Shown: one piece after another, positions 1 through 64,000 of the stretch
How positions within the stretch are numbered: position 1 is the stretch's first letter
How the letters are laid out: every line of letters starts with the position of its first letter
DNA from: Lachnospiraceae bacterium
GTDB taxonomy: Bacteria; Bacillota; Clostridia; Lachnospirales; Lachnospiraceae
Assembly (NCBI GenBank): GCA_021203465.1
Contig: JAJQBC010000005.1
Location: 7,866 to 71,865, forward strand
DNA: 64,000 nucleotides
Direction of reading: 5' to 3'
Made by a program: the position numbers and the translations under genes
The notes under the pieces: generated by a model
Seen by the model: only the letters and a program-made list of their open reading frames with translations
Told to the model about the DNA's origin: nothing
The model's database searches: none

Positions 1-473
1 TGCATTTCAGGATAATCACTTTTTATGATAGATTCCATAATCACCCAATATTTATCCTGTCTGGAATCTGGCAGATTTTTGTATAAATATCCGGCGTCAG
101 GATACTTAACAGCCGGAAAGGCCATGATAATTTTGTGTTTTTGGAGGATATCATGAATCCTGTCTGCTGAGAGAATGTCATTCTTAATAGATGTCCTTCC
201 CCCACGATAATCAAAGAAATATCTTCTGTAATGACATAATCCAATATACTTTATATCAGAGGAGAGATTTTTCCATCCCCAATATTGTGCAGTCAGTTCA
301 CAATAATATGGATTTTCATTCGAGATATTATCATCAATGTTATCACGTAGATAACCCAGTTCGTCGGCTCGTTTGTCTGAAATCATATTGCCAACCTTTA
401 TAACACGATAGCAATCAGGAACAATCGAGTCGTCAAATTCTTTGTGTGTTACGCATAAAATTGTCGTGTCCAT
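1..473 (-). CDS. DUF4422-like exopolysaccharide glycosyltransferase, C-terminal part lies outside the window
   Basis: Not in the ORF track because it runs off the window. My minus-strand translation from the ATG at 473-471 reads MDTTILCVTHKEFDDSIVPDCYRVIKVGN...NENPYYCELTAQYWGWKNL...LCHYRRYF and stays open to position 1. The ATG overlaps the TGA of the upstream wzy-like gene by 1 nt. CTHK and ENxxYCELTxxYWxWKN are what I remember as the DUF4422 signature. Confidence 0.55.
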   Translation of the reverse strand, partial: MDTTILCVTHKEFDDSIVPDCYRVIKVGNMISDKRADELGYLRDNIDDNISNENPYYCELTAQYWGWKNLSSDIKYIGLCHYRRYFFDYRGGRTSIKNDILSADRIHDILQKHKIIMAFPAVKYPDAGYLYKNLPDSRQDKYWVIMESIIKSDYPEM

Positions 474-1768
474 CAATCACAATCTCCACAGGATGTTATT
501 ATTTTTCTGTCTACTTTATGCTCTTGAACTATTGAAGCTTCTGTAAGGATCATCAGAATAAATATATACATAACGCGGGAAGAATCCATAAAGCTTAAGT
601 TTATTAACGTTATGACAAGATAAAGTATGCACCACTTTATTATGGTTGTCTCATTATTGTCATTTTTGCGGATTTTCTGAAGTGTAGATTTCAGGAAAAC
701 GATCACCCACAGCAACCCACATATTCCAAACGTAACCAGTAGTCCTATAAGCCCTACATCAGATCGATAATACTGACCTGTCGGGCCGTACATTAACTCA
801 GAACCTGCAATCCCCTTACGAGCACTCAATAATCCCATTCCCAATATGGGATGGTTCAGAAATTGATTAATATAAAAAGACATTGTCTGAAAACGAATCA
901 TGATGCCCGTATCGCTGCTAACATACGCTGCTGCAGCATATGCGAAGGTGTCTTTTGAGGCTAAGGCCCCCACTACACAAGCTATTATTCCAATGACTAA
1001 CAAAAACTTTTTCCACGATCTGGTTCTTTTCTCAAACATATAGCACATTAACAGAGTCGCAATGAGATATAATAATACGGTGCGTGTCTTTACTATTAAG
1101 ATGAGTTGAAGCATGCCTAAGATAAGATTTATGATATCCTTCTTCCTATATTGACTTCTCATGACTCGGACTGCGGAAATAATGATACCAAAAGGTAATA
1201 CCATTCCGCCTACTGAAAAGCGTATTGTCCCATATCGAAAATTCTGAGCTGAGCTGTCATCCAGGAGCAGAATATTTTTTCCTGCAAATGTATATAAGAA
1301 AAATGCGATAAAAGCAACAATGGAAGAAATAATTGCAACGTTGATCAAAACATTTGCGACTTCATCAAAACAGATCCTGTCCTTGAACTGTAAATAAGCC
1401 TGATAAGAAACGAAAGGCACAATGTAATAAAATGCTTCTTTAAGAGTCAGAATGATCGGCTGGTGATATTGTGAATAAGTCCAGAGGATCTCCGCAACAA
1501 TCAGAAGGAGTAGCATAAACCAAATGCCAGTAAATTCACCACTTATATGAAATTTACCATTACGTGATATAGCCAGGACAAGAGAGAGTATTGAAGCCAA
1601 AAACACCAAAATGTAAAGATAATCATTGGAATACAATCTGTCTCCCAATGGCAGGTATTGATAGAAACCAAAAAAATTTGTCATACAGACAAATACTAAT
1701 GCCAAGAATACTTTGTAAATTTTAACTCCTTTTTCTTGCATCCTGATTCCCATCCATAGTTTTTCCAA
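473..1768 (-). CDS. Wzy-like O-antigen/EPS polymerase, multi-pass membrane protein
   Basis: 431-aa ORF with a TTG start, many hydrophobic segments and one large loop. It is embedded among glycosyltransferases and is AT-rich like its neighbours. The call rests on architecture and context only. Confidence 0.55.
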   Translation of the reverse strand: MEKLWMGIRMQEKGVKIYKVFLALVFVCMTNFFGFYQYLPLGDRLYSNDYLYILVFLASILSLVLAISRNGKFHISGEFTGIWFMLLLLIVAEILWTYSQYHQPIILTLKEAFYYIVPFVSYQAYLQFKDRICFDEVANVLINVAIISSIVAFIAFFLYTFAGKNILLLDDSSAQNFRYGTIRFSVGGMVLPFGIIISAVRVMRSQYRKKDIINLILGMLQLILIVKTRTVLLYLIATLLMCYMFEKRTRSWKKFLLVIGIIACVVGALASKDTFAYAAAAYVSSDTGIMIRFQTMSFYINQFLNHPILGMGLLSARKGIAGSELMYGPTGQYYRSDVGLIGLLVTFGICGLLWVIVFLKSTLQKIRKNDNNETTIIKWCILYLVITLINLSFMDSSRVMYIFILMILTEASIVQEHKVDRKIITSCGDCD

Positions 1769-2624
1769 TCTCTTTTCTCAGGAAGGCTTTCAGCCCCCGT
1801 CTATAGTTTTTAAAGTACAGTTCCTTTTTAATACAGCGGAATAAAAACTGTACCGTACAGTATGTGTATGCGGCTAAACGGTTTGTGCCTTCATAATGCA
1901 ACCAAATCAAATAATACTTATTTCGTACAGAATAATACTGACTCAACGTTGATCTTGCTCCGGTAGTGGCGCTGACCTTGTGGTAGATAAGCGAACTTGG
2001 AACGAAATGAATTTCAAAACCAGCTTTGACCACTCTCAGACAGTATTCTGCATCCTCCTCATATAGAAAAAAGTCTTCATTCAGTACACCTACCGTATCA
2101 ACAACCCGGCGTGCTATACACAGACAACATCCGCTGGCAAATGATACTTTGCAAGAGGAAAGATTAGAATCAGAGAGGATTTCATTATAATGATAGTGCT
2201 CTGTACGCCCGGTTCGAGGATTTAAACTTCCCCCGGCGTACCATATTTTATCAGGCTCTGAATAATATCTGATTTGTGGAGTGGTAATGCCACAATCTTT
2301 ACCGGACTCAAAGCCTTTCAGCAACTTTTTCAGGAAATCTGCTTCGACTATCGTATCATTATTCAAAAGAAGATAGTAATCTGCATTTTCAGCATACCTT
2401 ATTCCAATGTTATTTCCAGCCGAAAACCCTCTGTTTGTATCTGACTGAAGTAAAGTAAAGGGGTAGGATTCTCTGTATTTTTGCAGACGTTGTATAGAAT
2501 CATCCGTACTGCAATTGTCCACAACAATGATTTCAAACTCCACATTGTGTATAGCCGAGAGACTCTTGAGGCAACTGATCGTATCTGCAGCGCCATTATA
2601 ATTAACCAAAATGACCACAACCAT
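1722..2624 (-). CDS. family 2 glycosyltransferase
   Basis: VVILVNYNGAADTISCLKSL, VVDNCSTDDS, NRGFSAGNNIG, LLLNNDT and YEEDAEYCLR form a typical GT2 (GT-A fold) motif set. Confidence 0.85.
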   Translation of the reverse strand: MVVVILVNYNGAADTISCLKSLSAIHNVEFEIIVVDNCSTDDSIQRLQKYRESYPFTLLQSDTNRGFSAGNNIGIRYAENADYYLLLNNDTIVEADFLKKLLKGFESGKDCGITTPQIRYYSEPDKIWYAGGSLNPRTGRTEHYHYNEILSDSNLSSCKVSFASGCCLCIARRVVDTVGVLNEDFFLYEEDAEYCLRVVKAGFEIHFVPSSLIYHKVSATTGARSTLSQYYSVRNKYYLIWLHYEGTNRLAAYTYCTVQFLFRCIKKELYFKNYRRGLKAFLRKEIGKTMDGNQDARKRS

Positions 2625-2636
2625 TAAGTTCTCTTT

Positions 2637-3287
2637 CTAATTTCCAAAAAAATGTTCCTCGAGCATCATGCACCAGCAGTGATAAATGGGAAGATGAAGT
2701 TCCTGAATTCGATAGGTTTCTGTTTCTGGCACTATAACGGAGACATTTGAGGCTTTCGCCAGTTCTCCCCCATCGGCCCCAGTGAGCCCTATCACTTTAA
2801 CTCCACTGGCTCTTGCTACAACAGTGGCATTGAGGATATTTTTGCTGTTTCCTGAGGTCGAAATACCCAGAAATACATCACCGGCACGCCCATAACCCAG
2901 GAGTTGTTGTGCAAACACACCCAGACCATCCACATCATTAATATAAGCAGTGGTTAAAGCCTCATGAGCCACAAGTGGAATTGCCATAAGTGGCTGTTCA
3001 AGATTATCTGCAAGCGCCGCTCCACGTTCCATATCCACAGAGATTAACTTCTTTCTCATTTCAGGGCTTACTGGACGGGAAAGTTTAAAGCGCTTCATCA
3101 GTTCTCCGGCAATATGTTCAGAGTCCGCAGCGGAACCTCCATTGCCTGCAATTAACAACTTGCCGTCATGGAGATAGCATTCCTCCATAATCAAATATGC
3201 CTGCTCAATATCCTGCCGGATAGGAGTTAATATAGGATAGCGACTTAACAGGAGTTCTATATGCTTTTCCAGCTTCGAATCAAGCAT
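2637..3287 (-). CDS. gmhA: phosphoheptose isomerase (SIS domain)
   Basis: LLIAGNGGSAADSEHIAGEL and GISTSGNSKNI are SIS motifs. The 216-aa length fits, and the gene is adjacent to the heptose kinase and phosphatase/nucleotidyltransferase genes. Confidence 0.85.
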   Translation of the reverse strand: MLDSKLEKHIELLLSRYPILTPIRQDIEQAYLIMEECYLHDGKLLIAGNGGSAADSEHIAGELMKRFKLSRPVSPEMRKKLISVDMERGAALADNLEQPLMAIPLVAHEALTTAYINDVDGLGVFAQQLLGYGRAGDVFLGISTSGNSKNILNATVVARASGVKVIGLTGADGGELAKASNVSVIVPETETYRIQELHLPIYHCWCMMLEEHFFGN

Positions 3288-4596
3288 ATGTATTTCCTCC
3301 AGTCATCGCATATATTTTATTTATGGCATCCTGCAGCGAGTTTGCTGTCAGATCCTGATCATATTTCTGAGTCCCGATTAGCGCTGTTTTGCATCCTGCT
3401 GCTTTGCCTGCTTTTATATCGCTTTCTCGATCACCGATCATCCAGGATTGAGACAGGTCAATGTGGAGATCTTTTGCTGCTTTTAGCAATAATCCAGGTT
3501 TGGGTTTATGACAATCACAATCTACCTTCAATTCCGGCACTTCTCCTGCATAGCCTTTATCCGGGTGATGTGGGCAAAAATAGATACCATTCAAATAAGC
3601 TCCTTCATCTCCCAGCAGAGTTTCCATTTTCTGGTGAATTCTCTCGAGCTCTTCCCATGTCACTTCTCCCCTGGCAATCACGGGCTGATTAGTGATGACG
3701 ATGGCAAGGTATTCGCTGTTATTTATTTTTTTTATAGCCTGAGCCGTTCCTTCTATCAATTCGAATTCGTCAGGTTTTCTCAGGAAACCCACATATTTGT
3801 TGATGGTGCCGTCCCTGTCCAGAAAAATAGCTTTTTGCTTCTGCTTGAGATTTTTTGCTTTAATGACTCCATCCTGAAAATCTTTACATACAGCCTTATA
3901 TCTGTCGGGAGTCCCCATATCCTTGACATATTCAGGACTGTCATATGCGAACATCTTCCCGGTTCCCGCTAGTGGCTTTAATAACTGTTTGTCCAGATCA
4001 ATTTGGGGAGAGTCCACATTTATATCCAGGATTGCCGGAGATATTACATGAATACCTGCATTTACCCTGTTTTGGTAGAATTCTGGGCGTTTTTCCGATT
4101 TTTCTATCCAGTGTCGAACAGCTTTAGTGTCAGAATCTGTAACGATCAGGCTGCTGTCATATGGATGATCATTGGGGTGTGTAAATATTGTAACCAGTCC
4201 GCCTTTGTCTTCGTGATATTTCACCATGCGGTGAAAATCTATATCAAAGACTACATCTGCATTTAATAGAAGAAATTTTTCTGTGAGCTTATCTTTCAGT
4301 CTGAACAATGCGCCCGCATTTCCAAGAGGTGTATTTTCAACATAATATTCAATGTGAACGCCAAAAGGCTGACCGGTAATGGGAGAATTTTTTTCCCCAT
4401 TTCCGAAATATTCACTAATAATATGTCCGAGATGTCCAACAGTAATAATCAGATCATCAAATCCTTGATTTTTCAGACACTGGATTTCTCGCTCCAGAAC
4501 CGGGATGCCATCAATAGGGATCATCGGTTTCGGAATATCACTGGCTACGGAAGAAATCCTTGTTCCTTTACCGCCGGCCATAATCACAGTTTTCAT
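3280..4596 (-). CDS. fused D-glycero-D-manno-heptose 1-phosphate nucleotidyltransferase (HddC-like) and heptose 1,7-bisphosphate phosphatase (GmhB-like)
   Basis: The N-terminal half carries MAGGKGTRI...PKPMIPI...GNAGALF (sugar-1-P nucleotidyltransferase). The C-terminal half carries FLDRDGTIN (HAD motif I), ITNQP, GDRESDIKAG and CPHHP...CDCHKP (GmhB zinc loop). Confidence 0.8.
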   Translation of the reverse strand: MKTVIMAGGKGTRISSVASDIPKPMIPIDGIPVLEREIQCLKNQGFDDLIITVGHLGHIISEYFGNGEKNSPITGQPFGVHIEYYVENTPLGNAGALFRLKDKLTEKFLLLNADVVFDIDFHRMVKYHEDKGGLVTIFTHPNDHPYDSSLIVTDSDTKAVRHWIEKSEKRPEFYQNRVNAGIHVISPAILDINVDSPQIDLDKQLLKPLAGTGKMFAYDSPEYVKDMGTPDRYKAVCKDFQDGVIKAKNLKQKQKAIFLDRDGTINKYVGFLRKPDEFELIEGTAQAIKKINNSEYLAIVITNQPVIARGEVTWEELERIHQKMETLLGDEGAYLNGIYFCPHHPDKGYAGEVPELKVDCDCHKPKPGLLLKAAKDLHIDLSQSWMIGDRESDIKAGKAAGCKTALIGTQKYDQDLTANSLQDAINKIYAMTGGNTYA

Positions 4597-4624
4597 ATTT
4601 TACTGGATCCTTTCCGTAGATTAT

Positions 4625-5623
4625 TCAACGAGGACTGTACGATTCAGGACTATAATAGATTACTCTTGTCCCACTGTTTTCAAACTTGAATGGAATATAC
4701 AGCAGCTCTTTCATTGCATCCATAACCGCACCTTTGTATTCCGGCTGAACATAAAATAACAAGAAACCTCCACCGCCTGCTCCAAGAAGCTTTCCACCTA
4801 ATGCTCCGGCTTTCTTGCCGCAATCATATAAAGCATCGATATTGTTTGTAGAAATAGAGGCGCCCGTTTGTTTTTTCAAATTCCATGTTTGATCCAACAG
4901 CCGGCCAAATTCATCAAGATCCGACGAAGAATTTCTTAGTACTTTCTCTGCTTCATCCACAAGCGACTGCATTTCCTGTAATTGTTTTCTTTTTTCCGGA
5001 GCGGAAACACGATTGAGATTGTGCAGGCTGGAAGAAAATCGCGTAAAACCAGTGAAAAACAATAATAGATTATTATTTAACTGCTGCTTCCTCTCAGGAG
5101 ATATAATGACAGGCATCACCTCATAACCATCCGGGCCAAAATTAATACGATTAAAGCCGCCAAAAGACGCTTCTATTTGATCCTGCCAGCCTCCAGCTTC
5201 ATCGCAGAGGATACGTTCCAGATAGATCGCTTCATCAGCTAATTTTTTCTTGTCCGCATATTTTCCTTTCAGAGCATAAAACGCGTTTAACATGCCAACC
5301 GCAAAGGAACTGCTTGTCCCCAGCCCGGAACGGGCAGGGAGGTCTGCTTCATAAGTCAGGCGTATCTCATGCATATCCAGCATTTTCATTGCGTTTCTGA
5401 TGGCCGGATGCTGTATATCGTCAGTATTAGTAACCCTTTCTGTTACTGAATATGACAATTCTGTACTATAATCAAAAAAGCGGGGCAGGTGACGAACATT
5501 GACATAACAATACTTGTCAAATGTAGTAGCTAATACCGCTCCGCCGTTTTCTCTAAAATAGTCTTCTATATCTGTTCCTCCGCCAAAAAATGACATACGG
5601 AACGGTGTCTTTGTAATGATCAT
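4625..5623 (-). CDS. hddA: GHMP-family D-glycero-D-manno-heptose 7-phosphate kinase
   Basis: MIITKTPFRMSFFGGGTDI at the N-terminus, the GHMP motif PARSGLGTSSSFAVG, and GGGGFLLFY near the C-terminus. Confidence 0.8.
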   Translation of the reverse strand: MIITKTPFRMSFFGGGTDIEDYFRENGGAVLATTFDKYCYVNVRHLPRFFDYSTELSYSVTERVTNTDDIQHPAIRNAMKMLDMHEIRLTYEADLPARSGLGTSSSFAVGMLNAFYALKGKYADKKKLADEAIYLERILCDEAGGWQDQIEASFGGFNRINFGPDGYEVMPVIISPERKQQLNNNLLLFFTGFTRFSSSLHNLNRVSAPEKRKQLQEMQSLVDEAEKVLRNSSSDLDEFGRLLDQTWNLKKQTGASISTNNIDALYDCGKKAGALGGKLLGAGGGGFLLFYVQPEYKGAVMDAMKELLYIPFKFENSGTRVIYYSPESYSPR

Positions 5624-5629
5624 TATTCT

Positions 5630-6844
5630 TTAATTCCTGTTTAGAAATAGATTTTCATATTCGTTGGCAATAAACTGCCAGCTATAGTATTCTTGAATCT
5701 GACGACGAGCCCTGCAACCAAGAGCATTGATTTCGTTTTGCTTCATTTTATCAACATCATCAATCAAATGAGCCAAATCACCATCATTCGTTCCCCAATA
5801 GAGCGCACCGTCTGCGCCACACTCACGATTGAATCCCACATCAAAAACAAGATTTAAATCTGTACTGCCCAAGGCTTCAAGCAGGCTGGGATTTGTTCCT
5901 CCAACTTCGTGTCCGTGGATATATCCATAGGCATTTTCGCGAATTTTTTTTAGAAGTTGTCTGTCATAAACGGTTCCCACAAATTTTATACGAGAATCCT
6001 TTTTAAAATGAAGTTTTTCATCCAGTTTTTCCAGAAACTTGTTGTTCTCAGTTGTAATGATCGCGAAATCCTTCTTTGTATTGCTCTTCATAAATTCCCT
6101 GATCATAACCTCAAAATTATTTTCAGGGACAAAGCGCCCAACGCTAATATAGTATTCATGATCTTTCAGTTTCCAGTTTGCAAGCCACTCTTTGTACTGA
6201 GGGGCGTCATCCGCAATCTCCGAAGGCTCTATGTCAGAACCATATGCAATATATGTCGTCATTGGCTCGTACTTTCGATACTCGTCCTGTATATATTGTT
6301 CTATATGGCGATTATCACAGATAACCAAATTGCTATGCTTTACCATTCCACGTTCTGATAAGGCCCAATATTTGCGAACCAGAGAATTGTATTTCCTTCG
6401 CAATGATTCACGACCATCCGGATTATTCCAATATTTGCCCCCAGCATTATGAATTTTTCGTGCAAAATATCCCATGCAAAAACCCACACGTGAAGAAAGA
6501 ACATACACAATGGGATGTTCTATATTATTGTCTTTTATATAATTACAGCAATACTGCAGGGCTTTTATATCATATAAGATGGCTTGTGCCGTTCCCAGCT
6601 CTGGTGACATGATTTTAAAACAATGTGCATTGTGATATATATATTCTGTGTCAGACAAATATTTCACACCGGACAGTTTACTCTCGTCCGTCACTCCCTT
6701 TCCGTTTGCTTTACAGGCGATGTGATAGTGTATTCTTTTATTTTCTTGATGATATTCTGTAAGCTTATCCAAAAAAGTTTCATATCCACCATATACAAAG
6801 CCTTTTGCACCGATAATAAAAATATCACATGTTTCTTTAGACAT
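5630..6844 (-). CDS. GT4/GT1-type glycosyltransferase with a DUF1972-like N-terminal domain
   Basis: IFIIGAKGFVYGGYETFLDKL at the N-terminus and HGHEVGGTNPSLLEALG (GT-B EX7E region) at the C-terminus. It is the first gene after the long leader. Confidence 0.7.
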   Translation of the reverse strand: MSKETCDIFIIGAKGFVYGGYETFLDKLTEYHQENKRIHYHIACKANGKGVTDESKLSGVKYLSDTEYIYHNAHCFKIMSPELGTAQAILYDIKALQYCCNYIKDNNIEHPIVYVLSSRVGFCMGYFARKIHNAGGKYWNNPDGRESLRRKYNSLVRKYWALSERGMVKHSNLVICDNRHIEQYIQDEYRKYEPMTTYIAYGSDIEPSEIADDAPQYKEWLANWKLKDHEYYISVGRFVPENNFEVMIREFMKSNTKKDFAIITTENNKFLEKLDEKLHFKKDSRIKFVGTVYDRQLLKKIRENAYGYIHGHEVGGTNPSLLEALGSTDLNLVFDVGFNRECGADGALYWGTNDGDLAHLIDDVDKMKQNEINALGCRARRQIQEYYSWQFIANEYENLFLNRN

Positions 6845-7107
6845 TGTTTTATAATCTTCCTGGTATACTGATTTTTCTATTTAGTCTACTATTCCAATTC
6901 CCACGTTCAGTTGTTTCCGTTTCCGCTCGCGCGATATGTGGCTGCGCATCTTCGCTGTCTTGAGGTTTCCACTGCCAAGGCTAAGCTTCGCCATTCCGCC
7001 CGCGGATCCTCACCCCGCAGCCGGATTGCCCTCAGCACTATAACCGCCATATCTCCTGCAGCGCGGCGATGCGACGACTGCGCGGATCGGCTTTTATGAC
7101 GGTATGA

Positions 7108-7136
7108 ACAAAGAAAAATAGAAGTACCGCTACTTC
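7108..7136 (-). terminator. candidate intrinsic terminator inside the polysaccharide-operon leader
   Basis: Minus strand reads GGAAGTA-GCG-GTACTTC followed by TATTTTTCTTTGTT. The stem is short, so the call is tentative. Confidence 0.35.
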
Positions 7137-7167
7137 CATTCCCTGACTGCTCTTTGACCACTCTCCG

Positions 7168-7194
7168 GTTCGCTAAACCCGCCCTTTAGCGAAC
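7168..7194 (-). promoter_or_regulatory. 10-bp leader hairpin, candidate NusG-paralog recognition element
   Basis: Minus strand reads GTTCGCTAAA-GGGCGGG-TTTAGCGAAC, a perfect 10-bp stem about 50 nt downstream of the predicted transcription start. Confidence 0.3.
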
Positions 7195-7250
7195 TGCTTG
7201 TACTACAGTGTTCCCTGCGCTGCATGATTTCAAACTCATACAACGCATAT

Positions 7251-7279
7251 ATAATAACACCTTTTTCTGTGTGAGTCAA
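7251..7279 (-). promoter_or_regulatory. sigma-A-type promoter of the polysaccharide operon
   Basis: Minus strand reads TTGACT, a 17-nt spacer, then TATTAT. It lies about 400 nt upstream of the first glycosyltransferase ATG. Confidence 0.5.
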
Positions 7280-7393
7280 TTTTTTGTGCGTAGCTTTTTT
7301 TTACAGTTTTTTTGCCGATAAAACCTGTTTTTTCAATTGCGGATCAGCCCAGATTCAGCTCTTTAAACTCTCTTTGGATGTCGACTGGTGGCT

Positions 7394-7927
7394 CTAGCTG
7401 CTTCCGACTGTTTTCCGCACGATCTCCACACCCACCGTCGCGTCGATCACCTGACCAAACATCTCTACCTGAATCTTCGCCGTCCGCTTATGGCGATTGA
7501 TTTTTTTGATGCAGCCTTCCCGGCCCGCGAGCGGCCCCGAGGTGATCGTCACCCGGTCATTCTCGATAAAGCCTATCGACATGCCAACTACCTGCGTCTC
7601 CCCGCTGAAGCCACGGAGGAATTCGACTTCCGCCTCGCTTAAGGGCATGAAGCATTCCTTGTCCCCCAGAATTCGGGTCAGCTTTTTTACATTTCGAAGC
7701 GCCAGATACAGACTGTCGACCTGCTCCGTGACCACGAAAATATATCCCGGAAACAAAAGTTTTTTCTGCTTATGCCATTCTCCGGCGTACTTCCGCATTT
7801 CCTCATAATAGAAGACGAAGCATTTTCGAAGAAGCTCCTCCGGAATCTGCTTCCGGAGCATCTCCAGAGTATCTTCCTCAGTACCGGAAAGTACCTGTAT
7901 CACATACCACATTGCGTGTTTTTCCAC
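7394..7927 (-). CDS. NusG-family paralog (LoaP-like processive antiterminator)
   Basis: NGN-like N-terminus WYVIQVLSGTEEDTLEML...LFPGYIFV and a KOW motif GDRVTITSGPLAGREGCIKKI. The 177-aa length and the position at the head of a polysaccharide locus also fit. The start may be the GTG at 7927 or the ATG at 7912. Confidence 0.8.
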   Translation of the reverse strand: MEKHAMWYVIQVLSGTEEDTLEMLRKQIPEELLRKCFVFYYEEMRKYAGEWHKQKKLLFPGYIFVVTEQVDSLYLALRNVKKLTRILGDKECFMPLSEAEVEFLRGFSGETQVVGMSIGFIENDRVTITSGPLAGREGCIKKINRHKRTAKIQVEMFGQVIDATVGVEIVRKTVGSS

Positions 7928-8094
7928 ATTAATCTCCCACTTTCACACCACAAATCGTAAAGGAAAAAAAATTTATTTACGAAAACGACATTTTTTGACA
8001 TATATATCGTGGAAATTTTTGTCACTTTTGGTTAAAATTTCTGTATTGCCTGTTGATTGCAGGCAAAATACTATCTCGAGGGAGGTTAACCTCA

Positions 8095-8340
8095 ATGAAA
8101 AGAACCAATCTAAAATTAAACGTCTATGTGAGCGCATTCACCAGAAAGATCCGGCTGCGCAGGCACCTTTCGCAGGAACAGATGGCTGAGTTCCTGCACA
8201 TCTCTGTGAGATGTTATCAGACGTTTGAGAAAGGGCACTGTGGAATCGGCGGACAGACCATCTGCTGTCTGCTGATGCTGCTTTCCGAGGAAGAGCGGCG
8301 CGCCTTTGTCGACGGTCTCGCGACAGAAGTATGGCCCTGA
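8095..8340 (+). CDS. XRE-family helix-turn-helix regulator
   Basis: IRLRRHLSQEQMAEFLHISVRCYQTFEKG is a Cro/C1-type HTH. The ATG at 8095 is preceded by GGAGG at 8081-8085. The ORF-track start at 8053 is a TTG with no RBS. Confidence 0.7.
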   Translation: MKRTNLKLNVYVSAFTRKIRLRRHLSQEQMAEFLHISVRCYQTFEKGHCGIGGQTICCLLMLLSEEERRAFVDGLATEVWP

Positions 8341-8391
8341 TAAGAAGGCCGACCACAGCGAAGAGAGTCCCTTAAAGGGGCTCTCTTCGCT

Positions 8392-9813
8392 CTACTCTGC
8401 GCCCTTTCTGCCTAGAACCACCAGAATCGTCTTGCATATGATCCGGATGTCCAGAGCAAGCGACCAGTTGTCTATATACTCCAGATCCAGTTTTACCACC
8501 TCATCAAAATCCTTGATATCACTCCTGCCGCTCACCTGCCACAGCCCGGTGAGCCCGGGGCGAAAGCTGATCCGTCTGCGCTGCCAAGATTCGTACTGTC
8601 TGTACTCGTCCAGCGTCGGCGGTCTGGTGCCCACCAGACTCATATCACCCTTCAGCACATTCCAGAACTGCGGAAACTCGTCCAGACTGGTCTTTCTTAA
8701 AAATTTTCCAATCTTTGTGACGCGCGGATCATCCTCCATCTTGAACATCGGGCCGCTCATCTCATTCTGCGCCATCAGCTCCTGCTTGCGTGCCTCCGCG
8801 TCCACATACATGGAGCGAAATTTGTAGAACCAGAAAATTCTTCCGTTCTTGCCCACGCGCTCCTGTTTGAAGATCAACGGCCCGGGGGATTCCCTCAGGA
8901 TAAACGGAGCAATGAAGACAGCCAGCACCGCGGTAACTATCAGCCCCAGCAAAGCGCCCACGATATCCATCGCCCGCTTGAGCAGGATCATCCGATAGTC
9001 CAGCAGGTGACTGGAGAAGGCAACCACATTGTAGCCCTCCAACTGATAAATCCTTTTTTCTCCGCTGGATCCGAGGTCAAACAGGTCCAGATTCAGATTC
9101 ACCACAAGACCCATCTTTTCAAACTCCAGAATCATCTTTTTCAGCGTTATCTCATGCTGCTGGATCGAGGATACCTGAATAAAGACCTCGTCCACCACCA
9201 GCTTCGACGCAAAGTCAAGATAATTCTCTTCCCTGCGGGCCACCGGAATGTCCATGAAGCTCTCCATATCATCCTGAGAATCCAGCAGTATAATTCCGGA
9301 TATCGCCCACGCCGTCTCCTTCGATCTTCGGAAACTCTCCACGACCGCCTGAATCCGCTCGCGGTCACTGATAATCAGAATGTCCTCCTGTTTCTGCACG
9401 TTGATACGGAAAAGTCTTTTGCGGTTGCGAACCGCAAGGTGGACAAGCCACATCAGAGGCACATCGATGCAGAAAAAGCAAATCGCCATCAGTCTGGATA
9501 TCATAAAATCTGTCTTGATGACAAAGCTGAAAAAGATCATACAGACGGCGACAACCGCGCTGTGTTTGATACAGACTATCAACTCACGGTATCTCCCCCG
9601 CCGGAAGAAACTATCCGGCACCTTCAGGAAATAAAAGACGGTGATATGGATCAGCACAGCAGACACGCAGGCCATGTGAATATTGTCAGTTCTTCTCCAG
9701 CTCGCGATACTGCCATAACGAATCAGACCTGACAGAATCAGGCTGGCCAGAATAATAACCCCGTCTGCCACGCATAAACCCATCTCAAATATCTGATTTT
9801 TCTTTCGATACAT
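8392..9813 (-). CDS. polyprenyl-phosphate glycosylphosphotransferase (priming transferase, WbaP/EpsL-like)
   Basis: N-terminal TM bundle, then a C-terminal bacterial sugar-transferase domain: KRAMDIVGALLGLIV, PGPLIFKQERVGKNGRIFWFYKFRSM, DEFPQFWNVLKGDMSLVGTRPP. Confidence 0.9.
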   Translation of the reverse strand: MYRKKNQIFEMGLCVADGVIILASLILSGLIRYGSIASWRRTDNIHMACVSAVLIHITVFYFLKVPDSFFRRGRYRELIVCIKHSAVVAVCMIFFSFVIKTDFMISRLMAICFFCIDVPLMWLVHLAVRNRKRLFRINVQKQEDILIISDRERIQAVVESFRRSKETAWAISGIILLDSQDDMESFMDIPVARREENYLDFASKLVVDEVFIQVSSIQQHEITLKKMILEFEKMGLVVNLNLDLFDLGSSGEKRIYQLEGYNVVAFSSHLLDYRMILLKRAMDIVGALLGLIVTAVLAVFIAPFILRESPGPLIFKQERVGKNGRIFWFYKFRSMYVDAEARKQELMAQNEMSGPMFKMEDDPRVTKIGKFLRKTSLDEFPQFWNVLKGDMSLVGTRPPTLDEYRQYESWQRRRISFRPGLTGLWQVSGRSDIKDFDEVVKLDLEYIDNWSLALDIRIICKTILVVLGRKGAE

Positions 9814-9840
9814 ATCAGCCTCTGGCTTTCAGCAGTATTT

Positions 9841-11088
9841 TTAATCTCTCTGGAAGATATCTCTCGTGTATACTTTTCCCCGCACATCGTCCAGCTCCGT
9901 ACCATAACGATTTGCTATGATCGCGTCGCACATATCCTTGAAACGCCGGATGTCATTGACGACAAGGCTGCCGAAGAAACGGCTGCCGTCCTCGAGCGTC
10001 GGCTCGTAGATCACGACCTCCGCGCCCTTCGCCTTGATGCGCTTCATGACTCCCTGAATCGAGCTCTGGCGGAAATTGTCGCTGTTCGCCTTCATTGTCA
10101 AGCGATAGACGCCGACACACACCTGCCTGCCCGGCAGGCCATTTCGCCCGTTCCCTTCGTCAAAGTAGCCGGCCTTCTCCAGCACCCGGGTCGCAATGTA
10201 GTCCTTTCTGGTGCGGTTCGCGTCCACAATCGCCTGAATCAGGTTCTCCGGCACATCCTCGTAATTCGCGAGGAGCTGCTTCGTGTCCTTGGGCAGGCAG
10301 TAACCGCCGTAGCCGAAGGAGGGATTGTTGTAATGCGTACCGATCCGCGGATCGAGGCACACACCGTTGATAATGTCCCGTGTATTCAGCCCGCGCATCT
10401 CCGCATAAGTGTCCAGCTCATTGAAATAGGATACGCGCAACGCAAGATAGGTATTGGCAAAGAGCTTCACCGCCTCGGCCTCGGTCGGCGCCATAAAGAG
10501 GGTCGGGATATCCTCCTTGAGCGCGCCCTCCTGCAGCAGCCCGGCAAAAGTCTGCGCCGCCTCCCTCAGGTCGTCGCGCCCCTCCGGCACGCCGACGATG
10601 ATACGCGAGGGATAGAGATTGTCATAGAGCGCCCTGCCTTCCCGCAGAAACTCCGGGGAAAACAGAAGATTTTCACAACCATATTTCTCATACATCTTTT
10701 CAGTGAATCCGACCGGAACCGTGGACTTCACGACCATGACCGCGTCGGAACGGCACTCCATGACCAGCCGAATCACCTGCTCCACCGAACTGGTGTCAAA
10801 ATAATTTTTGACCGGGTCGTAGTTCGTCGGTGTCGAGATGATCACATAATCCGCCTGACTGTAGGCCGCGCGCGCGTCGGTCGTCGCGCGAAGGTCAAGC
10901 TTCCCGGAGGCGAGGTATTCCTCGATCTCCTTGTCCACGATCGGTGACTTGCCCTGATTGATCAGATCAACCTTTTCCTGCAGAATATCCACCGCCCGCA
11001 CCGCATGGTGCTGCGCGAGCAGCGCCGCGTTCGACAGGCCCACATAGCCGGTGCCCGCGATCACGATATTGTACTTTTCTTTCTTCAT
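9841..11088 (-). CDS. ugd: UDP-glucose 6-dehydrogenase
   Basis: Rossmann motif [12 protein letters not shown] and the catalytic-Cys motif [12 protein letters not shown] place the start at MKKEKYNIV (ATG 11088) rather than the ORF-track 11112. Confidence 0.9.
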
Positions 11089-11339
11089 AATATTGTCTCT
11101 CCTGCTACTCATGGCACTATTCTACTATCAAAAGGCCATGGATGCAAGCAAAAATCCGCCCGCCGACACATGCGGCGGACGGATTCGTCAAGGGGAGGAT
11201 AAGTATTTCATTTCTCTTCGGTACAGTTACAGTATACCCACCGACGGGAAAACTATACAGAAAGATGAAAATTTTATGTTGCGAAATTTTTCTCAAAAAT
11301 ACTTGTTATGTAGTTTTTGTTACTATATAATGTTAGCAA

Positions 11340-11422
11340 CAGTTCAGAACGGCGTCGAAATGACGCGTAAGCGGCATATAGCCTTCGAAGAAGGCGGTCT
11401 CAAGGCCTGCTGTTCTGAACAG
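11340..11422 (+). repeat. copy 1 of an approximately 65-nt structured intergenic repeat (R element)
   Basis: Core ATGACGCGTAAGCGGCATATAGCCTTCGAAGAAGGCGGTCTCAAGGCCTGCTGTTCTGAACAG. Near-identical cores occur at 26475-26554 (opposite strand) and 45705-45765. It contains the GCCTTC-GAA-GAAGGC hairpin. Confidence 0.8.
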
Positions 11423-11447
11423 TTTACACAGAAAGAAGGCATACAGT

Positions 11448-12050
11448 ATGACGATAGACACAAACGATATTTTGAACAGTATTCTCGAGAGTCTGGAGCA
11501 TATCGACTACATCCGACCCAGCGAGATCCCGAGTATTGACCTGTACATGGACCAAGTGACGACTTTCATGGAGGAAAATTTAAATCGCGCGAAGCGCTAC
11601 CCGGACGACAAGATCCTGACAAAGACCATGATCAACAACTACGCGAAGAACCGGCTGCTGCCCGCCCCCGTGAAGAAGAAGTACTCAAAGGAGCACATGC
11701 TGCTCCTCATCTACATCTACTATTACAAGTCCTTCCTGTCCATCGGGGACATCCAGAAGCTGCTGGAGCTGCTGACCTCGCGCTATTTCCATAATGAAGG
11801 CGAGCCGAACATGGAGTCCATCTATGAGGAAGTGTTCAGCCTCGAAAAGGGACAGATTGAACGGATGAAAGCCGATCTCATCGAGAGTTGGCGCATCTCC
11901 GGCGAGACCTTCCAGAATACGGACGAGGAGGACCGACAATTTCTCCAGACCTTCTCCTTTATCTGCATGTTGAGCTTCGACGTGTATGTCAAAAAGCAGG
12001 TGATCGAAAAACTGATCGATGAATTTTCAGCGGAGAATATAGATAAGTAA
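11448..12050 (+). CDS. DUF1836-like protein
   Basis: PSIDLYMDQVTTFMEENL...LTKTMINNYAKNRLLPAPVKKKYSKEHMLLLIYIYYYK matches my memory of the DUF1836 family. Confidence 0.65.
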   Translation: MTIDTNDILNSILESLEHIDYIRPSEIPSIDLYMDQVTTFMEENLNRAKRYPDDKILTKTMINNYAKNRLLPAPVKKKYSKEHMLLLIYIYYYKSFLSIGDIQKLLELLTSRYFHNEGEPNMESIYEEVFSLEKGQIERMKADLIESWRISGETFQNTDEEDRQFLQTFSFICMLSFDVYVKKQVIEKLIDEFSAENIDK

Positions 12051-12075
12051 AAAGAGCCTCACGGCTCTTTTTTCT
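12051..12075. terminator. bidirectional terminator hairpin between the DUF1836 gene and yerC
   Basis: AAAGAGCC-TCAC-GGCTCTTT followed by TTTTCT on the plus strand. It overlaps the yerC stop codon. Confidence 0.55.
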
Positions 12076-12358
12076 GCTCCATCCTCCGAAGCACCATATC
12101 ATAGGCGTCATTTCCATAATTCAACGAGCGGTTCACGCGACTGATCGTCGCCGTGGAGGCGCCGGTCTTCTCCGCGATCTCCAGATAGGTCTTCTTCTCA
12201 CGCAGAAGCCGCGCCACCTCAAAGCGCTGGGCGATGGACTGAATCTCGTTGATCGTACAGACGTCCTCGAAAAAGCCATAGCACTCTTCCAGACTTTCCA
12301 GACTGAGAATCGCCTGAAACAGTCCGTCGGTCATTTCATTTTTTATTTTCTTATTCAT
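12059..12358 (-). CDS. yerC: YerC/YecD (TrpR-like) family protein
   Basis: 99 aa containing CTINEIQSIAQRFEVARLL...YLEIAEKTGASTATISRVNRSLNYG. Confidence 0.8.
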   Translation of the reverse strand: MNKKIKNEMTDGLFQAILSLESLEECYGFFEDVCTINEIQSIAQRFEVARLLREKKTYLEIAEKTGASTATISRVNRSLNYGNDAYDMVLRRMEQKKEP

Positions 12359-12394
12359 ATCCGCCAGGCCCCCTTCCTGCGCGGCCCGAGGCCG

Positions 12395-13672
12395 CTATCT
12401 GCGGATGATATCGCTCCTGCCAGGCCCGTTGGAGACCATCGTGATCGGGAATCCGATCTGTTTTTCTATAAATTCTATGTAGTTCCGGCAGTTCTCCGGC
12501 AGATCCTCATATTTTTTAATCCCGCGAATCTCGCATTTCCAGCCGGGCAGCGTCTCATAGACCGGCTTCGCCTTCTCGAGCAGCGGCGTCGTCGGGAACT
12601 CCGTCGTCACCTTCCCGTCGATCTCGTAACCGACGCAGACCTTGAGCTCGTCGAGATAGCCGAGCACGTCCAACACCGTGAACGCCACATCCGTCGTGCC
12701 CTGCAGGCGGCAGCCATAACGGGAGGCCACGCAGTCAAACCAACCTACCCTGCGGGGGCGGCCCGTCGTCGCACCGTACTCACCGCCGTCGCCTCCGCGG
12801 CGCCGCAGCTCCTCCGCCTCGTCACCGAACAATTCGCTGACGAAGGCTCCCGCACCGACCGCACTGGAATAGGCCTTACAGACCGTGATCACCTGCTTAA
12901 TCTCATAGGGCGGAATGCCCGCGCCGATCGCGCCGTAGGCCGCCAGCGTGGACGAGGAAGTCACCATCGGGTAGATACCGTGATCCGGATCCTTCAGCGT
13001 GCCGAGCTGACCCTCCAGCAGAATATTTTTCCCATCTTTTATCGCCTGCCAGAGATACGAGGAGGCATCGCACACATAGGGAGCCACCATCTCCTTATAC
13101 TCCATCAGTTCCTGATAGATGTCGTCCTCCTTCAGCGTCGGCGCATGGTACAGATACTCGAGCAGCACATTTTTGCGCGCCAGCACGCTGCGGATGCGCT
13201 CTCGCAACGCCTCCTCCTCGAGCTGAAGGTCGCTCACCTGAAAGCCGATCTTCGCGTATTTATCCGAGTAGAAGGGCGCAATCCCGGACTTCGTGGAACC
13301 GAAGGATCTCCCTGCGAGCCGCTCCTCCTCGAGTTTGTCAAATAAAATATGGTAGGATATGACCATCTGCGCGCGATCCGAGATGAGAAGCCTCGGCTTC
13401 GGGACGCCGCGCTCGATGATGCCCTGCAGCTCCTGGAACAGCACCGGCACGTTCAGCGCCACGCCGTTGCCGATGATGCTCGTCGTGTGGCCGTAGAAGA
13501 TCCCGGACGGCAGGGTGTGCAGCGCAAATTTCCCGTAATCGTTGACAATCGTGTGTCCCGCGTTCGCGCCGCCCTGAAAGCGGACAATGATATCGGACTC
13601 TTGGCCGAGCATATCGGTGATCTTGCCCTTGCCCTCGTCGCCCCAGTTTGCGCCTACGATTGCTCTTACCAT
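12395..13672 (-). CDS. purA: adenylosuccinate synthetase
   Basis: MVRAIVGANWGDEGKGKITD P-loop and GTTGRPRRVGWFD. The ATG at 13672 is preceded by GGAGGAA. The ORF-track start at 13783 is an upstream extension. Confidence 0.95.
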   Translation of the reverse strand: MVRAIVGANWGDEGKGKITDMLGQESDIIVRFQGGANAGHTIVNDYGKFALHTLPSGIFYGHTTSIIGNGVALNVPVLFQELQGIIERGVPKPRLLISDRAQMVISYHILFDKLEEERLAGRSFGSTKSGIAPFYSDKYAKIGFQVSDLQLEEEALRERIRSVLARKNVLLEYLYHAPTLKEDDIYQELMEYKEMVAPYVCDASSYLWQAIKDGKNILLEGQLGTLKDPDHGIYPMVTSSSTLAAYGAIGAGIPPYEIKQVITVCKAYSSAVGAGAFVSELFGDEAEELRRRGGDGGEYGATTGRPRRVGWFDCVASRYGCRLQGTTDVAFTVLDVLGYLDELKVCVGYEIDGKVTTEFPTTPLLEKAKPVYETLPGWKCEIRGIKKYEDLPENCRNYIEFIEKQIGFPITMVSNGPGRSDIIRR

Positions 13673-13727
13673 ATCTTCGTTCCTCCATTTCGCGGCCTGC
13701 TCTTCCCTTTCCCGGCCGCACTCCCTC

Positions 13728-13756
13728 AGTATATTCCAAAATTCCCCTTTAGTAAA
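13728..13756 (-). promoter_or_regulatory. candidate purA promoter
   Basis: Minus strand reads TTTACT, a 17-nt spacer, then TATACT. It sits directly next to the base of hairpin element A. Confidence 0.4.
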
Positions 13757-13766
13757 GCGCTTTTCA

Positions 13767-14261
13767 CGCGGCCACCGCCGCAAAGCACCGGGTTTTGCAA
13801 ACGGGCGGGCAGGAGAGTGGCCTGTATGGCGAGAGCAGTCGCCACCTTCGGGATTTTCGTCATCTGCGGCTGCGAAACCCCGAATTGAGCCTCCGGGTCA
13901 AATGTCTCTCGTCAGACTGTCGAACGATAAGTCCTTTAGATGGACATCGAGGGCGATTTGTTACAGGAACTGTATATGGCCGGAAGCGACCAAAGACGGG
14001 TTCAAAACACTACAGAATTGTTTTGAACCCGTCATTCGAAAGGTCGCGAGGCCGTATGCGTAGTTCCTGTTAAAATCGCCATCTGGGAATCTAAAGGACT
14101 TATCGTGTGGCAGGCTGTGCTGAGACTTGCCCCGGAGGCTCATTGGTTTCTCGCTCGCAGATGATGAAAATCCATCGAAGCCGCCTCCAATGCTCTCGCC
14201 ATACAGGCCACTCCCCTACTCGCCCGATTCACAGGCTTAGCGCTTTGCGGCGATGGCCGCG
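13767..14261 (+). repeat. long rod-like imperfect palindrome, copy A (about 247-nt arms)
   Basis: Arm-to-arm complementarity can be traced by hand from the apex (GACGGGTTCAAAAC, an 11-nt loop, GTTTTGAACCCGTC at about 13996-14033) out to CGCGGCCACCGCC / GGCGATGGCCGCG. The central portion is about 90 percent identical to 44100-44470. Confidence 0.85.
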
Positions 14262-14266
14262 GGGCT

Positions 14267-17200
14267 TCACCCGAAATCGAAGATGGAAAGCTGGTCGGAT
14301 TCGGGTAGGCCCTCCAGCAGACCAAGGTCGCCCATCAGGTCGATGACGGTCTTGCTGAGCTTCGTGCGGCCTCGCAGGTCGTCGCGCGAGAGGAAGGGAC
14401 CCGCGGCGCGGCCCTCAACGAAGGCGTCCGCAGCCTTGTCGCCGAGGCCATCGATCGTGGAGAGCGAGGGCATCAGCTTCCCGTCGATGATACGGAATTT
14501 GCGCGCGTCGGCCTCGTAAATATCCAGCTTGTGGAACTCGTAGCCCCGCGCGTACATCTCGAGCACGCTCATCATGTCTTTGAGCGTATCCTTCTCCTTC
14601 TGCGTGAGATCGTCCTCCCGGCTCTTGTAGTCCTGAATATAGCGCTCCAGCCGCTCGCGCCCCTGGCACATGAGCTCGTAATTGAAGGCGCTGGCGCGGA
14701 TACTGAAGTAGGCCGCGTAATATTCGAGCGGGAAATTAATCTTGCACCAGGCGATGCGCCAGGCCATCATGACATAGGCCGCCGCGTGCGCCTTGGGGAA
14801 CATGTATTTGATCTTCTCGCAGGACCAGATATACCAGTCTGGCACGCCGTGCGCGATCATCTCTTCCTTCCACTCCGGCCAGGTGTCGCACTGCCCCTTC
14901 GCAACCTTGCCCTTACGGACCGCCTCCATGATCTTGAAGGACATCTCGCTGTCGAGCCCCTTGCTGATCAGATAGGTCATGATATCGTCACGCGTACAGA
15001 TCGCCGTGGAAATCGTCGCCTTGCCCTCCTGAATCAGGGTCTGCGCGTTGCCGAGCCACACGTCGGTGCCGTGGGCGAGTCCCGCGATGCGCACCAGGTC
15101 GGAGAAATGCGTCGGATGCGTGTCCACAAGCATCTGCATCGCGAACTCCGTGCCGAACTCCGGGATGCCAAGAGAACCGAGCGGCGTACCGCCAATGTCC
15201 TCCGGCCGGATGCCGAGCGCCTCCGTGCTCTGGAAAAGCGACATCACCTGCGGATCGTCGAGCGGGATCTCGCGGGCGTTGACGCCGGTTAAATCCTCCA
15301 GCATGCGGATCATCGTCGGATCATCGTGTCCGAGAATATCGAGCTTTAAGAGGTTGTGGTCGATCGAATGGTAGTCAAAGTGCGTCGTGATGATGTCGGT
15401 CGTCATGTCGTTCGCCGGATGCTGCACGGGTGTGAAGGAGTAAATGCTCTCGCCGAGCGGCAGCACGATGATGCCGCCCGGGTGCTGTCCGGTCGTCCGG
15501 CGCACGCCGACGCAGCCGTCGACAATGCGCTCGATCTCGCAGCGCCGCTTCGGTACGCCGCGCTCCTCGTAGTAGTTTTTGACATAACCGAAAGCGGTCT
15601 TATCCGCCAGCGTGCCGATCGTCCCGGCGCGGAAGGTCTGGCCGGTGCCGAAGATGACCTCCGTGTACTTGTGCGCGCGCGACTGATAATCGCCGGAGAA
15701 ATTCAGGTCGATATCGGGCTCCTTGTTGCCCTTGAAGCCGAGGAAGGTCTCGAAGGGAATGTCGAAGCCCTCTTTTTTCAGCTTTTCGCCGCAGCGCGGG
15801 CAGTTTTTGTCCGGCATGTCGCAGCCGGCCATGCCGGCGTATTTCTTCACCTCATCCGACTCGAAATCGCTGTAATGGCACTTTGGACAGATGTAGTGCG
15901 GACTTAAGGGGTTGACCTCGGTGATGCCCGCCATCGTCGCCACCAGCGAGGAGCCGACCGAGCCGCGCGAGCCGACGAGGTAGCCGTCCTCGTTTGACTT
16001 CCAGACGAGCTTCTGCGCGATGATGTACATGACAGCGAAGCCATTTCCGATGATGGAGCGCAGCTCACGCTCCAGGCGCTCGGTCACGATTTCCGGAAGC
16101 TCCTCGCCATAGATTTCATGTGCTTTCTTATAACAGATCTCACGCAGTGTCTTGTCGGAATCCGCGATGACCGGCGGACACTTGTCGGGGCGCACCGGCG
16201 AGAGGTGCTCGCACATCTCCGAGATCCGGTTTGTATTGGTAATGACGACTTCTTCCGCCTTTTCCCTGCCGAGGAATTCAAACTCCGCGAGCATCTCCTC
16301 CGTCGTGCGCAGATAGAGCGGCGCCTGCTGGTCCGCATCCGAAAAGCCCTTTCCGGCCATGATGATCCGGCGGTAGACCTCGTCCTCCGGGTCGATGAAG
16401 TGCACGTCACAGGTGGCGGCCACCGGCTTGTGAAACTCCTCGCCGAGCCGGACAATCGTGCGCACATTCTCGCGCAGATCCTCCTCGGAACTCACCGGGT
16501 TCTTCGAGTCGCGCAGCATGAAAGCGTTGTTCCCCAGCGGCTGAATCTCGAGATAGTCGTAGAATTCCACGATACGCGCGATCTCCTGCCGCGGCGCGCC
16601 TCGCAGGATCGCCTGATAGAGTTCTCCCGCCTCGCAGGCGGAGCCAACGATCAGGCCCTCGCGATATTTCTGAAGCTCACTCTTCGGAATGCGCGACCGC
16701 CTCGCAAAGTAATCGATATGCGACAGCGAGACCAGCCGGTAGAGATTCACACGACCGATATCGTTCTTCGCAAGAATAATCACATGGTAAGTCGGCAGCT
16801 TTTTGATCGCAGCCGCGTCCGCGCGCCCCAGCGCGTTCACATCATTCAGCGTGCGGGCGTCCCGCTCACGGAACATCTGCAGGAACTTCAGGAAGATTTC
16901 CGCCGTGCAGGCTGCGTCGTCGACCGCGCGATGGTGATGGTCGAGCGAAATATTCAACGCCTTCGCGACCGTATCCAGTTTGAATTTGTTTAATTTCGGC
17001 AACAGCACACGCGCCATCGCGACGGTGTCGCCGACTGTGAAATCCGTCGGGATATTCATGCGGCGGCAGTTCTCCTCGATAAAGCCCACATCGAACGAAG
17101 CGTTGTGCGCGATCAACACAGAGCCTTCGCAGAAGGCCAGAAAATTCGGCAAGATTTCCTCAATAGGCGGCGCGTCCGCCACCATCTCGTCACCGATGCC

Positions 17201-18919
17201 GGTCAGATCCTCGATCTCGAAGGGAATCGGCTCACGCGGGTTGACAAAAGTCGAGAACCGCCCTGTGATCTTCCCCGCCTCTACCTTCACCGCGCCGATC
17301 TCAATGATGCGATTGTGCACGGCGGAAAGGCCTGTCGTCTCGAGGTCAAATACCACATAGGAGTCGTCGAGGCTCTGCCCTTTGGAGTTCTCAACAAGTC
17401 CCTTTAAATCGTCCACAAGATAACCCTCGACGCCGTAGATCACCTTGAAATCTTCATCCTTGGAGATCGTATGGCTCGCCTCAGTAAAGGCTTGCACGCA
17501 GCCGTGGTCGGTGATCGCGAGTGCCGGCATGCCCCAGGCCTTCGCGCGCTTCAGCAGCACTGCGGCATCGGTCACGCCGTCCATATCGCTCATCTTGGTG
17601 TGGCAGTGGAGCTCGACCCTCTTTTTCGCCGAATAATCCATGCGGGAGGTTGTGAAATCCGCGATCTTCTTGATACCGGTCACCGAGCCGATCGTCAGCT
17701 CGTGGTCGAAATGGTCAAGGATCGTCATTCCTTTCAGCTTCACAAAAGTCCCTTCGCTCAGGGCCTCCAGCTCCGGCAGGCGTTCATTTGAGGAAAAAAT
17801 CTTAATGTTAATCGAGTCGGTAAAATCGGTCAGCGTCAGCGTGAGGATCGTACGCTCGCCTCGGATCTCGCGGTCCTCTCTCTTGCGGATCTTCCCGCGC
17901 ACCGTCACCTCGCCCATCTCCTCGACGATCTCGCTGAGCGGGGTGGGTTCGTCATCGAAGCTGCGCCCGTAGAGCATATCCGGGTCGGACTTTTTATAAT
18001 AGGAACCGCTCTTACCGCGGGCAGAACCCCCGCGCGCGAAAGAGCCGCGTTTTCCGGACGCCGTCTTTCCGGAAGCAGCCTTCCCCGTTGCCGCCAGACT
18101 CTGCGGCCCTGCTCCCGAAGGAGACTGCATATCAGAGACTGCACTCTGACTCCTGATGGACGAGCCCCTCATTTCAGAAGAGGCGTACTCTCGTCCGACG
18201 GATGGGTTCTGTTGATCAAAAGAGGGTTCCTGGTTCCAGGGGGGCTCTCCCTCCCCTCCCACGTCTCCTGGCACAGCCGACGCGCTGCCCTCGAGGGACT
18301 GCTGCAAAGGCACGCCGCCCTGCTCCGACCTCATAAGCTCCCCGGTCAGCACGGCAATCCGCTGCCGCATCTCGGCCTCGCCCTTCTCAAGGCCGCTCTC
18401 CTCCTCCGGCTCCCGGTATTCCACCTTCACCTTCACCTGAAAGCCGCAGCGCTCGTTGAACACCCGGTCGAGAATGCGCGCAATATCATCCACGGCCTCC
18501 CGGTCGTAGATGTGCTTCGAGATGCCGAGCGTCAGCGTGTGCTCGTCCGGAAATTCCACCTTCACGTTCTTTAAAATGCTTCTTTTATAGGGACTGTAGG
18601 CCTCCAGCTCCGTCAGCACGCTGTCCGCGTAAACCGACCAGAGTTTCCCGGGCGTATACTGCTCCGAGAGCTGAAAGGTCTCAAAAAAATAGACCTTCCC
18701 CGGTCGCCCGGCGAAGACCTGCCTCTGAATCTGAGCCGCAAGCTGAAAAAGCTGATGTTTTGCAATCAGCTTTCTGCTCGTGATATAAACCCGCAGCACG
18801 TCGCGCTGCGGATTCGTGGAGACGCGCGTCACCACAACCTGATCCAGCAGCCGGTGCAGCGCTCCCTCCGCCTCGATTGTGCGGAATACCTCAAAAAACG
18901 GTTTCTCACTTGTCGTCAT
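14267..18919 (-). CDS. polC: DNA polymerase III alpha subunit, PolC type
   Basis: 1550 aa with PHP motif ELHCHTKMSDMDG, proofreading exonuclease motifs VVFDLETTGLS and HRAVDDA, and a polymerase core. A low-complexity linker of roughly 150 aa follows the N-terminal domain. Confidence 0.97.
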   Translation of the reverse strand: MTTSEKPFFEVFRTIEAEGALHRLLDQVVVTRVSTNPQRDVLRVYITSRKLIAKHQLFQLAAQIQRQVFAGRPGKVYFFETFQLSEQYTPGKLWSVYADSVLTELEAYSPYKRSILKNVKVEFPDEHTLTLGISKHIYDREAVDDIARILDRVFNERCGFQVKVKVEYREPEEESGLEKGEAEMRQRIAVLTGELMRSEQGGVPLQQSLEGSASAVPGDVGGEGEPPWNQEPSFDQQNPSVGREYASSEMRGSSIRSQSAVSDMQSPSGAGPQSLAATGKAASGKTASGKRGSFARGGSARGKSGSYYKKSDPDMLYGRSFDDEPTPLSEIVEEMGEVTVRGKIRKREDREIRGERTILTLTLTDFTDSINIKIFSSNERLPELEALSEGTFVKLKGMTILDHFDHELTIGSVTGIKKIADFTTSRMDYSAKKRVELHCHTKMSDMDGVTDAAVLLKRAKAWGMPALAITDHGCVQAFTEASHTISKDEDFKVIYGVEGYLVDDLKGLVENSKGQSLDDSYVVFDLETTGLSAVHNRIIEIGAVKVEAGKITGRFSTFVNPREPIPFEIEDLTGIGDEMVADAPPIEEILPNFLAFCEGSVLIAHNASFDVGFIEENCRRMNIPTDFTVGDTVAMARVLLPKLNKFKLDTVAKALNISLDHHHRAVDDAACTAEIFLKFLQMFRERDARTLNDVNALGRADAAAIKKLPTYHVIILAKNDIGRVNLYRLVSLSHIDYFARRSRIPKSELQKYREGLIVGSACEAGELYQAILRGAPRQEIARIVEFYDYLEIQPLGNNAFMLRDSKNPVSSEEDLRENVRTIVRLGEEFHKPVAATCDVHFIDPEDEVYRRIIMAGKGFSDADQQAPLYLRTTEEMLAEFEFLGREKAEEVVITNTNRISEMCEHLSPVRPDKCPPVIADSDKTLREICYKKAHEIYGEELPEIVTERLERELRSIIGNGFAVMYIIAQKLVWKSNEDGYLVGSRGSVGSSLVATMAGITEVNPLSPHYICPKCHYSDFESDEVKKYAGMAGCDMPDKNCPRCGEKLKKEGFDIPFETFLGFKGNKEPDIDLNFSGDYQSRAHKYTEVIFGTGQTFRAGTIGTLADKTAFGYVKNYYEERGVPKRRCEIERIVDGCVGVRRTTGQHPGGIIVLPLGESIYSFTPVQHPANDMTTDIITTHFDYHSIDHNLLKLDILGHDDPTMIRMLEDLTGVNAREIPLDDPQVMSLFQSTEALGIRPEDIGGTPLGSLGIPEFGTEFAMQMLVDTHPTHFSDLVRIAGLAHGTDVWLGNAQTLIQEGKATISTAICTRDDIMTYLISKGLDSEMSFKIMEAVRKGKVAKGQCDTWPEWKEEMIAHGVPDWYIWSCEKIKYMFPKAHAAAYVMMAWRIAWCKINFPLEYYAAYFSIRASAFNYELMCQGRERLERYIQDYKSREDDLTQKEKDTLKDMMSVLEMYARGYEFHKLDIYEADARKFRIIDGKLMPSLSTIDGLGDKAADAFVEGRAAGPFLSRDDLRGRTKLSKTVIDLMGDLGLLEGLPESDQLSIFDFG

Positions 18920-19967
18920 GCCAGTTCTCCAGCTCCTCGCGTAGCGCGTCCAGAAGCTCGCCCTCCGGCAGCTTCTTTATGATCTCCCCATGCCGGAACA
19001 AAAGGCCAATGCCGTCGCCTCCCGCGACGCCGATGTCCGCCTCCCGCGCCTCGCCGGGTCCATTGACCGCGCAGCCCATGACAGCCACACGGATATCAAG
19101 CGGAAACTCCGATACCATCGCCTCGACCTGATTCGCGAGGCCGATGAGATCGATCTTCGTCCGCCCGCAGGTCGGACAGGAGACGACCTCCACGCCGCCC
19201 TTCCGAAGGCCAAGCGACTTCAGAATCAGCCGCGCTGAGCGGACTTCCTCCGCCGGGTCGCCGGTCAGCGAGACGCGGATGGTATCGCCAATCCCTTGAT
19301 AGAGAATGATACCGAGCCCCACCGCGGACTTGATATTTCCGGAGAACAGCGTCCCGGCCTCGGTGATTCCTACATGCAGCGGATGCTCTGTGCGCTCCGC
19401 GATCAGCTCGTGCGCCCGCGCGCACATCAGCACATTCGAGGACTTGATGCTGATGACGAGATTGTCATAGCCCATGTCCTCAATGAGTTTTACCTTGTCA
19501 AGCGCGCTCTCGACGATGCCCTCCGCGGTCACGCTGCCGTATTTCTCGATCAGCTCCTTCTCGAGCGAGCCGCTGTTCACACCGACGCGAATCGGAATAT
19601 TCCGTTCCCGCGCCGTGTCCACGACCGCCTTGATCCGTTCGCGGCTGCCAATATTACCCGGATTGATGCGAATCTTGTCCGCCCCGTTCTCCATGGCCGC
19701 GATCGCCAGACGATAGTCAAAATGAATATCCGCCACGAGCGGGATCGCGATCTGTCTTTTGATCTCCGAAAGCGCCTTCGCAGCCTCCGGCGTCGGCACC
19801 GTACAGCGAATGATCTCGCAGCCGGCGGCGGTGAGCTGCCAGATCTGAGAGACCGTCGCCTCCACGTCCTCCGTCCTTGTATTCGTCATGGACTGGATCA
19901 GGATCGGACTTCCCCCACCAATCACGCGGTCGCCGATCTGAACCGTCCTCGTATGCTCACGATGCAT
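18906..19967 (-). CDS. ispG: 4-hydroxy-3-methylbut-2-enyl diphosphate synthase
   Basis: GcpE family: VQIGDRVIGGGSPILIQSMTNT, SCPTCGRT, MGCAVNGPGEA. Confidence 0.95.
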   Translation of the reverse strand: MHREHTRTVQIGDRVIGGGSPILIQSMTNTRTEDVEATVSQIWQLTAAGCEIIRCTVPTPEAAKALSEIKRQIAIPLVADIHFDYRLAIAAMENGADKIRINPGNIGSRERIKAVVDTARERNIPIRVGVNSGSLEKELIEKYGSVTAEGIVESALDKVKLIEDMGYDNLVISIKSSNVLMCARAHELIAERTEHPLHVGITEAGTLFSGNIKSAVGLGIILYQGIGDTIRVSLTGDPAEEVRSARLILKSLGLRKGGVEVVSCPTCGRTKIDLIGLANQVEAMVSEFPLDIRVAVMGCAVNGPGEAREADIGVAGGDGIGLLFRHGEIIKKLPEGELLDALREELENWHDDK

Positions 19968-21162
19968 AGTTCTCTCCCCTTCTCATATTGTCAATGCGCT
20001 TCTGAATGCTCCATTTGTTGACGCTTAAGACCAGGCCGATCTCGATGAGCAGGAAAATGCTCGCCGTGCCGCCGTAGCTGAAAAATGGGAGCGTCACACC
20101 CGTCGTCGGAAACAGACCTGTCACGACCATCATATTCAAGATCACCTGCAGCGCGATGTGCGAGAGCACGCCGATTGAAATCATCCTGCCGAGCAAATCC
20201 TCCGCAGTCTGCGAAATCACGTAAATCCGATAGAGCAGATAGATAAACAGGAGGATGATGAGTCCCGCTCCAAAGACACCGAGCTCCTCGCAGATGATCG
20301 CGAAAATATAGTCATTGTAAGGTTCCGGAATCGTCCCGAGCTTCTGGATGCTGTTCCCCAGCCCTTTGCCGAAAAGGCCGCCCGAGCCGATCGCGTAGAG
20401 GCCCTGCAGCGACTGGTAAGCCGTATCCTGCTCGTATTCGTAGGGTTCCAGCCAGGCACGGATACGTGCGAAGCGGAAACCCGCGTCCTCTAGCGTCGCG
20501 GGATCCAGATTTTTTACATAGTAAATGATCGCCGCCACAGCGGCAGCTACCAGCGCCGCAGCGAGAAAAAATCTCCACTGGTCCGGATGCACGATATAGA
20601 TCATAAATACTGTCATGCCAAGCAGAATCGCCGCGGTACTCATGTTATTGCTGATCCGCAGAATCAGCAGCGAGACAATCATGCTGGGCACCATCATACG
20701 CAGGATCGAGAGCCAGCTCTTCAGCTGCCGCCCCCGAACCACGATCAGCGTGGACATCACCACAATCATGATCAGCTTCACCGGCTCCGCCACCTGAAAC
20801 TGGACGCCCGCGATCCTGAGCCACCGAGTCGCACCTTTGACCGTGACGCCGAGCGGCGTCTTCAGAAGCAAAATCAGCAGGATGCAGAGCGCATAACCGG
20901 GGAGCGCAAAAATAGACCAGACATGATAATTGATATTGGACACCACGAACATGGCCGCAAGCCCGATCAGGGAATAGGCGACTTGATTTTTCAGGAGATA
21001 CATAGAATCATAATTGTAAGTCGCACTTAGACCCGCCGTGTAATAGCTGGCGCTGTAGATCATGACGAAACCGAAGACCATCACGAAAAAAAACGCCGCC
21101 AGAAGGTTTGTGTCCAGTCCGCGAAGCCCGGGCTGAAACACCTTCTCCTCCCTCATCCTCAC
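19957..21162 (-). CDS. FtsW/RodA/SpoVE-family SEDS protein
   Basis: About 10 TM segments, with PEPYNDYIFAIICEELG and LPFFSYGGTS-like LPFFSYGGTASIF motifs. Confidence 0.9.
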   Translation of the reverse strand: MRMREEKVFQPGLRGLDTNLLAAFFFVMVFGFVMIYSASYYTAGLSATYNYDSMYLLKNQVAYSLIGLAAMFVVSNINYHVWSIFALPGYALCILLILLLKTPLGVTVKGATRWLRIAGVQFQVAEPVKLIMIVVMSTLIVVRGRQLKSWLSILRMMVPSMIVSLLILRISNNMSTAAILLGMTVFMIYIVHPDQWRFFLAAALVAAAVAAIIYYVKNLDPATLEDAGFRFARIRAWLEPYEYEQDTAYQSLQGLYAIGSGGLFGKGLGNSIQKLGTIPEPYNDYIFAIICEELGVFGAGLIILLFIYLLYRIYVISQTAEDLLGRMISIGVLSHIALQVILNMMVVTGLFPTTGVTLPFFSYGGTASIFLLIEIGLVLSVNKWSIQKRIDNMRRGENYAS

Positions 21163-21653
21163 GCCCCCCGTCTCTCATAACGGCAAAAGCGGAAGGCCAC
21201 GTCGAAGTACGTCTTCTCCTCGCTCTCGCCGGTCAGCTCCCAAGCAGGGTCGGCTTCGAGATCTGGGAACCACGCGTCGGCCTCATAGGCCTCGTCAAGC
21301 CGGGTCACATGGGCCAGGTCACAGTACGGAAGGAAAGCACGGTAAATGCTCTCCCCGCCAATGATATAGACGTCCCGCGTGTCATAGGCCTTCAACTCCT
21401 CCAGCACTTCCTCTACGGAATGGCAGACGAGCGCGCCCTGCACGTGATAGTCCGGATTGCGGCTGAGGATGATGTTCGTCCTGTTCTTCAGGGGCTGTCC
21501 CCCGGGAAAAGTCGCGAGCGTCTTCCGTCCGAGGACGACCACTTTGCCCGTGGTCTCCTGCCGGAAAAATTTCATATCCTCCGGGATGCTCACGAGCAGC
21601 TTTCCCTGCTGCCCGATGGCCCAGTTTTTATCTACATTCACAATAAGGTTCAT
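21159..21653 (-). CDS. folA: dihydrofolate reductase
   Basis: MNLIVNVDKNWAIGQQGKLLVSIPEDMKFFRQETTGKVVVLGRKT. The start is ATG 21653, and the gene lies downstream of thyA. Confidence 0.9.
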   Translation of the reverse strand: MNLIVNVDKNWAIGQQGKLLVSIPEDMKFFRQETTGKVVVLGRKTLATFPGGQPLKNRTNIILSRNPDYHVQGALVCHSVEEVLEELKAYDTRDVYIIGGESIYRAFLPYCDLAHVTRLDEAYEADAWFPDLEADPAWELTGESEEKTYFDVAFRFCRYERRGA

Positions 21654-21666
21654 GTTTTTTATCCTC

Positions 21667-22515
21667 TTACACCGCAATCGGAATATTCTGGATCTGCGGG
21701 CCGGTCTGATAATCTTCCACGATGAGATCAGCCGTCGTGAAGGCATAGAAATCCTTCACCTCCGGATTCAGCCGCACCTTCGGAGCCGGGTATGTCTCCC
21801 TCGCGATCAGCTCGCGCACAATATCGACATGCCGATCGTAGATGTGCGCGTCCGCAATCACATGCAGCAGCTCTCCCGGTATCATATCGCAGACCTGAGC
21901 CACCATCATGAGCAGAATCGCGTACTGGCACACGTTCCAGTTGTTGGCCGCGAGCACGTCCTGCGAGCGCTGGTTCAGCAGCAGGTTCAGCGTCAGCCGC
22001 TCCTGCCCCTTCTCCTGCGTCACATTCCAGGTCGTGCTGTAGGCACAGGGATAGAGATGCATCTCGCTCAAATCAGCATGCACATAGGTGTTCGTCATGA
22101 TCCTGCGGCTGAAAGGATTGTGCTGCAGGTCGTAGAGCACGCGATCCATCTGGTCCATCATGCCTTCCTTATACCGGTGCTTCACGCCGATCTGGTAGCC
22201 GTAGGCCTTTCCAATCGAGCCGCTCTCATCGGCCCACTCATCCCACACATGGCTGTGCAGGTCATGAATATTGGCCGATTTCTTCTGGTAAATCCAAAGA
22301 ATCTCGTCCATGCAGCTCTTGAGCGCGGTCCGCCGCAACGTCAGCGCCGGAAATTCCTTTCGCAAATCATAGCGGTTCATGACGCCGAAGCGCTTGATCG
22401 TGTAGGCGTAGCTGCCATCCTCCCACTTCGGGCGCACCTTCTCGCCCTCGGTGCTGACGCCATTTTCCAAAATATCGCGGCACATATTGATAAAAAGCCG
22501 GTCTGCGTAGCTCAT
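21667..22515 (-). CDS. thyA: thymidylate synthase
   Basis: 282 aa with LRRTALKSCMDEILWIY, LYPCAYSTTWNV and NQRSQDVLAANNWNV, resembling the Bacillus ThyA type. Confidence 0.93.
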   Translation of the reverse strand: MSYADRLFINMCRDILENGVSTEGEKVRPKWEDGSYAYTIKRFGVMNRYDLRKEFPALTLRRTALKSCMDEILWIYQKKSANIHDLHSHVWDEWADESGSIGKAYGYQIGVKHRYKEGMMDQMDRVLYDLQHNPFSRRIMTNTYVHADLSEMHLYPCAYSTTWNVTQEKGQERLTLNLLLNQRSQDVLAANNWNVCQYAILLMMVAQVCDMIPGELLHVIADAHIYDRHVDIVRELIARETYPAPKVRLNPEVKDFYAFTTADLIVEDYQTGPQIQNIPIAV

Positions 22516-22526
22516 GAAACTTCTCC

Positions 22527-22955
22527 TTATTCAATCTCGGAAGTGCAGAAGGGGCAGCGCGTCGCCTTGATGTCGACCTCGCTCATGCAGCGCGGGCAGA
22601 TCTTCTTCGTCGGGGCTGCTGGGACTTCCTCCTCTTTCTTTTTCAGCTTCTCCGTCGCACCGTTGATCGCCTTGACCATACAGAAGATCACGAAGGCAAT
22701 CAACAGAAAATTGATGATCGCCGACAGAAAAGAACCATAGTTCAGCGTCGCGGCCTGCTCACCGATTCCAAAGGAAACACTCATCGACGCAATGTCCATG
22801 CCCCCTGTGATCAGCGACAAGAGCGGCATAATCATGTCGTCGACCAGTGAAGTCACGATCGCCGTGAACGCGCTGCCGATGATGACGCCGACCGCCAGAT
22901 CCATCACGTTTCCTCTGGAAATAAACTTCTTGAACTCATCAAAAAAATTCTTCAT
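22527..22955 (-). CDS. mscL: large-conductance mechanosensitive channel with a C-terminal CxxC...CxxC zinc-ribbon tail
   Basis: MKNFFDEFKKFISRGNVMDLAVGVIIGSAFTAIV (MscL TM1). The tail is KKICPRCMSEVDIKATRCPFCTSEIE. The start is ATG 22955. Confidence 0.9.
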   Translation of the reverse strand: MKNFFDEFKKFISRGNVMDLAVGVIIGSAFTAIVTSLVDDMIMPLLSLITGGMDIASMSVSFGIGEQAATLNYGSFLSAIINFLLIAFVIFCMVKAINGATEKLKKKEEEVPAAPTKKICPRCMSEVDIKATRCPFCTSEIE

Positions 22956-23115
22956 CTCTGACACTTTCCTCTCTGTTTGTATTGGTTCCAACTGAACATA
23001 CCCAGTATAACACGTTCTTTCAAGAACGAAAACAGTTTTTTCTGCCCGCTTGACCTCTTCCGGGATTTCCGCTATCATAAGCCATGTAGCCAGATTAATT
23101 TCAGAGGTATTCATT

Positions 23116-23376
23116 ATGCAATACATAATCACCGCCTATTTCATTATCGTCAATATCATTGGCTTCGCCCTGATGGGCATAGACAAGCGAAAGGCCAGAA
23201 AACAGCAGTGGCGCATCCCGGAGAAAACGCTGTTTCTAGCGGCGATCATCGGCGGCTCTGTCGGAACGCTGCTTGGCATGTACGTATTTCACCACAAGAC
23301 GAGGCACTGGTACTTCGTCGTCGGCATGCCACTGATCCTGATTCTGCAGATTCTGCTCTGTATGAAATTTTCATAA
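23116..23376 (+). CDS. DUF1294-like small membrane protein
   Basis: IIGFALMGIDKRKARKQQWRIPEKTLFLAAIIGGSVGTLLGMYVFHHKTRH. The start is ATG 23116. Confidence 0.7.
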   Translation: MQYIITAYFIIVNIIGFALMGIDKRKARKQQWRIPEKTLFLAAIIGGSVGTLLGMYVFHHKTRHWYFVVGMPLILILQILLCMKFS

Positions 23377-23460
23377 AATATGGATTTTGCGCTTTCTTTT
23401 TGACAATATTTATATTAGAATGAAGAAAACCTGTTATCCATATGGAAAGGAGTCTTTAAG

Positions 23461-23727
23461 ATGAAAAAACTGTTGAAGGCAATCGCGGCTGTCGGCACCG
23501 CCGCTCTGGCCGCAGTCGGCGGGTTCTATCTCTATCAGAAGTTCTTCGGGGAGGAAGAGGATCTGGACGACTTCGACGACGACGAACTCTTTGACGATGA
23601 AGACGAAGAAGAGCCGGAGGAAGAGACCGCTGAAGAAGAAACGGAATCCGAGGAGATTTTCGAGGAGGAGTCCGCAGAGGAGACGGAAGAAAAAGCTGAC
23701 GGGGCGGAGACCGCCAAAGAAGCCTGA
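23461..23727 (+). CDS. small membrane-anchored protein with a poly-acidic tail
   Basis: 88 aa with one N-terminal TM segment (AIAAVGTAALAAVGGFYLY), then about 60 residues dominated by E/D. GGAAAGGAG lies upstream and a terminator downstream. Confidence 0.5.
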   Translation: MKKLLKAIAAVGTAALAAVGGFYLYQKFFGEEEDLDDFDDDELFDDEDEEEPEEETAEEETESEEIFEEESAEETEEKADGAETAKEA

Positions 23728-23743
23728 CAATCGTAAGGAAAAA

Positions 23744-23787
23744 GCCGGAGCTGCATGATGGCTCCGGCCTCTTTTTGTCTTTTTTGT
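23744..23787. terminator. bidirectional terminator between the acidic-protein gene and glnS
   Basis: GCCGGAGC-TGCATGATG-GCTCCGGC flanked by AAAAA on one side and CTCTTTTTGTCTTTTTTG on the other. Confidence 0.7.
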
Positions 23788-23789
23788 TT

Positions 23790-25457
23790 TTAATCTTTTT
23801 TCGGAAGTTTGAACGAGCTCTTGAGCGAGACAATCCGATTGAAGACGAGAGCGTCCTCCTTCGAATCCTTCGCATCCACACAGAAGAACCCACTGCGCAC
23901 AAACTGGAAGCTGTCATAAGGCTTCGCGTCCGCAAGCGCCGGCTCCAGCTTTGCCTGAACGACCGTCAGGGAATTCGGATTGATGTTCATCGAGCCATCC
24001 TCGTTGTAGACGCCCTTCGACTCGTCGATGAGATTCTCGTAGAGACGCACCTGAGCATCCACCGCATACGGCACCGGCACCCAGTGGATCGTCCCCTTCA
24101 CCTTGCGTCCGGTGAAGCCGCTACCGGCCTTCGTCTCCGGATCGTAGGTGCAGTGCACGACGCTCACCCGGCCGTCCGCATCCTTCTCGAATCCCACGCA
24201 TTTCACAAAATAAGCGTGCATCAGCCGCACCTCATTGCCCGGGAACAGGCGGAAATACTTCCGCGGCGGTTCCTCCATGAAATCGTCCCGCTCGATGTAG
24301 AGCTCGCGGCAGAAGGGTACCTTTCTCGTGCCAAGCTCCTCATTTTCCAGATTGTTCGCGGCCTCGAGATACTCGGTCTCACCCTCCAGATAATTGTCGA
24401 TGACAAGACGGATCGGATCGAGCACCGCCATCATGCGGGAACGCTTCATCTTCAAATCTTCGCGGATGCAGTACTCGAGCATCGCGTAATCGACCGAGCT
24501 CTGGCTCTTGGACACACCGCAGAGCTCCACAAACATCTGAATCGACTCCGGTGTGAAACCGCGGCGACGCAGCGCAGCGATCGACACCAGACGAGGGTCA
24601 TCCCAGCCGTCGACCGTGCCGTCCTCAACCAGCTTCTTGATATAGCGCTTGCCGGTCACGACATTTGTCAGATAGAGCTTCGCAAACTCAATCTGCCGCG
24701 GCGGGTGAGGATACTCCAGCTCACGCACGACCCAGTCGTAGAGCGGCCGATGATCCTCGAATTCCAGCGTACAGATCGAGTGCGTAATGCCCTCAATCGC
24801 GTCCTCGATCGGATGCGCGAAATCATACATCGGATAGATACACCAGGCATCACCGGTGTTATGATGCGTCATGTGCGCTACACGATAGATAACCGGATCG
24901 CGCATATTCATATTCGGAGATGCCATATCGATCTTCGCGCGCAGCACCTTCTCGCCGTCCCCGTAGACGCCATTTTTCATATTCTCGAAGAGCGTGAGGT
25001 TTTCTTCCACGCTGCGGTTCCGATAGGGACTCTCCTTCCCCGGCTCGGTCAGCGTCCCGCGGTACTCACGAATCTCCTCCGCGGAGAGGTCGCACACGTA
25101 GGCCTTTCCCTTCTTGATCAGCTTTATCGCGCCTTCATACATCTGCTGGAAATAATCTGACGCAAAAAACAGCCGGTCCTCCCAGTCCGCGCCGAGCCAC
25201 TGGATATCCTTTTTGATCGCCTCTACGAACTCCGTCCGCTCCTTCGTCGGATTCGTATCGTCAAAGCGCATGTTGAATTTCCCATGATACTTCTGCGCAA
25301 GTCCGTAATTCAGCAGAATCGACTTGGCATGTCCAATGTGCAGATAGCCGTTCGGCTCCGGCGGAAAACGAGTGTGCACCATGTCATAGATGCCCTCCGC
25401 GAGATCCTTCTCAATCTCATTCTCAATAAAATTTCTGGAAACGACTTCATTTTCCAT
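23790..25457 (-). CDS. glnS: glutaminyl-tRNA synthetase
   Basis: [17 protein letters not shown] (HIGH motif), RFDDTNP, and a C-terminal anticodon-binding beta-barrel region. The start is ATG 25457. Confidence 0.95.
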
Positions 25458-25537
25458 GGCAGATTTTCCCCGATCTATAAGTGTTATATTGCAAAAACAG
25501 GAAGACACCTGTTCTGGGTCTTCCTGCTCTCACACTA

Positions 25538-25610
25538 AGCTGCTGACGGGAATCGGACCCGTGACCTCCGCATTACCAATGCGACGCTCTACCGACTGAG
25601 CCACAGCAGC
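25538..25610 (-). tRNA. tRNA-Thr (anticodon GGU)
   Basis: Hand-folded cloverleaf from GCTGCTGTGGCTCAGTCGGTAGAGCGTCGCATTGGTAATGCGAGGTCACGGGTCCGATTCCCGTCAGCAGCT. Acceptor stem GCTGCTG/CAGCAGC, anticodon stem TCGCA/TGCGA, anticodon loop TTGGTAA, T stem ACGGG/CCCGT. CCA is not encoded. Confidence 0.85.
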
Positions 25611-25640
25611 CTGCATGCCGCCTTGCTTCGCGACTTGAAT

Positions 25641-25669
25641 ATCTTATCATAGCGCCTTTTTGGTGTCAA
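25641..25669 (-). promoter_or_regulatory. promoter for tRNA-Thr and glnS
   Basis: Minus strand reads TTGACA, a 17-nt spacer, then TAAGAT, about 30 nt upstream of the tRNA 5' end. Confidence 0.5.
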
Positions 25670-25683
25670 CACTTTTTTTGAGT

Positions 25684-26430
25684 TCAGCAGCCGTCCGCGC
25701 TGACGATACTCATAAGTGTCAGACCCTTCGCGGGCGCGGTCGGTCCGGCGAGCGTCCGGTCGCGGGCTTCGAGGATGGTCTTTACATAGTCCGGCTCCCA
25801 ATCGCCGTTTCCGACGCGGATGAGCGTCCCGGCGATGATGCGGACCATATTGTAGAGGAAACCATTGCCGCGAATGCGGATTGTCAGAAGCTCCCCCTGC
25901 CGCTCCACTGTCAGCTCATAGATCGTGCGCACCGTCGTCTTCACCTGCGCGCCCGCCGCACAGAAACTCTGGAAATCGTGCTCGCCGACCAGATACGCCG
26001 CAGCGCGGCGCATGCGCTCCTCATCCAACGGATAATAGACGAAATACGTGTTCAGGCGATATGCCGGGAGAGGAAACTCGCGGTTCAGGATGCGGTACTC
26101 GTAGGTCTTCACCGTCTTTTGATAACGTGGATGATAGTCCGGCGGCACCTCGCAGGAATGCTGGATACGGATATCCTCCGGCAGACGCTGGTTCAGCGCA
26201 TAGGAGAATTTGTCCGCCGCCATCCGCGCCTCCGTGTCAAAGACCGCGAGGTTGCCCATCGCATGCACACCGGAGTCCGTGCGGCTCGCGCCGTGCACAT
26301 GGATGTCCTCCCCGGTCAGAGCGCTGAGCGCCCGGTTCAGCGTCGACTCGATCGTCTCGCCATTCTTCTGAATCTGCCAGCCCTGATAGTTGGTTCCGTC
26401 GTAGGCGACGACCAGCCTGATTCTCCTCAT
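25684..26430 (-). CDS. truA: tRNA pseudouridine(38-40) synthase
   Basis: VAYDGTNYQGWQIQ and GASRTDSGVHA (catalytic Asp), 248 aa, downstream of the ecf genes as in many Firmicutes. Confidence 0.95.
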   Translation of the reverse strand: MRRIRLVVAYDGTNYQGWQIQKNGETIESTLNRALSALTGEDIHVHGASRTDSGVHAMGNLAVFDTEARMAADKFSYALNQRLPEDIRIQHSCEVPPDYHPRYQKTVKTYEYRILNREFPLPAYRLNTYFVYYPLDEERMRRAAAYLVGEHDFQSFCAAGAQVKTTVRTIYELTVERQGELLTIRIRGNGFLYNMVRIIAGTLIRVGNGDWEPDYVKTILEARDRTLAGPTAPAKGLTLMSIVSADGC

Positions 26431-26474
26431 GAATCCAAACTCCCATCCTCGGATAAGAAACTGCAGTAAAAAAC

Positions 26475-26554
26475 TGTAACTATTCAGAACAGCAGGCCTT
26501 GAGACCGCCTTCTTCGAAGGCTATGTGCCGCTTACGCGTCATATGACTGTTACA
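26475..26554 (-). repeat. copy 2 of the R element
   Basis: The reverse complement reads ATGACGCGTAAGCGGCACATAGCCTTCGAAGAAGGCGGTCTCAAGGCCTGCTGTTCTGAATAG, flanked by TGTAAC/GTTACA. It lies between ecfT and truA. Confidence 0.8.
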
Positions 26555-26574
26555 AAAAACTATCGGCAGGTGAC

Positions 26575-27402
26575 TTAAAACGGGATCGGAAGCCAGCTGT
26601 AGAGCAGTCTTCCGCATACAATCATGACCGCGAGGTATCCCCAGATCACCGCGTAGGCCACACGGTCCTGACTGCTGTAATGCAGCGGCTTCATCTTCGT
26701 GCGCCCCTCGCCGCCGTGGTAGCAGCGCGCCTCCATCGCCATCGCCAAGTCGTTGGCACGACGGAAAGCCGAGATAAAGAGCGGTACGAGCAGTGGCACC
26801 ATCGCCTTCGCCTTCTTGATCAGGCCGCCGCTCTCGAAATCGGCTCCTCTGGCAATCTGCGCCTTCATGATCTTGTCCGTCTCCTCGAGCAGGATCGGGA
26901 TGAAGCGCAGCGCAATCGACATCATCATCGCAATCTCATGAACCGGCACATGCAGTACCTTCAAAGGCGCCAAAAGCTTCTCCAATCCATCCGTCAGGTC
27001 GTTCGGCGTCGTCGTCAGCGTCATGAGTGAGGAACCGATGATCAGGTAGACCAGACGAATCGCCATGAAAATCGCGGTCTTAAGGCCGCTGTCCGTGATC
27101 CGCAGGAAACCGAAGCGCCAGAGCACCACGTCCCCGTCGATCAGAAATAGATTGAAAACCACCGTCACCATCAGAAGCATCATGATCGCCTTCAGGCCCT
27201 TGGTCATAAAGCGGAAAGGCACGGTCGAAAGACGAATCATGGCAGCCAAAAAAATCGTCGCAACGACATAGCCGACAATCCCCTTCGCCACAAAGAGCGA
27301 GACAATATAGAGCATCGTCGCGACAAGCTTCACGCGCGGGTCAAGCCGATGAATCACCGACTTTGCCGGATAATATTGTCCCAATGTAATGTCCCGAATC
27401 AT
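26575..27402 (-). CDS. ecfT: ECF transporter transmembrane (T) component
   Basis: CbiQ-like protein of 275 aa containing the ARGADFESG motif. Confidence 0.9.
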   Translation of the reverse strand: MIRDITLGQYYPAKSVIHRLDPRVKLVATMLYIVSLFVAKGIVGYVVATIFLAAMIRLSTVPFRFMTKGLKAIMMLLMVTVVFNLFLIDGDVVLWRFGFLRITDSGLKTAIFMAIRLVYLIIGSSLMTLTTTPNDLTDGLEKLLAPLKVLHVPVHEIAMMMSIALRFIPILLEETDKIMKAQIARGADFESGGLIKKAKAMVPLLVPLFISAFRRANDLAMAMEARCYHGGEGRTKMKPLHYSSQDRVAYAVIWGYLAVMIVCGRLLYSWLPIPF

Positions 27403-27412
27403 AGTCTCTCCC

Positions 27413-28261
27413 TCAACCCTTCAGCCAACGCTCGATGGAATCCGCCGCCTCGCGCACCGTCGTCGCGTCCGTATCCACATCCGCGCCCTTCTCGCGCAGC
27501 TCCTGCATCAGATAAGTGACCTGCGGAGCGGCAAGGCCGATCTCCTCCAGCTCGCGCCAGTGCCGGAACACCTCCTTCGGCGTCCCGTCAAAACGAACTG
27601 AGCCCTGATTCATGACGACGATGCGGTCCACATAGCGCGCGACGTCCTCCATGCTGTGCGAGACAAGCACAACCGTGATCCCGCGTTCTTTCTGCAAATA
27701 ACTGATCTGATCCAGAATCTCGTCACGCCCCCGCGGATCAAGCCCCGCAGTCGGCTCATCGAGGATCAGCACACGCGGCTCCATCGCCAGTACGCCCGCG
27801 ATCGCCACGCGGCGCTTCTGGCCGCCCGACAATTCGAAAGGAGATGCTTTCTCATACTCCTCCCCCATGCCGACCATGCGCAGCGCCTCCCGCGCCTTCT
27901 TTTCGGCCTCCTCCTGCGAGAAGCCCAGATTCTTTGGGCCAAAACAGACATCGGAGAGCACGTCTATTTCAAAAAGCTGATGTTCCGGATACTGGAAGAC
28001 CAGCCCGACCTTGCTGCGCAGCTCGCGCATCTTGAAATCCTCGGCATAGATATCCTGTCCGTCGAAATAAATCTTTCCCTCCGTGGCGCGGATCAGACCA
28101 TTCAGATGCTGCACAAGGGTGGACTTGCCGGAACCGGTATGGCCGATCAGGCCAACGAACTGGCCGTCCGGAATCTCCATACTGACATCCTTCAGCGCAT
28201 GGATCTCGTAGGCCGTGCCGCTTGAATATACATAATTCAGATGTTCGACTTTAATCGCCAT
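27413..28261 (-). CDS. ecfA2: ECF transporter ATPase A2
   Basis: Walker [10 protein letters not shown], signature [13 protein letters not shown], Walker [12 protein letters not shown]. The start is ATG 28261 ([12 protein letters not shown]). Confidence 0.9.
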
Positions 28262-29091
28262 AATTCTTCCACCAGTTCTTCGTTGCTCAAGATCCCGTCG
28301 CGCAGCGGAAATCCCCTTTTCTTTAGTTCCCATGCCAGCAGCGTCGCCTGCGGCACGTCGAGGCGCAGCTTTTTCAGCTCCTCCACGCGGGAGAAAACCT
28401 CGCGCGGACTGCCCTGCATTACAACCTTCCCGGCATCCATGACAAAAATGCGGTCGGCCTCGATGACCTCTTCCATATAATGGGTAATCAGGATGACGGT
28501 GATGCCATCCTCGCGGTTCAGCTTCTGCACCGTGCGGATCACGCTCTTCCGCCCGTGCGGGTCGAGCATCGCCGTCGGCTCATCCAGCACGATACAGCGC
28601 GGATGCATGGCCATGACGCCCGCGATCGCGACGCGCTGCTTCTGCCCGCCGGAAAGCTTGTTCGGCGAGTGCGTGCGGTATTTCAGCATACCGACCGCGC
28701 TGAGACTCTCCTCGACGCGCTTCCAGATCTCATCTGTCGGGACGCCGAGATTCTCCGGCCCAAATCCCACATCCTCCTCCACGATCGTCCCGATGATCTG
28801 ATTGTCCGGATTCTGGAAGACCATACCCGCATCCTGACGGATATCCCACAGATGCGACTCGTCCTTCGTGTCCATGCCGTCCACCCAGAGCGTTCCCTCC
28901 GTCGGGAGCAGGATTGCGTTGATATGTTTCGCCAGCATAGACTTGCCGGAGCCATTGTGCCCCAAAATCGCGATAAACTCGCCCGCCTTCACCTCAAGAC
29001 TCACGTGGTCGACCGCGCGCTTTCTGCCGTCGACATTGCCCTCTTCATCTATATTCTCATAATCAAATGTGACTTCTTCTGCACGGATCAT
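28237..29091 (-). CDS. ecfA1: ECF transporter ATPase A1
   Basis: Walker [10 protein letters not shown], signature [13 protein letters not shown], Walker [12 protein letters not shown]. Confidence 0.9.
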
Positions 29092-29168
29092 CGCAGACCT
29101 CCGGTTTTTCCTGACGCTGCCGCGTCGCCTATTAAGTATACCACGAGAGTGGGAAATTTCAAGGAAAA

Positions 29169-29483
29169 TCAGAGGTAATCGAAAATTCCCTGTACCGCGT
29201 CCGCAATGTTCATCCGCTCAGCCGTCGAAATCTTGCCTGTCCTCTTATATCCTCGCATCCGAAGGTCGAGCAGCTTCAGCTTTTCACAGCATACATAGCC
29301 CTCCGTCCCATCCGCGGAAATAAAAATGTGCAGCGGGCTTTCACTCGTTTCCTTCAGAACCGGACAGCCGATGATTTCCCCGGACTCATTAAAAAAATCC
29401 TTGCTCACTACGAGCACGGGAAAGCCGATCTTTTCGACCTTCAGAATATCTCCCTGCGCCGCGTTCATCATCCGCATCACCAC
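29169..29483 (-). CDS. mazF: MazF/PemK-family toxin
   Basis: 104 aa with GDILKV...PVLVVS...IIGCPV... The gene overlaps the upstream antitoxin gene by 7 nt. Confidence 0.7.
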
Positions 29484-29719
29484 AGCTCCCTGCCGGCGGC
29501 CTCGCCCCAGTCGATCTCGCCGTCCAGGTTCAGCTTGCCGTCGAATTCCTGTGCCCGCTCTTCCAGTGTCCTGTGTTTAAATTCTTTCTCCAATATAATC
29601 ATCCCCTCCGAAGCTTTTACTTCCAGAATCTCATCCGGAAAAATATTTGCTTTTCTGAGCACCTCCTTAGGCAGCCTCACTCCCTGGCTGTTTCCCCAGG
29701 CTTTTACCTGTGTCTGCAT
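29477..29719 (-). CDS. mazE: MazE/AbrB (SpoVT)-family antitoxin
   Basis: [26 protein letters not shown] is a swapped-hairpin AbrB-type motif. The start is ATG 29719. Confidence 0.75.
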
Positions 29720-29937
29720 TGCCCCACCTCCTTGTATATACCGAGTATATACTACGGATGGAGGAAACGCAAGTCCTGAATTCCCCATTTGCATACACCT
29801 CATCACATCTTTCAGTCTCCACATATAAACGGGCACGTCCGCCGACGCGGACATTGCGAAATATAATACTGGTCATTACGGCCAAAACTTGTTACAATAG
29901 CTTAGAAATCATATCAGTAGAAAAGGAGCGTATTTCC

Positions 29938-30459
29938 ATGGCACAGAATCCAATTGTCACTTTTGAGATGGAAGACGACGGCGTCATCAAAGCGGAGCTT
30001 TATCCCGAGATCGCGCCGAATACCGTCAACAATTTCCTGAGTCTCGTAAACAAGGGTTTCTACAATGGCCTTATCTTTCACCGCGTGATCGAGGGCTTCA
30101 TGATTCAGGGCGGCTGCCCGCAGGGTACCGGCACCGGCGGCCCGGGCTACTCGATCAAGGGTGAGTTCTCCCAGAACCGCTTTCAGAACGACCTGAAGCA
30201 CACCGAGGGCGTCCTCTCTATGGCGCGCGCGATGGCGCCGGACAGCGCCGGGAGCCAGTTTTTCATCATGCACAAAACCTCGCCCCATCTGGACGGCGCT
30301 TACGCCGCCTTTGGCAAGGTGATCGAGGGTATGGATGTCGTGAACCGTATCGCGGAGGTCGACACCGACTACCGCGACAAGCCGATCGTGCCTCAAATTA
30401 TGAAGAAGGTCACGGCGGAGACCTTCGGCGTCGACTATCCGGAGCCGGAGAAAAAGTAA
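29938..30459 (+). CDS. ppiB: cyclophilin-type peptidyl-prolyl isomerase
   Basis: [40 protein letters not shown] and SQFFIM. The ATG at 29938 follows AAAGGAG. Confidence 0.93.
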
Positions 30460-30468
30460 TCCATATTT

Positions 30469-31308
30469 TCAACGGAGCTTTTCCGGCAGCAGCGGTTCCC
30501 CGGCCATACGGGCGAGGGCCGCTGTTTCCTCTATCTCTTCTGCCTCCGTCGCGTCTCCCAGCAGCTTCCCGATGACCACCATCCGGTTCGTGCCGCTGCC
30601 CGCCAGCTCGAGCGAGCAGCTCGACAGCGTGATGAGCGAATCGCCCCAGCCCACCTCCACGGGAACGTCCAGCCAATTTCTTCTCTCCACCTCATCCAGA
30701 AATCCTTTCAACTCCTCTTCATCCGCGAAGGCCGTATAATCCGAGTAGCGAAAGGGTTCCGCGTCCGCGTTATCCACCAGAAAATAGGCGAAAATGATCC
30801 ATCGCCGCGTTCCAAAAGCGGAAACCGTCTCCATGTATGGATGTGCCTTATAGTAGTCCAGATCCTCATAATATGCCAGATCGCAGAAGACGTCGCGTGT
30901 GTTTCGGTAAATATTGTGTCCGTAGATCACGCGGTTTCCCCCGTCGGGCTCCATCCGGCTTTCCTTCGACAGGAAAGGAACCCCGTGACTGTTGTAATTT
31001 CCGTCGAGATCCCGATAGAGATAATAGTCCTCGTCCTCCGGCGTCTGCACGACCGGGTGATTCAGAACACTCCCCGGTATGCGGATCAGCCCCTGCACAT
31101 CCGCATTGTAGTCCTGATAGGCTTCCAGCAGCGCGCTGTCCGCGTCGTCGTCCTCCTCTCCAACTCCGGCCTCTTGCACCGGCGTCTCCACAGTTTTGAC
31201 ATATGGGCGGACGGCGCCGCGTGTCCGCCCGCCGCCTCTCAGCAACAGACAGGCACTGGCAAGAAGCAATGCCGCAGCGGCCAGATATCTCCATTCACGC
31301 GCCGCCAT
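30469..31308 (-). CDS. srtB: class B sortase
   Basis: N-terminal TM segment, VIYGHNI (His motif), ITLSSCS (TLxTC-like catalytic Cys), NRMVVIG (Arg). The start is ATG 31308 (MAAREW), overlapping the upstream gene by 14 nt. Confidence 0.8.
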   Translation of the reverse strand: MAAREWRYLAAAALLLASACLLLRGGGRTRGAVRPYVKTVETPVQEAGVGEEDDDADSALLEAYQDYNADVQGLIRIPGSVLNHPVVQTPEDEDYYLYRDLDGNYNSHGVPFLSKESRMEPDGGNRVIYGHNIYRNTRDVFCDLAYYEDLDYYKAHPYMETVSAFGTRRWIIFAYFLVDNADAEPFRYSDYTAFADEEELKGFLDEVERRNWLDVPVEVGWGDSLITLSSCSLELAGSGTNRMVVIGKLLGDATEAEEIEETAALARMAGEPLLPEKLR

Positions 31309-31921
31309 GCAGGTACTCCACTGTCTTATCATAAAGCATTTCCATTGCGATACTATCCCGCTCGCACTCATTTTCGAAGCGCTCGGCATCCTCCTCGTAG
31401 CCATAGTGTCCGGCATAATCCTGTAGCTTTTTCCGATACTCCTGCACGCTAACCGTGATCTGCTCCGCCTGAGCCACCTCATAGACTGCCAGTCTGGTTT
31501 TCAGAAAATTTACACAGATCTCGCGGTACTCCTGCTCATAGCTCGCGGCACTGTCATAGCCACAGGTCTCTGTCAGATATTCCTCGCAGCTGCAGCCGCT
31601 GGCCTCCGCCAGCAGCTCCATATTCAGCATCTGTTCCTCCAGCCTCCGCTGGATTCCGTCCTCATCCAAGCAAAAAACGCTGTTTTCCACCAGCCAGACA
31701 ACCGGATCCTCATCCTCCGGTATAAGGCTCCAGTCCGCGAGCGCCTCCACGCTGCTCTCCCCGTACCCTTGGCACAGAGACTCCACCGCGCTTCGGCCTG
31801 TCGCGCTACCCTGCCCGTTCCCGGCTGTGTGATAGGGCGACCGCATATAATGCCCGGCGCCCGCGAGGGTGGCGGCCAGCGCCGCCATCCCCGCGATCAA
31901 TAATACTCTTTTCCTTCTCAT
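31295..31921 (-). CDS. secreted or membrane-tethered protein of unknown function, possibly a chaperone-like helper
   Basis: 208 aa with a signal/TM segment (VLLIAGMAALAATLAGAG), then an acidic helical domain loosely resembling the N-domain of PrsA/SurA-type foldases (VSVQEYRKKLQDYAGHYGY). It is translationally coupled on both sides. Confidence 0.4.
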   Translation of the reverse strand: MRRKRVLLIAGMAALAATLAGAGHYMRSPYHTAGNGQGSATGRSAVESLCQGYGESSVEALADWSLIPEDEDPVVWLVENSVFCLDEDGIQRRLEEQMLNMELLAEASGCSCEEYLTETCGYDSAASYEQEYREICVNFLKTRLAVYEVAQAEQITVSVQEYRKKLQDYAGHYGYEEDAERFENECERDSIAMEMLYDKTVEYLHGGA

Positions 31922-32742
31922 TTTCTCTTTTTCTTTCCTCCCAGAAAATATAAATACAGCCCGGACGCCATGATGACAATCGCCGCGCCTGTGGTGACCA
32001 GAATACCCTGTGCCAACTCGTCGGTCTCCAGTTTCAGATGTATCGAATAGCCGTCCTCCCCGTTATCCTCCGTCCGAACATTGTTCCACACCGCGACAAG
32101 CTCTGCCACAGTCTCCGGTTCCGAAGAAGAACTGCCCGGCGTCTTCGGCCATGGCACGGGAATCATCGGTTCCGTGGGCGTTGGCTCAGGCTCCGGTTCC
32201 GTGCCTGCCGCGTCCAGCATCTGAACGCGCTGTACCTCGCCGCAGTCCTCAAGCGTGAAAACCACGTTCTCCGCTGTGAGATATCCCTCCGGAGCCGCTG
32301 TTTCGATCAGCACATAACTTCCAATCGGCAAATATGTAAAGAAATGCGCTTTGAGCTTCCCCTCATCGTCATAGCCGTCTTCTCCACTGACCCAGCTTTC
32401 GATCAGTTTCAGGGCATTCCCATTCTCATCCGCGCTCCACAGTTCGAGACTGGCTCCTGCCAGCTCTTCCCCGGTCGTGATGTCGGCCTTGGAAATCTCC
32501 AGCTTTGTATAATCGTCATACATATATAGCTGAATATCCTCCAGCCGTTCCCAGCTCTCTCCGTTTTTCACCTGAACTTCATAGCCATAGAGCTCGCCAT
32601 CGTCGTCCATCCACTCCCCCTCTTCATCGCAGAGCTGGAACAGGCGAAATTCAATATCTTCCGCGCTCACGTAACCGGGCGCAGGAATTTTCTCCCGGAA
32701 AATATAGATGTTCTCCTGCGTCGCCTGGCTGTCAAGCCGTGG
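31918..32742 (-). CDS. C-terminal anchor module of the giant adhesin, in frame with 32743-41109 across one TGA
   Basis: The ORF track gives 31918-32670, but the frame is open from the codon right after the TGA at 32743-32745. It encodes a CnaB-like domain (YVLIETAAPEGY), a Pro/Thr/Glu linker, then LVTTG, a 17-residue hydrophobic stretch and KKKRK. Confidence 0.6.
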   Translation of the reverse strand, partial: PRLDSQATQENIYIFREKIPAPGYVSAEDIEFRLFQLCDEEGEWMDDDGELYGYEVQVKNGESWERLEDIQLYMYDDYTKLEISKADITTGEELAGASLELWSADENGNALKLIESWVSGEDGYDDEGKLKAHFFTYLPIGSYVLIETAAPEGYLTAENVVFTLEDCGEVQRVQMLDAAGTEPEPEPTPTEPMIPVPWPKTPGSSSSEPETVAELVAVWNNVRTEDNGEDGYSIHLKLETDELAQGILVTTGAAIVIMASGLYLYFLGGKKKRK

Positions 32743-35700
32743 TCATTCGCTGTTGCTGAGCCACAACCCCTCAACCGTATGCGCCTCCTCAGTGGACACC
32801 CAGGTGTCGACCAGCGCCAGATTGTCCTGCGCATGGCTGATCTGCCCGTCCTTATCCAGCAGGCTGCTGTCCAGAATTCTATATACAGAAATCGTCGCTC
32901 CGGACACTTCCTCCTCGCCGGTCAGATCCATTTTGGTCAATGTCACCGCGGTCGGCTCATTCTCATGCTCCGCATAGACCGGAATATACAGGGTATATTC
33001 ATCCTCATAGGCAAAACTGACCGGATAAACTGTATCATCCATCAGATAGCCGTCCGGCGGCGTCAGCTCCTGAATGTAGTAATTCCCGGTGTTCAGCGCC
33101 GTATTGCCGTCGATCGAGCGCTCCACCGTATCGCCGCTGACTGAAGCCTGATAGATCAGCTCCGCCTCCGCTGCGTCTTCATCCTGATATTTGCTCATCA
33201 GCGCGATGTTCACCGCAAAATTCGCAAATCCGTCCGCGTCGGTCGTCGCACAGGCGAGCAGTGCGCCCGCTTCCACCAGCAGCTCCCCATCCACATTGTA
33301 GATATCGTCAGCCGTGTAGAGACCGAATCTTGCGCCGAGGAGCAACGCGCCGCTGCCCGCGTCGGCCTTATAAACGCCGACTCCCAGTTTCCGCTGCTCT
33401 TCCTCCGACGTGCTCCAGGGCTTTATACGCTGGTTGTAAAAATTTAAAAAGTCCTCCTGTGCGTCGAACACGACTTCCGTGGTCTGGTCAACGTAGGTCA
33501 ATTCCACCGTCTGCGTCTGCGCACTCAGAAGAAAACCATAGGGCGCAGCGATCTCACGAACCTCATAGCTCCCAAGCGGCAGATACACGGACACTGTCCC
33601 GAGCGTTCCGTCGTTCTCCACACGGACAATGGGCTCCGCTGTCGCGTAGTGGAGCGTATATTCCAGTGTCAGTTCATAGACCTGATAGCTCGTCTGGATC
33701 CCGGCCACCGTGACTGTGACGCTCGCGCCATCGGCAGCGAGCTCCACCGTATTCCCGCCGGTCGTGCGGAAAATCTGGGAGGCCGCGTCCCACAATAACG
33801 TCCATGTCTCGTTTTTGACCGTCAGTGTTCCGCCCTGCAGGCTCAGCTCCGCCTGTACATAGCGATTATCGCTGATCTCCTCGCAGCGGGTTTCCGTCAC
33901 GCTCCAGCCGGATGAAGTCCTCACCACCAGCGCGCCGGACGAGGTCTCATAGAGGCCGCTCTCCATCGTGACGATCGGATTTCCGGTCTCATCATACAGA
34001 ATAAAGCTCCCGTCTCCCTGCTCCACGATCGCGGCGCTTCTGTAACTCATCACACGGGTATAACCGAGATCCACCGCAGCATCCGTCTGCGCTCCGCCAG
34101 ACACACCGGGCTGCACCTCCGTCGTGTGGCTGATACGGTATCCGGATTCGGTGCATTCTACAAGATCCCCCTGCGCCCAGCCGTCCACATGGCTCTCCGT
34201 CACCTGATAAACATCAGTACAGGGCTCCAGTGTGATCCCGCTTCCGTCCGCCAGCGTCAGAACCGTGTCCTCCCCATTCTGCGTCAGATACGCGCCACTG
34301 TAAAGCTGCTGCGATGTCCAGGTGAGCCGATAGCCCTCCGCGGTCTCCGTCAGGATGCCTGCCTCCGAAGAGGCAAGCCCACTTTCCGCATCAAGCCGGG
34401 TCACATAGTCCGTCACGACCGGCTCCTCTGAGGCTCCCTCGCGATAATAGTGGCGCAGAATCTGCTGCGTCTGTTCCTTATAATAGGTATTTGGATACAC
34501 CGTCTCATCCGTGTAGGCCGGAATCCCATACAAAGCCTGATCAAGCTCGCTCATTCGCCCGGCGATCCAGTAATTCGCAACACCGCCGCTGCTTGAAAAC
34601 TGCTCCCCGCTGTATTCTTTCGAGCTGGTGAACGACGTACCGGAACCGTAATAATACGTGTAGTCATAGCTTCCGCCGCCCGTGTTCTCCGCGGTACGGT
34701 AATTGGGCTCAAAAGAGACATACTCCCCCTCCTCACCGGTCGTCACTGTTGCGACCACGTCGCCCTCGCGGAACCACCAGCCGCTGCCGTCCTGCGTCGG
34801 GATATCCTCTGCCGCGGTGATCTCATAGACCGCGTCCGCCAACGGGCGCTCCTCATAGACGAAGTCTGATTCGTCCTCATCGTAGTCGGTCAGCACCTCG
34901 CCCGTCTTCAGAATACTCAGCTTTCCAAGCACCTCGTCGTCATACATCGTCTCGCCGATATAGAGATAGTCCAGATTTCCCGAGGAGACGATGCCGGATG
35001 CTTGATAGCGTCGATCTGTCGTCACCTCAAAGTCCACCGTTCCATACCCGGAATCCAGATACAGATTATAGTAGCCATCCGGCGCGTTCAGCTCTTCCAG
35101 ACGGTAAGTACCGGCCTCCAGCGAGGCCACCGCATTCAGGCGTCCGCTCTCGTCGGTCGAAAACACGCGCTGCGCAATCATCGTGAGTTCCCCGTCCGGT
35201 CCGGAAAGGTATTTGGATACATACTGATTGTTCTGATAATCCCAGATACGAAAAGAGATGCCGGACTGCGTGACCGTCTGCCCCGACTGCGCGTCGCGCT
35301 TGACGAGAATGAGCGAGGCCACGATGCTCGCATCGGTCTGCGCCACAGATTTCGCCCGATTCTCGCTCGTCGAAGAATCAGAAACCGTCACAAACAGCGG
35401 ATCCACGGTAAACACATCCTCAGGCGTCGTCGTCTCGACCACCAGATAAGCGCCCCACGGTAGCTCCGGCGACCTTAGGTTTCCGTAGTGATTCGTGAAG
35501 ATCTCCGACAGACGGTACTCATTTTCTACGCCGGTGGCCACCCAGCCCTCTGAAATGCCGTTCACGCCGTACCACTCGCAGGGCGAACCGCTGTTCAGAC
35601 GATTAGCCTTATATGTATAGTCCGCGTTGATCGCGGCTACCATGGTTTCATCGTCCTCGTACATCCGCGCGACCGCCTGCTCCTCCCCGGAAAAATCCCA

Positions 35701-38700
35701 TTTTCCGCTCTCATTGGAATAGTAGAGATTGCGGTAGGCCGCCAGAATATCTTCCATATAATAGTAGCCGTGCCCCGCGATATAGACCAGACGGTTGACC
35801 TCTGAGAGTTCATAGTCGCTTCCGTATTTTCCCTTAAAAGGCTGGTTTTCCGCGATATAAGATTTCGTATACTGGTAACCGACGAAGCTATCCGACTCGT
35901 CCATAAGAGCGACGAGCGCGTTCTCCTTCACCAGCATGTTTCCCTCGTCCTCGCTCCAGGCCGCTGCGATCGTACCATCCTGTATAAGGCTCAGTTCCGA
36001 GAGGAGATAGACGGTGAAACCCGCACCCTCGAGCGCCGTGCCGGCTGTATTTCCGGAGGACGCGCTCTCCCCTCCGGTCGTCAACTTGCGGATCTGGAAA
36101 CCGGCCTTGATGACCTGCTGCTCCGACACGCCGTCCGTCTCATTCCTGCGGTAAATCTGCTCCGCCTCGACGAGCGTGCCCTCCTGCATCTCGTCCTGAT
36201 AGAGGAAGGAATAATGGTATTTCTGCGGATTTCCATCCCCATCCGTCGCCGCCAGATAGCCCGGCGCGAAGGAGAGCCAGTGTATTTCCGCACTCTCCTC
36301 GTCATTATTGTCCGTCGAGAAGAGGACGACTGAGCTGCGAATCTCCTCGACCAGATCATATTCTCCGAGGTACAGCCCGTTCATCTCGAATTCTCCGTCC
36401 GCGATCACAGCGCTCGCGACCTTCGCGCCCGCCTGCAGCGTCACGTCCTGCAGCGTCCAGGTGTCCGCATAGCCGTCCCCGTCCGTATCTATAAAGACCT
36501 GCTGTTCCTCGAGCACCGCAAACCAGCCGTTGTGCTTCGCGCCGCCGTACATGCCGTCCGGATGCCGGATGCCGCCGTAGGAAACGTTCTTCGCCTCGAC
36601 GCTCACATATCCGGCTTTGCTGTCCGTATAATCAAAATACAGCTTTCCCCCGCTGAGGTATGCATGCGGATAATCCTGATACGCATTCGTCCCCAAATCC
36701 GTAAAAGCAGAACCGTCGTCATCTCCATCATAAATAATGCGGTATCCGCCCGCGGCAATCGGCTGCGCCCAGAAAAGCTTTCCGTCCAGCGTGCCCTCCA
36801 GATACTGCACCTCAAAGCTGCTGTCCTCCGACACATAGAGCGAGTAGATGGCTCCGTCGAGCCCCGCGTCCCCGTGATCCGTTCCGGCCGCATAAGCCTC
36901 CGCGAGGTCGCCGTCCACATAGCGCTCCGCCTCCGCGTCCTGCTTTGAAAATTTCAGATAGCCATAGCCGCGTTCATCGATGAAAGAGTATTCCACCGCA
37001 TCGGTCACGCTCGCCTGTGTATGGTCGGTCCGCGCCGCCGCTTCCTGCGAGGCACCGTCACAGACGACCTCGCCCACCTGCAGGAAATCCCGGTCATGGA
37101 AGCCGCTCCTCACATTCAGCACAGCGGCCTCATCCCCCGCATAGGAATGATAATTGATCGCGATGTCCGTGTAGGTTCCATAATACGTGATGCGCGACGC
37201 GGAAGAGAGATTGTCGTCATAGCTGTCCGCATTGACCGTTGTCCCCACAAAGTGCAGCTGCACATCTGCGCTCTTCACCAGAGCGAAATACGTATCTGAC
37301 TTCTGCGAATCCCGGCTGATCAAAAGCCCGCTCTCCCCGCTCAGATACTGATTCCAATATCGATCCCAGAACACGTTCAGCACATCCTGCACGGCACTGC
37401 CCAGAGCGTAGCGCTGCAGTGCGATCATCTCCTGAAGGCCGAACTGTTCATAGGTAAGCGCGTCATAATCATCCAGAGTCCCCACATCGTTCGCATAGTA
37501 GGCGTTTTCATAGCCCTCATGACCGTCCGTCAGCATATAGGTGGCGTATTGGTTCGTATCCTCACAGAGATTCAGGTAATGCACGAGTTTCTCCGTGCTG
37601 GCCTGTTCACCTGTCCCGTCCCGGTCGCTGTAATTTCCCAGATAACCGTTTCGCTCCCCGTCCGCAGGAGCGCTCTTCTCCACGATACAGAAACGCCCCA
37701 GATTGGCCTGTGTGTAGTAGAGCGTTCCATAGCTGTCATAGCCGTAGCTCACGCCTGTATCCGTATCCGTCGCGGAGCTGAAATTTGTCCCACAGTACTG
37801 ATCCGTCACGGAAATCCGATGCACCGTGTACATACCGATCACCGTGTCCGGCCAGCCCATCTCCTTCGCGATATCCGCGGTTACACGCACAATCTCATAA
37901 TTTTTCTGTCCCCAGGTCGTGTAATCGTCCGGATCGGCCGCCAGACCGTAATCCCGCTCCGCGACCGTCAACTGCCCGGTTGAGACCGAGAAGGCGCTGT
38001 CGTAACGGTAGGTGCCATCCGCGAGAATCGTTCCCGTATAATAGTAAAGCGTCACGGAACCATCCGCGTCCACAGCGGCAGCCACAAAATACAGGCCGTT
38101 TCCCTCACCCGTGTAGGACACCCCATCATCGGAATACAGAACGATCCCTGTATCCTCCATGCTCTCATAGACAAAAACCGTGCCTCCGGAGCTGTACTCG
38201 ATGTGCGCGCCGTCATCCTGCGCGGTGTAGACACTCTCCGTCCCTTCCGTGTCAGTATATACGTACTGCCAGAGACCGCTCGCCGCATCGACTTCGTAAG
38301 AGATCGTCCCTCCGTCTGCGGTCGTATAGAGCATCGCACCGGCTCCCAATATCTCTGTATCACTGATCGCAATCTGGTTTTCCATCTCGGCCAGAAGCTG
38401 ATACACGCCTTTTCCCGTCTCCACCAGCTCTGTTGTTTCATAATACAGAGTATCCGCCAAGCTGAGATCCTGACTGCTGTCAATCGTGATCTCCAGCCGC
38501 GCCAGATAATCTCCGGCCGCCGTGGGCGTATAGGACAACGCATACGCGTAGGGCGTCGCCAGATTATCCACCAGCTTCGCCACATCCAAGTTCCAGCTTT
38601 CGTACTCGTGCCCGCTCTCATCCGTCACGGTCAGCTCAGCGGCCGCAATCAGCTCCGTCTGCAGCGCCGACCCCTTCTCCCGGATCAGACCGCTCAGCAG

Positions 38701-41109
38701 CATCGACGGATAGAGCGTCTTTTTCTGCGCAGTCGCCTGAGCCGTCCACTGATAATATTCATAAATTTCAAATTCTGTGTCATAAAGAATCTGCGCGCCG
38801 CTCTCCAGATCAGTCTTATTGATAAAAATCTGATTGTACCACGGCTCGTCCGTGACATTTGTGTTCGATGCCCCGGAATCGCTGTCATTCCTTCCGCCGA
38901 CTGTCATCGTCCCGCCGTTGGAGACGATTTCCGAGTAAGTTCCTATTGTCGTAGCGCCATTCACATCCCTGCGATATCCGGCCAGAGGCAGCGTGACCTC
39001 CGCAAGCGTCCGTCCATTTGAATCATTCGCGCTTCCGCGCGTATACTGGTCGAGCTCCGTGACCGTATAGCGGTAAGTGCGCGACATATAGGAATCATAC
39101 TGTTCCTCGAGCGTGCCCTGCGCGCTCTCCTTCGCCTGCGTCCATGCATCCTGCTGCTCTTCGTAAATCTCCTCAAGCTCTTCCGCCGTGAGTTCGACGG
39201 AATCTCCCATGTAGGACACAGCCAGCACGTCGCCGACGCTCAGGGTCGCCGCTGCCGCGAGCGCCTCCGCCCACAGCGATTCATAGGTATCCTGATCGGT
39301 CTCCTCCCCGGGTTCCTTCATGTACTGGCTGTAGGATTCCCGGAAGCTGTGTTCATGCACAAAGCTCGTGTACGCATAACCGTTCGCGTCCGTCATGAGC
39401 TCGGTCTGATGGTCGCCGCCCGACGGCTCGACATCCTCATCCATATAGGGCACGGAAATTCCATAGTTGCCGGCCGAATCGGTATCTTCGCTCTCCACCA
39501 CCTGAAAACGCACGCCCTCCAGAAGCTCATTGGTGATAATGCTCTCCTTCGTGATCTCCACACAGTACTGCGCGGAGGCCTTCTTTTCCAGATCATAATT
39601 TTCAATATAGGGAATGAGCAGCTCACCCGCCACCGCGGATACCGGGGATGTCCCGATGCTCCAGGTAATAATCCACTGGGCGTTCGTCTGCGCCGGGCAG
39701 ACCCAGAAGCAAAGCTCCGCATGGCTGCCCGGATAATAATCGATGCCGCTCACATTGGTGAAGTCGTCGAAATCCAGAGTACCGTCCATATAATGATTGA
39801 TCGCATTGGAAAATGTACTCAGCGCGCCGTAGACGTAGCTCGCGTCGCCGCCGTAAATTTTTCCGGCCGCCTCGCTGATTCCGCCGTCGTTCCAGGCCAC
39901 GTCGATATCGAAATAGACGCTGTCGTCGGGCATATTGTTGATAATATACCAGATCGCGAGCTGCATCGCCGCGTAGTCGTGGGACTGCTGCTGCGTCGTC
40001 TTCAGGTAACAGTTCACCACACACTTGATCAGATTGTACTGATAACTGCTGAGCGCTGTCCCGTTCGGCGCAATGATCGATGAATAATCCACCTGCTCGT
40101 AATGCCAGCCTGTCCTGTACGAGCCGCCATACAGGGCGCAGAATGCCGTGTGGCGCGTTCCACTGTTGTCTTTTGCATAGAGCTTCACGACCTTATCGTG
40201 AGCCCTACTGCTTCCCAGTGAGGAAATTACACCAAGCGCGCTCCCGCCCAGAGAACCGATCCCGGCGGATGTCAGAGACGACGGAACGTCATTCTCGCCG
40301 GACAGCAGCAAGACCCCGTAGAGATCCACGTACTCGCTCCGCCCCAGCGCCTCATAGACCCAGTCCGGGAGTTCCCGTCCACTCAGGTATCTGCCGGTAA
40401 TATAAGAAAAATTATATTCCGCCTCCGCCATGCTGCGCAGAGTTTCTATCGTGAATCCCGAGAAAATCGTCCCGCGGAAGAAATGCGCCAGATCCATCCC
40501 TTCTTCCGCCAACTCGATGATCTCCTCCACATCGTCGGTGTAAATTTCCGGGATTTCATTTCCATCCTCATCTACGGCGTAGACAAAATTCCCGCTGCAG
40601 GCCGGATCTCCGTAGCCATAATTGTCGTATGGAGTGATTTCGTCCTGCTCTGCCTGTTCGACTGCTTCCTCCGTGGCGACAACGATTTCCACGGCTTCAC
40701 TCCCGTCGTCGTCCGTCTCCTCTTCCTCCGTAATCTCTGTCTCGTCACCGCCTTCATCGGAAATCCCCATGAGCTGCTCTTCCGCATCATTTTCCTCTGC
40801 CGAAGAGGCCTCGCCATCGGAGTCCTCCTGAATCCGTCCGTCCGTTTCCTGATCTGCCCTGTCCGGATTCTCCGTATCTGACTCTTCCGTTTCCGGCTCC
40901 TGCGCATCGAAATCCGACTCCTCTTCGCCTGATTCCCCGTCGCTCTGTCCCTCCGTGTTCTGACTCTCCGTGCACGGTTCTTCTGTGCTCTCTCCCAACG
41001 ACGCCGTGTAGGAATCATCCGCGCGCGATATCATACCCGCTGACGGAGCGGAGCAAAACAGAACCGTGGCCAGAAGCAGGCACAGGCAGCGCTCTGCTGT
41101 TTTTTTCAT
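32743..41109 (-). CDS. giant surface adhesin (2788 aa from MKKTAERC) with a thioester-like domain and many CnaB/SpaA-type repeats
   Basis: Signal peptide MKKTAERCLCLLLATVLFCSAPSAG, a roughly 130-aa poly-acidic region, FCALYGG plus AMQLAIWYI (thioester-domain Cys and Gln motifs), and repeated GxYxLxExxAPxGY-type motifs (YRLEELNAPDGY, YEVREIAAPYGF, YYIQELTPPDGY). It ends at a TGA in the middle of a domain. Confidence 0.85.
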   Translation of the reverse strand: MKKTAERCLCLLLATVLFCSAPSAGMISRADDSYTASLGESTEEPCTESQNTEGQSDGESGEEESDFDAQEPETEESDTENPDRADQETDGRIQEDSDGEASSAEENDAEEQLMGISDEGGDETEITEEEETDDDGSEAVEIVVATEEAVEQAEQDEITPYDNYGYGDPACSGNFVYAVDEDGNEIPEIYTDDVEEIIELAEEGMDLAHFFRGTIFSGFTIETLRSMAEAEYNFSYITGRYLSGRELPDWVYEALGRSEYVDLYGVLLLSGENDVPSSLTSAGIGSLGGSALGVISSLGSSRAHDKVVKLYAKDNSGTRHTAFCALYGGSYRTGWHYEQVDYSSIIAPNGTALSSYQYNLIKCVVNCYLKTTQQQSHDYAAMQLAIWYIINNMPDDSVYFDIDVAWNDGGISEAAGKIYGGDASYVYGALSTFSNAINHYMDGTLDFDDFTNVSGIDYYPGSHAELCFWVCPAQTNAQWIITWSIGTSPVSAVAGELLIPYIENYDLEKKASAQYCVEITKESIITNELLEGVRFQVVESEDTDSAGNYGISVPYMDEDVEPSGGDHQTELMTDANGYAYTSFVHEHSFRESYSQYMKEPGEETDQDTYESLWAEALAAAATLSVGDVLAVSYMGDSVELTAEELEEIYEEQQDAWTQAKESAQGTLEEQYDSYMSRTYRYTVTELDQYTRGSANDSNGRTLAEVTLPLAGYRRDVNGATTIGTYSEIVSNGGTMTVGGRNDSDSGASNTNVTDEPWYNQIFINKTDLESGAQILYDTEFEIYEYYQWTAQATAQKKTLYPSMLLSGLIREKGSALQTELIAAAELTVTDESGHEYESWNLDVAKLVDNLATPYAYALSYTPTAAGDYLARLEITIDSSQDLSLADTLYYETTELVETGKGVYQLLAEMENQIAISDTEILGAGAMLYTTADGGTISYEVDAASGLWQYVYTDTEGTESVYTAQDDGAHIEYSSGGTVFVYESMEDTGIVLYSDDGVSYTGEGNGLYFVAAAVDADGSVTLYYYTGTILADGTYRYDSAFSVSTGQLTVAERDYGLAADPDDYTTWGQKNYEIVRVTADIAKEMGWPDTVIGMYTVHRISVTDQYCGTNFSSATDTDTGVSYGYDSYGTLYYTQANLGRFCIVEKSAPADGERNGYLGNYSDRDGTGEQASTEKLVHYLNLCEDTNQYATYMLTDGHEGYENAYYANDVGTLDDYDALTYEQFGLQEMIALQRYALGSAVQDVLNVFWDRYWNQYLSGESGLLISRDSQKSDTYFALVKSADVQLHFVGTTVNADSYDDNLSSASRITYYGTYTDIAINYHSYAGDEAAVLNVRSGFHDRDFLQVGEVVCDGASQEAAARTDHTQASVTDAVEYSFIDERGYGYLKFSKQDAEAERYVDGDLAEAYAAGTDHGDAGLDGAIYSLYVSEDSSFEVQYLEGTLDGKLFWAQPIAAGGYRIIYDGDDDGSAFTDLGTNAYQDYPHAYLSGGKLYFDYTDSKAGYVSVEAKNVSYGGIRHPDGMYGGAKHNGWFAVLEEQQVFIDTDGDGYADTWTLQDVTLQAGAKVASAVIADGEFEMNGLYLGEYDLVEEIRSSVVLFSTDNNDEESAEIHWLSFAPGYLAATDGDGNPQKYHYSFLYQDEMQEGTLVEAEQIYRRNETDGVSEQQVIKAGFQIRKLTTGGESASSGNTAGTALEGAGFTVYLLSELSLIQDGTIAAAWSEDEGNMLVKENALVALMDESDSFVGYQYTKSYIAENQPFKGKYGSDYELSEVNRLVYIAGHGYYYMEDILAAYRNLYYSNESGKWDFSGEEQAVARMYEDDETMVAAINADYTYKANRLNSGSPCEWYGVNGISEGWVATGVENEYRLSEIFTNHYGNLRSPELPWGAYLVVETTTPEDVFTVDPLFVTVSDSSTSENRAKSVAQTDASIVASLILVKRDAQSGQTVTQSGISFRIWDYQNNQYVSKYLSGPDGELTMIAQRVFSTDESGRLNAVASLEAGTYRLEELNAPDGYYNLYLDSGYGTVDFEVTTDRRYQASGIVSSGNLDYLYIGETMYDDEVLGKLSILKTGEVLTDYDEDESDFVYEERPLADAVYEITAAEDIPTQDGSGWWFREGDVVATVTTGEEGEYVSFEPNYRTAENTGGGSYDYTYYYGSGTSFTSSKEYSGEQFSSSGGVANYWIAGRMSELDQALYGIPAYTDETVYPNTYYKEQTQQILRHYYREGASEEPVVTDYVTRLDAESGLASSEAGILTETAEGYRLTWTSQQLYSGAYLTQNGEDTVLTLADGSGITLEPCTDVYQVTESHVDGWAQGDLVECTESGYRISHTTEVQPGVSGGAQTDAAVDLGYTRVMSYRSAAIVEQGDGSFILYDETGNPIVTMESGLYETSSGALVVRTSSGWSVTETRCEEISDNRYVQAELSLQGGTLTVKNETWTLLWDAASQIFRTTGGNTVELAADGASVTVTVAGIQTSYQVYELTLEYTLHYATAEPIVRVENDGTLGTVSVYLPLGSYEVREIAAPYGFLLSAQTQTVELTYVDQTTEVVFDAQEDFLNFYNQRIKPWSTSEEEQRKLGVGVYKADAGSGALLLGARFGLYTADDIYNVDGELLVEAGALLACATTDADGFANFAVNIALMSKYQDEDAAEAELIYQASVSGDTVERSIDGNTALNTGNYYIQELTPPDGYLMDDTVYPVSFAYEDEYTLYIPVYAEHENEPTAVTLTKMDLTGEEEVSGATISVYRILDSSLLDKDGQISHAQDNLALVDTWVSTEEAHTVEGLWLSNSE

Positions 41110-41214
41110 TTTTAATGCCCTTTCCAGCACAAAAAGTGTGCAAACTACCTTCACCCGCAGCACCTGCCTCTGCGGGCGATCTCTATGCATTTTCATTTGG
41201 GGAATTCACCGATG

Positions 41215-41435
41215 AAACATCGGCGTTCGATTTTTTTGGACGTTTTTATTCTAATACGGCAAGAAGATTTTGTCAAATGAAATATGAAAAGCCCTTAACT
41301 CGCGAATACGCAAAGAAAAGATGGGTTCAAAACACTTTTTGTATTGTTTTGAACCCATCTTTGGTCAGTCCCTGCCGTATGCAGTTCCTGTAACAAATCG
41401 CCCTCGACATCCATCTGTCGACTTTCTTTCTGACT
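41215..41435 (-). repeat. degenerate, inverted copy C of the long palindrome family
   Basis: The minus strand reads GATGGATGTCGAGGGCGATTTGTTACAGGAACTGCATACGGCAGGGACTGACCAAAGATGGGTTCAAAACAATACAAAAAGTGTTTTGAACCCATC, matching the left arm and apex of copies A and B. The other arm is only patchily recognisable (GCCGTAT..., AAAATCG...). Confidence 0.7.
41248..41276 (-). promoter_or_regulatory. candidate promoter of the adhesin operon, embedded in the decayed arm of copy C
   Basis: Minus strand reads TTGACA, a 17-nt spacer, then TAGAAT. The 5' UTR of about 130 nt contains the CCCGCAG...CTGCGGG hairpin. Confidence 0.45.
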
Positions 41436-41440
41436 CTGGT

Positions 41441-42226
41441 TCAGCCTTGCGTATAGCGTGCGAGGAACTGGCGCGTCCGCTCCTGATGCAGGTCGCCGAA
41501 AACCTGCTCTGGCGCTCCTTGCTCCACGATGTAACCGTCGTCCATGAAGATCACCTGACTCGCCACATCGCGCGCGAAGGCCATCTCGTGCGTTACAATC
41601 ACCATTGTCATCTTCTGATCGGCAAGAGAGCGGATCACCTTCAGCACTTCTCCTGTCAGCTCCGGGTCGAGCGCGGAGGTCGGCTCGTCGAAGCAAAGAA
41701 TATCCGGAGCCAAAGTGAGCGCACGCGCGATCGCCACACGCTGGCATTGGCCGCCCGAGAGCTGATGCGGATAATTCTGCATCCGATCCGCGAGTCCCAT
41801 ATCCCGGAGAAGCTGCTGGGCCTGCGCCTCGATCTCGTCATGAATCTCTTTTTTCCTTGCCTTGTAGTCCGGCTGTTCCTTCGCCAGCAGCTCCTTCGCC
41901 AGCATCACGTTCTGCAGCGCCGTGTACTGCGGGAACAGGTTGAAGGACTGAAAGACCAGTCCAAAGTGAAGTCTCCTCTTGCGGATCTCGGCGTCGTTCT
42001 TCGTACCGGTCTCCGCCGCGTCGAACACCGTCTCGCCGTTCACCCGGATCACGCCTCCTTGCGGCCGCTCCAGAAAATTCAGGCAACGCAGCAGCGTCGT
42101 CTTGCCACTGCCCGACGAACCGATGATCGAGAGCACCTCGCTCTTTTCCAGAGAAAAGCTGATGTCCTTCAGAACCTCTGTGTTTCCAAAAGATTTACAA
42201 ATATGTTCCGCTTCCAGAATCGGCAT
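41441..42226 (-). CDS. polar amino-acid ABC transporter ATP-binding protein
   Basis: Walker A GSSGSGKTT, signature LSGGQCQRVAIARAL, Walker B LCFDEPTSALD, 261 aa, GlnQ-like. Confidence 0.93.
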   Translation of the reverse strand: MPILEAEHICKSFGNTEVLKDISFSLEKSEVLSIIGSSGSGKTTLLRCLNFLERPQGGVIRVNGETVFDAAETGTKNDAEIRKRRLHFGLVFQSFNLFPQYTALQNVMLAKELLAKEQPDYKARKKEIHDEIEAQAQQLLRDMGLADRMQNYPHQLSGGQCQRVAIARALTLAPDILCFDEPTSALDPELTGEVLKVIRSLADQKMTMVIVTHEMAFARDVASQVIFMDDGYIVEQGAPEQVFGDLHQERTRQFLARYTQG

Positions 42227-42239
42227 CTTACACTCCCCC

Positions 42240-42926
42240 TTATTGGAAATAATTCAGCTTCTGCTCGAGCCGCCCAAGGGCGATTGTCAGAATCCCGATA
42301 AACACCAGATAATAAACCGCCGTGAAGAACAGTGGCCAGATCGCGCCGGAGATTCCCTGCGAGCCCTTCATGAAGGCCTGCCCCGCCCAGATGACTTCCT
42401 GCAATGCGATGATGCGCGCGAGGGACGTGTCCTTCACGAGCGTGATGATCTCATTCGACATCGGCGGCACAATCCGCTTGATCATCTGCAGCAGTGTGAC
42501 CCGGAAAAAGATCTGCGTCCGTGTCATACCCAGCACAAGGCCTGCCTCCTGCTGACCGATCGGCACACTCTGGATACCGCCGCGATAGATTTCCGAGAAA
42601 TAACAGGCATAGTTAAAAATGAAAGCGACAGCAGCCGCCATGAAACGTCCGGACTCCCCGCCACCCCAGATCGCGTTGCCCAACACAAGACCCGGGAAGT
42701 AATAGATGATCAGAAGCTGAATCATCAGCGGCGTACCGCGAACAATCCACACAACTGTCTTCGTAAAGGCGCTCAGCGGCTTAAAACGCGACATGGAGCC
42801 GAAAGAAATGATCAACCCCAACGGAACCGCGCCGACGAGCGTCACCAGAAACAGTTTCAGAGTCTGCACAAAGCCTGCGTTCAGAGAACGTATGACAATC
42901 GGCAGCTGCTGCATGATCAGGTTCAT
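42240..42926 (-). CDS. amino-acid ABC transporter permease (His/Glu/Gln/Arg family)
   Basis: 228 aa with the EAA-loop QQEAGLVLGMTRTQIFFRVTL. Confidence 0.9.
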   Translation of the reverse strand: MNLIMQQLPIVIRSLNAGFVQTLKLFLVTLVGAVPLGLIISFGSMSRFKPLSAFTKTVVWIVRGTPLMIQLLIIYYFPGLVLGNAIWGGGESGRFMAAAVAFIFNYACYFSEIYRGGIQSVPIGQQEAGLVLGMTRTQIFFRVTLLQMIKRIVPPMSNEIITLVKDTSLARIIALQEVIWAGQAFMKGSQGISGAIWPLFFTAVYYLVFIGILTIALGRLEQKLNYFQ

Positions 42927-42965
42927 CGAAAGTACCTCCCTCTTATTCGTTTCCGGAAAAGTAAT

Positions 42966-42999
42966 AAAGAGCGGGCCGACTGACCGCTGCCCGCTCTTT
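42966..42999 (-). terminator. hairpin between the SBP and permease genes (possible partial terminator setting SBP excess)
   Basis: AAAGAGCGGGC, a 12-nt loop, then GCCCGCTCTTT. Only a weak U tract follows on the minus strand. Confidence 0.35.
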
Positions 43000-43012
43000 C
43001 ATCAATCATGTA

Positions 43013-43906
43013 TTACTGAGCAATGATGCTGTTCTCGATGCCGTAAGTCGTCGCGATCTCGACCATGCTACCGTCCGCGTAGCTCTCCGCGAAGAACTCG
43101 TTCAGCATCTCAACCAGATCGGAACCCTGACGGAATCCAACGCCGTACTCCTCGTCGACCAGCACGACACCCGTCGTGAGATCTTCATAGCTGGTGCCCT
43201 CGCCCACCATGGCTTCCGCCATCAGGAGGTCGATGATCGCCGCATCCGAGGTGCCCGCCGCAACCTCCATCAGCGCGTTCGCCTGATTACTGACAGAAGT
43301 ATAGGAAAGACCATTGTCTTCCGCAGCCGCCTCGCCGGCGCTGCCGGATTCTACTGCAAAGCTGAGATCCGCAAGGCTCTCCACATCCGCGTAGTCCTCC
43401 GCGACATCCGCTGCGAGAACAACGACCTGGGAATTGCTGCTGTAAGCGTTCGAACAATCCATCGCGCTCATGACCTCATCGGTCAGCGTCATGCCGTTCC
43501 ACACACAGTCGATCGTCTTGCCATCCAGCTCCAGAATCTTGTTGTCCCAGTCGATCTCGACGAACTCAACCGCTACGCCGAGGCTCTCCGCAAAAGCGGT
43601 CGCCATGTCGGCATCAAAGCCGATCCAGTTGCCATCCTCATCCTTGTAGTCCATCGGCTCGAAATCCGTGATACCGACAACCAGAGTACCCTTCTCCTGC
43701 ACATAGGCAAGATCACTGTCCGCATCAGCCGCCTCTTCAGCCTCCTCAGCCTCTTCCACCTCTTCAGTCTCCTCTTCGACTTCGGCCTCTTCCTCGTCCG
43801 TCGTCTCCTCGGTTTCCGTGGTGGTCTCCGTGGAACTTGAGCTGCCGCATCCGGCCATGCTGAGTACCATGACGCCCGTAAGCATCAACGCAAGTAACTT
43901 TTTCAT
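43013..43906 (-). CDS. amino-acid ABC transporter substrate-binding lipoprotein (family 3)
   Basis: Start at MKKLLALMLTGVMVLSMAGCGSS (lipobox), a roughly 45-aa Thr/Glu-rich linker, then the SBP fold (LVVGITDFEPMDYKD...). The ORF-track start at 44221 runs into repeat copy B. Confidence 0.9.
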   Translation of the reverse strand: MKKLLALMLTGVMVLSMAGCGSSSSTETTTETEETTDEEEAEVEEETEEVEEAEEAEEAADADSDLAYVQEKGTLVVGITDFEPMDYKDEDGNWIGFDADMATAFAESLGVAVEFVEIDWDNKILELDGKTIDCVWNGMTLTDEVMSAMDCSNAYSSNSQVVVLAADVAEDYADVESLADLSFAVESGSAGEAAAEDNGLSYTSVSNQANALMEVAAGTSDAAIIDLLMAEAMVGEGTSYEDLTTGVVLVDEEYGVGFRQGSDLVEMLNEFFAESYADGSMVEIATTYGIENSIIAQ

Positions 43907-43973
43907 AATGTTCTCCTCCTTATCTTCGTTTCGCTGCCACTCTACCAGAGTAAAGCACATCTGCAACGAAAAA

Positions 43974-44002
43974 ATCATAACAGCACATCCTGCAAATGTC
44001 AA
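43974..44002 (-). promoter_or_regulatory. candidate promoter of the ABC transporter operon
   Basis: Minus strand reads TTGACA, a 17-nt spacer, then TATGAT. It abuts the base of hairpin copy B. Confidence 0.5.
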
Positions 44003-44020
44003 GAAAAACTGTAAGCACTC

Positions 44021-44550
44021 ACGGCCCGGTCCCCCGCATCCGGCACCCGCCGCCGCAACAGGCAATTTGCTTCGAGCGCGCAGGCAGCACGCCCTCCTGT
44101 GGGGAGAAGTAGTCGCCGCCTTCGGAATTTTCGTCATCTGCGGCTGCGAAACCCTGAACTGAGCCTCCGGGCCAAATGTCGCCCGGCAGGCTGTCGCCCG
44201 ATAAGTCCTTTTGATGGACATCGAGGGCGATTTGTTACAAGAACTGCATACGGCTGGAAGCGACCAAAGACGGGTTCAAAACACTACAGAATTGTTTTGA
44301 ACCCGTCATTCGTAAGGTCGCGAAGCCGTATGCATAGTTCTTGTTAAAATCGCCATCTGGGAATTAAAAGGACTTATCAGGTGGCAGACTGTGCCACGAC
44401 TTGTCCCGGAGGCTCATCTGTTTCTCGCTCGCAGATGATGAAAATTCATCGAAGCCGTCTCCCATACTTCTCCCCACAGGAGGGTGTGCCGCCTGCGCGC
44501 TCATTCCAAACGTTGCAGCGGCGGGTGTCGGATGCGGGGAAACGGGCTGT
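44021..44550 (+). repeat. long rod-like imperfect palindrome, copy B (about 265-nt arms)
   Basis: It has the same apex and inner arms as copy A. The outer arms have different sequence but are again self-complementary: CCTCCTGTGGGGAGAAGTA / TACTTCTCCCCACAGGAGG, GAGCGCGCAGGC / GCCTGCGCGCTC, CCCCGCATCCG / CGGATGCGGGG. Confidence 0.85.
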
Positions 44551-44563
44551 GAAATGCGGCGCA

Positions 44564-45571
44564 TTACAGCTTGTCGATCGGCGTATTCAGGATGCGCTCC
44601 GTCTCCTCGGCCTTTTCCTTCTCCCGGCGGCGCTTGCTGCGGATGTTCAGGAAGACGAGCACTGCGACGACGATGATCACGACAGCGGCCAGAATATAGG
44701 GCAGCCGGGACGCGAGCGTCGGCGTCGTGCTCATGATACGGTCTGCGGTCTTCGAGAACACTTGGGAGAAATACTCTTCATCGCTCAGATCGCTGTAATA
44801 ATAGGCGTCCACATAGTCGAGCAGGATCTCGCAGGCCTCCGAATCCATGACCGTCTGCGCGTTCGTTCCGACGATATAGTAAATGCTGTAATCGCTCGAA
44901 CTCCACTCGACAAAGACGAGCAGTACCCCAGCCTCGTTATCGCCTGCCAGTTCCGTATACTTATCGTCACAATAAGCTTCGATCTCGTCGTTCGTCGCGG
45001 AACGGCTACCGTTCACGTTGTCAGTGATCACGAGATAGGGCTGCACGCCGGTCTCCTTATAGAAGGTCTCCATACCGGAGAGCGTCGTGCTCTTATTGAG
45101 AATCCAGTCCAGCTCGTCGTCGATGCAGTCGCTGTCAAACGAAGCATAGGGTTGGATTGCCTCGCGCTCTACCGTACTCGTCGTAATATCCGAGGTCGAC
45201 GAGGAAGCGAAGCCTCTGGTCGCCGAACGCATCATGGAAAAAAGCACCATAACCACAAGGATACACACTATCAGCATGGAAGTACCGCAGCCGGCTCCGC
45301 GTCTTCCGTAGCCGCCATAGCCCCAGCCGCCGAACCAGGATCTCCGCGGTGGCCTCGGTGGGCGCGGACCGCCCGTACCTCCCATGCCCGGTCCAAAACC
45401 GCCGCCCGGCGCACCGTAACTGCCCCCGCCACGGTTCCGGCTGCCGGAACCCATCGAGCCGCCACGGCTCGAACCGCTCGAGCTCCTGCCGCCAAAGCTG
45501 CGGCCTCCTCCTGAACTGTGTCCTCCGCTGCTGCGGCCTCCGCCGCCGCCTCCTGCACCGCCTCTGCCCAT
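44564..45571 (-). CDS. membrane protein with a Gly/Arg-rich N-terminal tail and a TPM-like domain between two TM segments
   Basis: The first roughly 95 aa are almost only G/S/R/P. TM1 follows (MLIVCILVVMVLFSMM), then an approximately 190-aa domain resembling TPM (METFYKETGVQPYLVITDNV...AGVLLVFVEW...IYYIVG), then TM2 and a basic tail. Confidence 0.55.
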   Translation of the reverse strand: MGRGGAGGGGGGRSSGGHSSGGGRSFGGRSSSGSSRGGSMGSGSRNRGGGSYGAPGGGFGPGMGGTGGPRPPRPPRRSWFGGWGYGGYGRRGAGCGTSMLIVCILVVMVLFSMMRSATRGFASSSTSDITTSTVEREAIQPYASFDSDCIDDELDWILNKSTTLSGMETFYKETGVQPYLVITDNVNGSRSATNDEIEAYCDDKYTELAGDNEAGVLLVFVEWSSSDYSIYYIVGTNAQTVMDSEACEILLDYVDAYYYSDLSDEEYFSQVFSKTADRIMSTTPTLASRLPYILAAVVIIVVAVLVFLNIRSKRRREKEKAEETERILNTPIDKL

Positions 45572-45704
45572 ATTTTTCAGCCTCCTCTTTTTTCTTTAAC
45601 AGTTCCGAGCAGTAATGAAATAAAAAACAGACTGTGCAGGTTTACCTGCTAAAGGCTGTATTTTTATTTCGGGATGGGCGGAACGCCCATCAAGCCTCAG
45701 ACAT

Positions 45705-45765
45705 ATGACGCGCAAGCGGCATATAGCCTTCGAAGAAGGCGGTCTGTGGCCTGCTGCTCTAATAG
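45705..45765 (+). repeat. copy 3 of the R element
   Basis: ATGACGCGCAAGCGGCATATAGCCTTCGAAGAAGGCGGTCTGTGGCCTGCTGCTCTAATAG, between the pspA stop and the TPM-like gene. Confidence 0.8.
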
Positions 45766-45796
45766 TTGCTTTGCACCAATTCAGAACAAGTCTGAT

Positions 45797-46465
45797 TTAC
45801 TTTATTCCGAACTCTTTCTTAAGCGCCTCAAGTGCCTCGTCCGTCTCCTCTGACTGCGACTCATACTTCTCCCGCAGCTCATCCAGGCCGTCGCCCTGCC
45901 GCCGGTTCAGCTCGGCTTCCGCCTGCGCCTTGTCGAGCCGCCGGTTCGCCATGTCCTCGTACTGCTCGAAGGCCGCGGAAGCGCTGCGCTTCGGCGTCCC
46001 TGCACTGTTCAGACGCTCCGTGGCATCGGCCATGGACATCGTCGCGCGGATGCGGCTCTTCCTCGCCTCCATGTCCTGAATATCCGTAGCGAGCTTATTG
46101 TAGAGTTCGCGCATCTTCTCTGTATTCTGCTGCGCCATCGCAAGCGACTTTTCATCCGCCGCGAGCTGCTCCCGGATCTTCGCCTCGCTCGCAAGGAACT
46201 TTCGCGCATCCGCCTCATTGCCCGCCCGCAGCGCGGCTCCTGCCAGCCCATGTTCCCGCTCGGCGCGCTCCTTCGTATCGTCGCGGCGGCTCTTCGCGCT
46301 CCGCTCGGCGGCCATGACCTTTGCGGTCTCCAGCTTCACCTCAGCCAGATCCTCCCTGGCCTGCACAAGCGCCTCGTCGATCGTCCTTTCCGGGTCCGCA
46401 CGCTTATCCAGCCGGTCGTTCACATTCGCCCTCATAATGTCAGAAAAACGGTTTAAAATTCCCAT
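45797..46465 (-). CDS. pspA: PspA/IM30 family protein
   Basis: MGILNRFSDIMRANVNDRLDKRADPERTIDEALVQAREDLAEVK and a long coiled-coil. The ATG at 46465 follows GAGGAGG. Confidence 0.85.
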   Translation of the reverse strand: MGILNRFSDIMRANVNDRLDKRADPERTIDEALVQAREDLAEVKLETAKVMAAERSAKSRRDDTKERAEREHGLAGAALRAGNEADARKFLASEAKIREQLAADEKSLAMAQQNTEKMRELYNKLATDIQDMEARKSRIRATMSMADATERLNSAGTPKRSASAAFEQYEDMANRRLDKAQAEAELNRRQGDGLDELREKYESQSEETDEALEALKKEFGIK

Positions 46466-46482
46466 CTGTCCTACCTCCTCTA

Positions 46483-47190
46483 TCAGGCCTGTTTCTGCCT
46501 CCTGCGGTACTCCTGCTCCCATTGGAGCAGCTTTTTCTGCGCATTTCCATAGTCGACGCGCCTCTGCTCCTGCCCGCGCGGCGGTCCTGCGACCAGCGAC
46601 CTGGCGAGCTCCGCCTGACGCTCCGTGTCCTCATCCGGCGCATAATCATATGCCGTTTCAAAGCACTCAGCCGCCTGTTCAAAAAGGAACTGCTGCGCGT
46701 AGCATACGCCCAGATTGTGCCAGATGGCACTGTAAAATGCCATCCCGAGCCGATTGTTCTGATGCATCTTCAGGATATGGTGGTACTCGTCCATCGCCGC
46801 CCAGTCGCTGCCGCCGTCGAGCAGCTCATCCGCCCGCAGCTTCAACCGTTCCTGCTCCTGCATCGTCCCAAGCGAACGGATCTTCTCCTTCAGCTCCGTC
46901 ATCTCCTGACCCGTATACAGGTCGGAAGCGCCAACCACCTGAATCACCAGATTGCTGAGGTTCGCGTGAGCGTCGATACCGCTTTTAATCCTGTGAGCCA
47001 GCTCCTTCTCCTCGAGTTCATCGCCAATCCATTGGCAGAGCCGTTCATCGAAGAATCTTCGCTCGATCAAGCAGACATTGTGGTACAGATACCAGGCCAG
47101 CTCCTCGATACTATAAAGTCCAGGCCCCGTCTGCCCCACCGACAGCGGCGTCCTTGCCCGCCTGCCTCGGCAGATCATCACCAGTCCCAT
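46483..47190 (-). CDS. hypothetical helical (TPR-like?) protein
   Basis: 235-aa ORF. The credible sequence begins around LYSIEELAWYLYHNVCL. The start is uncertain because the first roughly 27 codons overlap the upstream gene. The C-terminal half resembles helical repeats (AFYSAIWHNLGVCYAQQFLFEQAAECFETAY). Confidence 0.4.
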   Translation of the reverse strand: MGLVMICRGRRARTPLSVGQTGPGLYSIEELAWYLYHNVCLIERRFFDERLCQWIGDELEEKELAHRIKSGIDAHANLSNLVIQVVGASDLYTGQEMTELKEKIRSLGTMQEQERLKLRADELLDGGSDWAAMDEYHHILKMHQNNRLGMAFYSAIWHNLGVCYAQQFLFEQAAECFETAYDYAPDEDTERQAELARSLVAGPPRGQEQRRVDYGNAQKKLLQWEQEYRRRQKQA

Positions 47191-48277
47191 CGTACTCCTC
47201 CTCTTCCTCCAGCGAAAATGACTCCATCCAGTACAGATCCGACGCCGGATACAACTCTCCGAAACCCAGATCTGACACCTTCACCTCACACTGCCTCGGG
47301 CCGGAAAAATGAACCTCAATCAGAAGCCGCGTCGTCCGCTCTGGCCTGACAGGCAGATCGGTCAGCTGCATCCCGAAGTGCAACTCCTTTCCTCCCATCA
47401 TCGGCTGAAACACGAATTCCAGCACCGGCTCATCCAGCAGGATCATCTCACGCCATTCCTGCACGTCGTACCAGTTCTCCCCGGCGCTCACAAGCATATG
47501 TACCTGCTCCTGCGACCCGCGTCTGCAGCGGATACCCATATTGTAAAATAAGGTCTGTTCATTCAAGAAAAGATAAGCCGGCTTTGCACCCTGCATCCCG
47601 GCCGCCATGCACGCGCCCCGCGCATAGACCTGCTCCGCGAGGAACACCCGCCTGTGCGCACAGATCACTTCCCTGCTCTTTTTGTACTCCCGCGCATCGA
47701 AATCGGTTCCTGTCAGAAACACTGCCGACACGGGCTTTCCCTTAAAACAGGTCTCCGCCATCTGGGCAAGGCGCTCATCCCGCCCCCCGTCCAGCATATT
47801 GCCGACATACCAGTATTCCGGCTCCGATGTCTGCACGAGCATCGGCGTCGTCCTGCGGCTCACCTCCAACATCTGCGCACGCACTTCATCGGCGCCAAAC
47901 TCCAGCAGACAGACCCGGTGCTGCCAGATATCATTACTCTGATGCATCACAAAGTGGACAAGGCTCTCTGCCTCCGAGATCACCTGAAGCTGCTCCTTCA
48001 CGAAGCCCGCCTCGCAGGCCTCCTGCTCGAACTGGCGGATACTCTCCTCCTCGAGATCCGGCAGGACAATCACGCCCCGGATGTCCTCTTTCTTTCCAAA
48101 GCGCTTCAACGCGGAGAGGATTTTTAAGAAACAGGCGCCCTTTCCCTGCTGCCCCTGAAAATCCAGCGGCAGCAATTCCGGTTCCTTCATACGGGCGCTC
48201 TGATAACAGACCTGCGGACATTCCTCCCGAAAATCAATCCCCGCGATCAGTAACTCCCGTCCGTTCGTCATCCTCAT
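47111..48277 (-). CDS. hypothetical protein with a possibly degenerate actin/Hsp70-fold N-terminus
   Basis: 388 aa. LLIAGIDFREECPQVCY loosely recalls the phosphate-1 motif of the ASKHA fold. There is no Walker motif and no TM segment. I cannot assign a family. Confidence 0.4.
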   Translation of the reverse strand: MRMTNGRELLIAGIDFREECPQVCYQSARMKEPELLPLDFQGQQGKGACFLKILSALKRFGKKEDIRGVIVLPDLEEESIRQFEQEACEAGFVKEQLQVISEAESLVHFVMHQSNDIWQHRVCLLEFGADEVRAQMLEVSRRTTPMLVQTSEPEYWYVGNMLDGGRDERLAQMAETCFKGKPVSAVFLTGTDFDAREYKKSREVICAHRRVFLAEQVYARGACMAAGMQGAKPAYLFLNEQTLFYNMGIRCRRGSQEQVHMLVSAGENWYDVQEWREMILLDEPVLEFVFQPMMGGKELHFGMQLTDLPVRPERTTRLLIEVHFSGPRQCEVKVSDLGFGELYPASDLYWMESFSLEEEEEYDGTGDDLPRQAGKDAAVGGADGAWTL

Positions 48278-48291
48278 CCAGTGTCACCCTC

Positions 48292-51200
48292 TTATCTTCT
48301 GCTAAACTGCTCCGCCACAAGATCGGACAGCTCCTCATAGTCACGCATCATCCTGCGAAGATTCCGCTCATGCCGATAATCATACTCTCTCTGCATACGG
48401 CAGAGTCTCTCATAACGGCTGAGGCCGTCCATATGCTCTTCCCGGTTCTCAATCGTTCTCGACATCGTTGAGTTCTCGGTGCCATCCGGCAGCTCCTCCG
48501 TGAAAAACCAGGTCAGCTGCTCTCCGTAGAACAGTGTGAAAGACTTCGTAAAAATGCCTTGATACACCGGGAAAATCTGCTCTGTTATATAGTCGAAGGT
48601 CTTCTTCCCGTGATATTCCAGTACATAGTGCAGTACAACCCGATGTTTCGGATCGCCCCGGTACTCCACAATCGTACGGTCGTCCGGGCGACCGCCCTCC
48701 TCCATATACGGCTCAAGCTTACTGAGAAAGGCGAAGGGCTTTCTGCCAAGTCCTTCCTCCGCCAGAAGCCGCCGCGCGAGGCGCTTCTGCGCTCCACTCA
48801 AAAGCAAAAGAACTGAAAGTTGCTTCAGATAAGAAAGACACGCAACCTCCGCCAGATGGTCATCCCAAATCAGATGATGCTCCAAGCTGTCAAACAAGCC
48901 CTCTGGCATGCCGCGCTCCTTCACAAAATCCAGCCAGCCCGTATAGTTCAGCCAGGCACTGATAAGGACCGGATCTCCGCCCCGTCCGTCCAGAGAGAGG
49001 AATACCGGGAACACCTCCTCAATGTACTGTTCCGTGAACAGCGCCTGCACAATGAGCTGTTCCTCCAACTGCGGGAAAATCAGTCCAAACTGTTCCCCTG
49101 CCCTCCAAACGGCCAGCAGCTCCTGCATGCTGCCGACATACTCCTCCGCGAGCAGCGCGACAATCTGCTCCGTGTAAACACCCTTCTCAAAAATCAGACG
49201 CGCCCAAGGCCGCAGCCTGCCATGCTGCATTTCACCCTCCGCGAGAAGACGCTGCAGCAATCGGAGCAACAGCTTCGGATCCACTTCCTGACAACCGGTT
49301 CGGTTCAGCGTCGTCCATGCCTCCCAGTCCCGTCCCAGCAAAATCAGAATCTCAATACAGGACGCCTGCCCCTTTCGGTTCAGCGCATCCACATTTTCCA
49401 TAGGAAGGTATTCCGCCAACTTCTCCGTACGGCCTGATTTCCGCTCGTATTCCAGAAGCTCCAGCTTTAACTGCTGCTCGTAAGACTCATCGAGCTTTCC
49501 GCTGCGCAGCAGTCTCTTCGCCGTCTCCACGTTTTCGGAATTCAGACGATGCTTTCCTCTGCCGTCAAGCAGATAGAGATTCAGCCCCGTGTGGTCTTCC
49601 AGACGTATCGTACACTCCTGCAGAAAGCGCGGCTCAATCAGCAGACGCTTCAGATCGTAGGATACCGTCTGCCGGTAGCGCCGTCCCTGCTCGTCGATCA
49701 AAATGATCTGCGCCGACGGCGTATAGATTGGCACGAAGGCGCAGCCGCCCGACAACGGCGTCACAAAGCGCTCCTTCAGCTGCTCATAGCGCACCTCCAC
49801 CTGACGGATACGCTTTTCCTGACAGCTCAGCTTTCGCATAAACAGCAAGTCAGCCAGCGCCTCGAGCATATCCTTCTCCAGCGTCTCAAGCAGCAGACAG
49901 TGCCCATATAACCAGGCCAGAGATTCATTCAGCCTGCGTCCTTTGAGCTGCTCCAGCAGAAACTCCTGTAGCCTACGGCGGTGTCCCTCCATCTCCGGCG
50001 AATCCAGATCGCCATACTTGGCCAAATTACAGTAAAAAGCCGCCTTCTGCCTGCCGGTCAGCGTATTATGATAGTCAAAATACAAGATTACCTGCCGCGG
50101 CAGCAGCTCCGGATAATTCTCAGGCAGGGAGTACATGAAATATTCATAAAGATTTGTAATCTTCGCGTCGAGCTCTACGCCCTTCTGATACCAGACAAAG
50201 GCCTCCGCATCTGTTCGGTGTCCGCGAATATGGATCGCGCAGACCGCGCCGACAGTCTCCCTGCAGGGGTTTGTCTGGTAGCAGCCCTTCAGAAGCCTGG
50301 CGGCCAGAGGAGACCATCGCTTCAGGCGGGACGCCTGCTTCGCGATGAGCAGCGCCGTCTCGGCGTTCAAAAGCCCGCGGGAACTTGCCCAGGCGCAGGT
50401 CTGCAGGGCAAAGGCATCGAGCCTCCCGAACAGCGCCATATCATTTTTCAGATAAGACCAGGCAGCCTGATAAATAAGACGGTTGTGTGTCCCCGCCCGG
50501 AACTGCCGCTCCAACAGTTTATAACAGGTCCGCGGATTCTCCTTCAGCTTCGGGTCAAGCTCCAGCAGGAAGAGCACAATCATCCACAGCTTCGGATTCT
50601 TCTGATACAGTCTCTGGAGCTGCGGAATCGCCGCGGCAGTCGTCTCCGCATTATCCCGGTAGAGACAGTTCACATAGAGAAACAAGGCCCGCGTCACCGC
50701 ATCGCGCTGCTGGAAGAGGCGCGTCCGCTCGTATTTTTTCAGAATCCAGCCTGCCTCTTCACCCCTGCTCTCCTTCAACAGCACCCAGGCGTCGAGCAGC
50801 GGGGCAATCGGGGAATTCGGCGTCTCCTTTCGCAAAAGCTCCACCTGCCCGCGCAGCTGCGAGGCCGCGTCCACAGTCGCGAGCACGCCCCGCCGCTCTT
50901 TTTCCGCCAGACGCAGGATCTGTGCCAGAACTGACTCGCAAACGCGCCGACTGCGCCACTCCTCGCTGCGACCCGGCCCCTTCCGAATCTCCCCGGGAGG
51001 CACCTCCTCCTGTTCCGGCTCCGGCAGCGGAATCTCCTCCGCCTCTTGTCCCCGGGCAGAAAGCTCGACCTCTATCCGTACCGGCAAACGATACTCTCCG
51101 GCATCCGATTCGATATAAACGCTGCCCTCCAGGCTCTCGCCCTCCTTGAGCCCCTTTGCGTCGTACTCGTATTCAATCCTCGCAGCGCGCCCAAAAAAGG

Positions 51201-51402
51201 AGTCCTGCTTCAACTTAAGACCCGGAACTCTGGTACAAAGTACACCCCGAACCCTGCGATCATCACAGGAACTCACGACAAAACTGCCCGACAGAAAGCC
51301 TCTGGCCTTCGTCCGCAGCAGCAGCTCCTCCGGCTCCATATGCAGCTCCGGCTGTGAGTAGCTAAATATTCCGTTGGAAAAATCGATGATCTTACCTTTC
51401 AT
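48292..51402 (-). CDS. large (1036 aa) hypothetical protein: N-terminal beta-rich module plus a long alpha-helical repeat body
   Basis: It is a long uninterrupted ORF with normal codon texture. The N-terminal 120 aa look beta-sandwich-like (GSFVVSSCDDRRVRGVLC...GSVYIESDAGEYRLPVRIEV). The rest is Leu/Arg/Glu-rich and helical. No catalytic motif was recognised. Confidence 0.5.
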   Translation of the reverse strand: MKGKIIDFSNGIFSYSQPELHMEPEELLLRTKARGFLSGSFVVSSCDDRRVRGVLCTRVPGLKLKQDSFFGRAARIEYEYDAKGLKEGESLEGSVYIESDAGEYRLPVRIEVELSARGQEAEEIPLPEPEQEEVPPGEIRKGPGRSEEWRSRRVCESVLAQILRLAEKERRGVLATVDAASQLRGQVELLRKETPNSPIAPLLDAWVLLKESRGEEAGWILKKYERTRLFQQRDAVTRALFLYVNCLYRDNAETTAAAIPQLQRLYQKNPKLWMIVLFLLELDPKLKENPRTCYKLLERQFRAGTHNRLIYQAAWSYLKNDMALFGRLDAFALQTCAWASSRGLLNAETALLIAKQASRLKRWSPLAARLLKGCYQTNPCRETVGAVCAIHIRGHRTDAEAFVWYQKGVELDAKITNLYEYFMYSLPENYPELLPRQVILYFDYHNTLTGRQKAAFYCNLAKYGDLDSPEMEGHRRRLQEFLLEQLKGRRLNESLAWLYGHCLLLETLEKDMLEALADLLFMRKLSCQEKRIRQVEVRYEQLKERFVTPLSGGCAFVPIYTPSAQIILIDEQGRRYRQTVSYDLKRLLIEPRFLQECTIRLEDHTGLNLYLLDGRGKHRLNSENVETAKRLLRSGKLDESYEQQLKLELLEYERKSGRTEKLAEYLPMENVDALNRKGQASCIEILILLGRDWEAWTTLNRTGCQEVDPKLLLRLLQRLLAEGEMQHGRLRPWARLIFEKGVYTEQIVALLAEEYVGSMQELLAVWRAGEQFGLIFPQLEEQLIVQALFTEQYIEEVFPVFLSLDGRGGDPVLISAWLNYTGWLDFVKERGMPEGLFDSLEHHLIWDDHLAEVACLSYLKQLSVLLLLSGAQKRLARRLLAEEGLGRKPFAFLSKLEPYMEEGGRPDDRTIVEYRGDPKHRVVLHYVLEYHGKKTFDYITEQIFPVYQGIFTKSFTLFYGEQLTWFFTEELPDGTENSTMSRTIENREEHMDGLSRYERLCRMQREYDYRHERNLRRMMRDYEELSDLVAEQFSRR

Positions 51403-51412
51403 GGATACCCCG

Positions 51413-51441
51413 TTGCATTTTTTTCACGTTTACACTATTAT
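51413..51441 (+). promoter_or_regulatory. candidate promoter of the aminotransferase gene
   Basis: TTGCAT, a 17-nt spacer, then TATTAT, about 50 nt upstream of the ATG at 51492. Confidence 0.4.
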
Positions 51442-51443
51442 TT

Positions 51444-51473
51444 ATTATATCACCATCCAATAGCGTCACGCAA
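51444..51473 (-). promoter_or_regulatory. candidate promoter of the PspA-associated cluster
   Basis: Minus strand reads TTGCGT, an 18-nt spacer, then TGATATAAT (extended -10). Confidence 0.4.
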
Positions 51474-51491
51474 CTGACAGGAGAAGAAAAA

Positions 51492-52604
51492 ATGACAGAA
51501 CAGATCGATGCGAGAGAACACTTCCACGGAAGTGACCTTGAAAAAATAGAAAAGTGTTTTGGAATCCCGAAGGAGAAAATCACGGGATTCGGCGCAAATG
51601 TAAACCCGCTCGGACTCTCCCCGCTGATGCGGGAGGGACTGCTGCAACACATCGACGCGGTGACGAGCTACCCCGATCCGGCGTACACGCAGCTGCGCGG
51701 ACATATTGCGGCCTACACGGGCTGCCGCGCGGAGCAGATTCTCGTCGGGAACGGCTGCACCGAGCTGATCTCCCTCTTCGTCCAGATCCGGCAGCCGAAA
51801 AAGGCGCTGATCGTCTCCCCGACCTACTCGGAATATGAACGCGAGATCCGCCTGCACGGCGGTGAGGTCGTCTACTACGCGCTGCGGGAGGCGGACGACT
51901 TCCAGCTGAATGTGGATGATTTTACACGGACACTTTCAGGAGGCTACGACCTGTGCGTCATCTGCAACCCGAACAACCCGACCTCCACGGCCACTGAGCC
52001 GGAGGACATGCGCCGTATTCTCTCCAGCTGCTCTGAGCTCGGCATCTTTGTCATGATCGACGAGACCTATGCGGAATTCGCACCTGAGGAAGGCGGCGTG
52101 AGCTGCGTCGGCCTGCTGGATGAATTCCATAACTTCGCGATCCTGCGCGGCGTCTCAAAATTCTTCGCTGCTCCGGGTCTGCGCCTCGGCTACTCCATGA
52201 CCGGCGATCTCGCGCTTCTGAAAAAAATCCAGGAGGATAAAAACCCCTGGACTTTGAACAGCCTGGCCGAGGTGGCCGGCTCCTATATGTTCCGCGATAC
52301 CGCTTATATTGAGCAAACACGGAATCTCATCTCCTCCGAACGGGAGCGCATTTACCGCGAACTGCTCGGCTGGAAGCACGTGAAGGTCTACCGCCCGCAC
52401 GCGAATTTCATCCTCGTGCGCATCCTGCGGGAGGGCGTCACTTCCTACGATGTCTTTCTCCACGCGATCCGGCGCGGGCTCATGCTCCGCGACTGCTCCA
52501 GCTTCCCCGGCCTCGAGGACGGCAGCTTCTTCCGTTTCTGCTTCATGATGCCGGAGAAAAATACGGAGCTGCTCGCCTGCCTGCATGAGATTCTGGAAGA
52601 CTGA
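51492..52604 (+). CDS. PLP-dependent class I/II aminotransferase-fold enzyme, CobD (threonine-phosphate decarboxylase)/HisC-like
   Basis: HFHGSDL...GFGANVNPLG at the N-terminus (CobD-like), NPNNPT, and RGVSKFFAAPGLRLGY (PLP lysine). Confidence 0.8.
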   Translation: MTEQIDAREHFHGSDLEKIEKCFGIPKEKITGFGANVNPLGLSPLMREGLLQHIDAVTSYPDPAYTQLRGHIAAYTGCRAEQILVGNGCTELISLFVQIRQPKKALIVSPTYSEYEREIRLHGGEVVYYALREADDFQLNVDDFTRTLSGGYDLCVICNPNNPTSTATEPEDMRRILSSCSELGIFVMIDETYAEFAPEEGGVSCVGLLDEFHNFAILRGVSKFFAAPGLRLGYSMTGDLALLKKIQEDKNPWTLNSLAEVAGSYMFRDTAYIEQTRNLISSERERIYRELLGWKHVKVYRPHANFILVRILREGVTSYDVFLHAIRRGLMLRDCSSFPGLEDGSFFRFCFMMPEKNTELLACLHEILED

Positions 52605-52615
52605 CAAGAAGTTCC

Positions 52616-53599
52616 TCAGTCCCCAAACCAGGCCTCATATACCTCAAAAAAGCTGTCCGTAGTCACGCTGTCATAGTCCTCGAACACGACCTTCTCCCAG
52701 AGCGCATCCTGAAACTCGGAGATCGTGTCGGCCATCAATTCTGAATATATTTCCTGAAAGCGGGTCGTGCGCTGCTGCTGCGCGACCTTTTCTTTATTTT
52801 CCTCGGATTCTTCTTCAAGATAAGTGCTCGTGCATTTCAGGATGTAATAGCTGTCGCCGGAAGCAAAGACCTCGCTCACCTCGCCGTTGTCCAGCGAAAA
52901 GGCAACCTCCTCGTACTCCTCGTCCATATCTCCGCGCGCAATCGTCAGCGTAATCTTCGATGATTTTGAATAATTCGAGGCAAGGCTCTCGAAGTCCTCC
53001 CCCTCGTCCAGACGGATTTTCAGCTCGTTCGCGAGCGTCTCCTCCACGACATAGATCTGCTGGATCTCGATGATCCGCGCCTCGTCGTCGCTGATCTCCA
53101 CCGCCGCATCTTCCGTGATCTGCTCATAGGCCTGCCGTGCGAGACAGTAATCCTCATACATGCCCGCTATCAGCTCCTGATCAACGCCCAGCACCTCGAT
53201 CTCCTCCGCGTCAAGAGAAGTATAGTACTCCGCCCCCGCCGATGCAGCCAGCGCCGCATTCTCCTCCGAGAGCTCCACCTCCTGCTGCCCGGCCAGATAG
53301 ACCATACTTTTCACCTGTGCAAGCTGAGAGACAACCTGACTCTTCAGATATTCCTCCAGCGTCTCGTCACCGATCTCATACTCCCACATCCCGATCCCGT
53401 AGGTCGTCTCATACTGATTTTTCTGATTGCACAGGTAGACCAGCGCTTCCGGCAACATACAGGAGACCTCCCCGATGCGGAACAGCTCATCGGACGCCAG
53501 CCCGGTAGTCAACACGATCTTTGTATTTTCACAGCCGCCAAGGGCCAGCGCGAGCGACAACAGCAGCGCCAACATGCGGATTTTCCTCATATTCATCAC
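52616..53599 (-). CDS. PrsA-like foldase lipoprotein (PpiC-type parvulin domain)
   Basis: Lipobox LALALGGC, a SurA-N-like helical domain, and a parvulin-like segment (IIEIQQIYV...LANELKIRLDEGEDFESLASNYS...GEVSEVFASGDSYYILKC). Confidence 0.75.
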   Translation of the reverse strand: MMNMRKIRMLALLLSLALALGGCENTKIVLTTGLASDELFRIGEVSCMLPEALVYLCNQKNQYETTYGIGMWEYEIGDETLEEYLKSQVVSQLAQVKSMVYLAGQQEVELSEENAALAASAGAEYYTSLDAEEIEVLGVDQELIAGMYEDYCLARQAYEQITEDAAVEISDDEARIIEIQQIYVVEETLANELKIRLDEGEDFESLASNYSKSSKITLTIARGDMDEEYEEVAFSLDNGEVSEVFASGDSYYILKCTSTYLEEESEENKEKVAQQQRTTRFQEIYSELMADTISEFQDALWEKVVFEDYDSVTTDSFFEVYEAWFGD

Positions 53600-53670
53600 C
53601 TGTCTGTTATCATAACGAAAAATACAGGTTTCCGCAAGGGGGCGGGGAAATTTTGCGGGACAACGTCCGT

Positions 53671-54606
53671 CTACGCGTGCAGTCTCCGTATAATCTTATA
53701 CACGATCTCGCTCTCCGTCACCAGCGGCCGATGGTGCGCGAAGAAAACGATGCCGTTCGTCGGCGCCGCGATCTGCTCGGTGACATAGCCCTCGTAAGGG
53801 TGCAGAACCTCCGCCATGATCTCGCCGCGGACCACCTCGTCGCCGGGATTTTTCAGGCGACGGTAGATACCGCCGGAGGCCGTGCGGACAACCAGCATCT
53901 CCTCTTCTTTTACCACACTGGAAATATAGCCGCCGTGGCAGTCGTAGCGCAGGATGCCCATCCTTGTGAGAAAGCGCAGCACAGCGGACACCGCCTGACG
54001 TGCCGACTCCTCGTCGATGTCGTCAGTCTCCTTCGTGTAGAGGGAGAAAGCGTTCGTTTCCCAGATCTGCCAGTTATAGTTCAGCGTCGTCGTGTCGATC
54101 GGATGCGGCTTCCGAATCACTACATAGGGCAGGCCGAAAAGATTCGCGAGGCTGGCGTTCTGGTAACCGGTCTCCATCATCCGCACATGCGGCATGAAGT
54201 CGCCCGGCAGATAAAAGCTCGCAAACTGGATGCCGTAGGCGTACTTCTGCACCTCGTCAAAGAGTCCCGCCGCGACGCGCTGCGTCGTCTCACCGCGGTC
54301 ATAGCCGGGAAACATACGGTTGATATCCGTATTGTCCGAGGGCCAGAAGCGTTTTCCGATGTTCATCGAGGAGCGGTTCACCGAAGGAATCACCATAATC
54401 TCATTGCCCGCGGCGATGTGTCCGTGCTCCTCCAGTTCTCCCAGAATGCGCACGAGCTGCGAGCAGATATAGAGCTGCTGTACCTCATTCCCTCGGATCG
54501 CGCCGACGATGCAGGCGCTCTTCTCCCCTTTTCCAAACACGTATCCTGTAATATCCATATTCTCCCGGTAGGGAGCTTTCAGCGAATAAATACTCTCTTT
54601 TCTCAT
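53671..54606 (-). CDS. succinylglutamate desuccinylase/aspartoacylase (M14-like) paralog with an altered zinc motif
   Basis: It is colinear with the upstream paralog, but the HxxE zinc motif reads IRGNEVQQ (Arg in place of His). Confidence 0.75.
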   Translation of the reverse strand: MRKESIYSLKAPYRENMDITGYVFGKGEKSACIVGAIRGNEVQQLYICSQLVRILGELEEHGHIAAGNEIMVIPSVNRSSMNIGKRFWPSDNTDINRMFPGYDRGETTQRVAAGLFDEVQKYAYGIQFASFYLPGDFMPHVRMMETGYQNASLANLFGLPYVVIRKPHPIDTTTLNYNWQIWETNAFSLYTKETDDIDEESARQAVSAVLRFLTRMGILRYDCHGGYISSVVKEEEMLVVRTASGGIYRRLKNPGDEVVRGEIMAEVLHPYEGYVTEQIAAPTNGIVFFAHHRPLVTESEIVYKIIRRLHA

Positions 54607-55544
54607 GCCTCTACGCCTCCCAGTATCCGGGCCAGCAAGGAACCCTCATACACGACCGGATATTCCCGGATCGTGAATACCTTGCCGGAGACGCAGGCCT
54701 CCACGCGGCTTAAGACCTCGCCGGTCAGCGGACTTAAAATGTCGCCGATATGCTCGCCTTCCCGCACGATCGCACCGTGCTCCACCGCCGGGACGAAGAC
54801 GCCGGAAGCCTCCGCGTTCAGAAAGCCCACCTTATGATCCTGCGAAATAATCGGCTCCTTCACCTCGCCGAAGGTGTCGCCATCCCAGATTTCCATATTC
54901 TTCATCAGATGGAAAATGCCGGTGATCAGCTGTGCACAGTATTTCTTTGTGATACGCATGCCGACGCCCATCTCGACGACAAGCGTCGGGACGCCGACGC
55001 TGTTCAGGCTGTGCGCCAACGTCGACTCAAGCACGGTCGCCGCCGCGTGAATCCAGATCAGATCGACATTCAGTTTTTTCGCGTAGGGCACCAGCGTTTC
55101 CGCCATATTTTCATTAATCCGCACCTGCGGGATCTCCATCAGGAAAATATTGCTCGCGTGAATGTCGATACACAGATCTGAACCCTTCAGATCCTCGATC
55201 ACATGGTAAGCCAGATTTTCCGCCATCGGCCCCTTGTCCGAACCCGGAAAAATGCGGTTCATATCGAGGTCAAACATCGGGATTCCGCGGCTGATCGAGT
55301 CAATGCCGAGCGGGTTGAGCGCCGGATAAATATCCACGATGCCCTTTAAATGCTGCCGATTTTCCCTGATAATCCGGTTCAGCTCATAGCAGACATACTG
55401 TCCCTCCAGCTCGTCACCGTGCGTGCCGGTCACGATGGAGATGCGCTTCTCCTTCCCGGTCGTATGCTCCGGCGTCAGCCGGTTTTTCTGAATCCGCAGC
55501 CGCTCGTCCACCGGGAGCTCTACGGATGCCACATCCATAATCAT
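54603..55544 (-). CDS. succinylglutamate desuccinylase/aspartoacylase-family zinc deacylase
   Basis: IVTGTHGDELEGQYV (HxxE zinc motif) and IDIHAS (second His), 313 aa. Confidence 0.8.
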   Translation of the reverse strand: MIMDVASVELPVDERLRIQKNRLTPEHTTGKEKRISIVTGTHGDELEGQYVCYELNRIIRENRQHLKGIVDIYPALNPLGIDSISRGIPMFDLDMNRIFPGSDKGPMAENLAYHVIEDLKGSDLCIDIHASNIFLMEIPQVRINENMAETLVPYAKKLNVDLIWIHAAATVLESTLAHSLNSVGVPTLVVEMGVGMRITKKYCAQLITGIFHLMKNMEIWDGDTFGEVKEPIISQDHKVGFLNAEASGVFVPAVEHGAIVREGEHIGDILSPLTGEVLSRVEACVSGKVFTIREYPVVYEGSLLARILGGVEA

Positions 55545-56314
55545 TGTTCTTCCACCTTTACATGTACCTGCTGCGCCTGCGACGCGTCACCTTTGAGCAC
55601 GCCCCGCTCCACCGGGCAGTCCTGGTAATCCCGCCCCTGCGCAATCCGGATATAATCGTCCGTCGCCACACGATCGTTGGTCGCGTCCAGTCCTATCCAG
55701 CGCCCGTCCGCGTAAATCTCCGTCCACGCATGACTCGCGCCCTCCCCGAGCATCAAACCTGAAACATAGCGCGCGGGAATCCCGTCCCGCCTGCAGAGCG
55801 CGATCAGAATATGAGCATAGTCCTGGCACACACCGCCGCCCGCGCGGAAAGCCTCCGCCGCCGTCGTGCGCACATCCGTGCTGCCCTTTCTGTAGGAAAA
55901 ATGCCCATACAGGCCGTGCATCAGACAGACTGCCCTCGGAAAGACGGACGCCTCCGAGGGATAAAGTTTCTGATAAAGCTGTTCCAGACCCTCATCCATC
56001 GCGGTGAGCGGGCTTTTTCTGCGGTAAAGCGGATGCAGCGCCTCCGGCAGGCCCTCCGCGTAGGAGACCTGTGCGACACCTGTCGTCCGGTATGAGAAAG
56101 CCTCATGGCTCTCCCGGATATCGCCCACGAAGATCAGATTGCCAAAGCCGTCCCTCTGCCGCGCCAGATGCGCCGCGGGCCGAACCTCGTAGTCCAGCTC
56201 CCCAATCGTCTGCACCGCGCTGCTCTCCGGCACAAAACGTAGCACAAAATAGTGCTCCGTCACCGGCCGGCCGAACTGCAGCTCCATCTCATATGAAAAA
56301 TGTAATCGCTTCAT
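55541..56314 (-). CDS. transglutaminase-like cysteine protease-fold protein
   Basis: GGGVCQDYAHILIALCRRDGIPARYVSG (Cys), SHAWTEIY (His), GLDATN (Asp). Confidence 0.85.
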   Translation of the reverse strand: MKRLHFSYEMELQFGRPVTEHYFVLRFVPESSAVQTIGELDYEVRPAAHLARQRDGFGNLIFVGDIRESHEAFSYRTTGVAQVSYAEGLPEALHPLYRRKSPLTAMDEGLEQLYQKLYPSEASVFPRAVCLMHGLYGHFSYRKGSTDVRTTAAEAFRAGGGVCQDYAHILIALCRRDGIPARYVSGLMLGEGASHAWTEIYADGRWIGLDATNDRVATDDYIRIAQGRDYQDCPVERGVLKGDASQAQQVHVKVEEQ

Positions 56315-56316
56315 GC

Positions 56317-56997
56317 TTACAGCATTTCAAGAATCGAGCCGAGCGCGGTGAGCGCCTCCTGCCGCTGTTCCTTCCATGCCTCTCCTTTTCCGATGATTTC
56401 CCCCAGCCGCGCAAGCGCGATCAGGTTGTACTCCACATGAAGCTTCGAGACTCTGGCGCGCAGGCGGCAGAACTCCCGTTCCACCAAAGGCAGGGGCATG
56501 TCGAGACGCAGATAGAGATCGAGACGCTCGCAGAGCTTGCCCGCCTTCAGAATATTTCTCTCGTCTTCATCCTCCACGTAGTCCTCGACGCTGCCCCAGA
56601 AGGCAAAGAGATAATCGGTCAACGGCTGCAGAGACCACAGCGGAGTTCTGGAATCCTTGCTCGATTTTAGCACATCCAGCGACATATGTATATAGGCGAG
56701 CGCCTCGGAACTTAAGATTTGCCGCAGCAGAATCGCGTTGTCATAGGCCCGCAGAAGATTCGAGAGCAGGGAATCCGGATTCTTCTCATCGAAGAGATAA
56801 CGTCGGATAAAATCCTCCTTCGAGACATAAATGTTCGGAATCGCCAGACGCTCGCAGTAATCGTCGTAGCCGAAATCACTGCTGTCGATCATCTGGTCGT
56901 ATATTTTTTCAAAAACCTGCAGCGTCGTGAAGACGCGCTCCGTATAGCGTCCGAGCCAGTAGAGCTCGTCGATCGTTTCTATCGAGACAGCACCCAT
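56317..56997 (-). CDS. alpha-E domain protein (DUF403-like)
   Basis: ELYWLGRYTERVFTTL is the hallmark N-terminal motif. The protein is all-helical and, at 226 aa, shorter than the roughly 300 aa I remember as typical. Confidence 0.75.
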   Translation of the reverse strand: MGAVSIETIDELYWLGRYTERVFTTLQVFEKIYDQMIDSSDFGYDDYCERLAIPNIYVSKEDFIRRYLFDEKNPDSLLSNLLRAYDNAILLRQILSSEALAYIHMSLDVLKSSKDSRTPLWSLQPLTDYLFAFWGSVEDYVEDEDERNILKAGKLCERLDLYLRLDMPLPLVEREFCRLRARVSKLHVEYNLIALARLGEIIGKGEAWKEQRQEALTALGSILEML

Positions 56998-58301
56998 GTG
57001 TCCTTGAAACCTTCTCCCTGCGATGAATTGACGACGAAGGACTTCGGATCCCTGGTAAAGCGGGTCAGACCACTCGCCCAGACCTTCGTCTCCTTTCCTG
57101 ACAATACGAAAGCGCGAAGGTCGGCCTTGCGCTCGACAATCTTCCCCTCGTCCATGATCTCCAGATCCATGAAATCGATGACCTCCTGCGCGATGAAGCG
57201 GCGGCTCTCCCGCTCAATGAGCGCGCGCATTTCGGCAAGCCGCTCCTCAGACAGATCGCGCCCGAAGATCACGCCGTAGCCGCCGGCCTCCGCCACGTCC
57301 TTCACAACGAGCTTCGGCAGATTCTCCAGCACATACTTCCGGTCCTCCTCATAGAAGGGCAGATAGGTCGGCGCATTCTTCAGAATCGGCTCCTCATCGA
57401 GGTAATAGCGAATCATCTTCGGCACAAAATAGTAGATGCCCTTATCGTCGGCCACGCCGTTGCCCGGAGCGTTGACGATCGCCACATTCCCGGCGCGATA
57501 GGCCGCCATCAGATTTGGCACGCCGATCAACGACTCTGGCAGGAAGGTCGTCGGGTCGAGATACTCGTCGGAGAGACGGCGGTAGAGCACGCCCACCCGC
57601 TGCCGCTCACTGCGGTAATCCTTGTAATAGAGGACATTGTCCTCGACGAAGAGCTCGTTGCAGGTCGCCAGCACGCTGTGCGTCCGCTCCGCGAGATAGG
57701 AATGCTCGAAGTAGGCGGCGTTATAGCGGCCCGGCGTCATGATCACGGCAATGCCGCCGCAGTTTACATGCTCCATCGTCTCGCTTAAGAGCTCCGCATA
57801 ATTCCGGTTGTCGACGACCGCATTCCGGCGGAAGGTATTCGGGCTCGCCCTGCGGCTCATCTCCCGCGCGATCAGCGGATAGGACGCGCCCGAGGGAATC
57901 CTGAGGTTGTCCTCCAGAATATACCAGATACCGTCCTTGCCCTTCACCAGATCGATGCCGGAAATATGGCTGTAGATGCCTTTCGGCGGGCAGATGCCCT
58001 CGCACTGCGGCAGATAGCCCGACGAGGCAAAGACAAAGTCCTCCGGGATCACGCCGTCCTTCACAATCTGCTTTTCCCCGTAGACGTCGCGCAGAAAGGC
58101 ATTCAGGGCGTCCACCCGCTGAATCAGACCCTTCTCGAGATACGCGAACTCGTCCTTCATGATGACACGCGGAATCGCATCGTAGGGAAACAGCTGCTCT
58201 TTGAAGGTGCCGTTCTTATAGATACCGAAGCGGACGCCGTAGCGCGCCAGCAGGCGGTTCATACTGTCCGCATGGTCCAACAGTTCATACATATTCATCA
58301 C
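56979..58301 (-). CDS. circularly permuted ATP-grasp protein (type 2, DUF404/DUF407-like)
   Basis: 440 aa. The motif run (GIDLVKGKDGIWYILEDNLRIPSG, VLYRRLSDEYLDP, NAPGNGVADDKGIYYFVP) and the conserved partnership with alpha-E and transglutaminase genes support the call. Confidence 0.8.
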   Translation of the reverse strand: MMNMYELLDHADSMNRLLARYGVRFGIYKNGTFKEQLFPYDAIPRVIMKDEFAYLEKGLIQRVDALNAFLRDVYGEKQIVKDGVIPEDFVFASSGYLPQCEGICPPKGIYSHISGIDLVKGKDGIWYILEDNLRIPSGASYPLIAREMSRRASPNTFRRNAVVDNRNYAELLSETMEHVNCGGIAVIMTPGRYNAAYFEHSYLAERTHSVLATCNELFVEDNVLYYKDYRSERQRVGVLYRRLSDEYLDPTTFLPESLIGVPNLMAAYRAGNVAIVNAPGNGVADDKGIYYFVPKMIRYYLDEEPILKNAPTYLPFYEEDRKYVLENLPKLVVKDVAEAGGYGVIFGRDLSEERLAEMRALIERESRRFIAQEVIDFMDLEIMDEGKIVERKADLRAFVLSGKETKVWASGLTRFTRDPKSFVVNSSQGEGFKDTWVLSR

Positions 58302-58322
58302 CCCTCGCTATACACTTCACGT

Positions 58323-58353
58323 AAAAAAGGCGTCCTCTGTTTCCAGGGACGCC
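58323..58353 (-). terminator. terminator-like hairpin inside the short leader of the ATP-grasp operon
   Basis: Minus strand reads GGCGTCC-CTGGAAACAGA-GGACGCC followed by TTTTTT. It lies between the predicted -10 and the ATG. Confidence 0.45.
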
Positions 58354-58371
58354 CTTGTCACTACACAAAAT

Positions 58372-58400
58372 ATCTTACAACCGAATTATGATATTGTCAA
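58372..58400 (-). promoter_or_regulatory. candidate promoter of the ATP-grasp operon
   Basis: Minus strand reads TTGACA, a 17-nt spacer, then TAAGAT. Confidence 0.5.
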
Positions 58401-58598
58401 CTGATTTTCATTCCGACTGGAATTGCCTTTCCCTCTTCAATCTGGTGTTGAGTTCCATTAAGAAAGGATCAGCCGCCTCCTTCTTACGCACGCCGAAAGG
58501 GCTTAAAGTTCATTTTCACCATGCTTTTAATCTCATTTGCCAACCGTCGAAACGATTCCCGCTTCTCAGACTTCATACTCATTTTCGAAACCGGAAAG

Positions 58599-61472
58599 TC
58601 ATCCTCCCATACTCCGGATTTTCTTCCGATGCCGCAGAAAGATATGCAGGAGCGCCGCGCTGTCCATAAGGAGACATCCGGCGGTCGTGAATGGCAGCGT
58701 GCCGACGCCGCCGGTAAGGGGCAGCTCCACCATACCATCGTTGACGATGCGGTAATCAGAGGCGCTGCTCCACTGTGTCTCCTGCCCGTCCTCGTCCGTA
58801 ACCGTCACAGTCACAACGTCGTAAGCCACGGTCACTGTATACGTCTCGCTGCCTGCAGTATAGCCTTCCGGAGCCATGGTCTCCGTCAGAATATAACTGT
58901 GGCCGGAGGGAATCCCGGAAAAGCTGACGAAGCCATTCTCGTCCGAAGTCGCCGTCCTGTCCTCCAGAACCACGCTCGCGGTATCATCTCCCCTGCAGTA
59001 ACCGCAGGCGTCTGCGTCGTGGCTCAGTGTGAAGACCGCGCCGGTCAGGGGACTGCTGAACTGGTCGACCTTCTGGAAGCTCAGCTCCCCGAGATAGCCC
59101 TGCACCGTCGGAACAGGGAAGGCGAGGCTTTTCTCCTCTGAAAACGTCGTCACTCCGCCCACCGTCGTCACCGTCCGGTAGGTGAGGGAAGCGGCTCCAT
59201 TAGTGGCATAGGTCGTTCCCTCTGCAAAACCCTGCGCTTCATTCTGCAGGCGCACCCGATAGGTCAGCATATAGGTGTAGCTCGTCGTGCTCCCGCTGAC
59301 CGAAGTCGTATAACCGGAATTTTTCAGATCCCAGCTGATGGAGCTGTCAGACGAAGCGTAGGAGGCGGTGTTTTCCCCATTTTCCACGCTGCTTCCGATC
59401 AGACTGTCGTTCGGTTCGTAGACCTGCAGTGTATCGCCGCTGTCATAGAATCCCAGAAATTCCACCGTCGTATCGCTTCCGCCGGAAATGGTCGGCAGCG
59501 GGTCGGAGACCGTCCACTGTGCCTGAGCGCTCTGTTCATTCATGCTCTGGATTTCCTGAAAAATCGATTCATAGGCCGCTTTCAGGCTGGCCTCGTCCGT
59601 GCTGTCATAATAATAGCCGGAACCGATGCCCGTCGTGGCCGTTCCCCGCAGCCAGCTTTTGAAGGACTCCGCATTGTTGGCGCTGCCGATCTCATAGGTA
59701 TCGCTCGTGCGGTCGATCACAATGGTATTATTCACCTTTTCCGGCTCGTAGCCCGTGATGGTCTGGCCTCCCACGTCGACGCCAATCGAGAAAATACTGA
59801 CGCCGCTCGCCTTGATCGCGGTCGCCATTTCCCTCGCGCGAATCGCCGCCTTGTCGCTGTAGCTGGTTCCGTTGCATTCCTTATTATTTAACCCGTCATA
59901 GAAATAACCATCCGTACCCTGCGTCTTTGTAAGCCCGCTGTAATCCGGATTCCAGTCCGCGTTCATATAGGGGTTCCAGCCGGTGTAGCCGCTCTTGATA
60001 TAGGTCGTCGGAAAGCCGTCGCTGAGGAAAATAATATATTTATTCTCATTTTCCGCATCGGCCAGCATATCCGCCGCCATTTTGAGCCCCGCCTCCACGT
60101 TCGTAAAGCGTTTGGTCAAATAGTAATTATTCGAGCTGCTGTTCGGCGTATACTGCTGGATGATATTCCCTGTTTCCATGCGCATCTCGTTTTTCAGGCT
60201 CACGGCCTGTGTTTCCGTCGAACAGCCGGTCAGATCAAAGATTTCCGTCGCGTCGGAATTGAAGGCGACAAAGCCCAGCTGGGAGACGCCGTTACTCACG
60301 CCCGCAAACTGGTCGATGAAATTCTCCGCCGCGCTCATCGCCGCCTCGTAGCGGGTCGTGCTGCCATAGGTCTTTGTCATGGTATTGGAAATGTCCATCA
60401 CGATGACGACCGCCATATCAGGCTCCTCATAAAGCTCTGCGATATTCGTGGTCGTGGTAACCTCCAGCGTGATGTCAAAAACATTCTCCGTATCCGTGCC
60501 CGCGATGGTCTTGCTGAGCGTCACGCTGCCGTCATCGGAGGAGCTGCTCCCGCCCGCATCCGCGATCTGCACTGCCGAGGCTCCTGCAGCAGCTAAACTC
60601 CTGCGCAGGCGCGACACGGAGAGAGGTTCCGATTGCGCGCCCTGCTCTTCTTCCAGTTCCGCCAGCACCGTGCTCCAGTAGGAAAAATAGCCGCTGTCCG
60701 CCAGCGCCTGAATCGCCGCCGGATCGCCGGGTTCGGCCTCGAGTGCTGCCGCCTCATCCTCCGTAGAGGCATCGGCAATTTCCTCACCGGAAGAACCGTC
60801 GGCCGTCTCTTCTCCGTCAGCTGTCTCCTCAGCAGCAGGCTCTTCATCGCCAGCCTCCACGGCAATAGCTTCTTCATCAACTGTCTCCATGGCTGCCGTT
60901 CCCTCCTCCGCCGTCCCGGAAGGTTCCCCGGCGGCAGTTTCCATGGCAGCGTTTTCATCTCCGGCTGCTTCCGCATCGACATCCGCAACACTGTCCGCTC
61001 CTGTCTCAGCAACATCCGTATCGACACTTTCTGCATTGGAATCCGCATCCTGCAGGCACTCCTCTGTGTGGACATGCTCTGTCAGGCCGCAGATGAGCTG
61101 CTCCCCGTAACAGGCGTCTGTATGCGTATGACCTGCCGACGCTTCAGCCTCCTCCTGTCCGCAGACTAGTACCTGCTCTGTCTCATAGCATTCCTCTGTA
61201 TGGCTGTGTCCTTCGCTTTCCTCGAAGCCGCAGACCAGCACCCGCTCATAGCAGTCCTCCGTATGGCTGTGCTCTTCCAGATCGCAGGAGTACGCCTGTT
61301 CCTGCGCCGTACCGATCAGCCGGAACTGCCAGCTGGCGCTGCCTGTCAGAATCAGCACCAGAGTCATCAGCACCGCGCCCAGCCTTCGTCCCACGCTGTG
61401 CTTCCATGTGAATTTCCCCTCTTCTTTATTCCTCAGATTCTGCATCCTGTCACCTTCCATCTCTCTGCTCAT
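58599..61472 (-). CDS. pilus tip adhesin with a vWA domain and LPXTG sorting signal
   Basis: MIDAS-like VIVMDISNTMT, CnaB-like C-terminal domains (YILTETMAPEGY), and LPLTG followed by a hydrophobic stretch and RHRKK. An alternative start is ATG 61445 (MQNLRNK). Confidence 0.8.
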   Translation of the reverse strand: MSREMEGDRMQNLRNKEEGKFTWKHSVGRRLGAVLMTLVLILTGSASWQFRLIGTAQEQAYSCDLEEHSHTEDCYERVLVCGFEESEGHSHTEECYETEQVLVCGQEEAEASAGHTHTDACYGEQLICGLTEHVHTEECLQDADSNAESVDTDVAETGADSVADVDAEAAGDENAAMETAAGEPSGTAEEGTAAMETVDEEAIAVEAGDEEPAAEETADGEETADGSSGEEIADASTEDEAAALEAEPGDPAAIQALADSGYFSYWSTVLAELEEEQGAQSEPLSVSRLRRSLAAAGASAVQIADAGGSSSSDDGSVTLSKTIAGTDTENVFDITLEVTTTTNIAELYEEPDMAVVIVMDISNTMTKTYGSTTRYEAAMSAAENFIDQFAGVSNGVSQLGFVAFNSDATEIFDLTGCSTETQAVSLKNEMRMETGNIIQQYTPNSSSNNYYLTKRFTNVEAGLKMAADMLADAENENKYIIFLSDGFPTTYIKSGYTGWNPYMNADWNPDYSGLTKTQGTDGYFYDGLNNKECNGTSYSDKAAIRAREMATAIKASGVSIFSIGVDVGGQTITGYEPEKVNNTIVIDRTSDTYEIGSANNAESFKSWLRGTATTGIGSGYYYDSTDEASLKAAYESIFQEIQSMNEQSAQAQWTVSDPLPTISGGSDTTVEFLGFYDSGDTLQVYEPNDSLIGSSVENGENTASYASSDSSISWDLKNSGYTTSVSGSTTSYTYMLTYRVRLQNEAQGFAEGTTYATNGAASLTYRTVTTVGGVTTFSEEKSLAFPVPTVQGYLGELSFQKVDQFSSPLTGAVFTLSHDADACGYCRGDDTASVVLEDRTATSDENGFVSFSGIPSGHSYILTETMAPEGYTAGSETYTVTVAYDVVTVTVTDEDGQETQWSSASDYRIVNDGMVELPLTGGVGTLPFTTAGCLLMDSAALLHIFLRHRKKIRSMGG

Positions 61473-62214
61473 TTCCGCTGTATCTTCTCAGAAGCCAGAC
61501 GAACAGCATGAGCAGCAGGCTCCCCATTGCCAGCACGAGAACCGACCGAACCGACTGGCCGGTCTGGGGCGAGGCAACGGCAATGACAGTCGTGGATTCT
61601 GAAGATGTCCCCTCGGATTCTCCCGAATCGCCTGACGTATTGCGATACTCCGGCGGCTTCCCGGGCGTCACGACACCCACCTTCGGGCTGGCGTCCACCT
61701 CATAGCTCCATACGCTCCCATCTTCCTTCCCTTCCTCCATGGGAACGGTTACGATGAAGGGACTGAAGGTTTCGCTGCGCGCGGACGCGCCGGTCTGCGC
61801 AAGCAGATACAGTCCCAGCGTCAGATCCGGAAAGCACAGCGTACCGTCACTCCCCACGCCCTTGCTGACTCCACTGACGGACTGCTTCCGCACATAGGCC
61901 ACCAGCGTCGTTGGCAGAGAAGTATCCTCCACTTCCAGCGCTGTATCGCAGCCGCCAAAAGCGGGCATATAGCGCCAGGCCATGTTGCCGTCATCCAGAT
62001 ACAACTCCGCCACCTGATAGAGCGTGACGACTCCGCCTGATACGGTTTTCCCGTCCGCGGTCTTCAGCGTCAGCGAGATCGTCCCGGTTCTGGTGAAATC
62101 CAACTCTGCACCGGAAGCGGCGCATGCAGGCAAATCCACGCAGCAGAGCAGCGCTGCGCCCAGCAGAGCCGCCAGCGTCCTTCCCGTAAATATCCTGAAA
62201 GCTCTCATCATCAT
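61450..62214 (-). CDS. minor (basal?) pilin with an SPQTG sorting signal
   Basis: Start at MMMRAFRIF (62214, forming an ATGA overlap with the srtC stop), a signal peptide, one CnaB-like domain (LGLYLLAQTGA), and SPQTG followed by a hydrophobic stretch and RR. Confidence 0.7.
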   Translation of the reverse strand: MMMRAFRIFTGRTLAALLGAALLCCVDLPACAASGAELDFTRTGTISLTLKTADGKTVSGGVVTLYQVAELYLDDGNMAWRYMPAFGGCDTALEVEDTSLPTTLVAYVRKQSVSGVSKGVGSDGTLCFPDLTLGLYLLAQTGASARSETFSPFIVTVPMEEGKEDGSVWSYEVDASPKVGVVTPGKPPEYRNTSGDSGESEGTSSESTTVIAVASPQTGQSVRSVLVLAMGSLLLMLFVWLLRRYSGNEQRDGR

Positions 62215-63080
62215 CCTTCCTTTTTCCTGTTTTTTCGCAAGGCTGCAGGCACGCCGATCAGCAGTGCCGCCAGAAACGCCGAGGTCAGCAAGGCTGCCGG
62301 AAGCTGGCAGGCTCCAGACCAGCCCGTCCCCGTGTTGTCCACCGACACGGCGGCTACGGCATCCTCCGCCTCTTCCATGTCGGTAACCCTTACGCCCCTC
62401 ACCAGCAGACGATGCGTATTTACGCCGTAGGGCGTACAGGTCATAAGCGTGCAATAATCTTTTCCATCCTCGATATACAGTTCCTCGATTTCATCCGGCA
62501 GGACAACCAGAATCTGATCCACCTGATAAGTCATTTCCCGATCCAGCACCGTGACCGTAAAGCTGTCCCCCACCTCTAGCTGATCGATATCCGTGAAGAG
62601 TTTCGCACCGGGCATTCCCCGGTGAGCGGCGAGTACGCAGTGCGTCCCCTCGCCGCCCACCGGCAGGCTGCTTCCCTCAAGATGCCCGGCTCCTGACTGC
62701 AGGACACCGGCGTCTGTGCCGTGGTAAATTGGAAGCCGGACTTCGATCTTCTCAATACTGACATAACCCATAACGCCGGTTTCCGCCACGTCCAGCAGCT
62801 CCTCATATTCCTTGCCCGATTCCTCACTCACCAGCTTCGGCGAGGCCAGAGCCGCCGCTGAGCCGATTTCCCTCAGCTTCGTGTTGTATTTCTCCGCCGC
62901 TTCAAAATACGCGGAGTAATCCGGCGAACCGATCGCGGTGATCGAGGCGTCATAGGAGGCGATCACTCTGGACTGCGCCCGCGCGTTCCACCATCCGGCA
63001 AGCGGCGGATACAGAAGGAGCGCACATCCGACGAGGAACACGCAGGCCAGAACAGGCGTCCATATTTTATCTTTCTTCAC
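62211..63080 (-). CDS. srtC: class C (pilin-polymerising) sortase
   Basis: N-terminal and C-terminal TM anchors, AAHRGMPG (His), TLMTCTPYGVNTHRLLVRG (TLxTC and Arg). Confidence 0.9.
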   Translation of the reverse strand: MKKDKIWTPVLACVFLVGCALLLYPPLAGWWNARAQSRVIASYDASITAIGSPDYSAYFEAAEKYNTKLREIGSAAALASPKLVSEESGKEYEELLDVAETGVMGYVSIEKIEVRLPIYHGTDAGVLQSGAGHLEGSSLPVGGEGTHCVLAAHRGMPGAKLFTDIDQLEVGDSFTVTVLDREMTYQVDQILVVLPDEIEELYIEDGKDYCTLMTCTPYGVNTHRLLVRGVRVTDMEEAEDAVAAVSVDNTGTGWSGACQLPAALLTSAFLAALLIGVPAALRKNRKKEG

Positions 63081-64000
63081 TTAGCGCGTTTTTTTATAAA
63101 GAGCAGAGCCGCCGCTCCAAGAATCAGGATGCTTCCGGTCAGGTAGAAAATCGTGGAGCCGATCCCACCGGTGCCGGGCAATGTGCTGCCCGTGCTGTTT
63201 TCCACGCTGATATCGACGGAACTCTTGTCAGAATCTGCAGATTCAACCGCTGCGTCGGTTCCAACCTGAACGGTCAGGCTGCTCACCTCATCGAGGCCAT
63301 CGTTGTCCGTATCCTCATATACAGCTGCGATCACAAGCGTGACCGGGGCGGACAGTTTATTGTAACCGTTCGGAGCCTTCGTCTCCTTCAGATAATAAGT
63401 GCCGACATCCAGCCCGATAACGGAAAAACTGCCGCTGCTGTCTGAGCTTAATGTAGATGCCTGACCTTCGACGCCAGTCCACCCGGTAACTTTCTGGCTG
63501 GCCGCGTCGATCTGTACATAACTGGGCGATCCATTCACCATCTTATATAGGACAAACTGCGCGCCCTCCAGAGTTTTCGCGGGATTATCCTTGTCTACCT
63601 TCGTCACATCCAGTTCAAAAGTAAATGTGACAACCTTCTCCTCCGTCGTCGTGCCGGTACCGCTGCCGTTCGGATTGTTGGAGTATTCCACATAGACGGT
63701 ATTCAGGTTTCCGTCGTTTCCGATGACCGCGTGTTCATTTACCTCGGCCTCATAGGTCACAGTGATTTCCTTTCCGCTCAAATTCTTTGCATCCAGCATC
63801 GTGATCGTGATGGGGGTTCCGGTGCTGCTGTTGTAGGTGCCCACCACCAGCGTATAGTCCGTACCAGTAAGCAGGGGCGTACTCTCCCCTTCTTTTGTCA
63901 CTTCAAAGCTGTCCTCGTCCACCGTCAAACCCGCGGACAGGGTATCGTGAAAGATGTAAGTATAACTGGTATAGGCGCTGGTGTCCGGCACCGTGCCGGT
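63077..64000 (-). CDS. major pilin subunit (SpaA-like), N-terminus probably outside the window
   Basis: E-box-like YYLKETKAPNGY and LPGTGG followed by a hydrophobic stretch and KKRAK. The ORF-track start at 63991 is a GTG only 9 nt from the window edge, and the frame is still open there. Confidence 0.8.
   Translation of the reverse strand, partial: TGTVPDTSAYTSYTYIFHDTLSAGLTVDEDSFEVTKEGESTPLLTGTDYTLVVGTYNSSTGTPITITMLDAKNLSGKEITVTYEAEVNEHAVIGNDGNLNTVYVEYSNNPNGSGTGTTTEEKVVTFTFELDVTKVDKDNPAKTLEGAQFVLYKMVNGSPSYVQIDAASQKVTGWTGVEGQASTLSSDSSGSFSVIGLDVGTYYLKETKAPNGYNKLSAPVTLVIAAVYEDTDNDGLDEVSSLTVQVGTDAAVESADSDKSSVDISVENSTGSTLPGTGGIGSTIFYLTGSILILGAAALLFIKKRAK

Follow-up and report, generated by a model that had tools for sequence, protein, structure and literature searches.

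Results

The window analyzed here, a 64-kb (64,000-nt) stretch of a Lachnospiraceae contig, contains a spacer between polC and purA in which the inverted-repeat finder identified a palindrome of 495 nt. This palindrome comprises six nested arm pairs spanning 13767-14261, of which the outermost lies at 13767-13837/14191-14261 (71 nt, 80%) and is followed inward by pairs at 13851-13879/14145-14173, 13886-13906/14122-14142, 13904-13941/14089-14126, and 13958-13971/14062-14075, and by the innermost pair at 13992-14009/14019-14036 (94%). Folding of 13760-14268 gave a single unbranched rod-like hairpin. As RNA, the plus strand had a minimum free energy (MFE) of -318.2 kcal/mol versus -175.7 ± 6.6 kcal/mol for shuffles (z = -21.8) and the minus strand an MFE of -313.5 kcal/mol (z = -20.8), while the plus strand folded as DNA reached -180.5 kcal/mol (z = -18.1). 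A preliminary description of this DNA had reported a rod-like imperfect palindrome with an 11-nt apical loop and one perfect 18-nt match between the arms. Both the inverted-repeat finder and the folds, with z about -21 on either strand, support the palindrome far beyond chance, and both details were recovered. Specifically, GACGGGTTCAAAAC and GTTTTGAACCCGTC form the apex at 13995-14008 and 14020-14033 with an 11-nt stretch between them (14009-14019), and GGCCTGTATGGCGAGAGC pairs at 18 of 18 positions (13819-13836 with 14192-14209). Based on folding and motif search, the apex hairpin (13995-14033) has a stem of 14-15 bp and a loop of 9-11 nt.

The location between the polC stop codon and the purA promoter was confirmed. 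The stop codon is at 14267-14269, and a purA promoter-like site, TTTACT-17-TATACT, is located on the minus strand at 13756-13728, 11 nt outside the element, and is kept in genomes without the element. Using the hairpin folds together with the empty sites in L011 and L012 and the remnants in L005, L009, L017, and L019 (see below), we delimited a full foldback element of 498 bp at 13768-14265, from here on W1. Rfam (release 15) gave no matches in 13000-15000, even at E <= 10, in line with the earlier statement that the hairpin matches no named RNA class; at gathering scores, a tRNA was the sole match in the entire window.

W1 is not the only element of its kind. We found the apex motif at two further places in the window, i.e., there are three copies there in all. 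The second full element, W2 (44014-44563; 550 bp), has the same orientation as W1, folds with -370.8 kcal/mol (z = -23.3), and is located between the stop codon of the gene at 44564-45571 (minus strand) and the promoter of the SBP gene at 43013-43906 (minus strand). Its central ~370 nt are about 89-90% identical to W1. The third copy, W3 (41317-41417, minus strand), is truncated, in the reverse orientation, and consists of the apex hairpin and one arm only. Scanning species-representative genomes with the apex pattern, we identified copies in only three Lachnospiraceae MAGs (L001, L002, L003, and L005); a further match, L004, was unrelated to the element. Additional copies are present in L011 (GCA_001941045.1) and L014 (GCA_965298735.1). 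The copy in L002 is the ortholog of W2, and those in L003, L005, L011, L014, and L001 are at different loci; in all, five related assemblies carry copies elsewhere. The notion of a singular element filling the spacer is not supported in view of W2, W3, and the copies in L002, L003, L005, L011, L014, and L001. Full elements of the family are about 500-560 bp long and, as previously noted for W1, far longer than ERIC, REP, BOX, and Correia repeats. In the L001 sequence, a gap of Ns coincides with the palindrome.

Within the element-bearing clade, PurA is 96-98% identical, and the nearest named relatives (Hominiventricola and allies) are at about 87-88%; for the PurA of the window itself, we found no record. 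We detected no copies in phage and plasmid collections (blastn, distant mode) or in viral contigs (pattern scans), and in JGI metagenomes the apex pattern matched nothing but short, unrelated hairpins (L006-L008). L013 and L018, in which purA has N-terminal extensions, have another genomic context and are without the element. The literature gave no specific description, for Lachnospiraceae or Clostridia, of a MITE family or a family of long foldback elements. All copies with defined flanks are in intergenic spacers. Four of them (W1, W2, L003, and L014) are located immediately after a stop codon; in the case of W1 and W2, a -35 hexamer follows 6-11 nt downstream. W1 and W2 have one orientation with respect to their upstream gene, and L003 and L014 have the other.

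We retrieved orthologous polC-purA spacers via close PurA homologues and read the sequences in the purA sense. In L011 and L012, the site is empty, with the promoter following the stop codon at once (GGGTGA/AAATACTTTACT), and there is one GTGAA (TTCAC), within GGGTGAAAATAC. In the window, the site is full, i.e., GGGTGAA is followed by the element, which begins with GCCCCGCGGCC and ends with GGTGGCCGC, and then by GTGAAAAGCGCTTTACT. Here, the 498 bp are enclosed by two GTGAA, which read TTCAC on the plus strand at 13763-13767 and 14266-14270; the right repeat overlaps the polC stop codon. W1 is inserted one base past this stop codon, with the purA -35 box following 11 nt after the element. The same site has a 9-nt remnant in L005 (GATGAA-GCCGC-GTGAA), a 66-nt remnant in L009 that is mostly one outer arm, a 52-nt remnant in L017, and a remnant of about 24 nt in L019. 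Altogether, W1 is absent or degraded at polC-purA in six related genomes, while the flanking genes are still present there. The W2 site is full in the window and L002, has a 25-30-nt remnant in L016, and is empty in L015 (AAGCTGTAG/TTTTTCTTGACA). The full, remnant, and empty states at both sites show insertion of the elements followed by repeated loss. The copies are deletion-prone, with total loss, remnants of 9-66 nt, and one symmetric loss of the center, and the insertions look old because they are shared or present as remnants across species. We also considered that an inversion in L019 arose via recombination between two copies; this is unproven, the breakpoint being about 6 nt outside the remnant.

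Target-site duplications were assessed at the W1 and W2 sites, for which empty sites are available. A clean duplication was found only for W1, in two of the five genomes still carrying junctions. At polC-purA, the repeats match at 4 of 5 positions in L005 (TTCAC/TTCAT), and L009, L017, and L019 have one change per copy (GTGAT/GCGAA). The flanks of W2 are degenerate, with TGTAA versus TACAG or TATAG, and TGTAG in the empty site, i.e., 2-3 of 5 positions match. Judged from these junction sequences, a 5-bp target-site duplication is probable but not proven. According to the preliminary description, paired ends of a known IS or MITE with target-site duplications would speak against a new functional element. 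What we observed comes close to this: W1 is an insertion and has TTCAC on both sides, but the family to which it belongs is not a known one.

The preliminary description also suggested a plus-strand transcript, antisense to polC and purA, from an excess of G:T mismatches between the arms. This excess was not borne out. Across the seven copies, we counted 60 G:T versus 48 A:C arm-to-arm mismatches, and 23 G:T versus 21 A:C among the pair columns of the consensus structure, although this structure was predicted on the plus strand. Within the element, we detected no sigma-70-like promoter, and a single terminator-like site does not stand out from shuffled sequences. Copies were found in both orientations, no promoter or terminator of the element's own is evident, and the suggested transcript had been derived from the G:T excess. 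We regard a unique, undescribed structured noncoding RNA (ncRNA) gene on the plus strand as very improbable and largely refuted. Such a gene would fit the extraordinarily stable fold, the lack of an Rfam match, and the slightly better folding of the plus strand in most copies (by about 0 to 14 kcal/mol), but not the occurrence of several copies in both orientations relative to their neighbors or the empty and degraded polC-purA sites of the six relatives. The lack of a strand bias among mismatches together with the two orientations rather fits a DNA-level or strand-symmetric process.

We found no conserved open reading frame (ORF) across the copies, and none of the six reading frames is intact in every copy. 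A small plus-strand frame of 82-92 amino acids inside the element was rejected because it is interrupted in L002, L003, and L005; used as a protein query, this frame matched P0121 as the sole called ORF, which led to the copy in L014. Using Pfam scans of the large window ORFs left unassigned by synteny annotation, we found no transposase, integrase, reverse transcriptase, or nuclease domains among the large ORFs of the 64-kb window, as the preliminary description had stated for the neighborhood of the palindrome with regard to transposase, reverse transcriptase, recombinase, and nuclease genes. A cognate transposase or autonomous parent was not found in about 300 kb of clade sequence, and an autonomous parent with matching ends was found neither in the window nor in the phage and plasmid collections or the viral contigs. 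Because the element encodes nothing, any mobilization has to be provided in trans by an enzyme whose gene is outside the window. The window ORFs include sugar-nucleotide and glycosyltransferase genes, ABC and ECF transporters, pilus and sortase genes, a giant SpaA-domain protein, and PspA.

Alignment of the seven copies divided the element into two zones, a core and the outer arms. In W1, the core comprises ~367 nt (13831-14197) with conserved bulges and internal loops, and is flanked by a left outer arm (13768-13830) and its partner, the right outer arm (14198-14265), both of which vary among copies. The core is 86-93% identical in every comparison of full-length copies, orthologous or not, and the same bulges and internal loops are present in all copies. 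The outer arms are 27-60% identical between copies and near-perfectly complementary within one copy. Accordingly, the ends are complementary in each copy, the whole element being an inverted repeat, while the terminal sequence is poorly conserved across copies. As a neutral yardstick, we used the 4-fold sites of the two genes flanking W2, which are 69-73% identical between the window and L002. By this yardstick, the outer arms drift at a roughly neutral rate and the core several-fold more slowly. In the core, 46 of 264 paired columns and 32 of 89 unpaired columns are variable. Concerted evolution within the genome was rejected, as W1 and W2 (90.4% identity) are no closer than W1 and L002 (93.2%). 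A purely selfish, inactive element would not predict conservation of the core in place; a host-level function or ectopic conversion is needed.

Despite their divergence between copies, the arms remain paired. Across the seven copies, 95.7% of pair cells are paired. Both partners have changed in 23 of the 156 consensus pairs versus 10.9 ± 2.2 in column shuffles, none of 500 of which reached 23, and slid controls, in which the 3' partner was moved by 1-3 columns, gave 1-8 such pairs. Between W2 and its ortholog in L002, both of which have stayed in place since the two genomes split, 159 pairs are unchanged, 17 have one-sided changes, and 5 have compensatory double changes, compared with ~0.4 expected by a rough back-of-envelope estimate. 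In addition, 16 pairs were deleted symmetrically from both arms, and a hypervariable patch of ~20 nt was swapped in complementary form on both arms. In L014, 138 nt were lost symmetrically around the apex, and what remains still folds into a hairpin; compensated variants of the apex stem are present in L011 (GGGGTC.../...GACCCC) and W3 (GATGGG.../...CCCATC). Thus, the arms do not decay independently, and substitutions as well as indels are complementary on both arms. Free loss of arm complementarity in homologues, which had been named, together with the lack of a transcript or processing site, as an observation that would speak against a functional element, is not what we see, given the fraction of paired cells and the excess of double changes.

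Two explanations for the arms were rejected. First, the outer arms were not copied from local flanking DNA, as the pristine L011/L012 site lacks arm-like sequence and the outer arms of different copies can be aligned. Second, snap-back regeneration of one arm from the other at each transposition is at odds with core bulges and mismatches that are common to all copies. Template switching is reported to create and repair stems (PMC8794818). The outer arms diverge at a nearly neutral rate, pair almost perfectly, and show replacements of several bases as well as symmetric indels, a combination that fits such templated copying from arm to arm. Stepwise compensatory selection fits the outer arms less well because it should run slower than neutral. 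The excess of double changes is of the kind that either process leaves, since templated correction in a DNA quasipalindrome yields an identical signal (PMC8794818). In the outer arms, templated correction is favored by the symmetry of the multi-base replacements and of the indels.

Discussion

Based on its dispersed copies, empty sites, and lack of coding capacity, we interpret the polC-purA palindrome as a copy of an undescribed non-coding, non-autonomous, MITE-like foldback family in a small clade of uncultured Lachnospiraceae, and we put the probability of this reading at roughly 0.72. In such a family, complementarity of the arms would be maintained through template switching within the molecule as it is replicated (quasipalindrome correction), through selection for the folded single strand, or through both processes. 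The core may be a functional module, either as the part of the folded strand that is read by a mobilizing enzyme or as a hairpin acting in read-through transcripts of neighboring genes, as has been proposed for ERIC, bcr1, and Correia repeats.

The latter role leads to a second reading, possible but clearly less probable, in which the element is a host-useful RNA hairpin. Transcripts reading through from polC would contain an imperfect duplex of ~250 bp that could serve as an RNase III site, a 3'-end protector, or an insulator, and selection on the RNA would keep both the core and the pairing. Read-through is likely because no intrinsic terminator separates polC from the element. Moreover, the intergenic copies right after stop codons and, for W1 and W2, shortly before a -35 box are well placed for such a role, and ERIC, bcr1, and Correia-type repeats are reported to act likewise (PMC3184786). 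The slow divergence of the core relative to 4-fold sites and the lower variability of its paired columns point in the same direction, as does the covariation excess. However, G:U-compatible mismatches are not preferred over A:C on either strand, the element has been lost at both sites in several relatives in which the flanking genes remain, and near-perfect pairing of outer arms at about neutral divergence fits templated correction better. A role as RNA hairpin could hold alongside a mobile origin.

The foldback family described here differs in its pattern of conservation from typical MITEs, in which the transposase-binding ends are conserved; here, the termini are the least and the center the most conserved part. 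MITEs classically fold into long RNA stem-loops, and being dispersed, presence-polymorphic, non-coding, built as an inverted repeat, and hairpin-forming when transcribed are traits listed for them (PMC3184786). The present element behaves likewise, in that it probably makes a 5-bp duplication and could form a hairpin in transcripts. Among known families, ERIC/IRU elements are similarly non-coding, imperfectly palindromic, intergenic, present or absent at orthologous sites, and found in both orientations, and both they and the present element may act as RNA hairpins when cotranscribed. ERIC elements, however, are about 127 bp long versus 500-560 bp (about four times as long) for the element described here, which has no sequence similarity to them, is found in another host clade, and has a conserved center and variable ends. 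The MITE-like bcr1 of the Bacillus cereus group is about 155 bp long and has a specific TTTAT-type target. It shares with our element a host among the Firmicutes, a non-conserved genomic distribution, compensatory changes that preserve a double-stranded structure, and, in the case of W1, 5-bp direct repeats at its flanks (PMC3184786). By comparison, our element has more than three times this length and folds into one unbranched rod.

Tn3-derived elements make 5-bp duplications; the transcripts of MITEs form hairpins, and those of Correia elements are cut by RNase III. Correia elements of Neisseria, other MITEs, and the Tn3-derived TIMEs are similar to the present element in being non-autonomous, in their inverted-repeat architecture, and in their target-site duplications, which are probable for the present element (PMC3184786, PMC4133298). 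All of these known elements have short conserved terminal repeats that match a known IS or transposon, whereas the termini of the element described here vary. Eukaryotic Foldback (FB) transposons also consist almost entirely of one long inverted repeat, but their arms are made up of tandem subrepeats, and no relation is implied.

The conserved center and variable ends would also be explained by a third reading, in which the element is a giant relative of REPINs that moves as folded single-stranded DNA by means of an HUH/Y1 (IS200/RAYT-type) or similar enzyme reading the hairpin core. We consider this reading improbable. IS200/IS605-type elements make no target duplication, and the single TTCAC in the empty site makes the two at W1 look like a real duplication; alternatively, TTCAC could be a specific target together with a matching end of the element. 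The strong fold as single-stranded DNA fits this reading, but no Y1/HUH gene, including RAYT, was found in the window. REPINs resemble our element in that they form whole-element single-stranded DNA or RNA hairpins in which compensatory changes are common and keep the hairpin, and in that half-elements, the defunct REP singlets, occur as remnants, to which the half-copy W3 may be compared (PMC3116915). They differ in that they are about 70-110 bp long, so that the present element is 5-7 times their length, have conserved ends and a variable spacer, are linked to RAYT, and make no target duplication; we found no conserved short REP-like motif at the ends of our element.

For the foldback family, core conservation could stem from purifying selection on function or from exchange between copies. 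Because of the length of the rod, the inverted conservation pattern, and the lack of a known parent element, we also reserve a small probability for a novel mechanism. In this unlikely case, the ~367-nt core would be a rod-shaped functional module, either a viroid-like, protein-free hairpin that is mobile and spreads as a folded single strand, or a long-duplex RNA that has been domesticated at gene boundaries, and the variable outer stems may merely extend it. The conservation of the core beyond synonymous sites in all copies and the tighter constraint on its helices than on its loops are compatible with this.

We consider the element to be a new family of a familiar type in a narrow clade and, as such, a modest finding. 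It is somewhat unusual in combining a single rod of 500-560 bp, an inverted conservation pattern, and co-evolving arms. For annotation, 13768-14265, 44014-44563, and 41317-41417 should be labeled as repeat/mobile element and not as candidate RNA gene. Hairpins of this kind at junctions between stop codons and promoters break MAG assemblies. The family provides a clean natural case of a long quasipalindrome with arms that co-evolve in place and is, therefore, useful for telling templated correction from selection on structure. If a mobilizing enzyme that reads the core were found, the known range of bacterial non-autonomous elements would be extended. Finally, the hypervariable patch of W2 is nearer to L014 than to the ortholog in L002, a resemblance that hints at exchange between copies.

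Structural variants and copies of the hairpin element in relatives

Within the right arm of the hairpin element, a MITE-like foldback repeat of ~500-560 bp, we identified an extended -10-like motif (TGTTAAAAT) on the plus strand at window positions 14068-14076. This motif is invariant at the equivalent position across all copies of the element, and the left arm has TGTAACAAAT at the complementary position; the asymmetry between the two arms is, therefore, conserved. We found no -35 for the motif at 14068-14076. TGTTAAAAT could be an outward-facing promoter and is considered here a candidate.

Among the related Lachnospiraceae, the copy at 10146-10379 of L014 (GCA_965298735.1) has a symmetric 138-nt deletion that removes the entire apex region and generates a new apex, GATAAGTCCTTTCGATGTCCATCGAAAGGACTTATC, with a perfect rod retained. 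At locus L001, which derives from a MAG, a run of 10 Ns (1587-1596) takes the place of the left arm. Short-read assemblies appear to be interrupted or misled by these palindromes and, for this reason, the copy numbers in MAGs are probably too low. L011 (GCA_001941045.1) carries a full copy at 631-1174, while the corresponding place in the window (23043-23361) instead contains ~320 bp with a small ORF of ~95 aa that starts near 23060 on the + strand. Thus, the content of this spacer varies among relatives. A truncated copy in reverse orientation (window 41317-41417) is located directly upstream of the promoter region of the gene for a giant SpaA-domain surface protein of 2817 aa (32743-41196); a separate pilus cluster at 58599-63991 encodes a VWA tip pilin, a backbone pilin, and sortases.

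In L019 (GCA_965328655.1), the purA-DUF1836 segment (9690-12080) has the opposite orientation to that in every other genome. Of the two breakpoints, one is separated by ~6 nt from the hairpin-element remnant (~24 nt) at the polC end, and the other lies within the spacer between the genes for DUF1836 and UDP-glucose dehydrogenase, which in the related locus L005 holds a full copy of the element. The hairpin elements are a candidate, although unproven, cause of this inversion. In L017 (4777-9442; MAG C.6_6), polC is called as two ORFs of 1314 and 237 aa, which points to either a frameshift or a misassembly close to the 3' end of polC.

A second family of small repeats

The window also contains a family of repeats of ~80-90 nt that is unrelated to the hairpin element, with copies at 11338-11424, 26478-26549 (inverted), and 45698-45775. 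The repeat had no Rfam match at the gathering score, and the family is probably another MITE. The copies are 94-98% identical to one another and share the core ATGACGCG[T/C]AAGCGGCATATAGCCTTCGAAGAAGGCGGTCT. One of them, at 11338-11424, lies within the DUF1836 5' leader and carries terminal inverted repeats of 13 bp (AACAGTTCAGAAC / GTTCTGAACAGTT); at this position, L005 and L011 lack the repeat, and L009, another related locus, has a longer version.

Follow-up and report, generated by a model that had tools for sequence, protein, structure and literature searches.

The 534-bp element that we call copy B, in a 64,000-nt stretch of DNA from a Lachnospiraceae bacterium (the window), is a non-coding DNA repeat that folds as one long hairpin. 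We class it as a new and unusually long hairpin-type intergenic repeat, MITE-like in that it is non-coding, has dispersed copies (three in the 64-kb window) and is present or absent at orthologous sites. The reading that we favour, with a probability of about 0.6, is that of a family of hairpin repeats with a conserved core and apex, whose outer stems would be free in sequence but kept matched by copying of one arm from the other at the level of DNA, and which after insertion would refold the host hairpin that it has split.

The palindrome is present as it was first read, in the form of a nested imperfect inverted repeat in which inner arm segments lead on to a perfect apex hairpin (Table 1), and the self-complementary outer strings that had been quoted for it are there. 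As RNA copy B folds at -359.6 kcal/mol, against -197 ± 7 for shuffled sequences (z = -23). Across copies the outermost stem, S1, is followed by an internal loop of 9-19 nt per side and then by S2, of 32-51 bp, which lies outside the core. The left arm of S1 in copy B includes CCCGGTCCC and the motif GCCGCCGCAAC, the latter being common to other copies. S2 is hypervariable from copy to copy, with near-perfect complementarity inside each copy. At the other end of the rod the 15-bp apex stem is invariant across copies, and the apex loop is variable in sequence and length. The whole element is an inverted repeat in which the ends are the most variable part, with lengths that are unequal between orthologs.

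Table 1. Positions in the window of copy B, its parts and its surroundings, and of the two other copies
Feature	Position	Strand	Basis or remark
Copy B, complete quasi-palindromic element	44019..44552	.	inverted-repeat scan, fold, nhmmer match
S1 (outermost stem), left arm	44019..44059	.	partner 44512-44552, 88% complementary
Internal loop, left side, 14 nt	44060..44073	.	opposite 44503-44511 (9 nt)
S2, left arm	44074..44111	.	partner 44465-44502, 95% complementary
Asymmetric conserved core, 353 nt	44112..44464	+	copy alignment
Apex hairpin, 15-bp stem GACGGGTTCAAAACA / TGTTTTGAACCCGTC, loop 9-14 nt	44269..44307	.	helix 12
S2, right arm	44465..44502	.	partner 44074-44111
S1, right arm	44512..44552	.	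T at 44528 gives a G·T mismatch
Upstream gene, membrane protein, weak TPM-domain match below the Pfam cutoff	44564..45571	-
Downstream gene, solute-binding protein SBP_bac_3, first of the ABC transporter operon	43013..43906	-
Promoter-like TTGACA-17-TATGAT, TG-extended, for the ABC transporter operon	43974..44002	-	outside the element
CTGTAA, half of the small pre-existing hairpin split by the element	44009..44014	-	empty allele L017/L018
Copy A, full copy	13767..14261	+	between polC stop (14267) and purA start (13672)
Copy C, remnant: apex hairpin and one inner arm	41317..41424	-	nhmmer match

With regard to its location, copy B was originally placed after the last gene of an operon and before a strong promoter, and this is correct: the TTGACA-17-TATGAT promoter is found on the minus strand ahead of an operon of SBP_bac_3, BPD_transp_1 and ABC_tran genes. 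However, the placement appears better described as insertion in the apex of a small hairpin behind the TPM-like gene. The empty B site of a sister genome (L017/L018) has the sequence CTGTAAGCCCGGAGGATTACAG; on the gene strand AGTTTTTCTT comes directly after this small hairpin, with the same promoter beyond it. The fold of the empty site is CUGUAA.CC-loop-GG.UUACAG, then AGUUUUUCUU. In the window the partner of CTGTAA is the TTACAG at 44564-44569, which includes the stop codon of the TPM-like gene, and on the strand of that gene the A5 run at 44004-44008 reads as a run of T. Both copy B and the L004 copy have the element in the hairpin apex, with the basal CTGTAA / TTACAG stem and the T-run retained. 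The hairpin was not called in a terminator scan of the empty B site. The L006 copy sits within a GGCCTCC..GGAGGCC stem with a T-run after it, and the A site is without a U-run. Orientation relative to the flanking genes is mixed across loci.

The original prediction compared two copies, A and B, and the window holds in addition a third, truncated copy, C. Copies A (fold z = -21.6) and B are direct repeats in the same orientation, with 89-90% identity over the middle 300-377 nt, and the four paired differences quoted between them were all found (GGATT/GAATT, ACAGG/ACAAG, TTTA/TTTT and GGCC/GGCT). Their outer arms had been described as largely different in sequence, which is overstated, as they are homologous although strongly diverged; motifs common to the outer arms of the copies are GCCGCCGCAA, GAGCGNGCAGGC and CCTGT..GGAGA. 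The accompanying argument that simple transposition would give identical ends is a fair one. Copy C lies after an ABC ATPase gene and before a TTGACA-17-TAGAAT promoter, and its apex hairpin carries a U-rich tail.

When one genome of each species was scanned for exact matches to the apex hairpin, eight loci were found in four Lachnospiraceae MAGs, with 1-3 loci per MAG. Two other assemblies were added, that of L012 through the one match, a spurious one, of the ORF protein search and that of L016 through a homolog of a neighbouring gene. The further copies are thus in six assemblies, representing four or five related uncultured genomes; the L016 flanking DNA is ~97% identical to one of the MAGs. 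The flanking genes of the host genomes are ~86-90% identical to those of the window, and close homologs of the TPM-like protein number only two, with identity falling to ~50% in the best of the others; the host clade is thus a thinly sampled group of related species. In public data the family was found only in this one group of related uncultured Lachnospiraceae. There were no additional copies in an nhmmer search of the window and all loci examined, no matches to the apex pattern among viral contigs, and no blastn match to the element in plasmid and phage collections. Rfam 15 gave no match at gathering scores nor at E ≤ 1, and exact look-ups of purA and SBP returned no record. The element is 404-545 nt long among the copies. 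Loci L009-L011, from a scan of metagenomes with the apex pattern, are unrelated terminator-like hairpins and were set aside. L008 was treated as a recombinant or assembly chimera and omitted from the counts, as its outer arms are not complementary and only one flank is common with L002. A protein-coding reading was also rejected: the ORFs of 82 aa in B and 92 aa in A are broken in L002, L004, L005, L006 and L008, and no reading frame is open in all copies.

Comparison of orthologous sites shows that gain or loss involves the element as a whole. In L002 the polC-purA spacer measures 108 nt and in L008 it is about as short, as against ~595 nt in the window, and the TPM-SBP spacer is 120 nt in L017/L018 as against 656 nt in the window. 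Conversely L002 has a copy upstream of a DUF1836 gene at a site that is empty in the window. The A site reads TTTTCACGCGGC|TTCA in L008, and in the window TTTTCA, the element (CGCGGCC...GGCCGCG) and then GGGCTTCA; L002 keeps 19 nt matching the left end of copy A. The only recurrent end motifs are the short C(C/G)CGG and GCCGCCGCAA. Since C(C/G)CGG, which is present at the junctions and also in empty alleles, is itself palindromic, a direct target duplication merges with the palindrome, and insertion looks the same as near-precise deletion. In a check for target duplication at A, B, L002, L004, L006, L003 and L012 there was a possible 15-nt direct repeat at L002 only. On the tree ((window, AH.13_1), (C.6_6, L016)) the state of the B site fits either one loss or two gains. 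No transposase or clear terminal-repeat boundary was found, nor any related autonomous element in the window or the loci examined. Decay is represented by copy C and by internal deletions in L012 and L016, the central deletion in L016 having AGTC microhomology at its junction. We also considered that the outer arms might be pre-existing local DNA, and reject this for most of their length, as the motifs in them are met again at unrelated loci; local DNA is limited to the basal hairpin and a few bases at the outer edge.

Whether pairing is kept beyond chance was the main point of the original prediction, which named covariation above background as its test. For the 175 pairs in six full copies, with 500 shuffles and with controls in which partners were slid, such covariation is found. 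Both sides have changed at 38 pairs as against 21 ± 2.9 in the shuffles, none of which reaches 38, and 96% of cells are paired as against 90.8%. The covariation score is 0.205; it falls to 0.100 in shuffles and to 0.04-0.085 when partners are slid. If A is compared with B over the core only, 5-6 of the changes are mirrored, 7 are one-sided and 10 fall at unpaired positions. Pairing is thus maintained far past chance and the rod is real. However, the same signal is expected from arm copying at the DNA level, and since the arms appear to be matched mainly by such recopying, one cannot take the paired changes to prove that an RNA structure is under selection. The claim had been that compensatory changes point to selection for pairing, or to a mechanism of copy-correction. 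We can retain from it that pairing is kept beyond chance and that selection is possible in the core; copy-correction is the half of the claim that is favoured for the outer stems, and selection is not established.

The case for arm copying comes from the orthologous pair of copy B and L004, identified as such because both flanks match. Identity between the two is 69% and 73% at the four-fold sites of two neighbouring genes and 73% in the flanking spacer, 93% in the core, and ~53% in the outer arms (~69% within S2). Divergence of the outer stems is therefore close to neutral, with differences of ~40% between copies and ~30%, which is the neutral rate, between B and L004 (pi 0.41 as against ~0.3 at four-fold sites), in an argument that rests on few comparisons, there being only two or three orthologous pairs. 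Despite this divergence the outer stems stay ~98% Watson-Crick. Arms that evolved independently would by our estimate be ~72% alike (0.85 squared, with half of the ~30% divergence falling on each arm). The S2 arms have only 6 mismatches in ~264 bp, all of them transitions and without strand bias (as wobbles, 2 are on the plus and 4 on the minus strand). Helix 5, within S2 and the most variable of the helices, has changed on both sides at 13 of its 17 pairs, including changes from G:C to C:G and from A:T to T:A, and has neither a one-sided change nor a G·U pair.

Insertions and deletions are mirrored as well. In the core TTT has become GT on both arms (L005 and L006), L006 and L003 differ by a mirrored indel of 5 nt (ACGGC), and copy B and L004 by one of ~10 nt (TCCCCCGCAT / ATGCGGGGA); compared with that of L004, the palindrome of B has in addition been extended outward at either end (TCACGG / CTGTGA). 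Paired point mutations under selection are ruled out as the source of mirrored indels, which they are unable to produce. Copying between arms accounts for all of these features, and template switching, it has been proposed, can fix the pairing of a stem and make multibase 'compensatory' changes in one step (PMC8794818). Also consistent with copying are the mismatches of copy B at 44528 and 44365, which are young C-to-T changes, as the window has T (G·T) where related strains, two of them at 44528, have C (G:C). A point on the other side is that S2 of copy B resembles S2 of L012 more closely than S2 of L004, its ortholog, and so copies may exchange sequence with each other. Taken together the evidence favours arm-to-arm correction at the DNA level for the outer stems. 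Palindrome homogenisation of this kind was the outcome on which the original prediction was to fail, and it is also the mechanism of copy-correction that the prediction had offered as an alternative.

In the case of the core the pattern is a different one. The 353 nt are 84-93% identical between copies, and the core has a readable orientation because its two arms are only ~73-76% alike and the same bulges and internal loops occur in every copy. Mean pairwise difference among the six copies is 0.067 for paired core columns, 0.19 for unpaired ones and 0.21 for the apex loop, so that change in paired columns is ~3x slower than in unpaired ones, and much slower still by comparison with neutral sites. 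Within core helices of 9-24 bp there are ~8-10 mirrored substitutions, which may have come from short template switches or from compensatory evolution proper. Since neutral arm copying fails to explain helices that change so slowly, some constraint must act on the core, and it is possible that this is selection for pairing. In every copy the plus strand has the better fold of the two strands, with a gap for the core of 0.3 to 20 kcal/mol, and five conserved transition-type mismatches are all G·T on the plus strand. As all copies share ancestry these two biases count as one observation, which is a hint of a strand-specific single-stranded form.

The events that we would put together from these data for the favoured reading are as follows. 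One outer arm would serve as template for the other, whether through template switching in replication or through recombination of the inverted arms with gene conversion, and any new mutation or indel in an outer arm would by this means be erased or mirrored. Exchange between arms would also invert segments lying between perfect stems. The arms of the core would be too diverged for recopying, and conserved in sequence with occasional mirrored changes from template switching or selection for pairing. In a read-through transcript the insert would fold back and reunite the halves of the split host hairpin beside the U-run, and with the halves so rejoined the insertion would be tolerated between operons. 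The most likely role in this model is that of a tolerated insert that refolds a split hairpin.

The alternative that deserves most weight, although we hold it to be a good deal less probable, is that the element is a cis-acting structured RNA rod in a 3' UTR or inter-operon spacer, serving as a terminator, mRNA stabiliser or RNase III site, with pairing selected in the RNA. The 38 both-sided pairs and the covariation score of twice that of shuffles are what such a rod would give, but the most variable helix should then have G·U pairs or one-sided changes, which are absent, and the mirrored indels of 5 and ~10 nt are not accounted for. The conservation of core helices over core loops also fits a selected RNA, but the outer stems are near the neutral rate where compensatory evolution is expected to be slower. 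The four to five conserved G·U pairs and the better fold of the plus strand point in the same direction; however the element is found in both orientations with the same plus-strand wobbles, and read-through transcripts of A and B would carry these as A·C mismatches. Most copies are just past a stop codon, in or beside sites with a hairpin and T-run, as one would expect of a 3' UTR element, but sister genomes do without it at the same sites. Compared with established structured-RNA families there is covariation, but no curated match, no set of slowly changing variable helices with G·U pairs and no fixed orientation; nor was there a promoter-like site inside copies A or B, with the core in either orientation, in a promoter scan.

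A second alternative, which we consider doubtful, gives the function to the core itself. It could be the module of a new kind of hairpin-borne mobile element that has the apex of terminator-like hairpins (C(C/G)CGG) as its target, moves as ssDNA by means of some enzyme and remakes its outer stems by fold-back synthesis, or it could be a rod retained by the host with the plus strand as its active form. This would explain why orthologous cores change 4-5x more slowly than neutral sites and outer stems are free to vary, and if the slow core does reflect function there is a new cis-element or a new mechanism of mobility still to be found.

Inversions within the element raise a further possibility. 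L016 and L004 have flanks that are 97.4% identical and the same outer arms, but between the S2 arms the core of L016 runs the other way round, the core arms being 98-100% identical; B and L004, and also L006 and L003, have the sides of the internal loop on opposite arms with the orientation of the core unchanged. It could be argued from these flips, one of them within a single species, that the element is an inverton, its perfect stems being the inverted repeats of a recombinase and core inversion altering the expression of a neighbouring gene. We think this very improbable, since the core is ~75% palindromic and has no promoter-like site in either orientation, the flanking stem sequences vary by copy in a way that a conserved recombinase site would not, and no recombinase gene adjoins any copy examined. 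The flips may also be assembly ambiguity. MAG coverage is 4-11x, and assemblers of the De Bruijn type can merge arms that differ slightly and can set a segment between perfect arms in the wrong orientation, so the assembly of MAGs could have inflated the figures of 100% complementarity and created apparent flips. If real, the flips would be the isomers expected from exchange between perfect stems, which also homogenises the stems. The copy-specific mirrored sequences are not producible by assembly collapse.

That the palindrome itself is a mis-assembled fold-back or a product of chance, as might be suspected because assemblers handle palindromes poorly and same-strain short-read contigs stop at the apex, is the least credible reading, as seven independent assemblies have this architecture, at several loci and with outer arms that are particular to each copy, the junctions are clean in orthologous filled and empty alleles, and the fixed asymmetries of the core would be unexpected in an artificial fold-back.

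Among known systems the nearest are bacterial MITEs and intergenic repeats that are palindromic over their whole length, such as Correia (Neisseria), ERIC/IRU (enterobacteria) and RUP/BOX (pneumococcus), which are likewise non-coding, multi-copy and intergenic, fold end to end as a hairpin, are present or absent at orthologous sites, have truncated derivatives and are co-transcribed with their neighbours (PMC3184786). However the present element is 3-5x longer and has nested stems with flipping segments, and its ends are least and its middle most conserved, which is the reverse of a MITE defined by its transposase; no target duplication or parent IS was found.

With regard to mechanism, template-switch (quasipalindrome) mutations that create and maintain hairpins were described by Mönttinen and Löytynoja in 2022 (PMC8794818), and Ripley and Lovett are said to have worked on quasipalindrome template switching in E. 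coli. The likeness is in one-step mirrored and multibase changes that perfect a stem, in outward growth of the palindrome, and in there being no need for G·U intermediates. However, template switching is known for short stems, in RNA genes and mutation reporters, whereas here it would have acted repeatedly on stems of 35-50 bp in a 0.5-kb repeat, a proposal drawn from sequence comparison. Human Y-chromosome palindromes and plastid inverted repeats undergo arm-to-arm gene conversion and exist as flip-flop isomers. They resemble the present family in that arms stay near-identical while the pair diverges between lineages, and in that the spacer inverts, but they are kb to Mb in size as against tens of bp here, and here the arms are non-coding and the host is a bacterium.

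The insertion sequences IS1397 and ISKpn1 enter REP palindromes, and class C group II introns adjoin terminator stem-loops. The B site, a hairpin and T-run with the element in the apex, and the L006 site in its GGCCTCC..GGAGGCC stem are similar to these, although any such preference is seen at 2-3 sites, and those elements encode their own enzyme and the present one does not. REPINs are ~100 bp long, consist of two REP units of 20-40 bp with GTAG/CGTC tags, and are mobilised by RAYT transposases. They too are hairpin-forming, non-autonomous repeats in vertically persistent populations (PMC3733652). On inspection the present element differs from them in size and architecture, and such units and a RAYT gene were not seen here.

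The family shows in a gut Firmicute the behaviour of long palindromes, with mirrored indels, growth, flips and deletions of the hairpin type. It also has a bearing on method, as compensatory covariation, which usually counts as the gold standard in recognising functional RNA helices, would here arise largely from copying at the DNA level, and covariation tests on palindromic repeats need a null model that includes arm-to-arm copying. Finally, the element is of use as a practical marker: it carries no annotation, and short-read assemblies are broken at its apex.

The site between polC and purA, which copy A of the long hairpin element fills in the window, is short in the related locus L002 and might be taken as empty there. 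However the L002 spacer (4110-4135) retains a 19-nt stretch, CGCGGTCGCCGCGGCAAA, in which 16 of the 19 positions agree with the left end of copy A, and on this sequence match the site looks like the footprint of an element since lost, rather than one that was never occupied. A second related locus, L008, carries a copy (4950-5420) in which the outer arms are not complementary; it has only the right flank in common with L002, and its core runs in the opposite direction. Either two copies have undergone a rearrangement here, or the sequence is an assembly chimera.

The palindrome does break assemblies, as the three Logan short-read contigs from the same strain as the window, each from a different sample, all terminate within copy B, and for two of the contigs the end coincides exactly with the apex. 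The copy numbers of the element in MAGs are thus probably underestimates.

For the truncated copy C, the apex hairpin and a U-rich tail (region 41248-41360) lie directly 3' of an ABC ATPase gene, and the remnant may be the present-day terminator of that operon. The promoter-like site of the 2817-aa ORF (TTGACA, 17 nt, TAGAAT) comes after this hairpin. The ORF product has a start resembling a signal peptide and an acidic, repeat-rich sequence, and is probably a giant surface protein; neither L016 nor L017 has the ORF in its syntenic region.

Positions of features in the window and related loci
Feature	Location	Strand	Remark
tRNA gene	window 25538-25610	-	Rfam match at gathering score
ORF, 2817 aa	window 32743-41196	-	very long
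L013-L015 contigs	equivalent to window 44304/44416-45651		
Second small repeat	window 11338-11428	+	
Second small repeat	window 26478-26549	-	
Second small repeat	window 45690-45770	+	
Second small repeat	L012 14259-14439		outside window; dnaK-dnaJ spacer

We also observed a second small repeat of about 70-90 nt, unrelated to the long hairpin element, with core ATGACGCGYAAGCGGCAYATAGCCTTCGAAGAAGGCGGTCT. The copy at 11338-11428 has a 13-bp inverted repeat, AACAGTTCAGAAC / GTTCTGAACAGTT, closing its ends, and its predicted fold is a junction of three hairpins (z = -5.3). No credible Rfam match was obtained for it, the sole hit (E = 0.89) being to a lncRNA model and falling well short of that model's cutoff; the tRNA gene is the window's only match at gathering score. 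Identity to a copy in another genome is 92%, higher than that of the surrounding genes.

Follow-up and report, generated by a model that had tools for sequence, protein, structure and literature searches.

A conserved DUF5717–DUF5716–TPR operon and an inserted PspA–TPM-like gene pair in a Lachnospiraceae bacterium

Our results indicate that the gene cluster at 44564-51402 of the window (the whole 64,000-nt stretch of DNA analysed) is composite, being probably made up of two independent modules, a conserved trio of genes and an inserted PspA–TPM pair (probability about 0.75). Five minus-strand ORFs are present there, and the gene order, spacing and promoter position of the original prediction are borne out by the ORFs, the gaps and the promoter sequence (Table 1). 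That prediction also proposed one PspA-centred, Psp/ESCRT-III-like system including the three upstream proteins. Synteny contradicts this proposal, given that PspA stands beside the trio in five genomes only and does not occur within 10 kb of it in the other 75 trio-bearing genomes. The idea is further weakened by the PspA–TPM pair being found alone elsewhere. The three upstream genes do appear to be an undescribed module, as had been suggested, and no paper describing them was found in the literature. Their products had been considered unassignable, which is incorrect in that Pfam places them (DUF5717_N and DUF5717, DUF5716_C, and TPR), families for which no function is known.

Table 1. Features of the cluster and the evidence for each
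Feature	Coordinates	Strand	Evidence
DUF5717 protein, 1036 aa, trio gene 1	48292..51402	-	Pfam DUF5717_N and DUF5717
DUF5716 protein, 388 aa, Hsp70-derived	47111..48277	-	Pfam DUF5716_C, DnaK profile match, model
TPR protein, 235 aa, trio gene 3	46483..47190	-	TPR_2, synteny
PspA/IM30, 222 aa, inserted-pair gene 1	45797..46465	-	PF04012
TPM-like membrane partner of PspA (putative), 335 aa	44564..45571	-	TPM match below cut-off, PspA adjacency
Spacer between pspA and TPM-like gene, with repeat element	45572..45796	-	Repeat copies, fold z-score
Shared control region, 89 nt	51403..51491	.	Extended -10 promoter

Conservation of the trio and insertion of the pair

The loci come from a pattern-based genome scan limited to 80, and represent the highest scores against the query rather than a random selection of genomes. 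Among these best-scoring Lachnospiraceae genomes, 77 of 80 carry the DUF5717, DUF5716 and TPR genes adjacent and in the same order, the three exceptions being two contig ends and one inserted gene. DUF5717 is directly upstream of DUF5716 in 79/80 of the best-scoring loci, and the TPR gene directly follows DUF5716 in 78/80. In the window, the first two genes are 14 nt apart and the TPR gene overlaps that of DUF5716 by 80 nt. The trio is a vertically inherited operon across Lachnospiraceae, and is apparently read from a housekeeping-type promoter, which on the minus strand consists of TTGCGT (51473-51468), an 18-nt interval and TG-n-TATAAT (51452-51444). Comparable extended -10 boxes occur 5' of DUF5717 in many orthologous loci. 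The control region separates DUF5717 from a CobD/HisC-like aminotransferase gene, and 59 of 84 loci have this gene as their divergent neighbour.

L006-L010, at 88-94% identity to the window, are the only ones of the 80 best-scoring loci in which PspA and the TPM-like gene lie beside the trio; a PspA profile at E<=0.1 gave no match in the others. Some 20 loci at 51-65% identity have the same flanks as the window (PrsA-like gene, aminotransferase, trio, binding protein, permease, ATPase), with the binding-protein gene ~100-130 nt after the TPR gene. Since the TPR gene of this next clade is directly followed by the same ABC-transporter genes, the pair is an insertion of ~2 kb. The block was inserted downstream of the TPR gene, ahead of the genes for the amino-acid ABC transporter, and this happened in the ancestor of this species group alone.

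The pspA ORF extends over 45797-46522, and the conserved start MGILNRF at 46465 puts the gene 17 nt from the TPR gene, with a GGAGG ribosome-binding site. No terminator was found between the two. Given this tight junction, the pair is probably read from the trio promoter by read-through and the modules are probably co-expressed here, so that the single transcription unit proposed originally is likely in this strain. Functional coupling of the two modules in this lineage is possible.

The PspA–TPM-like pair and its relation to the trio

PspA matches PF04012 at 91 bits (cut-off 33.9) over 217 of the 220 profile positions. The TPM-like protein has two hydrophobic segments; a Gly/Ser/Arg-rich N-terminus is followed by a TM segment (~97-113), a divergent TPM-like domain (~130-285), a second TM segment (~291-311) and a conserved C-terminal ETERILNTP motif. 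Its TPM match, at 20.5 bits, is below the cut-off of 22.1; of the 33 family members, 19 have a TPM match. PspA is adjacent in all four of the homologue contexts examined (P0201, P0213, P0295, P0198), which are unrelated to each other and carry neither DUF5716 nor DUF5717. One of these contexts is phage-like, and the PspA of the pair on the phage-like contig L090 is 52% identical to that of the window.

Together, PspA and the TPM-like protein with its two TM segments make up a membrane-stress pair of a known type, that of YdjF/YdjH. The TPM-domain protein YdjH has been named the conserved PspA partner in Bacillus (PMC11237479), and the likeness to pspA-ydjGHI noted originally is supported, with ydjF-ydjH as the part resembled. 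As in the B. subtilis pspA (ydjF)-ydjGHI cluster, the PspA/IM30 gene is directly beside that of a TPM-type membrane protein with a low-complexity segment. Unlike that cluster, the window lacks a band-7/flotillin (YdjI) and a zinc-ribbon (YdjG) partner, its TPM domain is divergent and under the Pfam cut-off, the Gly-rich segment is N-terminal, and PspA comes first, an order reversed in the Dehalobacter-like locus L089. PspA would be the ESCRT-III-like effector of the pair and the TPM-like protein its membrane partner, probably through the conserved cytoplasmic C-terminal tail.

The 225-nt spacer between the two genes in the window strain carries a strain-specific inserted repeat of ~190 nt with terminator-like hairpins, and folds strongly (z-score -5.1); in close relatives it measures 20-31 nt (L008-L010) or 90 nt (L007). 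The repeat is dispersed, with further copies at 26478-26549 and 11360-11424, and gave no match in Rfam.

In 36 of the 80 best-scoring genomes sampled (38 loci) the operon has a fourth gene, found in many genera and encoding a two-TM coiled-coil protein, which matched no known family and does not resemble either PspA or the TPM-like protein. It is conceivable, if rather unlikely, that the five genes cooperate in this lineage, the PspA–TPM pair being a recruited membrane arm of an Hsp70-like complex that replaces the fourth gene; the cluster would then be a real lineage-specific envelope-stress system. The junction without a terminator, which makes co-transcription likely, is consistent with cooperation, as is the fact that the pair occupies the exact position of the fourth gene in those 38 loci, and the secreted Big_2 giant inserted in the same operon elsewhere suggests that additions tend to be envelope-related. 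However, about 35 species possess the trio but have no fourth gene and no PspA in its vicinity, so that the trio depends on neither, and the pair is self-sufficient in its four other contexts. Moreover, the fourth gene resembles neither member of the pair, the association is limited to one shallow clade, and in the window strain the structured repeat already parts pspA from its partner gene. We favour two independent modules.

The trio proteins and the Hsp70 ancestry of DUF5716

The sequence LLIAGIDFREE had been taken as a faint echo of an actin/Hsp70 phosphate loop, and profile and structure matches prove this right. DUF5716 (DUF5716_C, E 2e-82; 2032 clusters at 50% identity in the family) is an Hsp70 derivative, with a reduced nucleotide-binding core (~1-227), a linker (~230-240), a β substrate-binding domain (~241-356) and an acidic tail (357-388), and without the α lid. 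When the AlphaFold2 model (pLDDT 89, pTM 0.82) was compared with the PDB by Foldseek, the top 44 matches were all Hsp70s (DnaK, E 1e-12), spanning the nucleotide-binding and substrate-binding domains. The DUF5716 profile matches DnaK (E 5e-6) at two places, namely at phosphate loop 1 and where the β substrate-binding domain ends; at the latter, LTDLPxRPxxTTRL...DLGFGE is aligned with DnaK LTGIPPAPRGVPQIEV...KDLGTG. As in DnaK, a core, a hydrophobic interdomain linker and a β-sandwich substrate-binding domain follow one another, and the signatures of phosphate loop 1 (GID), the core end (GAC/GAA helix) and the β-domain end (LPxRP...DLGxG) are recognisable. In contrast to DnaK, the core is ~150 aa shorter, having no counterpart of lobe IIB and a reduced one of lobe IB, the Gly-rich phosphate loops and the α-helical lid are lost, and genes for a J-protein or a nucleotide-exchange partner are absent from the vicinity. 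In phosphate loop 1, GID-FREE takes the place of GIDLGTT, and in loop 2 EFGADE that of DLGGGT; the ATPase motifs GTT and DxGGGT are missing throughout the DUF5716 family.

No enzymatic domain was found in any of the three trio proteins. Together they probably form a scaffold or holdase complex that works independently of nucleotide. DUF5716 would act as a nucleotide-independent peptide clamp or adaptor rather than an ATP-driven foldase. An ATP-dependent Hsp70 system, in which DUF5716 cycles, the TPR protein works Hop/CHIP-like on the acidic tail and DUF5717 is activator or client, appears improbable. The fold is present with its linker and β substrate-binding domain, some catalytic-site equivalents are conserved (D15, E104, D167), the near-clade tail ...LEEEEE..DGTG(D/Y)DL recalls the EEVD motif, and some lineages have the TPR partner and DUF5716 in fused form. 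Nevertheless, both phosphate-loop motifs are gone family-wide, the core has ~227 aa compared with ~380 in DnaK, there is no lid, the operon encodes no J-domain or GrpE-like protein, and most family members lack the acidic tail, which in the window is no longer C-terminal. A parallel to DUF5716 is Ssz1 of the yeast ribosome-associated complex, a degenerate Hsp70 that is a permanent subunit of a stable complex, not a cycling chaperone, and whose structures (7x3k_B, 6sr6_C, 5mb9) are among the Foldseek matches. Ssz1 retains a full-size nucleotide-binding domain, binds ATP and has a J-protein as partner, whereas the partners of DUF5716 would be the TPR protein and a giant solenoid.

The TPR protein, whose start MGLVMIC is conserved in 34 orthologues, has a conserved N-terminal domain of ~100 aa, novel and without known relative, followed by two or three TPR motifs. 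TPR_2 scores 27.7 bits on the window protein (cut-off 27) and is matched by 33 of the 34 orthologues; PDB matches are limited to the TPR part. Natural fusions join this protein to DUF5716 (TPR-protein profile against P0391, E 2e-41; against P0451, E 4e-29), and since the two form one polypeptide in several lineages, they may well bind directly. The pairing of a TPR protein with an Hsp70-type protein, which in the near clade has an acidic C-terminal tail, is reminiscent of the eukaryotic co-chaperones Hop, CHIP and SGT, and the TPR domains of SGT and FKBP51 are among its weak profile matches. This likeness is limited, as the TPR matches are generic and the tail is not family-wide; in addition, the two proteins are here obligate partners, encoded in one operon and in some cases fused, and the TPR protein has its extra N-terminal domain.

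In the case of DUF5717 (DUF5717_N, E 3e-159; DUF5717, E 5e-62), the AlphaFold2 model contains a β-sandwich (~20-112), a disordered linker (113-146), a TPR-like solenoid (147-520), a β module (522-586), a second solenoid (591-899), a β-sandwich (909-985) and a C-terminal helical hairpin, with a pLDDT of 86 and a pTM of 0.57 that makes the domain arrangement uncertain. Foldseek returned generic TPR/HAT scaffolds only (IFT-A, Ctr9, Ski3, Naa15; E ~1e-6), and the DUF5717 profile had no match among PDB sequences. The two long helical-repeat arrays resemble these multi-protein assembly platforms at the repeat level only (TM-scores 0.1-0.2), and DUF5717 differs from them in its three added β-rich modules and its confinement to bacteria. 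The structure models are of monomers; we infer that DUF5716 and the TPR protein would sit on the DUF5717 solenoid, giving a stable scaffold or holdase complex in the cytoplasm.

An anti-phage defence or conflict system, with PspA nearby because of a defence island, is most improbable: proteins of no known function do come together in the trio, one of them large and made of repeats, one with an ATPase-like fold and one with TPRs, and the closest outgroup PspA–TPM pair is on a phage-like contig, but PADLOC gave no match except coiled-coil noise on PspA, no nuclease, protease or other effector domain is present, the promoter is of the housekeeping type, and the trio keeps a fixed chromosomal position with housekeeping flanks throughout a bacterial family.

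Where the fourth gene is present, its protein would tether the trio complex to the membrane on the inner side. Three independent additions to the 3' end of the operon, namely the fourth gene, the PspA–TPM pair and a secreted Big_2 protein of 1946 aa in L027, are all envelope-related, which could hint at a shared envelope theme.

Two modules in one gene cluster

The original prediction had read five minus-strand genes as a single PspA-centred system for membrane remodelling or envelope stress. The open reading frames, their coordinates and their spacing were all reproduced exactly, and comparison across genomes separates them into a trio, formed by the genes for DUF5717, DUF5716 and a TPR protein, and a pair, formed by the genes for PspA and a TPM-like membrane protein.

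Genes of the cluster in the window, in order of transcription
Gene	Position	Strand	Product	Spacing
DUF5717	48292-51402	-	1036 aa	first gene
DUF5716	47111-48277	-	388 aa	14-nt gap to preceding gene
TPR protein	46483-47190	-	235 aa	80-nt overlap with preceding gene
PspA	45797-46465	-	222 aa	17-nt gap to preceding gene
TPM-like	44564-45571	-	335 aa	225-nt spacer to preceding gene

One genome per species was scanned with a sequence pattern, and at least 536 genomes were found to encode a relative of DUF5716. Nearly all of the carriers are labelled Lachnospiraceae; a few bear the labels Prevotella, Alistipes or Thermoguttaceae, probably because contigs of Lachnospiraceae contaminate these bins. Synteny was counted in the 80 best-scoring loci of these genomes, with 10-kb flanks, by scanning the open reading frames with profiles of the window proteins. 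DUF5717 is directly upstream of DUF5716 in 79 of the 80, the lone exception being a contig end, and the TPR gene is directly downstream in 78, the exceptions being one contig end and one inserted gene (locus L027). The PspA and TPM-like genes stand at the trio only in loci L006 to L010, in which DUF5716 is 88-94% identical to that of the window; a search with a PspA profile of higher sensitivity (E≤0.1) detected no further PspA within 10 kb of the trio in the 80 loci. The proposal that trio and PspA constitute one five-gene system is therefore not supported.

The next clade, of about 20 loci (51-65% identity), has the same flanks as the window, in the order PrsA-like gene, divergent aminotransferase gene, trio, and then the binding protein, permease and ATPase genes of an amino-acid ABC transporter, with the binding-protein gene about 100-130 nt behind the TPR gene. 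Given that the TPR gene is followed there by the transporter genes, the PspA and TPM-like genes were inserted, as about 2 kb of DNA, on the branch that gave rise to the species group of the window. The chromosomal position of the trio is fixed, which points to a core function of the cell more than to mobility or defence. As an anti-phage defence system the trio was discarded. PADLOC gave nothing meaningful: there was no match for four of the cluster proteins, and PspA had only coiled-coil-type matches to LmuB and JetC.

The promoter of the cluster was found where it had been predicted, with TTGCGT (51473-51468) separated by 18 nt from TG-n-TATAAT (51452-51444). Extended -10 promoters of the housekeeping type precede DUF5717 in many loci, and in the lineage of the window the PspA pair probably rides on the transcript of the trio. 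A scan with consensus promoters and terminators returned no minus-strand site, and the sites that it found did not exceed the number in shuffled sequence. The PspA reading frame is open up to 46522; the start conserved in homologues is MGILNRF at 46465, with GGAGG just ahead of it, and that of the TPR protein, MGLVMIC, is kept in 34 orthologues. The AAAAAGCAAC / ATTATA motif conserved 5' of DUF5717 was considered as a regulatory RNA or operator. This reading was rejected, as the other strand reads as a promoter (TTGCAT, 16-17 nt, TATAAT/TATTAT); Rfam gave no match. Judged from the sequence, these motifs, at 51403-51491 and in the orthologous loci, are probably the promoter of the divergent gene at 51492-52604, which encodes a CobD/HisC-like aminotransferase and is a conserved neighbour in 59 of 84 loci.

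The Hsp70 fold of DUF5716 and its partners

The three proteins upstream of PspA had been left unassigned to any family. Pfam does assign them, although to families of unknown function. The 1036-aa protein matches DUF5717_N (E 3e-159, 532 bits) and DUF5717 (E 5e-62, 210 bits), and the 388-aa protein matches DUF5716_C (E 2e-82, 277 bits), all above the gathering cut-offs. The 235-aa protein reaches 27.7 bits against a cut-off of 27 for TPR_2, which is matched by 33 of 34 of its orthologues. The view that the upstream genes form an undescribed module holds: literature searches with DUF5716, DUF5717 and the Pfam and InterPro accessions, and with Hsp70-like and Lachnospiraceae, yielded no relevant paper on the trio.

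The N-terminus of the 388-aa protein had been noted as faintly recalling an Hsp70-like phosphate loop, and structure and profile searches bear out this hint. The AlphaFold2 model of DUF5716 (pLDDT 89, pTM 0.82) was compared with the PDB by Foldseek, and the best 44 matches are all Hsp70 chains, aligned across both domains (DnaK, E 1e-12), followed by minimal actin-fold proteins such as YeaZ. A profile built from 69 homologues matched two stretches of DnaK chains in the PDB (E 5e-6), of which one reaches from phosphate loop 1, near the N-terminus, across the VITVPAYF region and the other lies at the end of the β substrate-binding domain. Profile comparison with Escherichia coli DnaK gave a weak alignment (probability 18%, E 0.0014), which agrees with HMMER and Foldseek and is not independent proof. 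The order of the domains, a nucleotide-binding fold, a linker and a β substrate-binding domain, is that of Hsp70.

DUF5716 is nevertheless a much reduced Hsp70. From secondary structure and alignments, its core has about 227 aa, compared with about 380 aa in DnaK; lobe IIB has no equivalent and that of lobe IB is reduced. The α-helical lid is absent from the model, in which the chain stops about 30 residues past the β domain. The ATPase signatures have disappeared throughout the family. In phosphate loop 1, where Hsp70 has DxGTT, the family has GID followed by variable residues in place of GTT, and phosphate loop 2 (DxGGGT, DLGGGT in Hsp70) is replaced by EF-x-x across the family. In our own reading of the sequences, RGACMAAG may be the counterpart of the GAAVQGG helix that closes the nucleotide-binding domain, and AYLFLNEQTLFYNMGI that of the Hsp70 VLLLDVTPLSLGIE linker. 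An exhaustive search retrieved 2032 clusters at 50% identity, in which most members have 410-440 aa, so that the 388-aa protein of the window is a derived short form; about 45 aa of the lobe-IB region, present in the longer forms, are missing from it. Our alignment of the family shows an acidic tail, ...LEEEEE..DGTG(D/Y)DL, at the C-terminus of DUF5716 in the near clade. The window and a few relatives have lost the stop codon, and 19 extra residues extend into the overlap with the TPR gene (47111-47190).

The TPR protein consists of a conserved N-terminal domain of about 100 aa, for which no relative was detectable, followed by TPR motifs. Single-chain fusions of DUF5716 with the TPR protein, of 687-765 aa, occur in at least five distinct representative clusters (P0383, P0391, P0392, P0428 and P0451). 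Two of these were confirmed by profile comparison (E 2e-41 and 4e-29) and three more were recognised by the motif of the N-terminal domain. The fusions are strong evidence that both proteins work together physically. The AlphaFold2 model of DUF5717 (pLDDT 86, pTM 0.57) has an N-terminal β-sandwich, a disordered linker, two long helical-repeat arrays split by a β module, and a C-terminal part with a second β-sandwich and a helical hairpin. Foldseek matched this model, with low TM-scores, only to generic TPR/HAT scaffolds (IFT-A, Ctr9, Ski3 and Naa15), and its sequence profile had no match among PDB sequences.

The PspA-TPM pair

The PspA side of the cluster is ordinary. PspA scores 91 bits against PF04012 (cut-off 33.9), with profile positions 1-217 of 220 aligned, and aligns end to end with TIGR02977 at a score below the equivalog cut-off. 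The partner protein has a weak TPM match of its own (20.5 bits, cut-off 22.1). Within its family, 19 of 33 members match PF04536 at E≤0.01 (best 1e-6), and membership is only partly secured; the family profile, searched against PDB sequences, met no solved TPM structure and only low-complexity noise. A match of PspB to a transmembrane segment (E 0.023) was treated as noise.

The original comparison with a ydj-like pair of PspA and TPM proteins proved apt. A search at E≤0.001 gave 479 homologues of the TPM-like protein, and PspA adjoins the homologue in all four contexts that were looked up (45-57% identity), as it does in L006 to L010; DUF5716 and DUF5717 are absent from all four. The pair of the window thus belongs to the known YdjF/YdjH type, in which the TPM-domain protein YdjH has been named as a conserved partner of PspA (PMC11237479). 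Bacillus ydjFGHI also has the band-7/flotillin protein YdjI and the zinc-ribbon protein YdjG, neither of which has a match among the five cluster proteins, and downstream of the window cluster there are ABC-transporter genes. Likewise, no match to PspB, PspC, PspF, LiaF or LiaRS of the classical Psp (PspBCF) and Lia (LiaIFSR) systems was found among the cluster proteins. A comparative-genomics paper on PSP makes no mention of Hsp70, DnaK or Clostridia.

The surroundings of the pair vary. It lies between a glycosyltransferase gene and a UbiA-family gene in loci L086 and L087, beside primase-like and SSB genes in L088, and, in reversed gene order, next to a LiaRS-like two-component system in L089. 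In L090 (ENA contig k141_426166, 63 kb; pair at 5323-7083) it is accompanied by genes for a split topoisomerase II, GIY-YIG and HNH homing endonucleases, thymidine kinase and amidase, all of which match phage protein families, suggesting that L090 is a large phage carrying a PspA module. The closest outgroup copy of the pair is that of L090 (PspA 52%, TPM-like partner 57% identity), and since this copy sits on a phage-like contig, the pair has moved, possibly with the help of phages.

Operon additions and a possible role at the envelope

In other genera a fourth gene, encoding a protein of about 390-405 aa, is found behind the TPR gene, in 38 loci, of which 36 are among the 80 genome loci (for instance L004, 12157-13374), mostly of Roseburia, Agathobacter and Lachnobacterium. 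There is no copy in the window, and the gene is missing from its wider clade. The product has a coiled coil, two transmembrane segments and a second coiled coil; it had no match in Pfam, NCBIfam or the PDB, and by profile comparison it was similar neither to PspA nor to the TPM-like protein. One genome (L027, 11061-16901) has, between DUF5716 and the TPR gene, an insertion that encodes a secreted acidic protein of 1946 aa with Big_2 domains. This protein is similar in style to the product of the 2817-aa reading frame of the window at 32743-41196, an acidic protein with a signal peptide encoded about 3.4 kb downstream of the cluster. All three independent additions to the operon encode membrane or envelope proteins, a weak hint at the trio's field of action.

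We propose that the trio would form a stable cytoplasmic complex, in which DUF5716, as the Hsp70-derived subunit, could hold a peptide segment without a nucleotide cycle, with the TPR protein bound to it and DUF5717 as a platform. The product of the fourth gene would tether this complex to the membrane in many genera. PspA would act as elsewhere, as a membrane-stabilising ESCRT-III-like effector, and its two-TM partner may be its membrane anchor or sensor, with the conserved cytoplasmic motif ETERILNTP as a candidate contact. What the analysis shows directly are the folds, the synteny, the insertion and the fusions; these mechanistic steps are inferred from them.

In a more far-reaching reading, trio and fourth gene may represent an undescribed, Lachnospiraceae-specific machine for the biogenesis of the envelope or of large surface proteins. 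A stripped Hsp70 would there serve as a nucleotide-independent peptide clamp, firmly wired to the TPR protein and the giant solenoid on the cytoplasmic side of the membrane, and the captures of envelope genes at the 3' end would reflect the role of the machine. This reading is tentative, and we give it a probability of roughly 0.3. The captures in question are those of PspA-TPM here, of the secreted Big_2 giant protein in L027 and of the fourth gene elsewhere.

The trio is built on known folds and is itself an undescribed variant; less expected than the PspA pair, it is the part worth following. In joining DUF5716 to a TPR protein and to a solenoid scaffold, it is a bacterial parallel to the Hsp70-TPR partnerships of eukaryotes, and its reduced Hsp70 has a parallel in Ssz1, a structural pseudo-Hsp70. 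Its study bears on whether an Hsp70 substrate-binding domain works without a nucleotide cycle, and could reveal the function of three widespread, uncharacterised protein families in a dominant family of gut bacteria.

The spacer between pspA and the partner gene (45572-45796) holds a dispersed repeat of about 190 nt, the R repeat of the original prediction, which is inserted there in this strain only and has copies at 26478-26549 and 11360-11424. In relatives the spacer is 20-31 nt long without the repeat (L008 to L010) or 90 nt long (L007). The spacer of the window has a folding z-score of -5.1 relative to shuffled sequence, ends in a U-run and had no match in Rfam; the repeat may separate the expression of pspA from that of the TPM-like gene. 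Between the TPM-like gene and the gene for the ABC-transporter binding protein there is a nested inverted repeat of about 530 nt (44019-44552). The core of this repeat (44100-44476) shares 89% identity with 13827-14201, and the centre is similar to 41317-41415. From its sequence it looks like a dispersed palindromic, MITE-like element; L007, L009 and L010 have a short spacer in its place. The first 8000 nt of the window (1-8000) have a G+C content of 37-43%, compared with about 56% elsewhere.
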